From: Arcobacteraceae bacterium
GTDB taxonomy: Bacteria > Campylobacterota > Campylobacteria > Campylobacterales > Arcobacteraceae
DNA length: 38,658 bases
Direction: 5' to 3'
Assembly (NCBI GenBank): GCA_048268245.1
Contig: JBLWVX010000025.1
Coordinates: 1 to 38,658 of the forward strand
The notes beneath the pieces are model-generated. The model saw nothing but the letters and a program-made list of their open reading frames with translations. It made no database searches and had not been told where the DNA came from. Of the stretch, positions 1 through 38,658 are shown piece after piece; the stretch's first letter is position 1, and every line of letters begins with the position of its first letter. The translations under genes were made by a program, and so were the position numbers.

Positions 1-122
1 TTCAGTGAGATTATGGAAAAATATACTAAGTGATTAAAAAGTAACTGGTGGGTTTACACAGTTTAATTTACAGGGTCTTGATTTAATAGTTTTTTTAAAA
101 TATAGAAATTTATTCATGATTA

Positions 123-908
123 TTACTTGATTTTAATTGCTACACCTCTTAAAGTATGTACTACATGAACTTTAGTGTTAATATTACCTAAATTACTTTT
201 AACTTCAGAAGCTGTAACAGTATCATTTTCTAAACTAATTATAGCATCAGCTTTAAGGTTGTATGCAGAAGTTATTAAATCTTTCTCTGCCTCATTATAT
301 GATTTTGCAGATGCTTGAATCATATCTATTATTTCATAAGATAAATTATCTGGTGCAAAATTTATTATTGTTAGTTCTTTTTTATATTCATCACTAATTA
401 TTTCAGCTTTTGCAATTGCTCTAGAAATAAACATTTTGAAAAAAGATTTTATAGTTTCAATAGTAAAAATAACAAAAAGTAATAGTAAGAATAGTAAAGC
501 AAATGACCAGTCATTTAATAGAGATAAATACATAAGTAAACATAAAGTCCCTAAAAAAACAAGTAAAACAAAAAATTCAAATCTTGTTTCTTTTTTAACT
601 TTAGAAATTTTTTCTGGATTTTTAACATTCTTTGAAAGAAGCTCAAAGTCAATTTTTTTAAAACTACTTTTAAGAGTATCTTTATCTTCTGTTACAACTG
701 TATCATTTTTAGCTGAAGGAGAATTTAAAGAAAAAATTTCTGTTGCCATTTTTTCTTTAGGAATAAAATCTACATCACTATCAAGTGTAAGCTCTTTATT
801 TCTATTCAACCAATGTTTATTATAGTTAAATGTATATCTTTTACCATCATTACCTAATATTAAGCCTTCACTAGTAAGTTCATCAAATTTTAATATTATC
901 CCTCTCAT
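123..908 (-). CDS. Hypothetical membrane protein: cold-shock/OB-like N-terminus, two TM helices, YbjQ-like C-terminus
   Basis: 261-aa ORF with GGAG RBS. N-terminus MRGIILKFDELTSEGLILGNDGKRYTF, two central hydrophobic segments, C-terminal AEKDLITSAYNLKADAIISL...LRGVAIKIK resembling YbjQ-type domains (recalled similarity). Confidence 0.55.
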   Translation of the reverse strand: MRGIILKFDELTSEGLILGNDGKRYTFNYNKHWLNRNKELTLDSDVDFIPKEKMATEIFSLNSPSAKNDTVVTEDKDTLKSSFKKIDFELLSKNVKNPEKISKVKKETRFEFFVLLVFLGTLCLLMYLSLLNDWSFALLFLLLLFVIFTIETIKSFFKMFISRAIAKAEIISDEYKKELTIINFAPDNLSYEIIDMIQASAKSYNEAEKDLITSAYNLKADAIISLENDTVTASEVKSNLGNINTKVHVVHTLRGVAIKIK

Positions 909-996
909 TCAAACTCCATAATATTATTTTTAAATAATATTAAGATATTAGGACTTAAAACTATCTTTATATCACATTTATTTATTAACATCTAAC

Positions 997-1731
997 CTAA
1001 CAAAACTCATCCCCCGCTTTCACATACTTATACTTCAACTCTATTTTATTTTTTAGAATATACTCTAAAGTAGTATGTGAAATATGCATCAAATACCCCT
1101 CTTTTACTTTTAGCTCATCTAGTATGTCACTTGCTTGATTGTAGTTTAGGTGGTTTCCTACTTCTTTTCTTTCATCAAAGCAAGCATCTATGAAAGTTAA
1201 GTCTATTTTTTGTGATTTTAAAAAATCTAGACTCTCTTTTGGTATTCCTGAACAGTCTGTTAGGTATGCTATGTTTTTATTTTTTGTTTTTATAAAATAA
1301 CCAAAAGTATTTTTAGAGTGTTTCAAAGGTAATGCTGTAAAGCTTATATCATCGATATTTTGAGTACTAAACTCTTCTATTTCGTTATAACAAACTGAGT
1401 GTTTATGTTTAAATAAATCAGAAAAACCATCTTTATCTTTTGGATGAAAACACTCTATTTTTTGTACTGAATGTCTTAGTCTTAAAAGCCCTAAACAATG
1501 ATCAGCATGAAAGTGAGTAAGAAATACAGCTTTTATATCTTTTCCATCAAAAATATTTGATATGTCCTCAATACCTGCATCTAAAAGTATTACACTATTT
1601 TCTATTTTTATGTAGGCACTTGTAGATAGATTTTTTAGTCCTTTTTCTCTGTGATATGTACATACCATACATTGACAGTTATGTACTGGAAAACCTGCAC
1701 TATCAGCAGTTCCTAAAAATTTAAGTTTCAA
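997..1731 (-). CDS. phnP: PhnP, phosphoribosyl 1,2-cyclic phosphate phosphodiesterase (MBL fold)
   Basis: LGTADSAGFPVHNCQCMVC zinc motif, THFHADH MBL motif, YLTD, HISH; last gene of the phn operon; TTG start. Confidence 0.9.
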   Translation of the reverse strand: MKLKFLGTADSAGFPVHNCQCMVCTYHREKGLKNLSTSAYIKIENSVILLDAGIEDISNIFDGKDIKAVFLTHFHADHCLGLLRLRHSVQKIECFHPKDKDGFSDLFKHKHSVCYNEIEEFSTQNIDDISFTALPLKHSKNTFGYFIKTKNKNIAYLTDCSGIPKESLDFLKSQKIDLTFIDACFDERKEVGNHLNYNQASDILDELKVKEGYLMHISHTTLEYILKNKIELKYKYVKAGDEFC

Positions 1732-1764
1732 TCCTATTCCTTATATACTTTTTTATTATTATAA

Positions 1765-2454
1765 TTACTTAAATCTAAAAGTACTTAGTAAACAGTAATG
1801 ATCACTATAATCTTTTAGAATTATTTTTGAAGTAACTTTAATTTTTTCATCAGTTTTATAGAAAATATAATCAATGATTACACCATCTTTATGGCTAAAT
1901 TGTACATTTTCATCAATAAATCCTTTTTTTCTTATAAGCAGTATCTCTTTAGAATTTGGAAGAGCATTTAAATCTCCACAAAACATAGTAATATCATAAA
2001 AAGAAGAATAATTTTTTATAGTTTTCAAAATCTTTTTAATCTGCTTTTCTCTTTGTTTTGAATTAATATGAGATAAATGAGTATTTACAAGAAGTATCTT
2101 TTTAGTTTTTATTTCAAGTTCTATTATTTGGCAAGCTCTTTCTTCCATCTCATCTTTTTGGAAAAAAATCTCATCAATTAGTTTGATTTTATACTTTGAA
2201 AGTATTGTAAGATTTGAACTGCTTAGTTTATTGTTTCTTTTTTTCTTTCTAGTTTTTGTAGATATGTAGTTAAAATCTAAGCTTTTATTTAAGTATTTAC
2301 TACTTGAAAACTCATCTGATTCGTAATCCTCTTGTAAACAAATAATATCAAAGTTCTTCTGTCTTAGCTCTTCGTTTAGCTTATATATTCTATTTGGAAA
2401 ATCACCATCATTTTTCCAAATATTAAAAGTTGCTACTTTTATCTTTTTATTCAA
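1765..2454 (-). CDS. Endonuclease/exonuclease/phosphatase (EEP) family protein
   Basis: ATFNIW, DIICLQE, NTHL, GDLN, IDYIF and SDH motifs of the DNase I-like fold; overlaps the phnN stop. Confidence 0.85.
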   Translation of the reverse strand: MNKKIKVATFNIWKNDGDFPNRIYKLNEELRQKNFDIICLQEDYESDEFSSSKYLNKSLDFNYISTKTRKKKRNNKLSSSNLTILSKYKIKLIDEIFFQKDEMEERACQIIELEIKTKKILLVNTHLSHINSKQREKQIKKILKTIKNYSSFYDITMFCGDLNALPNSKEILLIRKKGFIDENVQFSHKDGVIIDYIFYKTDEKIKVTSKIILKDYSDHYCLLSTFRFK

Positions 2455-2977
2455 AGGCTAATTTCTTTATAAGTTTTATAAACTCTTTAGAGCTTTCTTC
2501 AATATCATTGCTATTATCAAATTCAAATAGGTTCTTTGCTTTAATCTTTTTATAACTTCTACTTAATCTCTTTTCAATCTCTTCTTGTGATTCTCTTTTT
2601 CTAAGTAAGAGTCTATTTCTTAACTCTTCTTTTGAAACTGTAATATTAATAGTAAATACTTTATCATATTGTTTTTCAAAGTCAGAAATTTTTGCTCTTG
2701 AAATAGAGATAACATTTACTTTATTTTGAATAGAGTTTCTAGCAATTCCATAGTAGTTCCCATGAGCATTCCAAGTAGAAGCAAAAAAGCTATTGTGTTT
2801 TAATATTTCAAATGCAAATTCATCAAGAAAAAAGTTTTTCTCACTTTTGTCTGGTTTTCTAGTGATATATCTTCGCACAAAATTTATATCACCTTTTAAC
2901 TCTTTTCTTGCACTTTTCAATAAAGTATCTTTACCAACTCCACTTGGTCCTACAATTAAAACTATTTTTGTATCCAT
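2447..2977 (-). CDS. phnN: PhnN, ribose 1,5-bisphosphokinase
   Basis: GPSGVGKDTLL, RRYITR, WNAHGNYYGI and SR motifs; phn context. Confidence 0.92.
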   Translation of the reverse strand: MDTKIVLIVGPSGVGKDTLLKSARKELKGDINFVRRYITRKPDKSEKNFFLDEFAFEILKHNSFFASTWNAHGNYYGIARNSIQNKVNVISISRAKISDFEKQYDKVFTINITVSKEELRNRLLLRKRESQEEIEKRLSRSYKKIKAKNLFEFDNSNDIEESSKEFIKLIKKLAFE

Positions 2978-2986
2978 GTAACCTTC

Positions 2987-3625
2987 TTATTTTGAATATT
3001 TATATATAAACTCTCTAATATCTTTTAAGTCTTCAATTCGCTCTTTTATCTCATCATGAGACCAATTCCACCATGATATTTCTTCTAAAGCCTTTATAGT
3101 ATCTTTTGGGAATCTATATTTAAGAACTTTAGCACTTACACCTGCAACTATAGCATATGATGGTACATCTTTGGTTACAACAGCATTTGAGCCAATAATA
3201 GCACCATTTCCTACTTTAACTCCTGGCATAATAACAGCTCCATGTCCTATCCAAACATCATGTCCAATTTCAACTCTTTGTATATCTCTGTAATTGAAAA
3301 ATGCTTTGTCATCATCACCAAAACCATACATTTCACGTCTATACATAAAATGATGTTGACAAGGCATCTCATAAGGATGAAAGCCTGGATTTATTCTAAC
3401 ATTTGAAGCTATATTTGCAAATTTACCTATAGTTGCATTTGTAATTTGCGTATATTCACATACATAAGAATAATCATCCATTGATGACTCAGAGATATTC
3501 ACAAAGTCTCTAATCTCTGTGTACTTTCCAAGTTCACAATTTTCTATAACCGCATTAGGGAAAATAAAAGGTTTTTCCCCTAATACTACTTTAGGTTGAG
3601 GATTATGACTTTCTATTTTTGTCAT
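2987..3625 (-). CDS. Hexapeptide-repeat (left-handed beta-helix) acetyltransferase, phosphonate-cluster type
   Basis: IGKFANIAS, RINPGFHP, IGHDVWIGHGAVIMPGVKVGNGAIIG, WWNW; lies between phnM and phnN. Confidence 0.85.
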   Translation of the reverse strand: MTKIESHNPQPKVVLGEKPFIFPNAVIENCELGKYTEIRDFVNISESSMDDYSYVCEYTQITNATIGKFANIASNVRINPGFHPYEMPCQHHFMYRREMYGFGDDDKAFFNYRDIQRVEIGHDVWIGHGAVIMPGVKVGNGAIIGSNAVVTKDVPSYAIVAGVSAKVLKYRFPKDTIKALEEISWWNWSHDEIKERIEDLKDIREFIYKYSK

Positions 3626-3680
3626 TGTATCTAACCTCTAGGTGCAAAATACTTCTATAGATTGTAACCATATTTAATCC

Positions 3681-4820
3681 TTATAATTTAAAGCCTCTAA
3701 TACCATTATAAATAGAATCACCATCTTTTAAAGTAAGTACAACTTTTGGAATATGAGTATCATCTACAACAATAATATCAGCTCTTTTACCTTCTTTAAT
3801 TTCCCCTCTATCTTCTAAATTAGCATATGCAGCAGGAGTTGAAGTCACCATTGAAAAACCTTTTGCAATATCTAAGTTTGCATCTTCTTTCATTCTATAT
3901 ACTGCTTGAAGCATAGATGTTGGATGATAGTCTGAACAAAGGTACTTACAAACCCCCTCTTTTACTAGCTCAATTGCTGCTATGTTACCACTCTGAGAAC
4001 CACCTCTTACGATATTTGGAGCTCCCATACCAGTAGCTATACCTTTAGAAACAGCATATTTTGCTACTTCTAAATCTAGTGGAAACTCTGAAATTTGAAC
4101 ACCTAAATCAAGTAAACCATCAAGCTTTTCAATACAATCATCATCATGACTTAAAAGTGTAAGATTATGCTCTTTTGCATAAGAGATTAAATCATTGATT
4201 TTTTCGTCATTTTTATTTAATTTTTTATCAACAACCTCTTGTATTTGCTCATCATTTAAATCATAATAACTTCCATAATATGTTTTAAAAGACTCCAAAG
4301 ATTTAAATTGACCTTGCCCAGGTGAGTGATCCATTAAAGAAACCATCTTAACCATTCCCTTAGAAATTACTTCTTTGATAGGTTCAACTGCTTCATCACA
4401 ACTTAACTCAAACCTTGCATGAACATAGTTATCAACACCTAAGTGTTTATCATTTGCATTATTAATCTCTTCAATTTGTGAAATTGCTAAATCAATACTT
4501 CTTTTTTTCTTTGGGTTTTCTTCAAAACCAATTGCATGAAACATAGTTGTAACACCTGCCATTGATAGTTTTTTATCAAGTTCTGCAACAGCAAGTTCAA
4601 CTGGAAATGTAGCATTTGGTCTTGGTTCTATTTCTTTTTCTATTGCATCAGAGTGTAAGTCTACAATACCAGGAGCTATTTTTTTCTCACCTAAATCAAC
4701 GGCTACTTCATTTTTTCCATACTCATCAATTCTTTCTATAAACTCACCTTTGATTACAACATCAGCAGGAACAAACTCTTCATTTATTAATACGTTTTTA
4801 CTTCTTAAAATTGTTTCCAT
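3681..4820 (-). CDS. phnM: PhnM, alpha-D-ribose 1-methylphosphonate 5-triphosphate diphosphatase
   Basis: PGIVDLHSD, MDHSPGQGQF, SHDD, SEFP, GAPNIVRGGS, SDY motifs. Confidence 0.95.
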   Translation of the reverse strand: METILRSKNVLINEEFVPADVVIKGEFIERIDEYGKNEVAVDLGEKKIAPGIVDLHSDAIEKEIEPRPNATFPVELAVAELDKKLSMAGVTTMFHAIGFEENPKKKRSIDLAISQIEEINNANDKHLGVDNYVHARFELSCDEAVEPIKEVISKGMVKMVSLMDHSPGQGQFKSLESFKTYYGSYYDLNDEQIQEVVDKKLNKNDEKINDLISYAKEHNLTLLSHDDDCIEKLDGLLDLGVQISEFPLDLEVAKYAVSKGIATGMGAPNIVRGGSQSGNIAAIELVKEGVCKYLCSDYHPTSMLQAVYRMKEDANLDIAKGFSMVTSTPAAYANLEDRGEIKEGKRADIIVVDDTHIPKVVLTLKDGDSIYNGIRGFKL

Positions 4821-5509
4821 TATTGAACTCTCTCTAATTTATATATTTTATCACTAATCATTTCCATTGCTTCAAGGTCATGGAAAATACCAACCATTGC
4901 AACACCTTGTGTTTTTAGCTCTTTTAACTTTTCAACTACTTTCATTGTATTTGTTTTATCTAGTGAAGCTGTAGGCTCATCAAGTAAAAGTAAACTTTTT
5001 GGAGCAATAATTCCTTTTGCAATATTTACTCTTTGTTGCTCACCACCAGAGAAAGTTAGAGGAGACAAATCAAATAATTCTTCTCTAATAGATAAATAAT
5101 CTAACATCTCTTTAGCTTTAATTCTTGAAACTTCTTCGCTTTCACCTTTGAAGATTAATTGCTCTGTAACTACATCAACAGCTGAAATTCTAGGAAGTAT
5201 CTGTAAAAACTGTGATACATAACCAATCTCAGATTTTCTTAAATTCAAAATCTCACTTTCAGTTGCTGTTGCAATATCTATCTTACTTCCATTGTCTCTA
5301 TGAAAAACAATATTTCCACTTGTTGTTGTATATGTTCTAAATAAAGTCTTTAAGATTGATGATTTTCCTGCTCCACTTGGTCCAAATAAAGATAAAAACT
5401 CACCCTCTTTTACTTCAAAACCAATATTTTCAAAACCTTTAACTTCAATACTACCTTGAGTGTGTACTTTAAAAGTTTTATTTAAATCTTTTACTTCTAA
5501 TCTAATCAC
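4820..5509 (-). CDS. phnL: PhnL, C-P lyase ABC-type ATPase subunit
   Basis: GPSGAGKS, IGYVSQFL, TFSGGEQQRVNIA, LLDEPTASLD, GIFHD. Confidence 0.95.
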   Translation of the reverse strand: MIRLEVKDLNKTFKVHTQGSIEVKGFENIGFEVKEGEFLSLFGPSGAGKSSILKTLFRTYTTTSGNIVFHRDNGSKIDIATATESEILNLRKSEIGYVSQFLQILPRISAVDVVTEQLIFKGESEEVSRIKAKEMLDYLSIREELFDLSPLTFSGGEQQRVNIAKGIIAPKSLLLLDEPTASLDKTNTMKVVEKLKELKTQGVAMVGIFHDLEAMEMISDKIYKLERVQ

Positions 5510-5517
5510 GATAACTC

Positions 5518-6354
5518 CTAAAGAATTGATGACACAAGTAATTGTGTATATGGGTGTTGAGGATCTTCTAAAATTTGATCTGTTAATCCTCTTTCAACTA
5601 TTTGTCCATTTTTCATAACAACTGTAATGTCTGTTAGGTGCTTGATAACTCCTAAATCATGAGATACAACTACCATTGCAAAACCTATTTCATGTTGTAA
5701 TTCTTTGATTAAATCAAGAATTTTAGCTTGAACTGACAAGTCAAGTCCTGTTGTTGGTTCATCAAGTAGTAGAATCTTTGGATTACTTGATAAAGCTTTT
5801 GAAATCTGAATTCTTTGTTGCTGACCACCTGAAAAGTACTCAGGATATGCATCAATTCTACTCGTAGGAATTTCTGTTTTATCTAAAAAATATAAAGCCC
5901 TATTTCTAATCTCATCATACTTTTTATTTCCACTCATGATAACCTTTTGGGCGATATTTCCACCTGCTGAAAAGTTATAATTAAGTCCTAGTCTTGGATT
6001 TTGATAAATCATTGACATTAAAGAGTTTCTAAGATGTGATAATTCATTTAAGTTTGCATCTAAAATATTTTTTCTTTCACCATCTTTTCCTACAAAATCT
6101 TTTACAAAAATCTCACCAAGTGAAGCTTTTTGGTCTTGGTAAATAAGTTGTAGAAGTGTAGATTTACCACTACCACTCTCACCTACTATTCCTAAAACTT
6201 CTCCATTTGCAAGTGTAAGATTTACATCATTTACTCCAACAACACTTTTACAAGTAGGACAAATAGAGCTATTAAAATCTGCACCAGTTGTTTCTAAACA
6301 TTTTGGACAAAATTTTCCAAAAACCTTAGATACATTTCTCATATCTAGTATCAT
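5518..6354 (-). CDS. phnK: PhnK, C-P lyase ABC-type ATPase subunit
   Basis: GESGSGKS, SAGGNI, FSGGQQQRIQI, GLTDQILEDPQHPYTQLLVSS; N-terminal CxxC...CxxC insert. Confidence 0.95.
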   Translation of the reverse strand: MILDMRNVSKVFGKFCPKCLETTGADFNSSICPTCKSVVGVNDVNLTLANGEVLGIVGESGSGKSTLLQLIYQDQKASLGEIFVKDFVGKDGERKNILDANLNELSHLRNSLMSMIYQNPRLGLNYNFSAGGNIAQKVIMSGNKKYDEIRNRALYFLDKTEIPTSRIDAYPEYFSGGQQQRIQISKALSSNPKILLLDEPTTGLDLSVQAKILDLIKELQHEIGFAMVVVSHDLGVIKHLTDITVVMKNGQIVERGLTDQILEDPQHPYTQLLVSSIL

Positions 6355-7184
6355 TAGTTATTTCCTTGTTTTTCTTTTTGTGTATCACAATAATCTGTGT
6401 CATTACAATAATATGTTGCTTTTCCTTCATCATCATAAACTTCATCTAAGAAACTATGACTACTTCCACATCTTCCACAAACTTTTCCTTCAAAGTTTTC
6501 AACTTTAAACTCTCTATCTTCAAACTTTAAAGGTTCTACATGTGTATATGGTGGAATTGCATAAATCTTTTTTTCTCTTCCAGCTCCAAAAATTTGTAAA
6601 GCTTTACAATTATTCAACTTAGGTGTATCATACTTTGGAATTGGACTTGGATCCATTGCATATCTGTGATTCACCATCACAGGGTATCTATTTGAGATTC
6701 TTGAATCCCCGAACATAGATGTATCTTCATAAAGTAAAACCCATAGTTTAGAATAATCAGCATTTGCATGTAAAAGCTTTGCTTTTGATATGTTTGGCTC
6801 AACAGTTTCCAAAATATCAGGCATTGGAACTTGAAAAACTAAAGTTTGCCCCTCTTGTAAATCAATCTCTGGAATTCTATGTCTAGTTTGAATGATACTT
6901 GCATCAAGTGTTTTAGTTGTTGTATTCACTTTTGTAACAGATTTAATAAAATTTCTAATATTTACAGCATTTACACTTCCATCACAACCTTGGTCAATTA
7001 CTTTTAAAGTATCTTCTTCATTTATTATTGATAAAGTAACTTGTAATCCACCAGTACCCCAACCACGTGCGATTGGAAGTTCTCTTGAGGCAAATCCTAC
7101 AATATACCCAGGAATTGCAATAGCTTTTAAAATAGATCTTCTAATCTCTTTTTTTGCTTCTTCATCTAAAAATGCATATCTCAT
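6354..7184 (-). CDS. phnJ: PhnJ, C-P lyase radical SAM / glycyl-radical catalytic subunit
   Basis: RGWGTGG, KVIDQG, IQTRHRIPE, GAGREKK, C-terminal CX2CX20CX5C. Confidence 0.97.
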   Translation of the reverse strand: MRYAFLDEEAKKEIRRSILKAIAIPGYIVGFASRELPIARGWGTGGLQVTLSIINEEDTLKVIDQGCDGSVNAVNIRNFIKSVTKVNTTTKTLDASIIQTRHRIPEIDLQEGQTLVFQVPMPDILETVEPNISKAKLLHANADYSKLWVLLYEDTSMFGDSRISNRYPVMVNHRYAMDPSPIPKYDTPKLNNCKALQIFGAGREKKIYAIPPYTHVEPLKFEDREFKVENFEGKVCGRCGSSHSFLDEVYDDEGKATYYCNDTDYCDTQKEKQGNN

Positions 7185-8254
7185 TTTGCAACTCCTTTTT
7201 CTTCTTTTTTATCATCTGTATATTTTTGTGCTGATTTAAAAATCTGATAATCAGTTTGAAATGTCACATAGTGTGGTAATTTAAAGTGATTTGTCATACC
7301 AAATGATTCTATTCCATCTAAATGGTGCATAATCATGTCAAAATCAGCTGCAATAACATGCTCCCCACCAACTGAATAGTGTGTATTATAAAGTGATAAA
7401 TCAATCATAGACATAGATATAGCTTTCGTTTCATTTTTTCCAAAACAAAAGCCAAAACCAGTAGTAAGTTTTGTATCACCTTCTTCATCTTGATTAAATG
7501 TACCAACACACTCAACAGCAGTAGCTTCAATACTTCCAACTTTTACTTCATTTTTTGTAAATGGATGAGTAAAGTTAATATCTAATTCACCAATTCTTAA
7601 ATCACCAATTGTAGGGTGAATATCTCCATAACCTCTCATTGTTGTATATCCAACACATAAAAGTGAACCTGTTTCAGCTCTTGCCATCACTTGTAAAACA
7701 GCACTTCTAGGATATGGCTCAGTTGGATAACTTCTTGTGATATCCCAAGGCTTATCTTCTTTTGGAAGAATTTTAATTAAGTTATCTTCTCTTAGTGGAG
7801 TAAGAGCTGATTTTATTACATTTTGTTTTGTTGAATACTCTTCAATATTTGTTTCAACTTTTTCTAAATCAACTAATAGTTTTATTTCATAGTCATTTGA
7901 AGGACCTAATAATTGCCCTCCTTCTATATCTTTAAAAGCTGATGAAATTCTTCTTGTTAATCTCATATCATTTGTATCAATAGTTTTAGCTATACCAATT
8001 CTTTGACAAGAACTTCTATGTGCTCTTAAGAAAAAAGAAGCATTTAGTAAATCACCTGCACTTCTTTTTATAGCTTTTCCTGCAAGTTTTTTAGAATAAA
8101 GTGAACCTTCACTCATAACTCTATCAACTGAATATGTTAAACCTTCTATTAAATCTATATCATCCAGTTTTTCTGATTTATTTGTAATCTCACTATAAAA
8201 ATCAAGTGAGTTTTTAATCGCTTCCTCTCCACCTTTTATCGCATAATAAGCCAT
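7181..8254 (-). CDS. phnI: PhnI, C-P lyase complex subunit
   Basis: YAIKGGEEAI, VDRVMSEGSLY, RRISSAFKDIEGGQLLG, HFKLPHYVTFQ. Confidence 0.97.
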   Translation of the reverse strand: MAYYAIKGGEEAIKNSLDFYSEITNKSEKLDDIDLIEGLTYSVDRVMSEGSLYSKKLAGKAIKRSAGDLLNASFFLRAHRSSCQRIGIAKTIDTNDMRLTRRISSAFKDIEGGQLLGPSNDYEIKLLVDLEKVETNIEEYSTKQNVIKSALTPLREDNLIKILPKEDKPWDITRSYPTEPYPRSAVLQVMARAETGSLLCVGYTTMRGYGDIHPTIGDLRIGELDINFTHPFTKNEVKVGSIEATAVECVGTFNQDEEGDTKLTTGFGFCFGKNETKAISMSMIDLSLYNTHYSVGGEHVIAADFDMIMHHLDGIESFGMTNHFKLPHYVTFQTDYQIFKSAQKYTDDKKEEKGVAK

Positions 8255-8790
8255 TATAAAATCTCCATTTTTGTTGTTCTTGAAACTGCAATTATTTGTG
8301 CATCATCACTTAAGAAAAAAACTTCATTTCCAAGGGGATAATATGAATTCTTCTCATTAAAGAAATCTACAAAAGATTTATCTACGGGTAGACTTACATT
8401 TTTACTTCCATCAATTCCAGGACCACTTAACTTTACATCCAGACCATTGAAGTCTTTACATTTAAATATAAATGTAGATGAGTATTCAGGGTCTTTTGAA
8501 GTTCCAACTTTCCCTTTATTAAATAAATACTCATTTAGTTCATCACAAAAAATATAATCAGCATCATCAGCTTTAGTATTTTGAGCGTTCGTAATAGCTT
8601 CTATTAAACTAAACTCTTCTTTTCCTTCATAATAAAAACTTACTTCTGAATATAAAAGTGTATTTGCAATTGCTAATAAATTTGATTCAAATAAAGGTTG
8701 AATTTTTTCTACTTTTCCAGGCATAGATAAGGCATTCATCATAGCTTTAAAATTATCTCTATTTAGTTTTTCAATATCAACTGTGTTCAC
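8254..8790 (-). CDS. phnH: PhnH, C-P lyase subunit
   Basis: FKAMMNALSMPG, GTSKDPEYSST, LSGPGI, YPLG, SRTT; position between phnG and phnI. Confidence 0.9.
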   Translation of the reverse strand: MNTVDIEKLNRDNFKAMMNALSMPGKVEKIQPLFESNLLAIANTLLYSEVSFYYEGKEEFSLIEAITNAQNTKADDADYIFCDELNEYLFNKGKVGTSKDPEYSSTFIFKCKDFNGLDVKLSGPGIDGSKNVSLPVDKSFVDFFNEKNSYYPLGNEVFFLSDDAQIIAVSRTTKMEIL

Positions 8791-8798
8791 TTTTTCTC

Positions 8799-9212
8799 CT
8801 ACATTAAATCAAAAGAAACTCTAGTAGAGTTAACTTTTTGATTTGTTTTTTCTTTTTCTAAGTTATCTTGATTTTTAGCTTCTTGTAAAACTGATATAAT
8901 CTCATTTTTAAAAATATCAGCTTCGTAAGCTGCATCTATTACTGCTGTAACTAATGATAATCTTTCATTTGTATCCATAACCATAGACCAACCTTTAGTA
9001 TCATTAACTTGTACAATAGTAGAAGTCACTAGTACCTCTCCTGCATAAAAATCACTATTTGAAATTGGATCCTTTACAGGAACTAGAAGTGTTTGCTCAG
9101 TTGGAGGTGTCAATACTTGTACTTTATTTTTCTCATCAATCTTTTTATATAAATTTTCTAACTTTTCAAATTGCACTAGTTGTGCTAAATTATTAATATC
9201 TTCTCTTTTCAT
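8799..9212 (-). CDS. phnG: PhnG, C-P lyase subunit
   Basis: FYAGEVLVT, AVIDA, C-terminal STRVSF; position in operon. Confidence 0.88.
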   Translation of the reverse strand: MKREDINNLAQLVQFEKLENLYKKIDEKNKVQVLTPPTEQTLLVPVKDPISNSDFYAGEVLVTSTIVQVNDTKGWSMVMDTNERLSLVTAVIDAAYEADIFKNEIISVLQEAKNQDNLEKEKTNQKVNSTRVSFDLM

Positions 9213-9213
9213 T

Positions 9214-10071
9214 TTAAATAAACCTTTTTCTAATCATCGCACTAATTTTGTCAAGTACCCAAACAGTTAAAACAATAATGATAATAATTGAACATACATC
9301 ACTGTTTTCAAAAGCTCTCATCTTGTCAAAAAGATAAAAACCAATACCACCTGCACCAACAAACCCAAGGATTGAGGCAGCTCTTACATCACTTTCAAAT
9401 CTATACAATGCCATTGAAACAAAATGAGGCATAGTTTGAGGAAGTACTGCATAAACTAGTACTTTAAAAAAACCTGCACCTGTTGTTGTTAAAGCTTCCA
9501 CAGGACCTGGATCTATTGATTCATTTCCTTCACTTAAAAGTTTTGATAATACACCTGCTGTATGAACACCTAAGGCTAAAATACCAGCCATAGGGCCAAG
9601 ACCAACTGCACTTACAAAAATCAATGCCCAAACAATTTCATTGATTGATCTAAAAACATTTGCAACAAAGGTAGCACTTCCATATATCACTTTTTTTATG
9701 AACTCATGAATTGGAGTCTTACCTGGAATTAAAATATTTAAAATATTTCTAGAACTCATATATGATAATGGAACTGCCACTACTATAGATATAAACAGCG
9801 CAACAACTGCCATTTGAATAGTTTCTAACATTGACATAACATAAGTCATTAAATCAGCACTGTTTAAATTTGGTGGGAAAAATCCACTTCCTTCAATACT
9901 TGGATTTCCAGAAACATACTCAACCATGTAACCTGCACCATCATAAAGTGATGAGAAACTCATTTCTGTGTCATTCCAACTTTGAATTAAAACAAGTAAA
10001 AAGATTACAATTACTGCTGATTTCCCAAGTGAAAAGGGATTGCTTTTAGCCTTTAATTCTTCTACATTCAT
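9214..10071 (-). CDS. phnE: PhnE, phosphonate ABC transporter permease
   Basis: Multiple TM segments, AVGLGPMAGILAL, ESIDPGPVEAL, RFESDVRAASILGFVGAGGIG. Confidence 0.95.
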   Translation of the reverse strand: MNVEELKAKSNPFSLGKSAVIVIFLLVLIQSWNDTEMSFSSLYDGAGYMVEYVSGNPSIEGSGFFPPNLNSADLMTYVMSMLETIQMAVVALFISIVVAVPLSYMSSRNILNILIPGKTPIHEFIKKVIYGSATFVANVFRSINEIVWALIFVSAVGLGPMAGILALGVHTAGVLSKLLSEGNESIDPGPVEALTTTGAGFFKVLVYAVLPQTMPHFVSMALYRFESDVRAASILGFVGAGGIGFYLFDKMRAFENSDVCSIIIIIVLTVWVLDKISAMIRKRFI

Positions 10072-10086
10072 TTTCTATCCTTATTT

Positions 10087-10109
10087 AAGTAAGCGTAAAA
10101 CGCTTACTT
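10087..10109 (-). terminator. Intergenic stem-loop after phnD (mRNA stabiliser or partial terminator)
   Basis: Perfect 10-bp inverted repeat AAGTAAGCGT-AAA-ACGCTTACTT between phnD and phnE. Confidence 0.6.
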
Positions 10110-10117
10110 TGATTTAA

Positions 10118-10984
10118 CTATTTTTTATTTTTTAATTGTTTTTTTAATTTAATTAATTCTCTTACAGAATCATAAACAGAGTCATCACCTTTAACAAAAC
10201 CTTTATTTTTTAGTTTTTCTAAACCTTTTGGATCGTTATAAGATAAAAATGCCCCTTTTAATGCCATTTTTAAAGAAGATGGTAAATCACTTCTTGCAGC
10301 AATTGGTGCTCCTGGAATTAAATCTGAAGTCCAAATAACATTAAATTGATCTTTTTCCCAATGTTTTCCTAAACCTCTATTGAAATCTAAATTATTAGTA
10401 GACGCAGCATCAATTCTTCCAGCTTTAACTGTTAAAATAGAAGCTTCATGACCCCCTGAGTAAACTACTTTAGAGAAATATTTTTTAGGATCAATTCCAG
10501 CTTTTGAGAACATTACAGTTGGAACTAATGTTCCTGATGTAGATTGAGATGATGTGAATGCCCAAGTTTTACCTTTTAAGTCAGCAAGTGTTTTTAATCC
10601 ACTTCCTTTTTTAGTAATAATAGTACCTCTATAACCAGGAAGTCCTGATTCTCCATCAACTTCAACAACTAAAGCTTCAGCATTAGCTCTTTTTGCAGCT
10701 TCTACATAAGATTTTGGTCCTAAATAAGCTACATCAATGTGTTTATGCTGCATACCTGTAATTACACCTGTGTAATCTCCAGCTAATTTCATCTCAACTT
10801 TAATACCTAATGATTTTGATAAATAATCAGTTAATGGTCCAAAGTTTTCTTTCATTGAAGTTGAACCAGCTACAGGTATTACACCAAAAGTAATTTTTTC
10901 AGGCCATTTTTCTTGTGCAAACATTGAAGTTGATGCTAATCCTAAAGCTATAGAAGCTACTGTAAGTTTTTTAATTAATTTCAT
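10118..10984 (-). CDS. phnD: PhnD, phosphonate ABC transporter periplasmic binding protein
   Basis: Signal peptide, DYTGVITGM, STSGTLVP, GGHEAS, WTSDLIPG. Confidence 0.95.
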   Translation of the reverse strand: MKLIKKLTVASIALGLASTSMFAQEKWPEKITFGVIPVAGSTSMKENFGPLTDYLSKSLGIKVEMKLAGDYTGVITGMQHKHIDVAYLGPKSYVEAAKRANAEALVVEVDGESGLPGYRGTIITKKGSGLKTLADLKGKTWAFTSSQSTSGTLVPTVMFSKAGIDPKKYFSKVVYSGGHEASILTVKAGRIDAASTNNLDFNRGLGKHWEKDQFNVIWTSDLIPGAPIAARSDLPSSLKMALKGAFLSYNDPKGLEKLKNKGFVKGDDSVYDSVRELIKLKKQLKNKK

Positions 10985-11014
10985 TTCATTTCCTAATTTT
11001 CTTAATTTTTTACA

Positions 11015-11749
11015 CTAGTTATTTGTGTAGATTTTTTCAACTAACTTTTCAGTTAGCAACTCACTCTTATCGTCAAAGACTATTTCCCCATCGTTTACTC
11101 CAACAATTCGGTCACAATACTCTTTGGCATACTCTAAATGATGAAGGTTAGCAATTACAGTTACCCCGTAAGTTTTGTTTACCTTCCTTAAAATCTCCAT
11201 AACCTTCTTTGCACTTTTTGGATCAAGAGCAGATACAGGTTCATCAGCTAAAATAATCTTTGGTTCAGCGGCTAAAGCCCTAGCAATTGCAACTCTTTGT
11301 CTTTGGCCTCCCGAAAGTTCATCACATCTTTTTAAAGAGTGTTTAGTAATATCAACAATATCCATATACTCTTTTGCTTTTTCCAACTCCTTTTTCTTAT
11401 ATAATTTAATAATTGCTCTTGTAAGAGGTATCTCTTTTAGCATTCCACTTACTACATTATCAAGTACAGAAAGTCTATCAACTAGGTTATATCCTTGAAA
11501 TATAACTCCCACTTGTTCTCTTAATTTAACTAGATTCTTTTTTTTGATATTTTTTAAATCAAAATTTAGAACTTCAAATTTTCCATCAAATACTTTTATT
11601 CCACCAGTAACTGACATTAAAAGTGTTGATTTTCCTGCACCACTAGGTCCTATAATTCCTATGAATTCCCCTTCTTTTACTTTGAAATTCACATCTTTTA
11701 AGATTTTTTCTTTTTTATAACCTAATGTTAGGTTTTTCATCTTTATCAC
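11015..11749 (-). CDS. phnC: PhnC, phosphonate ABC transporter ATPase
   Basis: GPSGAGKS, FQGYNLVDRLSVLDNV, LSGGQRQRVAIARA, ADEPVSALDP, NLH. Confidence 0.95.
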   Translation of the reverse strand: MIKMKNLTLGYKKEKILKDVNFKVKEGEFIGIIGPSGAGKSTLLMSVTGGIKVFDGKFEVLNFDLKNIKKKNLVKLREQVGVIFQGYNLVDRLSVLDNVVSGMLKEIPLTRAIIKLYKKKELEKAKEYMDIVDITKHSLKRCDELSGGQRQRVAIARALAAEPKIILADEPVSALDPKSAKKVMEILRKVNKTYGVTVIANLHHLEYAKEYCDRIVGVNDGEIVFDDKSELLTEKLVEKIYTNN

Positions 11750-11763
11750 TATTAATCTCCTAA

Positions 11764-12486
11764 TTAAATTAAATCTACTTTGATTTTACAAGTGTCAGCT
11801 CTAAAATATGATGTCCCATACTCAACAAAGTTTCCATCTTGGTCTTTAGAAAGTGTACTTGCTGATAAAATTGGTGAATTTAATGGCATCATAAGTAGTT
11901 TGCTAAACTCTTTTGTTGAAACTAAAGATTCAAATACAGTTGAAACTTTCCTAATCTCTAAATTTGGATAACATTTATTTAAAATTTTATATAAAGAGAA
12001 AGGTTTCATATCTAAGTTATTGATAATTTCTCTGTAAATAAATGCGTCAAAATAAGAGTATGAAACAGAAATTGGCAAATCATTTGCATATCTTAAAAGC
12101 TTCAACTCTATTACTTTTAGTTTTTTACTTAGCCCTAAGTTTTTAATTACATCATCACTTGGTTCGACAATATTGGCACTTAAAAGTTTAGTTTTTGGCT
12201 CATAACCTAAATCAAGAATTTTTGAAGAGTAAGAGCTTTTATCAGTTATAGAATATGGAACTTTTATATTTGATATAAAGTTTCCTTTTCCTCTTTTTGT
12301 GTAAATAAAACCTTTATCTTTTAGCAAAGATAAAGCCTGTCTTACTGTATGTCTATTTACATTGAATTTTTTTGCTAATTCATTTTCTGATGCTAGTTTT
12401 TCACTTACATTGTACTCTTTAGATTCAATACTTTTTAGTATTTGTTCATAAAGTTTTATATATGTAGGTTTAGTAACTTTCTTCAC
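11764..12486 (-). CDS. phnF: PhnF, GntR/HutC-family transcriptional regulator
   Basis: SENELAKKFNVNRHTVRQAL winged HTH plus UTRA-like C-terminus; first gene of the phn operon. Confidence 0.9.
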   Translation of the reverse strand: MKKVTKPTYIKLYEQILKSIESKEYNVSEKLASENELAKKFNVNRHTVRQALSLLKDKGFIYTKRGKGNFISNIKVPYSITDKSSYSSKILDLGYEPKTKLLSANIVEPSDDVIKNLGLSKKLKVIELKLLRYANDLPISVSYSYFDAFIYREIINNLDMKPFSLYKILNKCYPNLEIRKVSTVFESLVSTKEFSKLLMMPLNSPILSASTLSKDQDGNFVEYGTSYFRADTCKIKVDLI

Positions 12487-12503
12487 TTTAACTGCCTTTT
12501 AAC

Positions 12504-12597
12504 TTGTCTACACAAGCTTGATGGCGAAAGTATAAAATAGTTAAATTACACAATGATTACAAGTTGTCTATACAAGTTGTTACTCCTGTATAGACAA
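12504..12597. promoter_or_regulatory. Three HutC/PhnF-type operator palindromes
   Basis: TTGTCTACACAA (12504-12515), TTGTCTATACAA (12564-12575) and CTGTATAGACAA (12586-12597), all upstream of phnF. Confidence 0.75.
12529..12562 (-). promoter_or_regulatory. Pho-box-like promoter of the phn operon
   Basis: Minus strand reads TGTAAT-CATTG-TGTAAT (11-bp period), then 10 nt, then TATACT (-10 at 12529-12534). This matches PhoB-type promoter geometry. Confidence 0.7.
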
Positions 12598-12657
12598 GTA
12601 AAAAACTAAATTTGTTAGGAAGTTGTATTTATAGGACTTAGATTAAATAATTACAGT

Positions 12658-13476
12658 TTAATTACAATCTTCTTTTTTAGATAAGGTTTTTAAAAGTTCA
12701 CAAGAAAACCCTGCTTTTTTTCTAGCTTCAAAATTTAAATCCATTTTTCTTTTAGTTGAACCTGGAAAAACTTCTTCAATAATTTCTAGATATGTAGAAT
12801 CATAAGGTAGGTTTTCTAAATCACAGGCATATTTAAACCAAACATCACCCTTTGTTACATGATCAACCTCTTCTTCTAAAATAATATTTAAAGCATCAAG
12901 TATTTTTCTATTAAATGGATCATTATTTGATTTTAATTTTTCCATTATTTTTGGATTTTGGTCTAAACCATTTGCTTCAAGATATCTTGGAACTGCTGCC
13001 ATTCTTCTCAAAAACTCTGGAGTTGCTTCCATTGCTTCAAATAGATTTTTATGTACAGCATGATCACCATACTTGCAACCAATTTCTCCTAATAACTCTT
13101 CCAGCATTATAAAATGTCTGACTTCATCATTTGCAACTTCTAACCAATCTTTGTAGTATTGCAGGGGCAAGTCTTTGTATCTTAAAGCTGCGTCAAGAGC
13201 TAAATCAATTGCACTGTATTCAATATGTAAAATTGTATGAAGAAGATATTGTTTACCTTCTATAGTATTAAAATTTTTTATTTTAGGTAATGATGTTGGC
13301 TTAACAATTTCTAAAAAACTAGAATATGATGGTTCTTTAAGTTTAGGGGGTATATAATCTTTTTCAAAAGTAAAATTATTATTTATAAAGTTTTTATAAA
13401 AAGATTTGAACTTTTCAATCTTATCTTTTGGATTATTTGTTAATAAAACATGTTCTAATGTAGAAAAATAATTCAC
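12658..13476 (-). CDS. Ferritin-like domain protein (DUF455 family)
   Basis: LHTILHIEYSAIDLALD, DEVRHF, LEANGLD, EEVDHV di-iron motifs. Confidence 0.88.
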   Translation of the reverse strand: MNYFSTLEHVLLTNNPKDKIEKFKSFYKNFINNNFTFEKDYIPPKLKEPSYSSFLEIVKPTSLPKIKNFNTIEGKQYLLHTILHIEYSAIDLALDAALRYKDLPLQYYKDWLEVANDEVRHFIMLEELLGEIGCKYGDHAVHKNLFEAMEATPEFLRRMAAVPRYLEANGLDQNPKIMEKLKSNNDPFNRKILDALNIILEEEVDHVTKGDVWFKYACDLENLPYDSTYLEIIEEVFPGSTKRKMDLNFEARKKAGFSCELLKTLSKKEDCN

Positions 13477-13528
13477 GTATAACCTCTTTTATGATATAAT
13501 GATAATATTTTAGCGAAAAGGCTTTAAA

Positions 13529-14131
13529 ATGGATATAAAAGTACAGCCAATGGGCGATTATCAGACTAATTGTTATATTGTAACAATAGAAGATAAAGAT
13601 ATAATTATTGATCCAGGAGTAGATGCTGCAAGATGGATAAAACAAAATGTAACAAATCCTGTTGCAGTATTAAATACCCATGGACATTTTGATCATGTAT
13701 GGTCAAATACAGAAGTTAAAAATGAATACAATGTAAAATTATATACACCAAAAGATGACTGTTTTTTATTAACTACAGATCCTTATGGATTAGGAATGCC
13801 TTCTTCAAAGGCTGATATTGAAGTTGATCCTGACCAAGAATTCGAAATTGCAGGTGTTAAAATTAAATTTCATCATTTCCCCGGTCATACGCCAGGGTGT
13901 TCTGCTATTCAAATAAACGAACATTTATTTACAGGTGATTTTATATTTAAAGGCACAATTGGAAGATTTGATTTTCCTATGTCAAATGCCGCACAAATGA
14001 AACAAAGTATTAATAAAATACTTTCTTGGGAAAATACTAATTTTCATATTTACCCTGGACATGGTGATAAAACTACATTAAAAGCAGAGTTAGATTCCTT
14101 AGCACAATGGGAAAGATATATTATATTATAA
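13529..14131 (+). CDS. MBL-fold metallo-hydrolase (glyoxalase II / YcbL-like)
   Basis: TNCY, IIDPG, THGHFDH, PGHTPG, FTGD, GRFDFP, PGHG. Confidence 0.9.
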   Translation: MDIKVQPMGDYQTNCYIVTIEDKDIIIDPGVDAARWIKQNVTNPVAVLNTHGHFDHVWSNTEVKNEYNVKLYTPKDDCFLLTTDPYGLGMPSSKADIEVDPDQEFEIAGVKIKFHHFPGHTPGCSAIQINEHLFTGDFIFKGTIGRFDFPMSNAAQMKQSINKILSWENTNFHIYPGHGDKTTLKAELDSLAQWERYIIL

Positions 14132-14143
14132 GGGTAAATATAA

Positions 14144-15049
14144 ATGAGTCAAGTTTGTGAGAATATAGTTAAAGAAAATGAAAATTTAAAACTTGTAAGA
14201 ACTTTAGAACAGTTTTATATAGAAGTTTTAGAGTATTTAAAAACAAAATTTAATGTTGATGATATAGAGATTACTTTACTTGACACAAGTGAAGAAGATA
14301 AAGAAGACATTCTTTATAAATCTTCAAGTAAATTAGTAGAATATAAGAATTGTGTATTTGAATTAATTCAAAGTGAATATACAAAAATAAGAGTTATAGT
14401 TTCATCTAATGATGACAAAAATATAAAAGAGAATAGATTTGTAATTAATTTAGCCCTTCAAGCCTTTTCTCAAACACTATATAATAAGCTTTTAAAAGAT
14501 ACACTAAAAGATTTGAGTCTAATTGATGGTTTAACAGGACTTTATAATAGACATTATTTAGAAAATTATGCTGAAAAACTGTTAAGTTTATCAATTAGAG
14601 AAAAAAATACTTTAGGATTTTTAAAGTTTGGTATTGACCAGTTTAAAGCTGTAATTGATGAGTTCGACTACAATATTGGTGATAAAGTACTTATTGCCTT
14701 AGCAGAAGTTTTAAAAGAGACTTTAAGAACATCTGATATTATATTAAGAATTGATTCTGATGAATTTTTGGTAATTCTAATGAATATTCAAGATAATAAA
14801 AATGCTTCAATGATAGCTCAAAAAATCATAGAAGCATTTGCAAAAAAAGAGGTTTTAGTAAATAAGAAAACAAAACAAATACTAAAAAAGACAATTTGTT
14901 GTGGTATTACGATTTTCCCTGATGATGCTTCAACTATGGATGAGATTTTTAGAAAATCAGATATTGCTTTATATGAAGCAAAAAATAAAGGTAGAAGTCA
15001 ATTCTTTATGTATACTGAAGAAGATACCAATACAATTGACTTATTTTAA
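14144..15049 (+). CDS. GGDEF-domain protein with degenerate active site (DSDEF) and intact RxxD I-site
   Basis: DGLTGLYNR, GIDQFKAVID, RTSD-IILRI-DSDEF, DIALYEAKNKGR. Confidence 0.85.
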   Translation: MSQVCENIVKENENLKLVRTLEQFYIEVLEYLKTKFNVDDIEITLLDTSEEDKEDILYKSSSKLVEYKNCVFELIQSEYTKIRVIVSSNDDKNIKENRFVINLALQAFSQTLYNKLLKDTLKDLSLIDGLTGLYNRHYLENYAEKLLSLSIREKNTLGFLKFGIDQFKAVIDEFDYNIGDKVLIALAEVLKETLRTSDIILRIDSDEFLVILMNIQDNKNASMIAQKIIEAFAKKEVLVNKKTKQILKKTICCGITIFPDDASTMDEIFRKSDIALYEAKNKGRSQFFMYTEEDTNTIDLF

Positions 15050-15059
15050 GGTTTAACTT

Positions 15060-16034
15060 ATGAAAGAGAAGATTCTAGAACTAATAAAAGACTCTAAGAC
15101 AAATGAAGAAAGCTACAAATCTTTAGTTAGTATTTATAATCTATATGAACAGCTACAATATTCAACAAATATTGTTCAAATGGCTGAGGACATTTTTGAT
15201 TGGCTAAATAAATTTTTTAGTGTCGATAATTTAACATTTTCTCTAATTGATATAAGCTCAAATTCAAAAGAAGAAATATTTATAAAAGGTAATGAGTTTT
15301 ATTTAGATGATGATAAAGCATACTTTTTTATTATAAATACACATACAAATCTTAATGCGACAGTATCTTTTAGTGCTACATCAAATGTTCACTATCAAGT
15401 ATTACAAGCTAAATATGATATTATTGAAGCTGCATTCTTTCAAATTTCTCCTATTATTCAAAATGGTATTTTAAAGAAAAACTTTATTGAGTCTTCATCT
15501 ATTGACTCAGTAACAAAAGTTTATAATAGAAACTATTTAATAGAAAATTTAAATAAACATTTAACTATTTCAAATAATACTAGAGATGAAATATACTTTT
15601 TAATGGTTGGTGTTGATCATTTTAAAGCTGTAATTGATGAGTTTGATTATGATATTTCAGACCAAGTATTAATTGAACTTGCAAAAATAATTCATACAAA
15701 TATAAATGAATTTGATATGGTTGCAAGACTTAATGCTGATGAGTTTTTAGTAACTATTTTAAGCAATACTACTAAATGGCAAGTAGAAGATTTATCTAGA
15801 AAGATAATTGAGGACTTTGCTAAAGTAGAGATTAAAGTTAATCCAATTACAAAGCAGACTTTGAAGAAAACTATTTGCATTGGACTTGAAACTTTTAAAA
15901 CAGATTCAAGTGAAACAATTACAGATGCTATAAAAAATGCAGATATTGCTTTATATGAAGCAAAAAATAAAGGAAGAAGTCAGTTTTTTGACTATGATGA
16001 ACTTTCAGAAGAAGACACAATAGAACTTTTCTAA
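15060..16034 (+). CDS. GGDEF-domain protein with degenerate active site (NADEF)
   Basis: DSVTKVYNR, GVDHFKAVID, RLNADEF, ADIALYEAKNKGR. Confidence 0.85.
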   Translation: MKEKILELIKDSKTNEESYKSLVSIYNLYEQLQYSTNIVQMAEDIFDWLNKFFSVDNLTFSLIDISSNSKEEIFIKGNEFYLDDDKAYFFIINTHTNLNATVSFSATSNVHYQVLQAKYDIIEAAFFQISPIIQNGILKKNFIESSSIDSVTKVYNRNYLIENLNKHLTISNNTRDEIYFLMVGVDHFKAVIDEFDYDISDQVLIELAKIIHTNINEFDMVARLNADEFLVTILSNTTKWQVEDLSRKIIEDFAKVEIKVNPITKQTLKKTICIGLETFKTDSSETITDAIKNADIALYEAKNKGRSQFFDYDELSEEDTIELF

Positions 16035-16036
16035 GT

Positions 16037-16951
16037 CTATTGTACTTTTCTAGCTTTTATATATACTCTTTTGGGCGCAGGATATCCCTCAATAGTTTTA
16101 CTACTATCATTAGGATCTAAGAAATCATCTAAACTTTGATCAAATGACCATTTTGTTTTTCTTTGCTCTTCATTTGTTGTAACTGTTGTTGCAATTACTT
16201 CAATATTTTCAAACCCTGCTCTAACAAGCCAATTTTTAAGTGCAGGAATAGTTGGAATAAAATAAATATTTGGTATTTTTGAGTATCTTTTATTTGGTGT
16301 TAGACAAAGTTCTTCATCTCCATCTATCATAAAAGTATCAATTAATATTTCACCTTTTGAGTTTAAACCACGTGCTAGTGATTTTAAAGTTCCTACAGGA
16401 TCTGGTCTATGATATAAAACACCAAGCATAAAAATAAAATCAAATTTATGATTATAATATTCTAAGTGTTCAACACCAAGCATTTCATAAACTATTTCTG
16501 ATTTAACAAAATGATTTATAAATTCAAATTGATGTAAAGTTAAAGCACTTGGATCAAAACCAATAAGTCTTTTTGGTTTATCTTCAAGCATTCTAAACAT
16601 ATAATATCCATTATTACATCCAATATCAGCAACAACTTTATCTTTTAGATTAAAATGAGGTCTAATAAGATTGTATTTAATATTACTTTGCCATTCAGAA
16701 TCAATTTCTAAACCAAAAAGATTAAAAGGTCCTTTTCTCCAAGGAATAAGCTTTTTTGCTGTTTCTTCGATTAGATCATACTGTTCTTGAGTAATATCTT
16801 CTCTTTTTCCAATAGTAAACCAATCACCATAATCAACAAAAAGTTCATCTGTTTTTATCTCACGTGCTTTATTTAATTGTTCAAACCAAGGCTGAACATT
16901 TTTCCAATTTCTACAATCGTCTTTCTTTTTTTGTAATTCGTCTAAATTCAT
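16037..16951 (-). CDS. cmoB: tRNA U34 carboxymethyltransferase CmoB
   Basis: PWRKGPF, IDSEWQS, DIGCNNGYY, GVLYHR, RYSKIPNIYFIPT, KTIEGYPAPKR. Confidence 0.95.
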   Translation of the reverse strand: MNLDELQKKKDDCRNWKNVQPWFEQLNKAREIKTDELFVDYGDWFTIGKREDITQEQYDLIEETAKKLIPWRKGPFNLFGLEIDSEWQSNIKYNLIRPHFNLKDKVVADIGCNNGYYMFRMLEDKPKRLIGFDPSALTLHQFEFINHFVKSEIVYEMLGVEHLEYYNHKFDFIFMLGVLYHRPDPVGTLKSLARGLNSKGEILIDTFMIDGDEELCLTPNKRYSKIPNIYFIPTIPALKNWLVRAGFENIEVIATTVTTNEEQRKTKWSFDQSLDDFLDPNDSSKTIEGYPAPKRVYIKARKVQ

Positions 16952-16981
16952 AGCGTTATTATAGGAATAATAAGTAAAAAA

Positions 16982-17023
16982 TTGTCTTAAATCAAGTCAA
17001 ACAAATTAATCTTTTGTTATACT
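16982..17023 (+). promoter_or_regulatory. Putative ccsBA promoter: extended -10 with upstream Crp/Fnr-like site
   Basis: TG-T-TATACT at 17015-17023. TTGTC-TTAA-ATCAA at 16982-16995 is centred about -41.5 from a predicted start near 17030. Confidence 0.4.
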
Positions 17024-17127
17024 TCCAAATGAAATAAAATATGAATTTATTTTCATTTTTAGTTAACTTATAGTTAACTAGTTAACAATATAATTCATTC
17101 ATTAATTAAAAATAGAAAGGATTTTTT

Positions 17128-19872
17128 TTGAAAGGAACAAATGTCTTATTTTCCTTTAAGACTACACTTATCTTACTGGCTATATTAGCAATTGGTGCTG
17201 GATATGCTACATTTATTGAAAATGATTTTGATACTTCTTCTGCAAGAGTATTAGTTTACAATAATATTTGGTATGAAGCAATACTAGTATTAACTACAAT
17301 AAACTTAACAGGTATTATTTTTAAATATAAAATGTGGAGAAATAAAGCTAGATTTATATTTCATACATCATTTGTAGTTATATTAATAGCAGCTGGTATT
17401 ACAAGATATGTTGGTTATGAAGGAATTATGCAAATTAAAGAAGGAACTACTGAAAACAGAATGAGTTCATTAGAACCTTATTTACAGATATCTATTAAGG
17501 AAGATGGTACAACTTACTATAAAGAATATCAAAAAGAATTTACATCTTTACTAAAGTTTGTTAATAAATTTGAACATACTATTTTATATGGTGAAGATAA
17601 AAAAGTAAATGTAAAATACAATGATTATCTTTTAGCAAAAAAAGGTACTGCTAAAATGGGACTTTTAACTGTTGATGTTACAATTAACGGGGAAACACAA
17701 ACTATTAAACTTCCCGGACAAAGAGGACAAAGAGGTTTAAAAAGAGATCTAGTCTTTGGAGATACAACTGTAACTCTATCTTATGGTTCTAAAACACTAT
17801 TCTTACCGTTTGCTATTAAACTAAATGACTTCCAGCTTGACAGATACCCAGGTAGTAATGCACCTTCATCTTATGCATCTGAAGTTACAGTTATTAAAGA
17901 TAACAAAGAGTATGACTATAGAATCTTTATGAATAGAACACTTCATGAAGGAAACTTTTTATTCTTCCAAAGTTCATATTTCCCTGATGAAACAGGTACA
18001 GTATTATCTGTAAATAATGACCCAGGAAAATGGCCTACTTACTTAGGATACTTCTTACTAACACTTGGTTTAGTAATGAACTTATTTGATAAAAAATCTA
18101 GGTTCTGGAAATTAACTAAATACGTATCTCAAAAAAATGTTGCTTCTATTGCAATTGCATGTATGATTGCTTTTGCTTCAACTTCATTACAAGCTGAAGA
18201 AAGAGTTATGGAAGATGAAGTAAAAGCTCAAGATACAATTGCTTATTTAAAGAAATTTAAAGAAGAATCAGAAGCTACAGCTGAAAAATTCTCTAAACTT
18301 GTGACACAAAGTCAAGGTGGAAGAATGAAGCCTATGTCTACATTAAATCGAGAAATACTTCTTAAATTAAGTGGTAAAAAATCATTATTTGGTATGAATG
18401 CTGATCAAATTGTTTTAGGTATGTTAACAAGACCTGAAATGTGGAGAGATATCAGACTTATTAGAGTAAAAACTCCTAAATTAAAAAAGTTTTTAGGTAT
18501 TGATAAAAATAGAAAACATATTGCTTTTACAGAAGTTTTTATTGATGGTAAATATATCTTAAATAAAGAAGCTGAAAAAGCTTCTATTACAAAGCCTCAA
18601 GATAGAGGAACATATGAAAAAGATATTGTAAGACTTGATGAAAGACTTAATATTACATATGCTACTTTTAATGGAAACTTATTTAGAATCTTTCCTAAAC
18701 CAGAAGATAAAGCAAATACTTGGCATGCGCCATTAGATGCTATGGAAACTTTTGAAGAAAAAAGTGGAAGAGCTGCTGAGCTTATGACAAGAGGATTTAT
18801 TAACTCTGTTATACAAAGCGATTGGGAACAAGCTGATAAATTCCTTGATATGATTAAACTTTATCAAGAGAAGATTGGTAAAGACGTTATGTTAAGTGAT
18901 TCAGAGATTGACAATGAAATTTTATTTAACGAATTAGATATTTTCTTAAAACTTACACTTGCATATATTTTAACTGGTTTAGTTATGTTAATTGTTTCAT
19001 TTGTTGTAGTATTTAATCCTAAAATTAAACTAAGAAAGACTACATTCTTTTTCTTTATTGTATTAGCATTGTTATTTGCTGTGCATACATTTGGAATGGG
19101 ATTCAGATGGGTTATTTCAGGACATGCACCATGGTCAAATACATATGAATCACTTCTATATATCTCTTGGTCAGCTGTATTTGCTGGTGTTGTTTTCTTT
19201 AGAAAATCACTTCTTGCATTAAGTGCAGCAGTTATTGTTGCTGGTATATTTATGTTTACAGCGCATTTAACAGGTATTGACCCACAGATTACAAATCTTG
19301 TACCAGTACTTAAATCTTATTGGCTAACGATTCACGTATCAATTCTAACAGCATCTTATGGATTCTTTGGACTTGGGGCTATTTTAGGATTTATGGCATT
19401 AATTATGTTTATCTTTAGAAAAAATAGACCTCATTTAGATGAGACTATTAAAAATATCAGTGCTATTAATGAAATCGCATTAATTATTGGTGTAACATTT
19501 ATTACAATTGGTAACTTCCTTGGTGGTATTTGGGCAAATGAGTCTTGGGGTAGATACTGGGGATGGGATCCTAAAGAGACTTGGGCTTATGTTTCAATCG
19601 TGACTTATGTATTTGTAATTCACATGAGATTTGTTAAACCTCTTAACAATCCATTTGCATTCTCAACTGCTTCACTTTTAGCATTTGCAACAATTTTAAT
19701 GACATACTTTGGTGTAAACTTCTACTTATCAGGTATGCACTCATATGCAACAGGTGACCCTGTACCAATTCCAACATGGATTTACTATGTTGTTTCAATG
19801 GTATTTATCACTATTACTTTAGCATATAGAAATAGAAATATGAAAGATCCTATTTCTGGAGAAACTAAATAA
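17128..19872 (+). CDS. ccsA: Cytochrome c synthase CcsBA (system II, fused ResB/ResC)
   Basis: ResB-like N-terminus (FQSSY, LSVNNDPG), WLTIHV, and WWD domain WANESWGRYWGWDPKETW, GMHSY. Confidence 0.93.
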   Translation: MKGTNVLFSFKTTLILLAILAIGAGYATFIENDFDTSSARVLVYNNIWYEAILVLTTINLTGIIFKYKMWRNKARFIFHTSFVVILIAAGITRYVGYEGIMQIKEGTTENRMSSLEPYLQISIKEDGTTYYKEYQKEFTSLLKFVNKFEHTILYGEDKKVNVKYNDYLLAKKGTAKMGLLTVDVTINGETQTIKLPGQRGQRGLKRDLVFGDTTVTLSYGSKTLFLPFAIKLNDFQLDRYPGSNAPSSYASEVTVIKDNKEYDYRIFMNRTLHEGNFLFFQSSYFPDETGTVLSVNNDPGKWPTYLGYFLLTLGLVMNLFDKKSRFWKLTKYVSQKNVASIAIACMIAFASTSLQAEERVMEDEVKAQDTIAYLKKFKEESEATAEKFSKLVTQSQGGRMKPMSTLNREILLKLSGKKSLFGMNADQIVLGMLTRPEMWRDIRLIRVKTPKLKKFLGIDKNRKHIAFTEVFIDGKYILNKEAEKASITKPQDRGTYEKDIVRLDERLNITYATFNGNLFRIFPKPEDKANTWHAPLDAMETFEEKSGRAAELMTRGFINSVIQSDWEQADKFLDMIKLYQEKIGKDVMLSDSEIDNEILFNELDIFLKLTLAYILTGLVMLIVSFVVVFNPKIKLRKTTFFFFIVLALLFAVHTFGMGFRWVISGHAPWSNTYESLLYISWSAVFAGVVFFRKSLLALSAAVIVAGIFMFTAHLTGIDPQITNLVPVLKSYWLTIHVSILTASYGFFGLGAILGFMALIMFIFRKNRPHLDETIKNISAINEIALIIGVTFITIGNFLGGIWANESWGRYWGWDPKETWAYVSIVTYVFVIHMRFVKPLNNPFAFSTASLLAFATILMTYFGVNFYLSGMHSYATGDPVPIPTWIYYVVSMVFITITLAYRNRNMKDPISGETK

Positions 19873-19875
19873 ATG

Positions 19876-19898
19876 AACTAAGAGTTTTACTCTTAGTT
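19876..19898 (+). terminator. Stem-loop after ccsBA, likely intrinsic terminator
   Basis: AACTAAGAGT-TTT-ACTCTTAGTT just after the stop codon. Confidence 0.6.
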
Positions 19899-19976
19899 TA
19901 TACCTCTTAATCCCCCTACTTTAAACTTTTCCCTAGCTTATTTTGTTATAATCACCTAAAAATTCAAAGGTGTTAT

Positions 19977-21269
19977 ATGAGTAAAGTTATAGATATTTTC
20001 AAAGAAATTACAGCAATTCCAAGATGTTCAAAAACTCATGAGCCATTTATTAACTACATGAAAGAGATATCTCAAGAACTAGGATATGAGTGTTTAGTTG
20101 ATAAATACAATAATATTTTATGTAAAAAAGAAAATACAAAAGCAAAAATAGTATTTCAATCTCACTATGATATAGTATGTTTAGAAGATAATTGTGTGCC
20201 ACAAATTATTCAAAATGAAGATATTTTAAGTGCAAAAAATTCTACTCTTGGTAGTGACAATGGTGTTGGTTGTTCTTACATGATAAATCTTATGTATGAG
20301 GGAGTTGATGCAGAGTATTTATTTACTTCAGATGAAGAAATAGGTTTAATTGGTGCAAATAATTTAGAACTAGCAATAAACGCACCTTATATGCTAAACC
20401 TTGATAGTGAAGAAGAAGGTGAAGTTTGTATAGGTTGTGCAGGTGGAGTAGATATCTTTGCTATAAATTCAAATAAAAAGATTCTACCTAATACCGAAAA
20501 ACTTGATTTGTATGAAATAACTATAGGCAAACTTCAAGGTGGACATAGTGGAGTTGATATAGACAAGAATATCCCAAATGCCATAAAGCTAGTAGCAAAA
20601 ACTATAAAAGAAGCAAATGCAAAGCTTTTAGATTTTAATGGTGGAGAAAGAATAAACTCTATTCCTGTAAATGCAAAAGCTATTGTTGCCTCTAGTTGTG
20701 AACCTATTGCTAGTCATGAAAATATGAAAATTACAAAAATTGATACACAAAGTGAACATCTAAGTGTATTTGATGATAAAGTTATTGATTTTATTTATGA
20801 TTTTAAACAAGGTGTTATTTCTAGAAATGAAGAGCTAAATGTAGTTCAAAACTCTATAAATATAGCAATTATTTCAACTACAATTGATAGTATTAAAATT
20901 GAATTTAGTGCAAGATCAATGGCAAATGATGAATTAGCAGCTATAAAAGAAGAAACAACAAATATTTTAAATGAGCATGGATTTAGTGTTACAACTGATG
21001 GTAAATATCCAGCTTGGAAACCAGATATAAATAAATTTACGTCAAAAGTTTTAGATATATATCAAACTATTAATCCTAAAGCTTCATTAGAAGCTATTCA
21101 TGCAGGATTAGAGTGTGCAATATTTAAAGATAAATATCCACACTTAAAAGTAGCCTCAATAGGACCTACTATTAATTTTCCTCATTCAAGAAAAGAGCAA
21201 GTATCTATTAAATCTGTTGAAAATGTTTATGAAGTTGTAAAAAAGATTGTTGAAGAAATCTATAAATAA
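19977..21269 (+). CDS. pepD: M20 metallopeptidase, aminoacyl-histidine dipeptidase (PepD-like)
   Basis: QSHYD, TLGSDNG, DEEIGLIGA, NLDSE, GGHSG, IHAGLEC, SIGP, PHS. Confidence 0.85.
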   Translation: MSKVIDIFKEITAIPRCSKTHEPFINYMKEISQELGYECLVDKYNNILCKKENTKAKIVFQSHYDIVCLEDNCVPQIIQNEDILSAKNSTLGSDNGVGCSYMINLMYEGVDAEYLFTSDEEIGLIGANNLELAINAPYMLNLDSEEEGEVCIGCAGGVDIFAINSNKKILPNTEKLDLYEITIGKLQGGHSGVDIDKNIPNAIKLVAKTIKEANAKLLDFNGGERINSIPVNAKAIVASSCEPIASHENMKITKIDTQSEHLSVFDDKVIDFIYDFKQGVISRNEELNVVQNSINIAIISTTIDSIKIEFSARSMANDELAAIKEETTNILNEHGFSVTTDGKYPAWKPDINKFTSKVLDIYQTINPKASLEAIHAGLECAIFKDKYPHLKVASIGPTINFPHSRKEQVSIKSVENVYEVVKKIVEEIYK

Positions 21270-21270
21270 T

Positions 21271-22074
21271 CTACCACCAAGTAACAAAAAACACTTTATA
21301 ATCATCTTGGCTTTTTAGCCAAACTAAAGGAGATTTTTTCAAGTCTAAAAAGACTTGAAGCTCTTCTTTTATCTCATCAAACTCTTTCCACTTAGTATTT
21401 AAAGAAGAATTTAAAATCCAATCATATCTATGGGGTAAAAAGTATTTATATTCTTTAAATTCAGGCAATTTTAAAAACTCATTTATATTAAGATGAAAGC
21501 CTTTAATACAAAACTTATTTATTAAAGATACTGATACCTTTTTTTTGTAAGGTAAAAAAATATTTGCTTTAAAACAACTATTTTGATAAACATATTTTAA
21601 ATTAATATCTATATAATTTTTTGTTTCATCTCTAAAAAGTAAAGGGAACTGCTTTGTATTTAACTTTTCTAGTTTTTTGAGTAATGTATCATCTCTGTTT
21701 GGTCCAATATACTTGTTTATTTCCTCTTTGAAGCTATCATCATACAAATAAAACTTATAAACAAGCTCAGAATGTAAATATAGTTCTCTTTTTTTATCAT
21801 AAAGGATAAAATCTATTTCACCTAGTGTATTTTTGTTGTTAATTACTTGCATATTCTTGTGTATTAGGTTATAACGACTTGAGAGGTTTATATACTCTTC
21901 AAAAAAGTACTCTACTCTTTTGCCCAAAGGAAGTTTTTGTAAAATCTCAAAATTTGCATAGTCATATTTTTTATAATCAATAGTTTCAAACTCAAATTGA
22001 CTAATGTCATTTAGAGTTTCAAACAAAGCAGGTGTATTATAAAAGCCTTCAAATTGTGCTTTTAAATTATTCAT
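21271..22074 (-). CDS. DUF1853-family protein (PD-(D/E)xK-like fold)
   Basis: LGKRVE, TLGEIDFI, HSELVYKFYL, IGPNRDD. Confidence 0.75.
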   Translation of the reverse strand: MNNLKAQFEGFYNTPALFETLNDISQFEFETIDYKKYDYANFEILQKLPLGKRVEYFFEEYINLSSRYNLIHKNMQVINNKNTLGEIDFILYDKKRELYLHSELVYKFYLYDDSFKEEINKYIGPNRDDTLLKKLEKLNTKQFPLLFRDETKNYIDINLKYVYQNSCFKANIFLPYKKKVSVSLINKFCIKGFHLNINEFLKLPEFKEYKYFLPHRYDWILNSSLNTKWKEFDEIKEELQVFLDLKKSPLVWLKSQDDYKVFFVTWW

Positions 22075-22079
22075 ATAAT

Positions 22080-22424
22080 TTATCTGTTTTTAGCTTTATT
22101 AATTTCAGTTGTGTACTTATATACCATGTAATCAAACATTTTAGAGCCTCTATTTTTTTGAAAAAAGAAAAACATCTCTAAAAATCTTAAACTCATTCTA
22201 AAAAATGCTGTAAACGGTACTAAATAAGTAATAATCGTAGTTTGAGTTCTATATGGATAATATCTATCCATTTCTTCTTTAAGCTCTTTTAATACTAGAC
22301 TTTCTTCTTGCAATCTATCTCTATCTTGCGCAAAAATCACTCTTATTGCTAAAAAAAAGTTTATTAAGAACATCATTACATTTAAGTTCCAGCCAATCAC
22401 ACATATATCAAGATAACTCATCAA
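22080..22424 (-). CDS. Small hypothetical membrane protein
   Basis: 114-aa ORF with AGGAG RBS and two hydrophobic segments; co-oriented with its neighbours. Confidence 0.7.
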   Translation of the reverse strand: MMSYLDICVIGWNLNVMMFLINFFLAIRVIFAQDRDRLQEESLVLKELKEEMDRYYPYRTQTTIITYLVPFTAFFRMSLRFLEMFFFFQKNRGSKMFDYMVYKYTTEINKAKNR

Positions 22425-22451
22425 TTTCTCCTAAAAATTACATTTTACCAT

Positions 22452-23945
22452 TTAAATCACAATTTTAAATAATGCCCCAAACTGTTCTTCTTTTTCAAAG
22501 GTAAATTTAATATTTTCAATACTAATTTCCCCTTCCATATGTTTTGTAACAATTTCTCTTGTCATAAAAAGCCCTATTCCTGTACCTTGACTTTGATGTT
22601 TTGTTGTAAAATATGGTTCAAATATCTTTTCTTGAATATCTTCTGGAATACCATTTGCATTATCTAGTATTTCAATTACTGTTTTATCATTTTGTTTATA
22701 TAAAGAGATTTTAATAAGTTTTTTATTTTCAAAACCTTGTTTATTAGATAGTAAAGCATCTTTTGCATTGTTTACTATATTTAATAAAACTTGCATTAAT
22801 TCATTTTTGTAGTTTTCAATATCAATTGTTTCATCTAAATCTCTTATTAAATCTATATCATTACTACTAAAGCTCATTTCAACTAAATCAAGTGTTTTGC
22901 TAATAATAGATGAAACATTAAAAACAATTTTTTGCTTATCTCTTTCAAAGAAGTTTTTAAAATCATCAATTGTGTTAGATAAATAATTTGTTGTATTCAT
23001 TATGTTGTCTAAAGACTCTTTTAGAATATCATCAGATAATGTATCAAACTCTTTTTGAAGTATTATTCCACTTGTACATGTAGATATAATTGATAATGGC
23101 TGTCTCCATTGGTGTGCTATATTTTCAAGCATTTCACCCATTGCTGCCATTTTTGATTGCTGAATTAAAAGTTTTTCTTTTTTGAGATTATCCTCTTCAT
23201 ACTCTTTAAACTTTGTCATGTCATATACATGAACAACAATACTTTCAATGCTATTTTCACTATTATAGTAAGGTTCATAGTATACTTGTAAGTGGTGTGT
23301 TTTTTTATTGATGTTAATTATTGTGTTAAATTCTATTGATTCACCATTTAAAGCTCTATCAAATTTCTCTTTTATTATGTCATTAAAATACTCTTCACCA
23401 AAAATAAATGACATTGATTTACCTATAAACTTCTCTTTTTTTATTCCGAAAACTTTTGAATAATAATCATTTACAGATAAATACTTATAGTCTTGATCTA
23501 CTAAAGCTAAAAAACACGAAGATTTTTCTAGTGCCTTATTATAGTAGTTTATTAAATTCTCTCTTTGTTTTCTTAATCTCAAATCTTTTATCATTAAAAC
23601 TAAATAGTTTTTTTCTTCTAAGTTTATTAGATTAAAAGAGATTTCTATGGGAATCATTTTTTTATTAAAATCTGAGATGAAATATTCAAAATCTTCTACT
23701 TTTTTCTTGTCTAGAAGTTTTTGAATTGTTTCATTTATGAATTCATCAAAAAAGAAATTATTGCTATTTGGATAAACTTGTGAAAAATGCATACCTATTA
23801 CTTTTTCACAAGGTATTTTTAGAAGATTAGATGTTCTTTCATTGGCATCTGTAATATTACCTGTACTAGCATTTATTACAATAATACTTACTTGTAATTT
23901 ATCAAATAACTGCTTGTAAAAAAGAAGATTATCTATATTTGGCAT
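22452..23945 (-). CDS. Cytoplasmic PAS-PAS sensor histidine kinase
   Basis: Two PAS-like regions, H-box IAHQWRQPL, NAKDA, DNANGI, FEPYFTTK, GTGIGL. Confidence 0.92.
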   Translation of the reverse strand: MPNIDNLLFYKQLFDKLQVSIIVINASTGNITDANERTSNLLKIPCEKVIGMHFSQVYPNSNNFFFDEFINETIQKLLDKKKVEDFEYFISDFNKKMIPIEISFNLINLEEKNYLVLMIKDLRLRKQRENLINYYNKALEKSSCFLALVDQDYKYLSVNDYYSKVFGIKKEKFIGKSMSFIFGEEYFNDIIKEKFDRALNGESIEFNTIININKKTHHLQVYYEPYYNSENSIESIVVHVYDMTKFKEYEEDNLKKEKLLIQQSKMAAMGEMLENIAHQWRQPLSIISTCTSGIILQKEFDTLSDDILKESLDNIMNTTNYLSNTIDDFKNFFERDKQKIVFNVSSIISKTLDLVEMSFSSNDIDLIRDLDETIDIENYKNELMQVLLNIVNNAKDALLSNKQGFENKKLIKISLYKQNDKTVIEILDNANGIPEDIQEKIFEPYFTTKHQSQGTGIGLFMTREIVTKHMEGEISIENIKFTFEKEEQFGALFKIVI

Positions 23946-24114
23946 TTAATTCTCCAAAAAACAACATCAAAGTTATTTTAATATTATGATTTATAATATC
24001 GCTTTTAATATAAAGTTTTGATAAATTATTTTATCTTTTTATTTGTTTTAAAAGAATCCATATTATAATAATTCTTTTATGTAATTTGTATTAGTATTAT
24101 ATAAAGGTTTAATC

Positions 24115-25353
24115 ATGTTTAATAAAGAATTTTTAAAAAATTTAACTATATTATATGTTGAAGATGAAGAGATAGCAAGAAAGCAATTAGAAAAAGTATT
24201 AAATAGACTTTTCAAAGAAGTAATAGTTGCAAAAAATGGTTTAGAAGGGTTTGAAAAATATCTAGAAGATAGACTACTTGATAAACCAAAGATTTCTTTG
24301 ATACTAAGTGATATAAATATGCCTCAATTAAATGGTATTGAAATGCTTGAAAAAATCAGAGAAAAAAACGATTCAATTCCTATAATTTTTACAACAGCGA
24401 GGTCTGAAACAGAATATCTTTTAAAAGCAATATCTTTGAATGCTTCTTATTATGCTTTAAAACCTGTAGATATTGAAGATGTGATTGAGAAAATACAAAA
24501 AGTATGTGAAAAAAAATATTTTGAAAAGTTAATACAAGAAAAAAACACTGAATTAAAAGAGTACTTAAAAGTAATTGATAATGTTGCTACTATTTTTAAA
24601 ATGACCTCAAAAGGTGATATAACTTACTCAAATAGACTTTTTAGTAATACCTTAGCATATGAGAAGGAAGAGTTATTACAAAAAAATTTTCACTCACTAA
24701 TTAGTAAGAATATTGATAAAAATATACTAATTGATTTATGGAAAACAGTCAAAACTAATAAAACATGGAAAAAAGATTTAAAGTTTGAAGACAAAGATGG
24801 TGAAGTTTTATATATAAAGTCAACTATATTTAAAACAGCAAATGAAAATGAGGAGTATATCTCTATTGGTTTTATTTCAACAGAAGAAGTAAATCAGAAA
24901 AGAGAGTTTCATAAAAAGCTTATCACAAATATAAAAGAAAAAAATCTTGAAGTTGCTAAATCATCAAATAATCTAAAATCCTATGAAAATAGAATAACTT
25001 ATTTAGAAAATGAACTAAAAGTTAACAAACAAAAATATTTAGATCAAAGAACTCAAATAGAATATTATGAAAATGAAATGTTAGGTTTAGATGAAAAAGT
25101 TATTAAAAATTTAAAAGTTAAAAATAGTGAAATTGAAGAGCTTAAGGCTATTATTTCAAATAAAAAAAAAGAAAGAGAAAAAGGCATAAAAAAATACAAT
25201 GAACTATCAAAAGAGCTTGTAAATGCTAAAGCAGAGATAGAAAAAATGCAAGAGAAGATTGAAATAAAACAAACTAGAATAGATGATCTTCTTAATCTAG
25301 TAGAGGTTAGAGAAGCCCAGTTAAGAAAATACGATGAGAGTTTTGAAAAGTAA
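24115..25353 (+). CDS. Response regulator with PAS-like domain and long C-terminal coiled coil
   Basis: LYVEDE, SDINMPQLNG, TTA and KP receiver motifs; K/E-rich heptad tail. Confidence 0.88.
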   Translation: MFNKEFLKNLTILYVEDEEIARKQLEKVLNRLFKEVIVAKNGLEGFEKYLEDRLLDKPKISLILSDINMPQLNGIEMLEKIREKNDSIPIIFTTARSETEYLLKAISLNASYYALKPVDIEDVIEKIQKVCEKKYFEKLIQEKNTELKEYLKVIDNVATIFKMTSKGDITYSNRLFSNTLAYEKEELLQKNFHSLISKNIDKNILIDLWKTVKTNKTWKKDLKFEDKDGEVLYIKSTIFKTANENEEYISIGFISTEEVNQKREFHKKLITNIKEKNLEVAKSSNNLKSYENRITYLENELKVNKQKYLDQRTQIEYYENEMLGLDEKVIKNLKVKNSEIEELKAIISNKKKEREKGIKKYNELSKELVNAKAEIEKMQEKIEIKQTRIDDLLNLVEVREAQLRKYDESFEK

Positions 25354-25366
25354 GCTTTATGGCTTA

Positions 25367-25393
25367 CTTTTAGGAACTACGATTATGAATTTT
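25367..25393 (+). repeat. Left att core (27-bp direct repeat)
   Basis: CTTTTAGGAACTACGATTATGAATTTT, identical to 32127-32153. Confidence 0.93.
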
Positions 25394-25416
25394 ACTAAAA
25401 TAAATTAAAAAACTAT

Positions 25417-25442
25417 AAAACACCTTGTTTTAAGACTTCTAA
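25417..25442 (+). repeat. Inverted copy of the integrase upstream region
   Basis: AAAACACCTTG-TTTTAAGACTTCTAA versus the reverse complement of 30939-30965, AAAACACCTTGATTTTAATACTTCTAA (1 gap, 1 mismatch). Confidence 0.8.
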
Positions 25443-25480
25443 GTATTAATATTTATATCAGCCTCATAATATATTTTCTT

Positions 25481-25501
25481 TTTTGGAACACTTTTGGAAC
25501 A
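25481..25501 (+). repeat. Putative integrase arm-type sites, left end
   Basis: Tandem TTTTGGAACA-C-TTTTGGAACA (11-bp period); the same 10-mer occurs at 32072-32081. Confidence 0.7.
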
Positions 25502-25577
25502 TCAACTAATATTATTTAATTAAAAACATGATAACATTATTCTTTTATATTAATAAATATTATATATTTGGAGTAAT

Positions 25578-25784
25578 ATGTCAGATAAAGTTAGAGTTTA
25601 TGAAATAGCAGATGAAGTTGGGGCAAGTAGCCAGGATGTAATTTTAAAATCAAGAAATTTAGGATTTGAATTAAAATCTCCTCAATCTGCAGTTTCCTAT
25701 ATTGATGCTGAAAAAATTGCAAACTATATATTAAGCGGTAAAAGCAACTATCCTTCTGGTATGATACAAAAAATGCAGAAATAG
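25578..25784 (+). CDS. Translation initiation factor IF-2 N-terminal-like domain; probable 5' part of a frameshifted fusion with the downstream ATPase-TOPRIM
   Basis: MSDKVRVYEIADEVGASSQDVILKSRNLGFELKSPQSAVS matches the IF2_N pattern of Campylobacterota IF-2 (recalled); GGAG RBS at 25570-25573. Confidence 0.75.
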   Translation: MSDKVRVYEIADEVGASSQDVILKSRNLGFELKSPQSAVSYIDAEKIANYILSGKSNYPSGMIQKMQK

Positions 25785-26125
25785 ATTATGATAGAGCTAC
25801 TAACAATAAATCAATTAAAAAAAACTATATAGTTAGTAAACGAATAAATAGGAAAGGCTCATCTGGACTAAAATTTATAAAAAAGAAAGACTCTAATAGT
25901 TCCATAAAAAAAGAAGAAGAAAATAAAAATAATTCAGAAGATGAATTAATAAACAAAGAAATAGAAAATGATAAAATTAAACTTTTAAAAAAGATAGAAG
26001 AAAAAAAACTTAAAGTATTCAATAATGATAGTAATAAAAAACTAGAAAAAGAGAAAAATAATTTTGATAAAAGAATTGACTTACCACTTAATTCGTATCC
26101 TAAGATAACTATAGAAATTTATAAC

Positions 26126-27613
26126 TTGAAAACAATATCTTACTTAAAGTGGGATTTACAAGAAGAAGCAGGTGTTTATGGAATAATTGGTGAAAATGGT
26201 TCGGGGAAATCATCATTATTAATCAGTATAGCAAAATTAATTGAACCTAACATTTTCCATCATGAATTAACAGGTTCTAAATATTATGAAAACACAAAAA
26301 TTATTTATACAATAAACGATAATATTTTTACATGGATTAAAAATAAAAGCACTAATAACAATTGGAGACAAAGTACAAATGATAAAATAAATATGCCTAA
26401 TAAATTAAAAGGCTTTTTTGAGTCTTCAATTCTTACTGGCACTAGATTTGATAAAATTGACGAGTACATAAAAGATAAACTTGAATATATAATAGAAGAT
26501 AATATAGATGAAGCAAGTGACTTTATAAAAAATTCTATGAACTATATTCTTTTTGGAGATAAAGACTCATTTTATAAGTTTAATAATTTGTATAAAATTA
26601 CTGCCGAGAGAAGAAGAAAAATAAATAATAACCTAATCACAAAAACATATTCTTACTATGCTTTAAATTTAAAAGATGATGAATATATAAAGGAACATTT
26701 GTTTAGTACAGGAGAATATTTTTTACTTAAGTTATTAAAATTTATAGATAATTTTAAAAATAATGGAGGTAGTGTAATTCCTGCTCTTATAATAATAGAT
26801 GAAGTTGAACTTTCTTTACATCCACTAGCACAAACAAGATTAACGAAACTATTAAATGAATATGCAAAAAAATTTAACTTGATAATTTTATTTGCTTCTC
26901 ATTCATTACATATTCTAGAAAATATTCCAGCAAAAAATACTTTTTTTATTCAAAGGAATATCATGAATAAACATTCTATTTCTAACCCTATACATTTAGG
27001 ATATTTAACATCTAAACTTTTTAAACATCAGTTCTATGATAAAGTAATATTAGTTGAGGATGAATTAGCAAAACAATATATAGAACTTACTTTAAATGAT
27101 CTTCCTCATCATAAAAATTTATCAATTGGAGTTATAATTGTTGGAGGTAGTAATCAAGTTGTAAAGACAGCCGTTGAGAATTATCATGAAAAATTCTATG
27201 GCGATGCAGATGTTATGGTCTCATTAGATGAGGATAGAAAAAAAGATGTTTATTCTGAAAAGAGATATATTAAATGGTATCAACATATTCCTGTGAAGAA
27301 TAATATTGAGAACTATGTTTCTAATCTTATAAAGAATGATGATTATAAATTTATCGAATTTATAGAAAGTCTTTTAATTAAAAAGTCTTTTTATGATTTA
27401 AGTATTCAAACAACAAAACAAAAAACAGGATTTACCACGTTAGTAGCAGAGATAGCCAATAATACGCTGGGACGTTTTTATAATCATAAAGACAATGCAA
27501 AAAGTAATGCGCGAAAAAAAATTGTAGAATATGTATATGAAGAATATAAAACTACATCAGAACAAAATGTACTTGTAGAGGAAATACTAAGTTTACTTAA
27601 CTATGATAAATAA
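26126..27613 (+). CDS. OLD-like ABC/AAA_21 ATPase fused to a TOPRIM nuclease domain (frame open from 25742)
   Basis: Walker A GENGSGKS, signature FSTGE, Walker B IIIDEVELSLHP, H-loop ASHS; TOPRIM motifs VILVED, IVGG, LDED. Confidence 0.85.
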   Translation: MKTISYLKWDLQEEAGVYGIIGENGSGKSSLLISIAKLIEPNIFHHELTGSKYYENTKIIYTINDNIFTWIKNKSTNNNWRQSTNDKINMPNKLKGFFESSILTGTRFDKIDEYIKDKLEYIIEDNIDEASDFIKNSMNYILFGDKDSFYKFNNLYKITAERRRKINNNLITKTYSYYALNLKDDEYIKEHLFSTGEYFLLKLLKFIDNFKNNGGSVIPALIIIDEVELSLHPLAQTRLTKLLNEYAKKFNLIILFASHSLHILENIPAKNTFFIQRNIMNKHSISNPIHLGYLTSKLFKHQFYDKVILVEDELAKQYIELTLNDLPHHKNLSIGVIIVGGSNQVVKTAVENYHEKFYGDADVMVSLDEDRKKDVYSEKRYIKWYQHIPVKNNIENYVSNLIKNDDYKFIEFIESLLIKKSFYDLSIQTTKQKTGFTTLVAEIANNTLGRFYNHKDNAKSNARKKIVEYVYEEYKTTSEQNVLVEEILSLLNYDK

Positions 27614-28685
27614 AATAGTAAATAAATATTTTTCATATTTTAATATAATTCAAAATCCTGACCTAAAATATATAAAGAATTATAGATTAAAAAAAGAATA
27701 TATTACAAATACTTTTAATCTATACTTCAAAAATATTACCAATGAACAAATATTTTCACAAGATGAAATAGAGCTATTAAAAGATTGGTTTATAGATGTT
27801 GCAAAAGCTCATAAAGATTTATATCAAGATTTACCATATAACAAAAAACTAAAATCTGAAGCAATTTTATTCAATGGTCAAATAGTTTTAAAAGAATGCT
27901 TTAATCTTTTACATTTAATTTATAGATATCATTACGCTTATAAATTAAGACATGAATATAAGGATGAAATTAAAGATACTTTATTTAAAATAAGTTCAGA
28001 TAAAAGGGCTTTAAAGAATAAATACAATAAGTTTGATAAAATCTCTAAAAATAAAAGATTTAATAGAAGATATAGAGCTAAATTTGTTTTATTAAAAAGA
28101 GTTCTAAACATTTTAATTAAAGATGAATATTCAGAAAGAATAAAACAGTATCTGTTTTTTATATCATTAAACTTTAAAGCTATTAACTGGGATAAGGTAT
28201 TAGATACAGAAGATGAGAAAACCAAAGAAATCTTTTTTGAATCACTAGACTTTTTTATGTATTTTAATCTTTCAGAAACAAAAATTAAAAATTCTCATAT
28301 GATTTTAGTTTATACATTTTTAACTCAAAGGTTACAAATAAATGAACCTGATTCATTGAACCTTACTAATAGACTTTCAAATGATATTTTATATGATATG
28401 GATAGTAGAAGAGACTATTTTAAAAGAGAACTATCAAAAAATATTTATTTGTACAACATATTTCATTATTTACCAATATTTCTACATTATAATGAAAAAG
28501 ACACCCCTCCTTACACAAAAGAAGAAAAAGATAAACTTGCTCATTCTATAAAAAAACAAGCAACAATTGCAGATAAAAAGTTTAAAGATTGTGATTCATC
28601 ACTATTTATTGAAACTATTGAAAACTCCCATATAAATTATATTAGACAAGAACTAATATTTCTTTATGAATCAAAAAACGAATAA
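27603..28685 (+). CDS. Hypothetical protein, 360 aa, basic and probably helical
   Basis: Long ORF overlapping the ATPase-TOPRIM end by 11 bp; no motif recognised. Confidence 0.75.
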   Translation: MINKIVNKYFSYFNIIQNPDLKYIKNYRLKKEYITNTFNLYFKNITNEQIFSQDEIELLKDWFIDVAKAHKDLYQDLPYNKKLKSEAILFNGQIVLKECFNLLHLIYRYHYAYKLRHEYKDEIKDTLFKISSDKRALKNKYNKFDKISKNKRFNRRYRAKFVLLKRVLNILIKDEYSERIKQYLFFISLNFKAINWDKVLDTEDEKTKEIFFESLDFFMYFNLSETKIKNSHMILVYTFLTQRLQINEPDSLNLTNRLSNDILYDMDSRRDYFKRELSKNIYLYNIFHYLPIFLHYNEKDTPPYTKEEKDKLAHSIKKQATIADKKFKDCDSSLFIETIENSHINYIRQELIFLYESKNE

Positions 28686-28808
28686 AATCGACATAAAAAA
28701 ACAAAAAATATTGATTTCCAAACTTTTTCTTTTTTACTAAACTTCCCCTATCGATATCGAAATTAAATCAAAGAGCTCTTTGTAAATAAAAATTACAAAG
28801 GATAAAAA

Positions 28809-29066
28809 ATGTTAAAAATCAATGGAATACTACTTAATATAATCGATAAAAGTAAGTATAAAAATAAAGATGGTTTAGAAATAGATACAAAAGGAAAAGT
28901 TCAAGTTCTAGTGGAAAATAAAAGAGCTAATGGCTCAATTGTAAAAGAACTTCATACTATTTCAATACCTGATGAAAAAATACCTTTATACAAAGATAAA
29001 GTTAATAAAGAAGTTGAAGTACCAGTAGGAATTATTTCAGAAAAATATTCATTCTATGGTGTCTAA
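28809..29066 (+). CDS. Small putative OB-fold single-stranded DNA-binding protein
   Basis: 85 aa, beta-strand-like pattern, AAGGA RBS, directly upstream of the origin hairpins and Rep gene. Function inferred from size and position. Confidence 0.55.
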   Translation: MLKINGILLNIIDKSKYKNKDGLEIDTKGKVQVLVENKRANGSIVKELHTISIPDEKIPLYKDKVNKEVEVPVGIISEKYSFYGV

Positions 29067-29111
29067 GAATAAGAAAAGAACACAGAGAGCCTTCTGTGTT
29101 TTTTCTTATTC
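29067..29111. repeat. Long inverted repeat (19-bp stem, one bulge) between the ssb-like gene and rep
   Basis: GAATAAGAAAAGAACACAGA-GAGCCT-TCTGTGTTTTTTCTTATTC. Confidence 0.8.
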
Positions 29112-29135
29112 GTGACAATAAAATAAATTTATGTT

Positions 29136-29157
29136 CGGGGTTTATAGTAATACCCCG
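29136..29157 (+). other. Candidate double-strand origin / oriT nick-site hairpin
   Basis: CGGGGT-TTATAGTAAT-ACCCCG: GC-rich stem with TAATA at the 3' side of the loop, as in pT181 dso and Tn916/ICEBs1 oriT hairpins; ends 26 bp before the rep start. Confidence 0.6.
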
Positions 29158-29183
29158 TTCTATACGTCATAAAGAGGAAATAA

Positions 29184-30533
29184 ATGAGTAAAGTAAAAAA
29201 GATATTTGGTATTGATTCACTTTATTACTTCTGTGAATCAAATGAAAATTATGATGATTTATATCTTGAAATATTAGACCAAGTAGAAGAAATAAAAGGT
29301 AAGTTTGAAAAAAAAGATGTTGAGTTTGAGAACAATGACATTATTATAAATATAAACGATACACCTCTAAACTTCTTAGGCAAAGCAGAAGGCTTTCATT
29401 GGTTCAAAGATATAAATGAGTTCTTTAAAATAGGTTTTAAAGATAGATATAAAAACAGAGGTTTAAATGATATTAGAGTGCAACTTCAAGGTGTAGGAAT
29501 TTATACAATGGGCATTAAGTCACTAGTTGAGTTTATTAATGTTCATTTATTAAAAGAATATACAACTGGATTCAATCCAATTACAAGAGCAGATTTAAAC
29601 TGTTTTATTCAATATGATTTTAGCTTTGTAACAAAAGAGATGTTTAGTACAAGAAAAAGACAATATTCGACAATTAGTGAAATTGGTAATGCTTCAAAAG
29701 TGCAAACCTTATATGTAGGAAAAGAGCCTTTTAAACTAAGACTATATAACAAAAAAGAAGAATTAAAAAAATCAAAGAAAAAAGATTTAATGTATGAATA
29801 CTTTTTAAATAATGACTTTGATATTGAAGATGAGATTTTTAATGTTGAGTTTGAGTTACATAGAGCGTATTTAAAAACTTTTAATATCTTTACTATTGAA
29901 GATTTATTCTCTAATGCAGTAAATCTATTTAAAACTTCTATGGAAGATATTAGACTAATAGATATTAACTCTTTATCAAATAAAGCAATTGAACATAACA
30001 ACAAACATAGAGCTAATACTTTAGCTATTTGGGAAGAAATAAAAAGTGAATATTACTTAGAAGATTTTTTACAAATACAATTACCACTAAGTAGAGTTAA
30101 AAGAGCTATTTCAATATATGATGATTATAAGTTCAAATTAGAGTATATAGCTTTAATTAGAAAAGCATTTATAAACAATCTAAACATAGATTCCAATTTT
30201 TTAGATGAACTATACAAAGATGCAAAAGAATCATTAAATAAAACTACTACAAATAAAGAGTTAAAGAAAAGATATACAGAGGTAGAGATTATAAATAAAA
30301 ATGGTTCAAAAGAGAATTTAAGATTATTAGAAGATGGAAATTTAATTAAACCTCTAAGAACTGAAACAGTATCTAAATTACAAGATTATGACTTACTTGT
30401 TTACCTTGATAAGACAAGAGAGAAGAAACATCTATCTTCAAGAGATAAGCATATTTACTATGTAGCTTTAAAAGAAGCAACAAAAAGAAATTTAGTATTA
30501 GATATTACACCAAATGAGGCACAAAGTTTTTGA
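29184..30533 (+). CDS. Rep_trans-like rolling-circle replication initiator / MOB_T-type relaxase
   Basis: GIDSLY, ITRADL, TLYVG...LRLYNKKEE (candidate catalytic Tyr), NVEFELHR; GAGG RBS. Confidence 0.8.
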   Translation: MSKVKKIFGIDSLYYFCESNENYDDLYLEILDQVEEIKGKFEKKDVEFENNDIIININDTPLNFLGKAEGFHWFKDINEFFKIGFKDRYKNRGLNDIRVQLQGVGIYTMGIKSLVEFINVHLLKEYTTGFNPITRADLNCFIQYDFSFVTKEMFSTRKRQYSTISEIGNASKVQTLYVGKEPFKLRLYNKKEELKKSKKKDLMYEYFLNNDFDIEDEIFNVEFELHRAYLKTFNIFTIEDLFSNAVNLFKTSMEDIRLIDINSLSNKAIEHNNKHRANTLAIWEEIKSEYYLEDFLQIQLPLSRVKRAISIYDDYKFKLEYIALIRKAFINNLNIDSNFLDELYKDAKESLNKTTTNKELKKRYTEVEIINKNGSKENLRLLEDGNLIKPLRTETVSKLQDYDLLVYLDKTREKKHLSSRDKHIYYVALKEATKRNLVLDITPNEAQSF

Positions 30534-30611
30534 TACTTTTTTAAAAAGTATATACAGCTTTGAGGGATTTACTCCCTCCCTTAAACAGATAATCAAAGGA
30601 GAATTAAAACA

Positions 30612-30917
30612 ATGGATATACCATTTGAGAATTTAGAAAAAATAAATGAAGTATTAGAAAAATTAAATATATTAGAACAAAAGATTAATAGTGAAAAGAG
30701 ATGGTTAAATACAAAAGAAGCATCTTATTATCTTGGATATTCAAAAGAGCATATCCATAAACTAAAAGACAACTATTTGATTGAGGGTAAACACTACTAT
30801 AAAAAAGCTGGTAGAGTTTTATTTGATAAGTTAGAATTAGATAACTGGGTTATGCCTACATTAACAAAAATGAATGCAAAAGAAATAGCTAATAATGTTA
30901 TTAAAGATTTAATATGA
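30612..30917 (+). CDS. Excisionase-like helix-turn-helix protein (HTH_17 type)
   Basis: WLNTKEASYYLGYSKEHIHKL...GRVLFDKLELDNW; immediately upstream of the integrase. Confidence 0.85.
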   Translation: MDIPFENLEKINEVLEKLNILEQKINSEKRWLNTKEASYYLGYSKEHIHKLKDNYLIEGKHYYKKAGRVLFDKLELDNWVMPTLTKMNAKEIANNVIKDLI

Positions 30918-30981
30918 GTTATAGTAAAATTAAGTCGTTTAGAAGTATTAAAATCAAGGTGTTTTTCAAAAGGAGAAACAC

Positions 30982-32055
30982 ATGGTTAAAATGACACAAC
31001 CTAAACTTTACACTAGAGGGAAAAAACTTTGGGTAAGGTTTAGTTTAGATGGTAAAGTGATTAAGAAATCACTAAATATAGAAGATAGTAAAGCTAATAG
31101 AAAATTAGCTGAAACGCAAATAATTCCACAAATGCTTTTAAAGGTACATAGTGGAGAGTTCTTTGAAAACAAAACTGTTCCAACTGTTAAAGAAATGATT
31201 GATATTAGTTTGAAGATGCATTCAAGTAGTAGAAAAGAACAAACACGTATTAATTATGAGTATGTAATTAAATATCATATATTGCCCTATTTTGGAAAGA
31301 AGAAAATAACTTCACTAAAAGCTAGTGAACTTACATTATGGCAAAATGATTTATTAAAAAAGTTTTCTCCTAAATATGTATCTAATATTAGAGTTGTATT
31401 TCATGGCATTTTACAAGATGCCTTTAGAGATGAAATCATTAATAAAAATCCTTTAACTTTAATAAAATCCCCTTCTTCTGAACCCCTACGAAAGGTTAAA
31501 CCTTTTTCAAAAGATGAAATATTTAGTATATTAAATACTTTGCCTTCAAAAGTAAGAGCTTATTTTGCAATAGGTTTTTTTACAGGTATGAGAACTGGAG
31601 AGATTTTAGCCTTAAAATGGGAAAATATTGATTTTGAGAATAAAACAATTTATGTAAGAGCAACTAGAAATCGTGGTAAGGATAGTACTCCTAAAACAAA
31701 ATCTAGTATTAGAGATGTTGATATAATAAATGTTTTATTACCCTATTTAAATAGTCATTTAAAATATAAAACTGATTCAGAATATCTTTTTAATACAAAG
31801 TTTAAAAAGCCATTTCATAGTGCAAATAAACTATCAATTGTTTATTGGAAAAAAGCTTTAAAAGAATTAGGTATCGAATATAGAAATTTGTATCAAATGA
31901 GGCATACTTTTGCTTCATTAATGATTTCTAATGGAGAAGATATTTTATGGGTATCAAATATGCTAGGTCACAAAAATGCAAATATAACTTTATCATTTTA
32001 TGCAAAATACATAAAAAATGATGAAAAGACTAGAGGTAGCTATTTTAATGCATAG
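30982..32055 (+). CDS. int: Tyrosine recombinase / phage-type integrase
   Basis: GMRTGEILAL, PKTKSS, YQMRHTFAS, LGHKNANITLSFYAK catalytic motifs; N-terminal arm-binding-like region; AAGGAG RBS. Confidence 0.95.
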   Translation: MVKMTQPKLYTRGKKLWVRFSLDGKVIKKSLNIEDSKANRKLAETQIIPQMLLKVHSGEFFENKTVPTVKEMIDISLKMHSSSRKEQTRINYEYVIKYHILPYFGKKKITSLKASELTLWQNDLLKKFSPKYVSNIRVVFHGILQDAFRDEIINKNPLTLIKSPSSEPLRKVKPFSKDEIFSILNTLPSKVRAYFAIGFFTGMRTGEILALKWENIDFENKTIYVRATRNRGKDSTPKTKSSIRDVDIINVLLPYLNSHLKYKTDSEYLFNTKFKKPFHSANKLSIVYWKKALKELGIEYRNLYQMRHTFASLMISNGEDILWVSNMLGHKNANITLSFYAKYIKNDEKTRGSYFNA

Positions 32056-32060
32056 AACAA

Positions 32061-32081
32061 CACTGGTACAATTTTGGAACA
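32061..32081 (+). repeat. Putative integrase arm-type sites, right end
   Basis: CACTGGTACA-A-TTTTGGAACA, same 11-bp period and orientation as 25481-25501. Confidence 0.65.
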
Positions 32082-32113
32082 GTAAAAAATAAATACTTTA
32101 AATAGCCCTATTT

Positions 32114-33232
32114 TTAGGCTATTTTGCTTTTAGGAACTACGATTATGAATTTTGCTCCATATTTCCCATTTTGAATTTTTAAATCCCCTCCAAAACTACT
32201 TTTTATAACAAGCTTCACCATATAAAGACCTGTTCCTGTACCATAATCTTTTGTTGTATAGTAAGGGTCAAAAATTTTATCGAGATTGTCTTCTTTTATT
32301 CCACCTGCATTATCTTCAATGATAACTATACTATATTTATCTTTTGTCATAGTAGTTATTGCTATTTGCCTTTTTTGTATTTGTCTTTCTATAAAGGCAT
32401 CTTTAGCATTTGTGATTAAATTTAAAAAAACTTGTTCTAGTTCAGTTTCAACTCCAAAAGCCGTTTCATCTCCAATATGAACTTTTAAATCAATATTATT
32501 AGTTGTCAACTGTTTATCAAGTAGTTTGATAGTTTTTTCCATTGCAGATTTAATTGTAAAAGTTTTCTTGCTTTTGTTAGGGTTAAAGAAGTTTATAAAA
32601 TCATTTATAGTTTCACTCATAAATACAATCTGTTTTTTTGTATTTTTATCAAACTCTTCTATAAAGTTGTCATCAATTTCCCTATGTTTATATGAATCTT
32701 TTACATCAGAACAGTATAAAGACATATTATTTAAAGGTTGTTTTAACTGATGGGCTATAACTCCTATCATTTCACCCATAGTTGCCATTTTTGATTGATG
32801 TATTAATAACTCTTCTTTTTTTGAAAGCTCACTTGTATCTCTTTTTTTATCTTCAAATAAATCAATATAAACTTTTAATTTAGCTATTAATAGATTTTCA
32901 TCAATTGGCTTTGAAATATACTCAACTGCACCTATTTCATAACCTTTCTTTTGATAAGCATCTTTATCATAAATACCTGTAATAAATATAATTGGTATAT
33001 TTTTTGTTGAATCTATTGACTTTAAATACTGTGCGAATTGAAAACCATCAATATCTGGCATTTGGATATCACTTAAAATCAAATCTACTTTTATTTTCAT
33101 AAGTAGTTCCATTGCCTCAGTAGCACTTAATGCACTATATATATCAACATCAAAGTTATCTTTAATTATAAGTTTTAAAGAGTAGATATTATCTTGAACA
33201 TCATCTACTATTAATACTGAAAATTTACTCAT
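32114..33232 (-). CDS. Hybrid response regulator-histidine kinase (integration target)
   Basis: LIVDD, SDIQMPDIDG, KP receiver motifs; IAHQLKQPL, NAKDA, DNAGGI, FDPYYTTK, GTGTGL. Confidence 0.92.
   Translation of the reverse strand: MSKFSVLIVDDVQDNIYSLKLIIKDNFDVDIYSALSATEAMELLMKIKVDLILSDIQMPDIDGFQFAQYLKSIDSTKNIPIIFITGIYDKDAYQKKGYEIGAVEYISKPIDENLLIAKLKVYIDLFEDKKRDTSELSKKEELLIHQSKMATMGEMIGVIAHQLKQPLNNMSLYCSDVKDSYKHREIDDNFIEEFDKNTKKQIVFMSETINDFINFFNPNKSKKTFTIKSAMEKTIKLLDKQLTTNNIDLKVHIGDETAFGVETELEQVFLNLITNAKDAFIERQIQKRQIAITTMTKDKYSIVIIEDNAGGIKEDNLDKIFDPYYTTKDYGTGTGLYMVKLVIKSSFGGDLKIQNGKYGAKFIIVVPKSKIA
32127..32153 (+). repeat. Right att core (27-bp direct repeat) inside the last codons of the hybrid kinase gene
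   Basis: Identical to 25367-25393; encodes KFIIVVPK on the minus strand. Confidence 0.93.
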
Positions 33233-33250
33233 TTCAAACCTTTTTATTAT

Positions 33251-34090
33251 TTATAAACTCAATAAATCTATCTTTATCAAATGGTTTTTAAAATCATGAT
33301 TTTGTTTATCTTGAATCATTGTAAGTTGCTTCATATTGATATACGCTTCATTAATTCTTCTAGACATTTGATTAAATGTTTGAGCTAGTTTATTTAACTC
33401 ATTGTCTTTCTTATCATCAAACTCTATGTTTATTTCATCAAATTCTTGAACATCATAATCATTTGTAGCTTCAATCATTTTATTTAAAGGCTCAGTTAAA
33501 AGTTTATTATCAAAATATACAAATAAAAACCATAATATTAAGACTGAAACAATAACATTTATTAAAATTAAAGAAATAGTCTCTTGTGTTAACTCTGTAA
33601 TTTGATTTTTAGGTACAAGAAGAGTTACTCTTCCAAGAACTTCTTCTACATTATTTTCAAAATTTTTAAGTTCAAAACTATGTGTAATCAGGTCTGTATC
33701 ATAATTAATATTTTCTAATGTAGAGTTTTCAAACACAAATTTATCAATTTTAGAAAACTTTGGTAAAATTTTACCTTTTACTGAAATAAACTCATTAAAA
33801 GGTGTAAGTATAACTATCCCTTTAACGATTTTAGCATCAATAATAGCTTGAACTTGTTCATCAATTTTCTTTTTGTCAAAAACCCAAATAGTTTTGGATA
33901 AAACAGTTTTAAAAGACTGTTCTATATTTATCAAATCTTTTTTTATTAATTTTTTTGCAAAGTTGTACTCAGTATAAATTTGAAAACTTGTAAATAGTAC
34001 AACAAATAATAAATATGCTAAAAATATTTTTTTAAATAGTAAAAAACCTATTGTATTTCTAAAATTCTTAACAATTGTTTGTTTTCCCAT
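33251..34090 (-). CDS. Membrane sensor with HAMP domain and no output domain (possibly a truncated histidine kinase)
   Basis: Two TM helices flanking a periplasmic region, LTEPLNKM...NELNKLAQTFNQM HAMP motif, then a stop about 30 aa later. Confidence 0.75.
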   Translation of the reverse strand: MGKQTIVKNFRNTIGFLLFKKIFLAYLLFVVLFTSFQIYTEYNFAKKLIKKDLINIEQSFKTVLSKTIWVFDKKKIDEQVQAIIDAKIVKGIVILTPFNEFISVKGKILPKFSKIDKFVFENSTLENINYDTDLITHSFELKNFENNVEEVLGRVTLLVPKNQITELTQETISLILINVIVSVLILWFLFVYFDNKLLTEPLNKMIEATNDYDVQEFDEINIEFDDKKDNELNKLAQTFNQMSRRINEAYINMKQLTMIQDKQNHDFKNHLIKIDLLSL

Positions 34091-34160
34091 AATTTACTCT
34101 TTTATATCAAAAGTATTTAATACTTAAATTATTATTCTTAAAAGCTAATTGTTTATATAA

Positions 34161-36807
<2,647 letters not shown>

Positions 36808-36811
<4 letters not shown>

Positions 36812-38655
36812 GGCTTTTCCTTAATATAAGTTAATAAATTCTCTTTTAGTAAATCATTTTTTTCAAAGAGTTTCTTACATTTTGTATCTAAGCTTTCAAT
36901 TAGCTCTAAATCATCACAAATAACTACAGCCTTAATTAAGTCGAAATTTTCTAATTCCTCAAAGTTTCTTTTATCTATGCTTAATAGTATTAAATCTTCA
37001 TCTTTTATATTTTGAATTAAATCTTTGAAATTTTTTAAATTAGAAGCTTGTTTTACATCAAATTCTTTATTTAATTCAATAACTATACTTATAAATGTCA
37101 CTGGATCATTATTTAGGATATAAATAGTATTAATCTTCTTTTCTTCTATATTTTTATCCATTGAGAACTCTTCAATTCTTTCATTTATTATAGGTTTTCT
37201 AATATTTTCTTTATTATCACTATTTTTTATATTAATGGTTGCAGTGAAAGTTGTACCAACATTTACTTTACTTTCAACAGTTATATCTCCACCCATTAAG
37301 TTACACAATTCTTTACTGATTGCTAATCCAAGTCCAGTACCACCAAATTTTCTAGTAGTTGTTGAATCAGCTTGTTTAAATCTATCAAATATATGATCAA
37401 GCTTATATTGAGCTATACCAATACCATCATCCTTCAGAACAATTTCCAAAAATTCATCATTATTTTTTTTAACAATAAGTTCAATTTTTCCTTTAGTTGT
37501 AAATTTTAATGCATTACTTAAAAGATTTTTTATAATTTGATTAACTCTGTTTTTATCAATATTAACGAAATCAATACTTTTATCACATGAAACTATAAAA
37601 TCAAGTTTTTTTTGAAGTGCTTGTGGTCTAAACATATCTTCAATTTCACTAATGAAATCACTTAAGTTTATATTTGTTAAATCAAGATTAATCTCTTTTG
37701 CTTCTAATTTTGAAATATCTAAAATATCATTGATTAAATATAGCAAATCTTTTCCACATCTGTTTATTACTGTCATATTTTTTTGATACTCTTCATCAAG
37801 TCTATTTTGTTTGTTTTTCATCATAATTGATGAAATTACATTTATAGAATTAAGAGGTGTTTTTAATTCATGACTCATATTGGCCAAAAAAGCATCTTTA
37901 GCTTTATGGGCATCTATTAACTCATTTTTTTGCTTATTTAATTTTATTGCTAACTCTTTTAATTTGTAATTTCTTTGTTTTAAATCTTCTTGCATTTTGC
38001 TAAGAGACCTAGCTAGAGTTCCCATTTCATTTTTAGAAGATTTATATGGGATGTCAGGGTTCTTATCTTTACCAATTTCTTCTGCTACTTTGGAAAGTCT
38101 TGTTAATTTATTTGTGATTTTAGAACCAATTACATAAGAAAGAAATGTTGATAGAAATATCTCAATAAAAATAATCATAATCGTATTATTTTTATTATTT
38201 TTAATAAACTGTTTATTTTCACTTGTATCAAAGATAATATACATATGACCAAGTTTTAGCTCACCTTCATTTATTTTTTCAAGCTTTACTTCATAAAACT
38301 CGTTGTTTTTCTCAAAAGAAAATGATTTGTTTTTATTTATAAGTTCATCAAGTTTTAAATGATTAAAATTATAATCTTTAGAAAGAATTTTATTTTGCGA
38401 ATCTAATACTACAATTGAATCAATATAACTTAAGCTTGTTGCTTTTAATATTAAGTTATCAATAGTAGCTATATCATAAATACTTAAAGGAATTTTTAGT
38501 AATTCATCTAAAAAAGTTATATTTGATTGAATATTTTGATTTGTTAACTTATTTGATGAATTATTTATGGCAATAAAATTTACTGATACAATTAATAAAA
38601 TAAAGAATATTTCTAAAAGTACAAAAGATACAATAAATCTATATTTAAATGACAT
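36808..38655 (-). CDS. Membrane HAMP histidine kinase with degenerate C-terminal receiver-like domain
   Basis: Two TM segments, HAMP, FLANMSHELKTPL, NLLSNALKFT, DDGIGI, GGTGLGL. Confidence 0.92.
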
Positions 38656-38658
38656 TTC

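Follow-up and report, generated by a model that had tools for sequence, protein, structure and literature searches.

The window analysed here, a stretch of 38,658 nucleotides from an Arcobacteraceae bacterium, carries a response-regulator/histidine-kinase gene with a 6.76-kb insertion in its 3' end. The insertion is bounded by exact 27-bp repeats on the + strand, the attL core at 25367-25393 and the attR core at 32127-32153, which lie 6760 bp apart start to start, just as a first-pass annotation of this DNA had described. Extended to 33 nt the repeats differ by two mismatches, and they are the sole near-exact long repeat among the repeat families listed for positions 24000-33500. The kinase gene (32114-33232, minus strand, 372 aa) holds the attR core within its 3' end and keeps an intact ORF, its last three codons and stop being supplied by element DNA. 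A congener (G003) has an empty target site with a single copy of the att core, where the first-pass annotation had allowed that every related strain might carry the region, and another congener (G001) is occupied at the same site by the same backbone with different cargo (identity to the window element: p85 94%, Rep 96.7%, Xis 98%, Int 97.8%). The element is a discrete insertion flanked by att repeats, and, as had been claimed, the genes listed for it all run the same way, on the + strand.

Next to attL lies a frameshifted cargo gene (25578-27613, + strand) with an IF2 N-domain, an ABC-type ATPase and a Toprim domain, an OLD/PARIS-like arrangement (PADLOC ATPase-Toprim_I-B, E 3.8e-48; IF2_N, E 3.4e-10). 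It is called as two ORFs of 68 aa (25578-25784) and 495 aa (26126-27613), formerly taken for separate genes; full-length relatives align across both frames, with the shift between about 25748 and 25781, and on these alignments the ORFs are read as two frames of one interrupted gene. Because of the frameshift, the window copy may be decaying. Among the 76 homologues, 42 are 550-736 aa long with PF04760, and the IF2_N part shares 79% identity with the N-terminus of the host's own InfB. Related elements carry other defence genes instead, namely AbiP2 in L001 (E 2e-190), PDC-M60A in L003 (E 5e-45), ThsB (Thoeris-type) and TIR-TM in L006, and Mrr nuclease domains in L002 and L009, which bears out the variable defence slot proposed earlier; this slot for anti-phage genes adjoins attL. 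Its inner boundary had been misplaced. The 360-aa p360 (27603-28685, + strand), which shares 11 nt with the end of the ATPase gene, stop included, had been counted with the cargo, and 22/22 loci have a co-oriented ORF of 307-407 aa whose end lies 49-205 bp upstream of the p85 gene, 17 of these ORFs falling in one BLAST-linked cluster. By its conserved position p360 is assigned to the backbone, as a fast-evolving family without assigned function; it has no match in Pfam, PHROGs, PADLOC, NCBIfam, PDB sequences or Atlas.

The following gene encodes p85 (85 aa; 28809-29066, + strand), to which sequence-level searches assigned no family. Its structure model (pLDDT 81) has an SSB/PriB-like OB fold, in keeping with the earlier label "ssb-like": the top Foldseek rows in the PDB are mostly SSB/PriB (E 6e-3 to 2.5e-2), the best BFVD match reaches TM 0.72 (E 8.4e-4) with many matched rows named SSB, VIA returns Rim1 (Z 8.5) and SsbB (Z 8.1), and an Atlas lead, Putative_G5P, scores 0.91 at rank 27. 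With Z near 8 and Foldseek E in the range of about 1e-2 to 1e-3, these are fold matches of middling strength. By its modelled fold p85 would bind single-stranded DNA, an OB fold being in itself no proof of binding.

Both hairpins noticed previously are present downstream of p85. The longer one (29067-29112, + strand), an A-tract/stem/T-tract structure 3' of p85, is terminator-like (DNA fold -24.5 kcal/mol, z -7.3), and a terminator scan marks 29075-29104; most relatives, judged by eye and uncounted, have a stem and T-tract hairpin of other sequence at the matching place. That it serves as a single-strand origin or a packaging signal is speculation. The second hairpin, CGGGGT-TTATAGTAAT-ACCCCG (29136-29157, + strand), has no second copy in the host genome and is a candidate for the double-strand origin, its loop holding the putative nick site. 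Its GGGGT..TAGTAA..ACCCC form stands directly upstream of rep in 23/23 distinct loci, even where Rep identity falls to 53%. Positions G7-G9, T15, G17-A20 and A22-C25 are invariant and the closing pair covaries (A-U 11, C-G 5, G-U 2); since the stem is nearly invariant, the covariation support amounts to this one pair. The hairpin is likely the rolling-circle origin, and the loop might instead serve the rep promoter as its -10 box.

The rep gene (29184-30533, + strand) encodes a 449-aa protein with a catalytic domain at about residues 1-260 followed by a C-terminal domain with no assigned role. Alone, Rep has no match in Pfam, NCBIfam, PHROGs or PADLOC. A profile of its 62 relatives finds RepDE in the PDB (4cwc, E 1.5e-7), and individual relatives match PF02486 (41/62), PF05144 of the phage G2P/Cri family (22/62) and, weakly and just once, the NCBIfam family MobT (E 2.7e-4). 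All five Rep_trans motifs, as listed in PMC5714925, are found: D11; R135xD137; T175xY177xG179; Y188xK190xxE193; and I218xN220xE222, with N replacing R in Motif IV in 57/62 relatives. The structure model (pLDDT 90.3) retrieves RepDE and RepSTK1 with Foldseek (4cwe, E 3.9e-10; 4cij, E 3.2e-8), the fold that the first-pass annotation had expected of a Rep_trans-type protein. Family profile, motifs and predicted fold together confirm the assignment as a divergent Rep_trans initiator.

Downstream of rep lie the genes of the predicted recombination module. The tyrosine integrase (357 aa; 30982-32055, + strand) was correctly recognised, with SAM-like and N-terminal arm-binding domains (PF00589, 81.9 bits, E 6.1e-23; PF14659, E 1.7e-13; PF12167, E 6.4e-5; phrog_1, E 7.3e-67). 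The 101-aa protein before it (30612-30917, + strand) had been called an Xis-like HTH; it does resemble HTH_17 (18.7 bits, E 2.2e-3) and PHROG excisionases (E 1.7e-4 to 6e-2), but the former match falls under the cut-off and the latter are weak; the protein is labelled Xis/AlpA-like. A small ORF stands between rep and int in most related loci. Two tandem TTTGGAACA motifs (25482-25501, + strand) and TGGTACA/TTTGGAACA motifs (32062-32081, + strand; repeat family D18) are candidate P and P' arm-type integrase sites, respectively; TTTGGAACA has only three matches in the window, all inside the element and at most about 130 bp from the att cores, a count reached in 9/100 shuffles. L001, L007, L002 and L034 have equivalent repeats at their ends.

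A search for this backbone in Arcobacteraceae, suggested at the first pass, returned Rep in 26/151 genomes. The order is a ~350-aa protein, p85, the terminator-like hairpin, the origin hairpin, the Rep_trans initiator, Xis and the tyrosine integrase, with p85 upstream of rep in 29/31 related loci and an integrase following rep in 22 of the 24 loci whose sequence extends 1 kb or more beyond it. The backbone is highly conserved and intact in 12/22 sampled genera, with up to three copies per genome; Rep pseudogenes or fragments occur in G053, G048, G116 and G066. Neither the 50,697 phage records nor the 72,556 plasmid records (PLSDB) searched yielded a relative, and PLSDB has no free-plasmid relative. 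In L001, Rep and Xis are 96% and 97% identical to those of the window, whereas Int is only 66% identical and the element sits at another kinase gene; the integrase module is swapped between otherwise 96%-identical elements at different sites. This gene content supports the earlier description of a minimal integrative element with Rep_trans, SSB-like, Xis and tyrosine integrase genes, and it defines a family of small site-specific integrative elements of about 6-11 kb, widespread in Arcobacter-like bacteria and previously undescribed.

The absence of virion and conjugation genes also held up: none of the element proteins matched a Zot, coat, terminase, capsid or T4SS family (Pfam, PHROGs, NCBIfam), and movement between cells must therefore depend on a helper or be passive. 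The host genome has two inovirus (filamentous) prophages with Zot, secretin, HUH Rep and integrase. Zot at E<=1e-7 ("strong") occurs in 9/26 Rep-carrying genomes against 14/125 others (odds ratio 4.2, Fisher p 0.0055, uncorrected for kinship), and VirB4 in 1/26 carriers against 5/125 others; VirB4 was sought by PF03135 only, and this marker gave no hit in the host's assembly, which is 99.3% complete. In one IMG/VR contig, 3.4 kb separate a Rep remnant from an inovirus Zot and HUH Rep. Against a filamentous helper stand the 17/26 carriers without strong Zot; among them G001, a complete genome with two Rep copies, has no Zot candidate whatsoever. In all nine genomes with both genes, Rep and Zot are far apart or on separate contigs, and the resident inoviruses use a HUH Rep unrelated to the element Rep and share no DNA with the element save weak similarity inside integrase genes. 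Co-occurrence and gene content incline the choice left open earlier, between filamentous-phage satellite and mobilisable element, to a phage helper rather than conjugation.

We consider it quite probable that this is a helper-dependent integrative rolling-circle element with a defence slot, representing an Arcobacteraceae family, and rolling-circle copying is itself probable. Int and Xis would recombine the 27-bp cores and so release a circle, with the TTTGGAACA arm motifs perhaps positioning the integrase; Rep, its D11/D137/E222 holding the metal, would nick the GGGGT/ACCCC hairpin loop through Tyr188 and start rolling-circle synthesis, and p85 would coat the displaced strand. Against this mechanism, neither a circle nor reads from an emptied site nor a single-stranded form turned up. 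Packaging of this SSB-coated strand by a resident filamentous phage, on the RS1/TLC model but with XerCD replaced by the element's own integrase, is the leading route, tentative and unproven.

A rather unlikely alternative is a satellite of tailed, possibly virulent, phages, whose infection would induce the Xis/AlpA-like regulator and excision, rolling-circle concatemers then being headful-packaged in helper capsids while the defence cargo blocks competing phages. Rep_trans replication normally gives single-stranded circles, and these, with a dedicated small SSB, suit ssDNA packaging over headful dsDNA; moreover, the element lacks a primase, a small terminase and any pac/cos-like or capsid-redirecting gene, and the phage records gave no relative and IMG/VR only the one remnant. 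The 17/26 carriers without an inovirus do favour tailed phages, as do parallels with PICMI in size (6-7 kb) and gene set (int, small HTH_17 protein, one replication initiator, a few genes without assigned function, defence cargo), the PICMI search model accepting PF12728 (HTH_17) as AlpA (PMC10803314); that phages can transduce integrase and defence islands without transfer genes is described in PMC12595487. We also think it unlikely that the element has no dedicated route, being an integrating rolling-circle plasmid or a decaying remnant that persists vertically with occasional natural transformation or generalised transduction, and replicates after excision just to prevent loss or raise defence-gene dosage. 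The frameshifted cargo and Rep pseudogenes would fit, as would the excision joint not found in the contigs examined, terminal overlaps in 0/20 metagenome loci and the lack of circular contigs; on the other side are the intact backbones across genera, the missing PLSDB relative and backbones 96-98% identical with different cargo and integrases in different species, which require frequent horizontal movement. An integrative mobilisable element, with Rep as MOB_T-type relaxase, the hairpin as oriT and a mating pore borrowed from a co-resident conjugative element, is improbable despite the Rep_trans relaxases of ICEBs1 and Tn916 (PMC5714925) and the pairing of such relaxases with integrases in streptococcal IMEs (PMC7563843 and PMC5357655), given VirB4 (by PF03135) in only 6/151 family genomes, MobT far rarer than G2P/Cri among Rep relatives, and a backbone without a coupling-protein-like P-loop gene.

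Several known systems invite comparison. The actinomycete pSAM2-type elements likewise combine a rolling-circle rep with xis and int, in pSAM2 in the order repSA-xis-int, and replicate after excision; RepSA, however, is not Rep_trans, and pSAM2 has an FtsK-like Tra transfer protein of which Pfam finds no counterpart here. Streptococcal MOB_T IMEs, ICEBs1 (NicK) and Tn916 (Orf20) likewise join a Rep_trans protein to a site-specific recombinase within small integrated elements, but belong to another phylum, and here the VirB4 search (PF03135) gave no sign of a conjugative partner and MobT is nearly absent. With the pT181/pC221/pSTK1 initiators RepC/RepD/RepSTK1 (PF02486), Rep shares the fold (Foldseek E 4e-10 to 9e-8), and the five active-site motifs, among which are the catalytic Tyr of the YxKxxE strand and a D-D-E metal triad, and a hairpin origin adjoins rep in both; yet identity is about 15%, Rep has an extra C-terminal ~190 aa, and the element is chromosomally integrated, without a PLSDB plasmid relative, in Campylobacterota rather than Firmicutes. 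PICMI, the phage-inducible chromosomal minimalist islands of Vibrionaceae, are about 6 kb, lack packaging genes, amplify in a rolling-circle-type manner, protect against other phages, and also have an integrase, an AlpA/HTH_17-type small regulator and a single replication initiator; they use a primase (DUF3987/DUF5906) and integrate beside fis, whereas our element has Rep_trans with an SSB-like partner and a kinase-gene end as attB (PICMI features from PMC10803314). The CTXphi satellites RS1 and TLC of Vibrio cholerae are similarly small, integrated and free of virion genes, with a Rep_trans/Cri-type initiator. RS1 has a small ssDNA-binding protein beside its initiator (RstA/RstB). Both ride in filamentous-phage particles; here a filamentous prophage is resident in the genome, its packaging of the element is unproven, and the resident inoviruses differ in using HUH Rep and sharing no sequence with the element. 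RS1 and TLC integrate by host XerCD at dif with no integrase of their own (PMC6744903), unlike the present element, which has its own tyrosine integrase, Xis, candidate arm sites, an attB at a gene 3' end and a defence slot.

The island is bounded by exact 27-bp direct repeats at 25367–25393 and 32127–32153 (33 nt with two mismatches when extended), and every gene between them lies on the + strand. The right repeat is contained in the 3′ end of a minus-strand response-regulator/histidine-kinase gene (32114–33232, 372 aa), whose last three codons and stop are supplied by element DNA, so that the kinase reading frame is kept intact. The left repeat comes after the stop of a response-regulator/PAS gene (24115–25353), and no tRNA is involved at the att site. 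The integrase (Int, 30982–32055) matches the tyrosine-integrase domain PF00589 with 81.9 bits against a cut-off of 27.1, and the att repeats, co-orientation and integrase proposed in the first-pass annotation were borne out. Two-component genes surround the element on both sides (22452–25353 and 32114–34090), including a PAS histidine kinase, an RR-PAS coiled-coil protein and an RR-HK hybrid. In the related locus L001, the target is again the 3′ end of a gene for a histidine kinase, and the L001 integrase is 66% identical to that of the window; the shared location suggests that this integrase clade prefers kinase gene ends.

Site occupancy was surveyed in 30 related genomes, three cases of which were informative. 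In the congener G003, the flanking genes are adjacent, with positions 2–2541 of locus L015 corresponding to 22615–25158 of the window and positions 2746–3928 to 32120–33302, and a single core copy lies between them. This is an empty attB. The same site is occupied in the second congener, G001, where the core copies are 6054 bp apart and the backbone is closely similar to that of the window (p85, 94%; Rep, 96.7%; the excisionase-like HTH protein Xis, 30612–30917, 98%; Int, 97.8%), whereas the cargo differs and comprises ORFs of 326, 73 and 320 aa. The element of L001 retains a Rep 96% and an Xis 97% identical to those of the window, but its integrase is only 66% identical and it adjoins another kinase gene. 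Together, these comparisons indicate that whole elements move and that cargo and integrase modules are swapped.

The sequence TTTGGAACA has three matches in the 38.7-kb window, namely a tandem pair at 25482–25501 and one copy at 32073, just inside the element ends. As three matches were reached in 9 of 100 shuffles, it is the placement and not the count that carries weight. In elements whose integrase differs, repeats of another kind occupy the corresponding end positions, as seen in L001 and L007 and also in L002 and L034, the latter two having CACAAAATCGACACA. Given this position at the ends and the arm-binding domain of the integrase (PF12167), the TTTGGAACA copies are candidate arm-type integrase sites.

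The sequencing runs that match parts of the region are metagenome contigs containing at most 35% of its words, with no RNA run listed among them. Four of these runs were compared with the region, and no empty-site or circle joint was found in their contigs; the joints listed from these runs were set aside because of their short sides. Neither an excised circle nor a single-stranded form nor an empty-site read came to light. None of 20 metagenome loci was circular as judged by terminal overlaps. In three of the four runs, left-flank contigs (24900–25393) stop exactly at 25393, in two of them, right-flank contigs (32127–32600) begin exactly at 32127, and no contig bridging the att core is listed in any of the four. 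Such contig ends are compatible with assembly-graph branching at the att core, i.e., with mixed site occupancy in those communities, and are not evidence of it.

The 449-aa protein (Rep, 29184–30533) gave no usable match against Pfam (none at E ≤ 0.1), PHROGs, PADLOC or NCBIfam, and its identity therefore had to be sought through a profile of distant relatives. At E ≤ 1e-3, its close family numbers 316 clusters, almost all of them without a name and derived from Arcobacter-like sources; an exhaustive search, reaching down to about 25% identity, recovered 201 representatives. The tests that follow were made on an alignment of 62 relatives. PF02486 (Rep_trans) is matched by 41 of the 62 at E ≤ 1 (best 3.1e-8), PF05144 (Phage_CRI) by 22, and the PHROG phrog_453, “replication initiation protein”, by 19. 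Searched against solved structures, a profile built from the family picks out the Rep_trans proteins RepDE (4cwc, E 1.5e-7) and RepSTK1 (4cij, E 1.7e-3); the RepDE alignment spans motifs I–IV, and the stretches RIYNK and WRVEIELKR are covered. As outlined for the family in PMC5714925, Rep_trans motifs consist of N′ (D), I (RxD), II (T/SxY/ExG), III (YxKxxE, with the catalytic Tyr) and IV (W/LxRxE). All five have counterparts here: D11 (62/62) for N′; R135 (59/62) and D137 (62/62), separated by one residue, for I; T175-x-Y177-x-G179 for II; Y188 (62/62), K190 (62/62) and E193 (61/62) for III; and I218-x-N220-x-E222 for IV, where the glutamate is kept in 62/62 and the R position is occupied by N in 57/62 and by R in 4/62. 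The AlphaFold model (pLDDT 90.3) has RepDE 4cwe/4cwc (from E 3.9e-10) and RepSTK1 4cij (E 3e-8 to 9.3e-8) as its top six Foldseek matches in the PDB, with TM scores to the targets of 0.56–0.59, and TATA-binding proteins come next at E 2.6e-2. On the combined strength of the relatives’ family matches, the profile, the five motifs and the modelled fold, the predicted 449-aa product is a divergent Rep_trans initiator, as the first-pass annotation had proposed, with an additional region at residues ~260–449.

Directly upstream of rep in 29 of 31 related loci lies the 85-aa gene p85 (28809–29066), whose family consists of 374 clusters, all unnamed. It had been called ssb-like, and at the level of sequence this label did not hold: ten of ten members had no Pfam match at E ≤ 10, PF00436, PF02303 and PF17426 included, no PDB sequence was matched, and the link to PF17426 comes from an Atlas feature lead and nothing else at sequence level. 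At the level of structure the label fared better. The model (pLDDT 81) shows a barrel of five strands together with a single short helix, for which SSB and PriB are the top Foldseek matches in the PDB (E 6e-3 to 2.5e-2, TM 0.31–0.52); in BFVD the best TM is 0.72 (E 8.4e-4) with SSB named in many rows, and VIA-align gives Z 8.5 for Rim1 (rmsd 2.7, 76 residues aligned) and Z 8.1 for SsbB bound to ssDNA. These middling scores support an SSB/PriB-like OB fold in the predicted structure, from which we infer that p85 may bind ssDNA.

Two hairpins, both noticed previously, are present between p85 and rep. The first (29067–29112) has an A-tract/stem/T-tract layout and looks like a terminator; by eye and uncounted, most relatives have a stem and T-tract hairpin of other sequence in the same place. 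The second (29136–29157), CGGGGT-TTATAGTAAT-ACCCCG, occurs once in the genome and is present in every one of the 23 distinct loci, including those in which Rep identity has fallen to 53–62%. Its GGG, GTAA and CCC blocks are invariant, and its closing pair covaries (A-U in 11, C-G in 5 and G-U in 2 sequences). In the Rep_trans model described in PMC5714925, the double-strand origin is a hairpin with the nick site in its loop. Because the hairpin at 29136–29157 is rich in GC, has an invariant loop and stands immediately next to a Rep_trans gene, we assign it as the candidate double-strand origin, with a putative nick site in the loop. The −10 box of the rep promoter could also lie in this loop. 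In a sigma-70 promoter scan, the 40 candidates did not exceed the number expected from shuffled sequence (50.8).

The backbone extends further upstream than had been supposed. All 22 loci with enough upstream sequence carry a co-oriented ORF of 307–407 aa ending 49–205 bp before p85, and 17 of these ORFs, including the 360-aa gene of the window (p360, 27603–28685), form one BLAST-linked cluster of low identity (11–61%). Since such an ORF precedes p85 in every one of these loci, p360 belongs to the backbone and not to the cargo, where the first-pass annotation had placed it. It has no match in Pfam, PHROGs, PADLOC, NCBIfam, PDB sequences or the Atlas. A two-gene defence pair of p360 and the neighbouring ATPase was also considered and dropped, because p360-type genes accompany every backbone whatever its cargo. 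The Poseidonibacter record L006 (2819–4060 and 10140–10803) departs from the common order: a MNT/HepT toxin-antitoxin pair stands after rep in place of the integrase, and a different tyrosine integrase, of the Arm-DNA-bind_3 type, lies far to the left, adjoining the ThsB/TIR-TM cargo. It is a rearranged or composite island.

In the window, the cargo slot contains a 68-aa ORF that matches IF2_N (E 3.4e-10) and is 79% identical to residues 1–56 of InfB, and a 495-aa ORF that matches the PADLOC model ATPase-Toprim_I-B over its full length (E 3.8e-48, residues 4–478), with weaker matches to PtuA, AriA, Old and GajA. The host InfB has 892 aa and is encoded on contig C2 of the host genome (G000), with the host copy of the N-domain at ~100297–100464; the IF2 N-domain copy and the integrase genes are the only DNA that the element and the genome have in common above the low-complexity level. 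Among 76 homologues, 42 are 550–736 aa long and carry PF04760, and the full-length proteins P0391 and P0392 align with 25578–25748 in one frame and with 25781–27610 in another, which indicates that the two ORFs are two frames of one gene. The 68-aa ORF was accordingly dropped as a stand-alone gene. The cargo gene (25578–27613) is interrupted by a frame shift, which may reflect decay, a sequencing error or slippage. Its architecture comprises an IF2 N-domain, a Lys/Glu-rich linker and an OLD/PARIS-like ATPase-Toprim, and NCBI names some such homologues “IF-2 N-terminal domain-containing protein”. By its family-model match, the 495-aa product is a predicted OLD/PARIS-like ATPase-Toprim defence protein, on which the translation-factor domain may serve as a decoy or sensor.

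Elsewhere the slot is filled differently, with an AbiP2 reverse transcriptase in L001 (E 2e-190), PDC-M60A in L003, ThsB and TIR-TM in L006, Mrr-type nuclease domains in L002 and L009, an HNH-HIT protein in L008, and unknown genes in L004, L007 and G001. A catalogue of cargo across loci with the same backbone thus supports a variable slot enriched in defence genes, in line with the earlier suggestion. The backbone itself recurs across the family: Rep was found in 26 of 151 sampled Arcobacteraceae genomes, which represent 12 of 22 genera, and as many as three copies occur in a single genome. Multiple diverged copies are present in G001, G003, G150, G156 and G087, for instance at 97% and 72% identity in G001 and as three copies of 67–68% in G156, indicating that different element lineages coexist in one cell. 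Among 50,697 phage and 72,556 plasmid records, tblastn found no relative of Rep, and a literature search with one spelling, outside subscription journals, found no paper naming both Arcobacter and Rep_trans.

How such an element passes between cells is a matter of weighing several routes. No virion, terminase, coat, Zot, secretin, coupling-protein or T4SS family was matched by any element protein, which agrees with the initial impression of an island without virion or conjugation genes. In the element, a rolling-circle initiator of the Rep_trans/Cri kind is found beside p85, a dedicated small protein with a predicted OB fold, and a long hairpin, an arrangement that follows the logic of the replication modules of filamentous phages and RS1. 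Export as ssDNA suits this arrangement better than conjugation or the packaging of dsDNA by headful, and a filamentous-phage helper is therefore ranked first, as a tentative candidate that falls short of probable.

Possible helpers reside in the host genome (99.3% complete), which has two filamentous prophages, on contigs C31 (~2700–12050; L030) and C44 (~6700–15800; L029 2725–11769). Both encode, in order, a large pIII-like ORF, a small ORF, Zot, a secretin, an HUH Rep (Phage_GPA/G2P), a 77-aa ORF, a ParB-like protein, either an HTH_17 protein (C44) or an unmatched 108-aa ORF (C31), and a tyrosine integrase 33–37% identical to that of the element. An inovirus with a secretin of its own and a ParB-like protein merits separate study. 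Strong Zot matches (E ≤ 1e-7, ORFs of 330–410 aa; rows at E ~1e-4 in ORFs of ~800 aa were left out as probable false matches) occur in 23 of the 151 genomes, in 9 of 26 Rep carriers versus 14 of 125 others (odds ratio 4.2, Fisher p 0.0055, with no correction for kinship). A strict dependence on inoviruses is opposed by three observations: 17 of the 26 carriers have no strong Zot, including the complete genome G001 with its two Rep copies; in genomes with both Rep and Zot, the genes are never neighbours; and the integrase genes are the only DNA common to the resident inoviruses and the element. The Rep query recovered one remnant locus from IMG/VR, and the distant relatives P0187 and P0202 had no match there. 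In this viral record (L026, 2001–4614 and 8001–8597), a C-terminal Rep remnant (residues 253–446, 78% identity) follows, after a gap of 3.4 kb, an inovirus Zot and an HUH Rep 60% identical to that of the C44 phage; the N-terminal half of Rep, the origin hairpin and int are absent, and within the gap are a Thg1-like ORF and two unknown ORFs. This single case is an anecdotal point in favour of an inovirus helper.

Two further routes seem to us unlikely, and equally so. A tailed-phage helper would make the element comparable to PICMI, whose minimalist, defence-carrying habit it shares, but headful dsDNA packaging suits its replication module less well. Alternatively, the element may have no dedicated transfer route. 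Conjugative mobilisation as an IME with a MOB_T relaxase is improbable, since a Rep_trans module of this kind fits conjugation less well, NCBIfam MobT matches neither the window Rep nor more than one of its 62 relatives (weakly, E 2.7e-4), and VirB4 (PF03135, the sole T4SS marker searched) was found neither in the host genome nor in more than 6 of the 151 genomes (1/26 carriers versus 5/125 others, p 1.0).

Building on the filamentous-helper route, one may picture the first family of integrase-bearing filamentous-phage satellites, which would excise with their own Int and Xis, produce SSB-coated ssDNA circles from the Rep_trans origin, leave the cell in the coats of inoviruses resident in Arcobacteraceae, and carry exchangeable anti-phage systems from one species to another, including a previously unstudied IF2 N-domain–ATPase-Toprim fusion that may watch phage attack on translation initiation. 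Taken as a whole, this reading is doubtful.

Small islands that have an integrase and defence genes and lack transfer genes are often met with, and for most of them little is known of how they spread. With a compact, conserved six-part backbone, a clear candidate origin, and near-identical backbones that carry different cargo and different integrases, this family is a tractable system for studying how a Rep_trans replicon and site-specific integration are linked in bacteria other than Firmicutes and Vibrio, and for asking whether integrase-bearing satellites of filamentous phages exist, in what way defence genes are shuffled and how small defence islands travel.

The first-pass annotation left a choice between an RS1/TLC-like satellite and a small IME, and neither label carries over whole. 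Like the CTXphi satellites RS1 and TLC, the element has a Rep_trans/Cri-type initiator and no morphogenesis genes. However, RS1 and TLC use the host XerCD at dif, whereas the element has its own tyrosine integrase and an attB in a kinase 3′ end, and so it stands outside that group. It is not a MOB_T IME, as it has neither a MobT signature nor, judged by VirB4, a T4SS context. Nor is it a PICMI, which is defined in PMC10803314 by a core gene for a primase (DUF3987/DUF5906) and by insertion beside fis; no element protein has a primase domain, and the flanks are two-component genes. Rather, the element appears to work like a hybrid of three known kinds, with a replication module resembling that of RS1/CTXphi or a pT181-type plasmid, an integration module resembling that of a temperate phage, with candidate arm sites and an attB at a gene 3′ end, and a minimalist, defence-carrying lifestyle resembling that of PICMI and other “hitcher” islands as these are outlined in PMC10803314, PMC11389934 and PMC12595487.

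Follow-up and report, generated by a model that had tools for sequence, protein, structure and literature searches.

An IF-2 N-terminal domain fused to an OLD-family ABC ATPase-TOPRIM nuclease domain in an integrase island of an Arcobacteraceae bacterium

A gene split between two reading frames in a 38,658-nt stretch of the Arcobacteraceae contig JBLWVX010000025.1 (hereafter, the window) corresponds, in its intact relatives, to one three-part protein that consists of the N-terminal domain of translation initiation factor IF-2, an ABC ATPase and an OLD-family TOPRIM nuclease domain. We confirmed that the 68-aa ORF and the ATPase ORF that appears to start at a TTG codon are one gene, with a single frame change between positions 25742 and 25781. 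The best explanation of these observations, to which we assign a probability of about 0.45, is that the predicted product is a single-protein OLD-family anti-phage nuclease in which an IF-2 mimic takes the place of the reverse transcriptase (RT)-msDNA of retrons as the input module. How the stand-alone class of OLD nucleases senses infection is the wider question here; the authors of one review (PMC10568477) knew of no cellular single-gene OLD with broad defence. In the fused family, the putative input module can be read from the sequence: it is the host IF-2 N-terminus, matched to the resident IF-2 and placed where close cousins use the retron RT-msDNA.

The first of the two frames (25578-25784, plus strand, as are all island genes described here) encodes the IF-2 N-terminal domain in residues 1-56, followed by an out-of-frame tail and a TAG stop. 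Its ATG lies 4 nt downstream of a GGAG ribosome-binding site (25570-25573), which is present as described previously, and the 68-aa product matches the Pfam family IF2_N (PF04760) with an E-value of 3.4e-10 (40 bits against a cut-off of 25.3), in support of the domain assignment made in the preliminary description from the sequence alone. In the second, ATPase frame, the last stop is at 25739-25741, and no internal stop is found in 25742-27610. Re-checking the sequence also agrees with the earlier observation that this frame overlaps the end of the 68-aa ORF and runs without an ATG from 25742 for 128 codons, up to the TTG at 26126, with neither GTG nor TTG in this interval. The TTG at 26126, already suspected not to be the true start, falls within the conserved protein: family homology begins upstream, at 26102 (KITIEIYNLK), where the alignment to the PADLOC profile ATPase-Toprim_I-B (positions 2-430 of 443) begins, at residue 120 when the frame is read from 25745, and unfused relatives begin just ahead of that same first ATPase strand (MKEIKITIENLK). 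The frame change must sit in 25742-25781 because only there do the two open frames overlap; this break zone includes an A6 run at 25768-25773. One extra base anywhere in the zone restores a frame of 678 codons, the length predicted previously and obtained here by arithmetic on the coordinates only, with no joined sequence made.

The continuous homologues to be expected of such a protein exist: 39 of the 79 database homologues are uninterrupted IF2_N (PF04760), ABC ATPase and TOPRIM proteins of 555-736 aa, and the fusion is therefore natural, with the window copy broken by one frame change. The best of them shows 68% identity across 96% of the query, another is named by NCBI 'translation initiation factor IF-2 N-terminal domain-containing protein', and a counterpart of the 68-aa ORF heads the ATPase gene in 13 fetched loci. 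Intact natural homologues include P0002, P0003 and a 646-aa protein of Aliarcobacter butzleri (P0019). Unless an assembly error explains the break, the window copy is probably inactive in this strain. Such an error, with the organism itself carrying the intact 678-codon gene, is possible but on balance unlikely: the homopolymer within the break zone, the lack of internal stops and the integrity of all catalytic motifs apart from the frame change speak for it, but A6 is a short run, and two of the 13 fetched fused loci are independently broken elsewhere (L042 near 1195-1210, L007 inside the ATPase start), which suggests that loss of such fused genes is common, although these are metagenome assemblies that may be in error as well. 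Of seven sequencing runs identified, none contained more than 0.11 of the sequence words searched for, and no RNA run with them was identified; contigs from three runs, compared at 80% likeness, contained no near-identical piece over 25742-25781. A conserved programmed frameshift was rejected, given that homologues read through in a single frame and that the two other broken copies are interrupted at different positions. We also consider it very improbable that the break is a programmed -1 ribosomal slip on A_AAA (25769-25772) yielding a 68-aa IF-2-domain peptide along with some full-length protein; a -1 shift of the lysine tRNA on AAA 25770-25772 would, in principle, reach the ATPase frame at 25772, but the canonical X_XXY_YYZ heptamer is absent, close homologues are plainly in frame, and both other broken copies are broken at different positions.

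Downstream of the break, the second frame encodes a K/E/N-rich linker (25742-26101) that includes the IF-2-type motif GLKFIKK (25865-25885), followed by the ABC ATPase domain (26102-27049) and the TOPRIM domain with C-terminal helices (27050-27613, stop at 27611-27613). The ATPase contains the Walker A motif GENGSGKS (26189-26212), the signature STGEYF (26705-26722), the Walker B motif IIIDEVE (26789-26809) and the H-loop ASHS (26894-26905), and the TOPRIM domain contains motif IV, LVEDE (27050-27064), and the DxD motif, LDEDR (27224-27238). The corresponding columns, including the TOPRIM Glu and DxD residues (E500 and D557/D559 in P0002 numbering), are invariant in all 36 aligned homologues and present in the window copy. 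The Pfam families AAA_15 (30.6 bits) and AAA_21 (25.2 bits) score slightly below their cut-offs in the window copy, and ATPase families exceed them in homologues (for example, AAA_21 with 51.7 bits in P0095); no Pfam TOPRIM family matches the window copy. An AlphaFold model was obtained with a mean pLDDT of 77.6; in P0002, the stretch equivalent to the linker has pLDDT below 50 at residues 67-135 and 143-168 and is modelled as disordered. Foldseek retrieved GajA (8tjy_A, 8e-11; 8x5i_D, 1.5e-10), Thermus OLD (6p74, 1e-9) and Retron-Eco8 (9lp9_B, 1.7e-8), with the alignments to GajA and Thermus OLD covering 578-646 columns. The protein thus combines an OLD-type fold with intact catalytic motifs: by sequence, both the N-terminal ABC ATPase motifs and the C-terminal TOPRIM Glu and DxD that define the OLD family are present. 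The four-part architecture proposed in the preliminary description (IF2_N, K/E-rich linker, ABC ATPase and TOPRIM) is supported; of the proposed kinship with OLD, GajA and PARIS, the OLD-family fold stands, and PARIS is not the closest system.

Judging from profile and tree, type I-B retron effectors are the nearest relatives of the ATPase-TOPRIM part. The best PADLOC model is ATPase-Toprim_I-B (PDLC02914; E 9.7e-50), compared to 4.9e-9, over part of the ATPase only, for AriA of PARIS. Both PARIS and the fused family employ ABC ATPase plus TOPRIM logic, but in PARIS this is divided between two proteins rather than contained in one chain, and no model of AriB (DUF4435 TOPRIM) was among the best 25 of the 56 PADLOC matches. 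AriB of PARIS is a tRNA nuclease. As in type I-B retrons, the ABC ATPase and TOPRIM are combined in a single chain, and the window TOPRIM motif IV begins with ED, as in I-B1 (EDxxL), not with EG, as in I-B2 (PMC7736814). Cousins from the same bacterial family are linked to RTs: in L016 and L017, a PF00078 RT gene lies immediately upstream, L014, L015 and L018-L021 have an RT-sized ORF in the equivalent place, all eight of these loci (L014-L021) form one clade with support 100 in the ATPase tree, and the family genomes G045 and G120 contain RT and ATPase gene pairs. In contrast, the window locus lacks an RT, carries the IF-2 domain in the same polypeptide instead, and is a single-gene unit with no conserved neighbour. 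No RVT_1 match was found on the window contig, the neighbouring ORFs have no RT match, the two RT genes of this genome are on contigs C12 and C15, and a search of 24000-33000 produced no Rfam match at E <= 0.1, although Rfam may not model this retron type. A retron at this locus was rejected on the absence of an RT from the contig and of an Rfam match in 24000-33000.

Class 3 OLD proteins are described as retron effectors, and single-gene Class 1 OLDs exist as well (PMC10568477). The I-B1 type corresponds to Class 3B, encoded downstream of the RT, and Retron-Eco8 is the studied case of I-B2, or Class 3A. Retron-Eco8 has been reported to cut double-stranded DNA (bioRxiv 10.64898/2025.12.04.692459), and a preprint describes a 4:4:4 RT:msDNA:OLD complex triggered by the phage SSB. 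With Class 1 OLD proteins (phage P2 Old, Vibrio cholerae OLD and E. coli YbjD), the fused family shares the fold, as seen in the match to 6p74, and the organization as a stand-alone gene without a fixed partner. Class 1, as described in PMC10568477, comes without an added N-terminal host-derived domain, whereas the fused family has IF2_N and, in some members, a linker, and both profile and tree place it closer to the effectors of retrons than to the classical OLD proteins. Gabija GajA (Class 2 OLD) provides the top structural matches, but the flanking ORFs encode no GajB-type (UvrD-like) helicase, and the PADLOC match to GajA is weak and partial (3.8e-9).

Sequence comparison shows both that the N-terminus derives from IF-2 and that it matches the resident protein. 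Compared, as the preliminary description envisaged, with the product of its own genome's infB, which is located on contig C2, away from the nuclease locus, the window N-terminus is identical in 44 of 56 residues (79%). The N-terminal 109-168 positions of the family profile match infB in 100 of the 184 family genomes, with E-values of 1e-26 to 1e-30, and the profile also matches the N-domain of Thermus thermophilus IF-2 (4b44, E 2e-5). The suspicion that the IF-2 likeness runs on into the linker, raised from a motif of Campylobacterota IF-2, proved to be justified, and the motif is real. The resident IF-2 carries KRRGLKIIKKKK near residue 150, and PK(R/K)RGL(K/V)(I/F)(I/V)KK is found in the IF-2 of all 21 family genomes examined. 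When every open frame of 100 aa or more in this genome is considered (903,014 residues), the pattern GL[KR][IVLF][IV][KR]K, devised after both copies had been seen, has only two occurrences, one in infB and one in the nuclease linker. Across the family, a strict pattern detects the linker motif in only 7 of 35 fused homologues (as GLKIV in P0002 and P0013-P0015; as K[VI][KR]I[IV]TKN in P0016-P0018), and the fused forms of 555-605 aa have at most 4 linker residues; thus, only the 56-aa IF-2 domain is general. Compared to Domain I of IF-2, the fused protein has the same IF2_N domain and, in close relatives, an IF-2-like linker, predicted to be disordered, with the motif GLKI(V/I)KK shared with the IF-2 of the family, but the GTPase and the C-terminal, fMet-tRNA-binding domains of IF-2 are missing, with the ABC ATPase and TOPRIM downstream in their stead, and the fused gene is not an infB paralogue.

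A second genome, G184, shows the same correspondence: its fused domain is identical to its own host IF-2 in 43 of 54 positions (80%) and only 42% identical to the IF-2 of the window's genome, and it forms, together with its own IF-2, a pair of sisters with support of 99/96 in the domain tree. That all fused domains form one clade is rejected by an AU test (p 0.0015, delta lnL 86). The own-host comparison covers the window's genome and G184, the only two that allow it; the metagenomic homologues fall outside it. The fused domain evolved under purifying selection relative to the resident infB, with dN of 0.15 against dS of 1.07 in the window's genome and dN of 0.13 against a saturated dS in G184. 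Because synonymous sites between the fused domain and infB are saturated, the match to the resident IF-2 is old, and it fits repeated capture, conversion or parallel constraint alike.

The fused form is rare and patchily distributed. The ATPase is matched in 10 of the 184 family genomes and, at E <= 1e-45, in 6 of 401 class genomes; among these, the fused form is found only in the window's genome, that is, in 1 of 184 family genomes. A pattern scan of genome contigs detected five loci, of which only L007 is fused, and a search of viral contigs returned a single distant, unfused relative. Other relatives (P0102, P0105, P0172, P0063, P0108 and P0059) have different N-terminal extensions, for which no family was found. 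In the ATPase tree, 44 of the 93 rows bear the IF-2 domain, with three changes, and one clade of 44 rows (SH-aLRT 95) has IF-2-derived N-termini in all but one of them, in 43 rows; the exceptions are P0053, which is fused but lies outside the main fused clade, and P0031, which lies inside it and has no IF-2 part.

Under the preferred reading, the nuclease would be a single-protein effector of the abortive-infection type, in which the IF-2 look-alike would provide the input that retron I-B receives from its RT-msDNA. The mimic could serve as bait for a phage factor targeting the IF-2 N-terminus or its docking site, and engagement of the bait might lead the ATPase to permit nucleic acid cleavage by the TOPRIM domain, with DNA as the substrate, as reported for Retron-Eco8, or tRNA, as reported for P2 Old. 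To our knowledge, phages are not known to encode a factor directed at the IF-2 N-terminus. A more specific scenario, possible though on the unlikely side, is that of a bacterial 'integrated decoy': a mobile OLD-type nuclease would have swapped its RT-msDNA sensor for the lineage-matched host IF-2 N-terminus and would fire when a phage protein grabs or modifies what appears to be IF-2. In this respect, the fused family resembles integrated-decoy receptors, such as plant NLR-IDs (for example, RRS1), with a similar proposal made for bNACHT11, in that an immune protein bears a copy of a host target as the sensor. PMC11702601 raises the integrated decoy as a hypothesis regarding an NLR-related protein of bacteria. 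The fused family differs in having an OLD nuclease chassis rather than an NLR/STAND one and in that the host origin of its module is visible in the sequence, at 79-80% identity to the resident IF-2, with a putative bait role. Among the papers retrieved on integrated decoys in anti-phage defence, none deals with OLD. In agreement with the preliminary description, which knew of no system with this architecture, we found no description of an IF2_N fusion to an OLD-type nuclease in the literature searched. If the bait reading is correct, the family would represent a new sensing principle for OLD nucleases and would imply that phages target the IF-2 N-domain, or the coupling of IF-2 to NusA, a mode of attack not described in the literature searched; the family also illustrates a possible re-wiring of retron effectors to protein sensors.

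The bait could instead be a tether, a reading that predicts the same sequence patterns as the decoy and that we regard as fairly unlikely. The IF-2 look-alike would then dock the nuclease at the site normally bound by the IF-2 N-terminus, setting the target and the place of cutting, while another signal would activate the protein via the ATPase. In E. coli, this site is NusA's C-terminal region on the transcribing RNA polymerase, with 30S subunits as a further possibility: Domain I of E. coli IF-2 (N1, residues 1-50, and the strands at 57-90) binds NusA directly, as pull-down and crosslinking in cells have shown (PMC12297416). Both the resemblance to the resident IF-2 and the strength of purifying selection fit a module that needs to keep binding a host partner, the captured piece in close relatives includes the conserved IF-2 linker motif, and OLD relatives acting on translation components exist, such as P2 Old, reported to be an abortive-infection tRNase (PMC12445682). 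However, many fused forms lack the linker, and the NusA of the window's genome (390 aa) has no acidic-repeat domains after KH2, whereas in E. coli AR1-AR2 was the region deleted to abolish binding, and PMC12297416 itself describes both the N-terminus of IF-2 and the C-terminus of NusA as not conserved. A complex prediction for this NusA with residues 1-58 of the window IF2_N domain scored 0.00, which makes no call either way. By analogy only, the nuclease may be linked to the ribosome, to initiator tRNA or to tRNA cleavage.

The genomic context points to defence. As variable cargo, the fused gene occupies an integrase island of 6.8 kb, bounded by two copies of a 33-nt direct repeat (25364-25396 and 32124-32156; 94% identical, spacing 6760 nt) that is likely an attachment-site duplication; the left copy marks the left edge of the island, and the right copy is inside the 3' end of a response-regulator/kinase gene (32114-33232, minus strand). 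In a sister island in G069, the same backbone carries, in the cargo place, a STAND protein with DUF4062 and NB-ARC. Relatives of the nuclease adjoin genes for SduA (Shedu, 3e-148), a type IIG restriction enzyme (2.5e-141), PDC-S71 (9e-141) and an Mrr-like nuclease, with the neighbours varying from locus to locus and no conserved partner gene. It is improbable that the protein has no role in defence and is a housekeeping or regulatory, translation-linked ATPase sharing the OLD fold by chance, as might be suggested by its IF-2 domain, by the NCBI name of the homologue, which refers to that domain only, and by an archaeal OLD-family ATPase that reportedly has a cell-cycle role (PMC12796447); the restriction to 1 of 184 family genomes, the location on a mobile island at a place taken by a STAND NTPase in the sister island, the Shedu, restriction and PDC-S71 genes beside relatives, the retron effectors as nearest relatives and the frequent frame-broken copies all argue against it.

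The remainder of the island encodes a tyrosine integrase (30982-32055; Pfam Phage_integrase, E 6.1e-23; PHROG 1, E 7.3e-67), a 101-aa excisionase-like protein (30612-30917; PHROG 66 and 539, excisionase, E 1.7e-4 and 4.4e-3; 57% identical to its G069 counterpart) and a 449-aa backbone protein (29184-30533), possibly a replication initiator, that is 54% identical to a G069 island protein with a weak, below cut-off match to Rep_trans (E 3.8e-4). Another backbone gene (27603-28685; 360 aa) overlaps the end of the nuclease gene by 11 nt and has no family match or assigned function; it was rejected as a partner of the nuclease, being absent beside 13 other fused loci and present in the G069 backbone without a fused gene. 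A further island gene with no assigned function (28809-29066) encodes an 85-aa product, of which a homologue is found next to another fused gene only in L052 (34% identity, E 8e-14).

The gene at 25578..27613 of the window is split between two frames. The first is a 68-aa ORF (25578-25784), which is preceded by GGAG (25570-25573) and scores 40 bits for the Pfam IF2_N domain (cut-off 25.3; E 3.4e-10). The second, the ATPase frame, is open from 25742, following its last stop codon (25739-25741), and contains no ATG, GTG or TTG until the TTG at 26126. That this TTG is not the true start, as the preliminary description had argued, is borne out by the alignment with the PADLOC ATPase-Toprim_I-B profile (E 9.7e-50; profile positions 2-430 of 443), which begins 24 nt upstream, at 26102 (KITIEIYNLK). 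Both frames are open only in the zone 25742-25781, which contains an A6 run (25768-25773), and a single base added there joins them into 678 codons; apart from the frame shift, the window copy has all catalytic motifs and zero internal stops. The sequence statements of the preliminary description, that is, the GGAG-preceded ORF, the stop-free and ATG-free stretch back to 25742 and the one-base repair, are correct throughout.

The fusion is natural, and the window copy is frame-broken as assembled. The search for continuous homologues that the preliminary description had proposed was successful: among 79 database homologues (from 8000 scored candidates, E <= 0.001), 39 are single chains of 555-736 aa that contain both PF04760 and ABC-ATPase families. 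The nearest homologue shows 68% identity across 96% of the query, and Aliarcobacter butzleri has a fused homologue that NCBI lists solely as 'translation initiation factor IF-2 N-terminal domain-containing protein'. When the family profile was compared with 1.84 billion cluster representatives, 268 proteins matched at E <= 1e-30, and 17 among the best 150 contain IF2_N by Pfam (nine already in the 79-homologue set and 8 of 20 newly scanned, four of these eight being fragments); another homologue, P0024, contains a diverged IF2_N copy. Within the same bacterial family and class, the ATPase-TOPRIM family is rare: 10 of the 184 family genomes gave a match, as did, at E <= 1e-45, 6 of the 401 class genomes, and the window's genome is the only one among these with the fused form. 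Two of the 13 fused loci that were fetched are frame-broken too, L042 where the linker ends and L007 within the ATPase start; these positions differ from that in the window, which rules out a conserved programmed frameshift. No public sequencing run spans the break zone, and the break may be an assembly error or a mutation.

The Walker A, ABC signature, Walker B, H-loop, TOPRIM glutamate and DxD motifs are invariant in all 36 aligned fused homologues (the 39 minus three near-duplicates). An AlphaFold model of one of these, P0002, built from the 36-sequence alignment (mean pLDDT 77.6), predicts both residues 1-60, the IF-2 domain, and the body of ATPase and TOPRIM with confidence and shows the linker as disordered (pLDDT under 50 at 67-135 and 143-168). 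Its Foldseek matches in the PDB include Gabija GajA (8tjy_A, 8e-11), Thermus OLD (6p74, 1e-9), Retron-Eco8 (9lp9_B, 1.7e-8) and retron I-A PtuA (9n69). A Pfam scan of the window copy gave no match to a TOPRIM family.

Judged by its sequence, the fused N-terminus is that of the host's IF-2. The 68-aa ORF is identical at 44 of 56 positions to the first residues of the resident infB product (contig C2), and the N-terminus of the family profile matched, by sequence, the T. thermophilus IF-2 N-domain (4b44) at 2e-5. The likeness crosses the break, as proposed previously from a linker motif reminiscent of Campylobacterota IF-2: the resident IF-2 contains KRRGLKIIKKKK near residue 150, the window linker contains SGLKFIKKK, and the pattern GL[KR][IVLF][IV][KR]K, picked post hoc, has two occurrences among the 903,014 open-frame residues of this genome, namely, in infB and in the window linker. 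In all 21 family genomes examined (L002, L022-L041), PK(R/K)RGL(K/V)(I/F)(I/V)KK is present at IF-2 residues 123-173, invariant amid an otherwise variable, disordered N-terminal linker; we know of no function for this motif. The strict linker motif is found in 7 of 35 fused homologues, as GLKIV (P0002, P0013-P0015) or K[VI][KR]I[IV]TKN (P0016-P0018); others contain looser forms (KIKIV, LRIVSKK), and in the 555-605-aa fused forms the linker is nearly absent. In 100 of the 184 family genomes, infB is matched by the first 109-168 profile positions (1e-26 to 1e-30), with ~100 bits against 48-51 bits for the 53-position Pfam domain on the resident infB, a gap that K/E content of low complexity may widen. 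A 271-aa predicted membrane protein on contig C33 of this genome (L004, ORF 1414-2229, minus strand) also matches IF2_N weakly in its C-terminal part (E 1.3e-4; 26.6 bits when neighbouring stretches are included).

All 35 fused domains compared are nearer to some IF-2 than to the fused domain of the window; for example, that of P0002 is identical at 53 of 56 positions to the IF-2 of one family genome versus 39 of 56 to the window. In a Campylobacteraceae MAG (G184, locus L007), the only second genome available with both fused domain and own IF-2, the two are identical at 43 of 54 positions, and this fused domain shows 42% identity to the IF-2 and 43% to the fused domain of the window's genome. 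The two G184 sequences are sisters (99/96) in the domain tree (59 rows), which rests on 56 columns and leaves most other forks unresolved; an AU test gave p 0.0015 (delta lnL 86) for uniting all 37 fused domains in one clade, which rejects such a clade. Between fused domain and resident infB, dS is saturated (1.07 in the window's genome; beyond measure in G184) and dN is 0.13-0.15; the match is therefore old and kept by purifying selection, and recent conversion as its source is ruled out by the saturated synonymous sites. The ATPase-TOPRIM tree (93 rows, quick search, SH-aLRT only, midpoint root) contains what is essentially one fused clade (44 rows, support 95), with IF-2-derived N-termini in 43 rows; P0031 lies inside without the IF-2 part, and P0053 is fused yet outside. 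Split fused domains on a nearly single ATPase clade suggest repeated capture of the N-terminal module, or its replacement from the resident infB, with its IF-2 likeness preserved. Adjoining this clade are stand-alone proteins of ~480 aa, one of which (L013) is encoded within a glycosyltransferase cluster.

Distant cousins of 454-470 aa from the same bacterial family are encoded directly downstream of an ORF of reverse transcriptase (RT) size (L014-L021), identified as PF00078 in both scanned loci (L016, L017), and the eight RT-linked rows form one clade (100) of the ATPase-TOPRIM tree. This gene order agrees with the I-B1/Class 3B retron layout (PMC10568477, PMC7736814), and TOPRIM motif IV of the window protein starts with ED, as in I-B1 retron effectors according to Mestre et al. 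(PMC7736814). No RT was found on the window contig, and an Rfam search of 24000-33000 gave no match; two RT genes on contigs C12 (L005) and C15 (L006) of this genome (RVT_1 E 1e-18 and 1e-17) are possibly retrons. Some unfused cousins (L054 4945-7500, L055 3054-5645) are preceded by a conserved ~377-aa gene, without a Pfam match in the L054 copy, that could be a diverged RT or other partner.

A 33-nt direct repeat (25364-25396 and 32124-32156; 94% identical), the right copy lying within the 3' end of a response-regulator/kinase gene, flanks 6.76 kb that encompass the broken gene, 360-aa, 85-aa and 449-aa genes, an excisionase-like gene and a tyrosine integrase. In another genome (G069) the 360-aa, 449-aa, excisionase and integrase genes recur (48-57% identical), and a 1047-aa DUF4062 + NB-ARC STAND protein occupies the position of the nuclease. 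This makes the nuclease gene variable cargo and rules out, as its partner, the 360-aa gene (14 homologues, none named). The window stretch 25364-32156 and G069:C42:19000-33000 (L122) represent a family of small integrative islands in which the 360-aa, Rep-like 449-aa, excisionase and integrase genes accompany an exchangeable cargo slot. Around other fused genes, PADLOC matched 5 of 21 neighbouring proteins (four loci): Shedu SduA directly upstream of the fused gene (L046, 3e-148), a type IIG restriction enzyme (2.5e-141) and PDC-S71 (9e-141) in L045, a WYL protein (L043) and an HNH-HIT protein (L044, which also encodes an Mrr-like nuclease). In L043 (5543-11337), a four-gene block lies downstream of the fused gene and WYL regulator; its last gene runs off the contig and encodes a P-loop protein of 1140 aa. 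The block had 0 of 4 PADLOC matches at 1e-5 and may be an undescribed defence operon. In L048 (6728-9779), the fused gene adjoins an integron-type integrase (Phage_integrase + Phage_int_SAM_4) and may be an integron cassette.

The observed architecture, IF-2 origin and matching, fold and motifs, and mobile and defence context are common to two readings of function that sequence data do not separate. The Retron-Eco8 OLD effector is reported to associate with RT and msDNA in 4:4:4 stoichiometry and to cleave dsDNA, with phage SSB as the trigger (bioRxiv 10.64898/2025.12.04.692459), P2 Old acts as a tRNase activated by ATP (PMC12445682), and Domain I of E. coli IF-2 binds NusA's C-terminal region (PMC12297416). 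In both readings, the IF-2 look-alike would have taken over the sensor place of RT-msDNA. In the one that we prefer, tentatively (probability roughly 0.45, defence premise included), it would serve as bait for a phage factor that targets IF-2; in the other, which seems less likely, it would tether the nuclease to the docking partner of IF-2. OLD nucleases themselves are known; one with a host-derived, lineage-matched putative sensor module appears to be new, and a search of the main text of largely open-access papers yielded no description of an IF2_N + OLD architecture.

Other proteins of the same ATPase-TOPRIM group (P0102, P0105, P0172, P0063) carry different N-terminal extensions of 80-165 aa that belong to no recognisable family; this effector group may generally accommodate sensor modules at its N-terminus.
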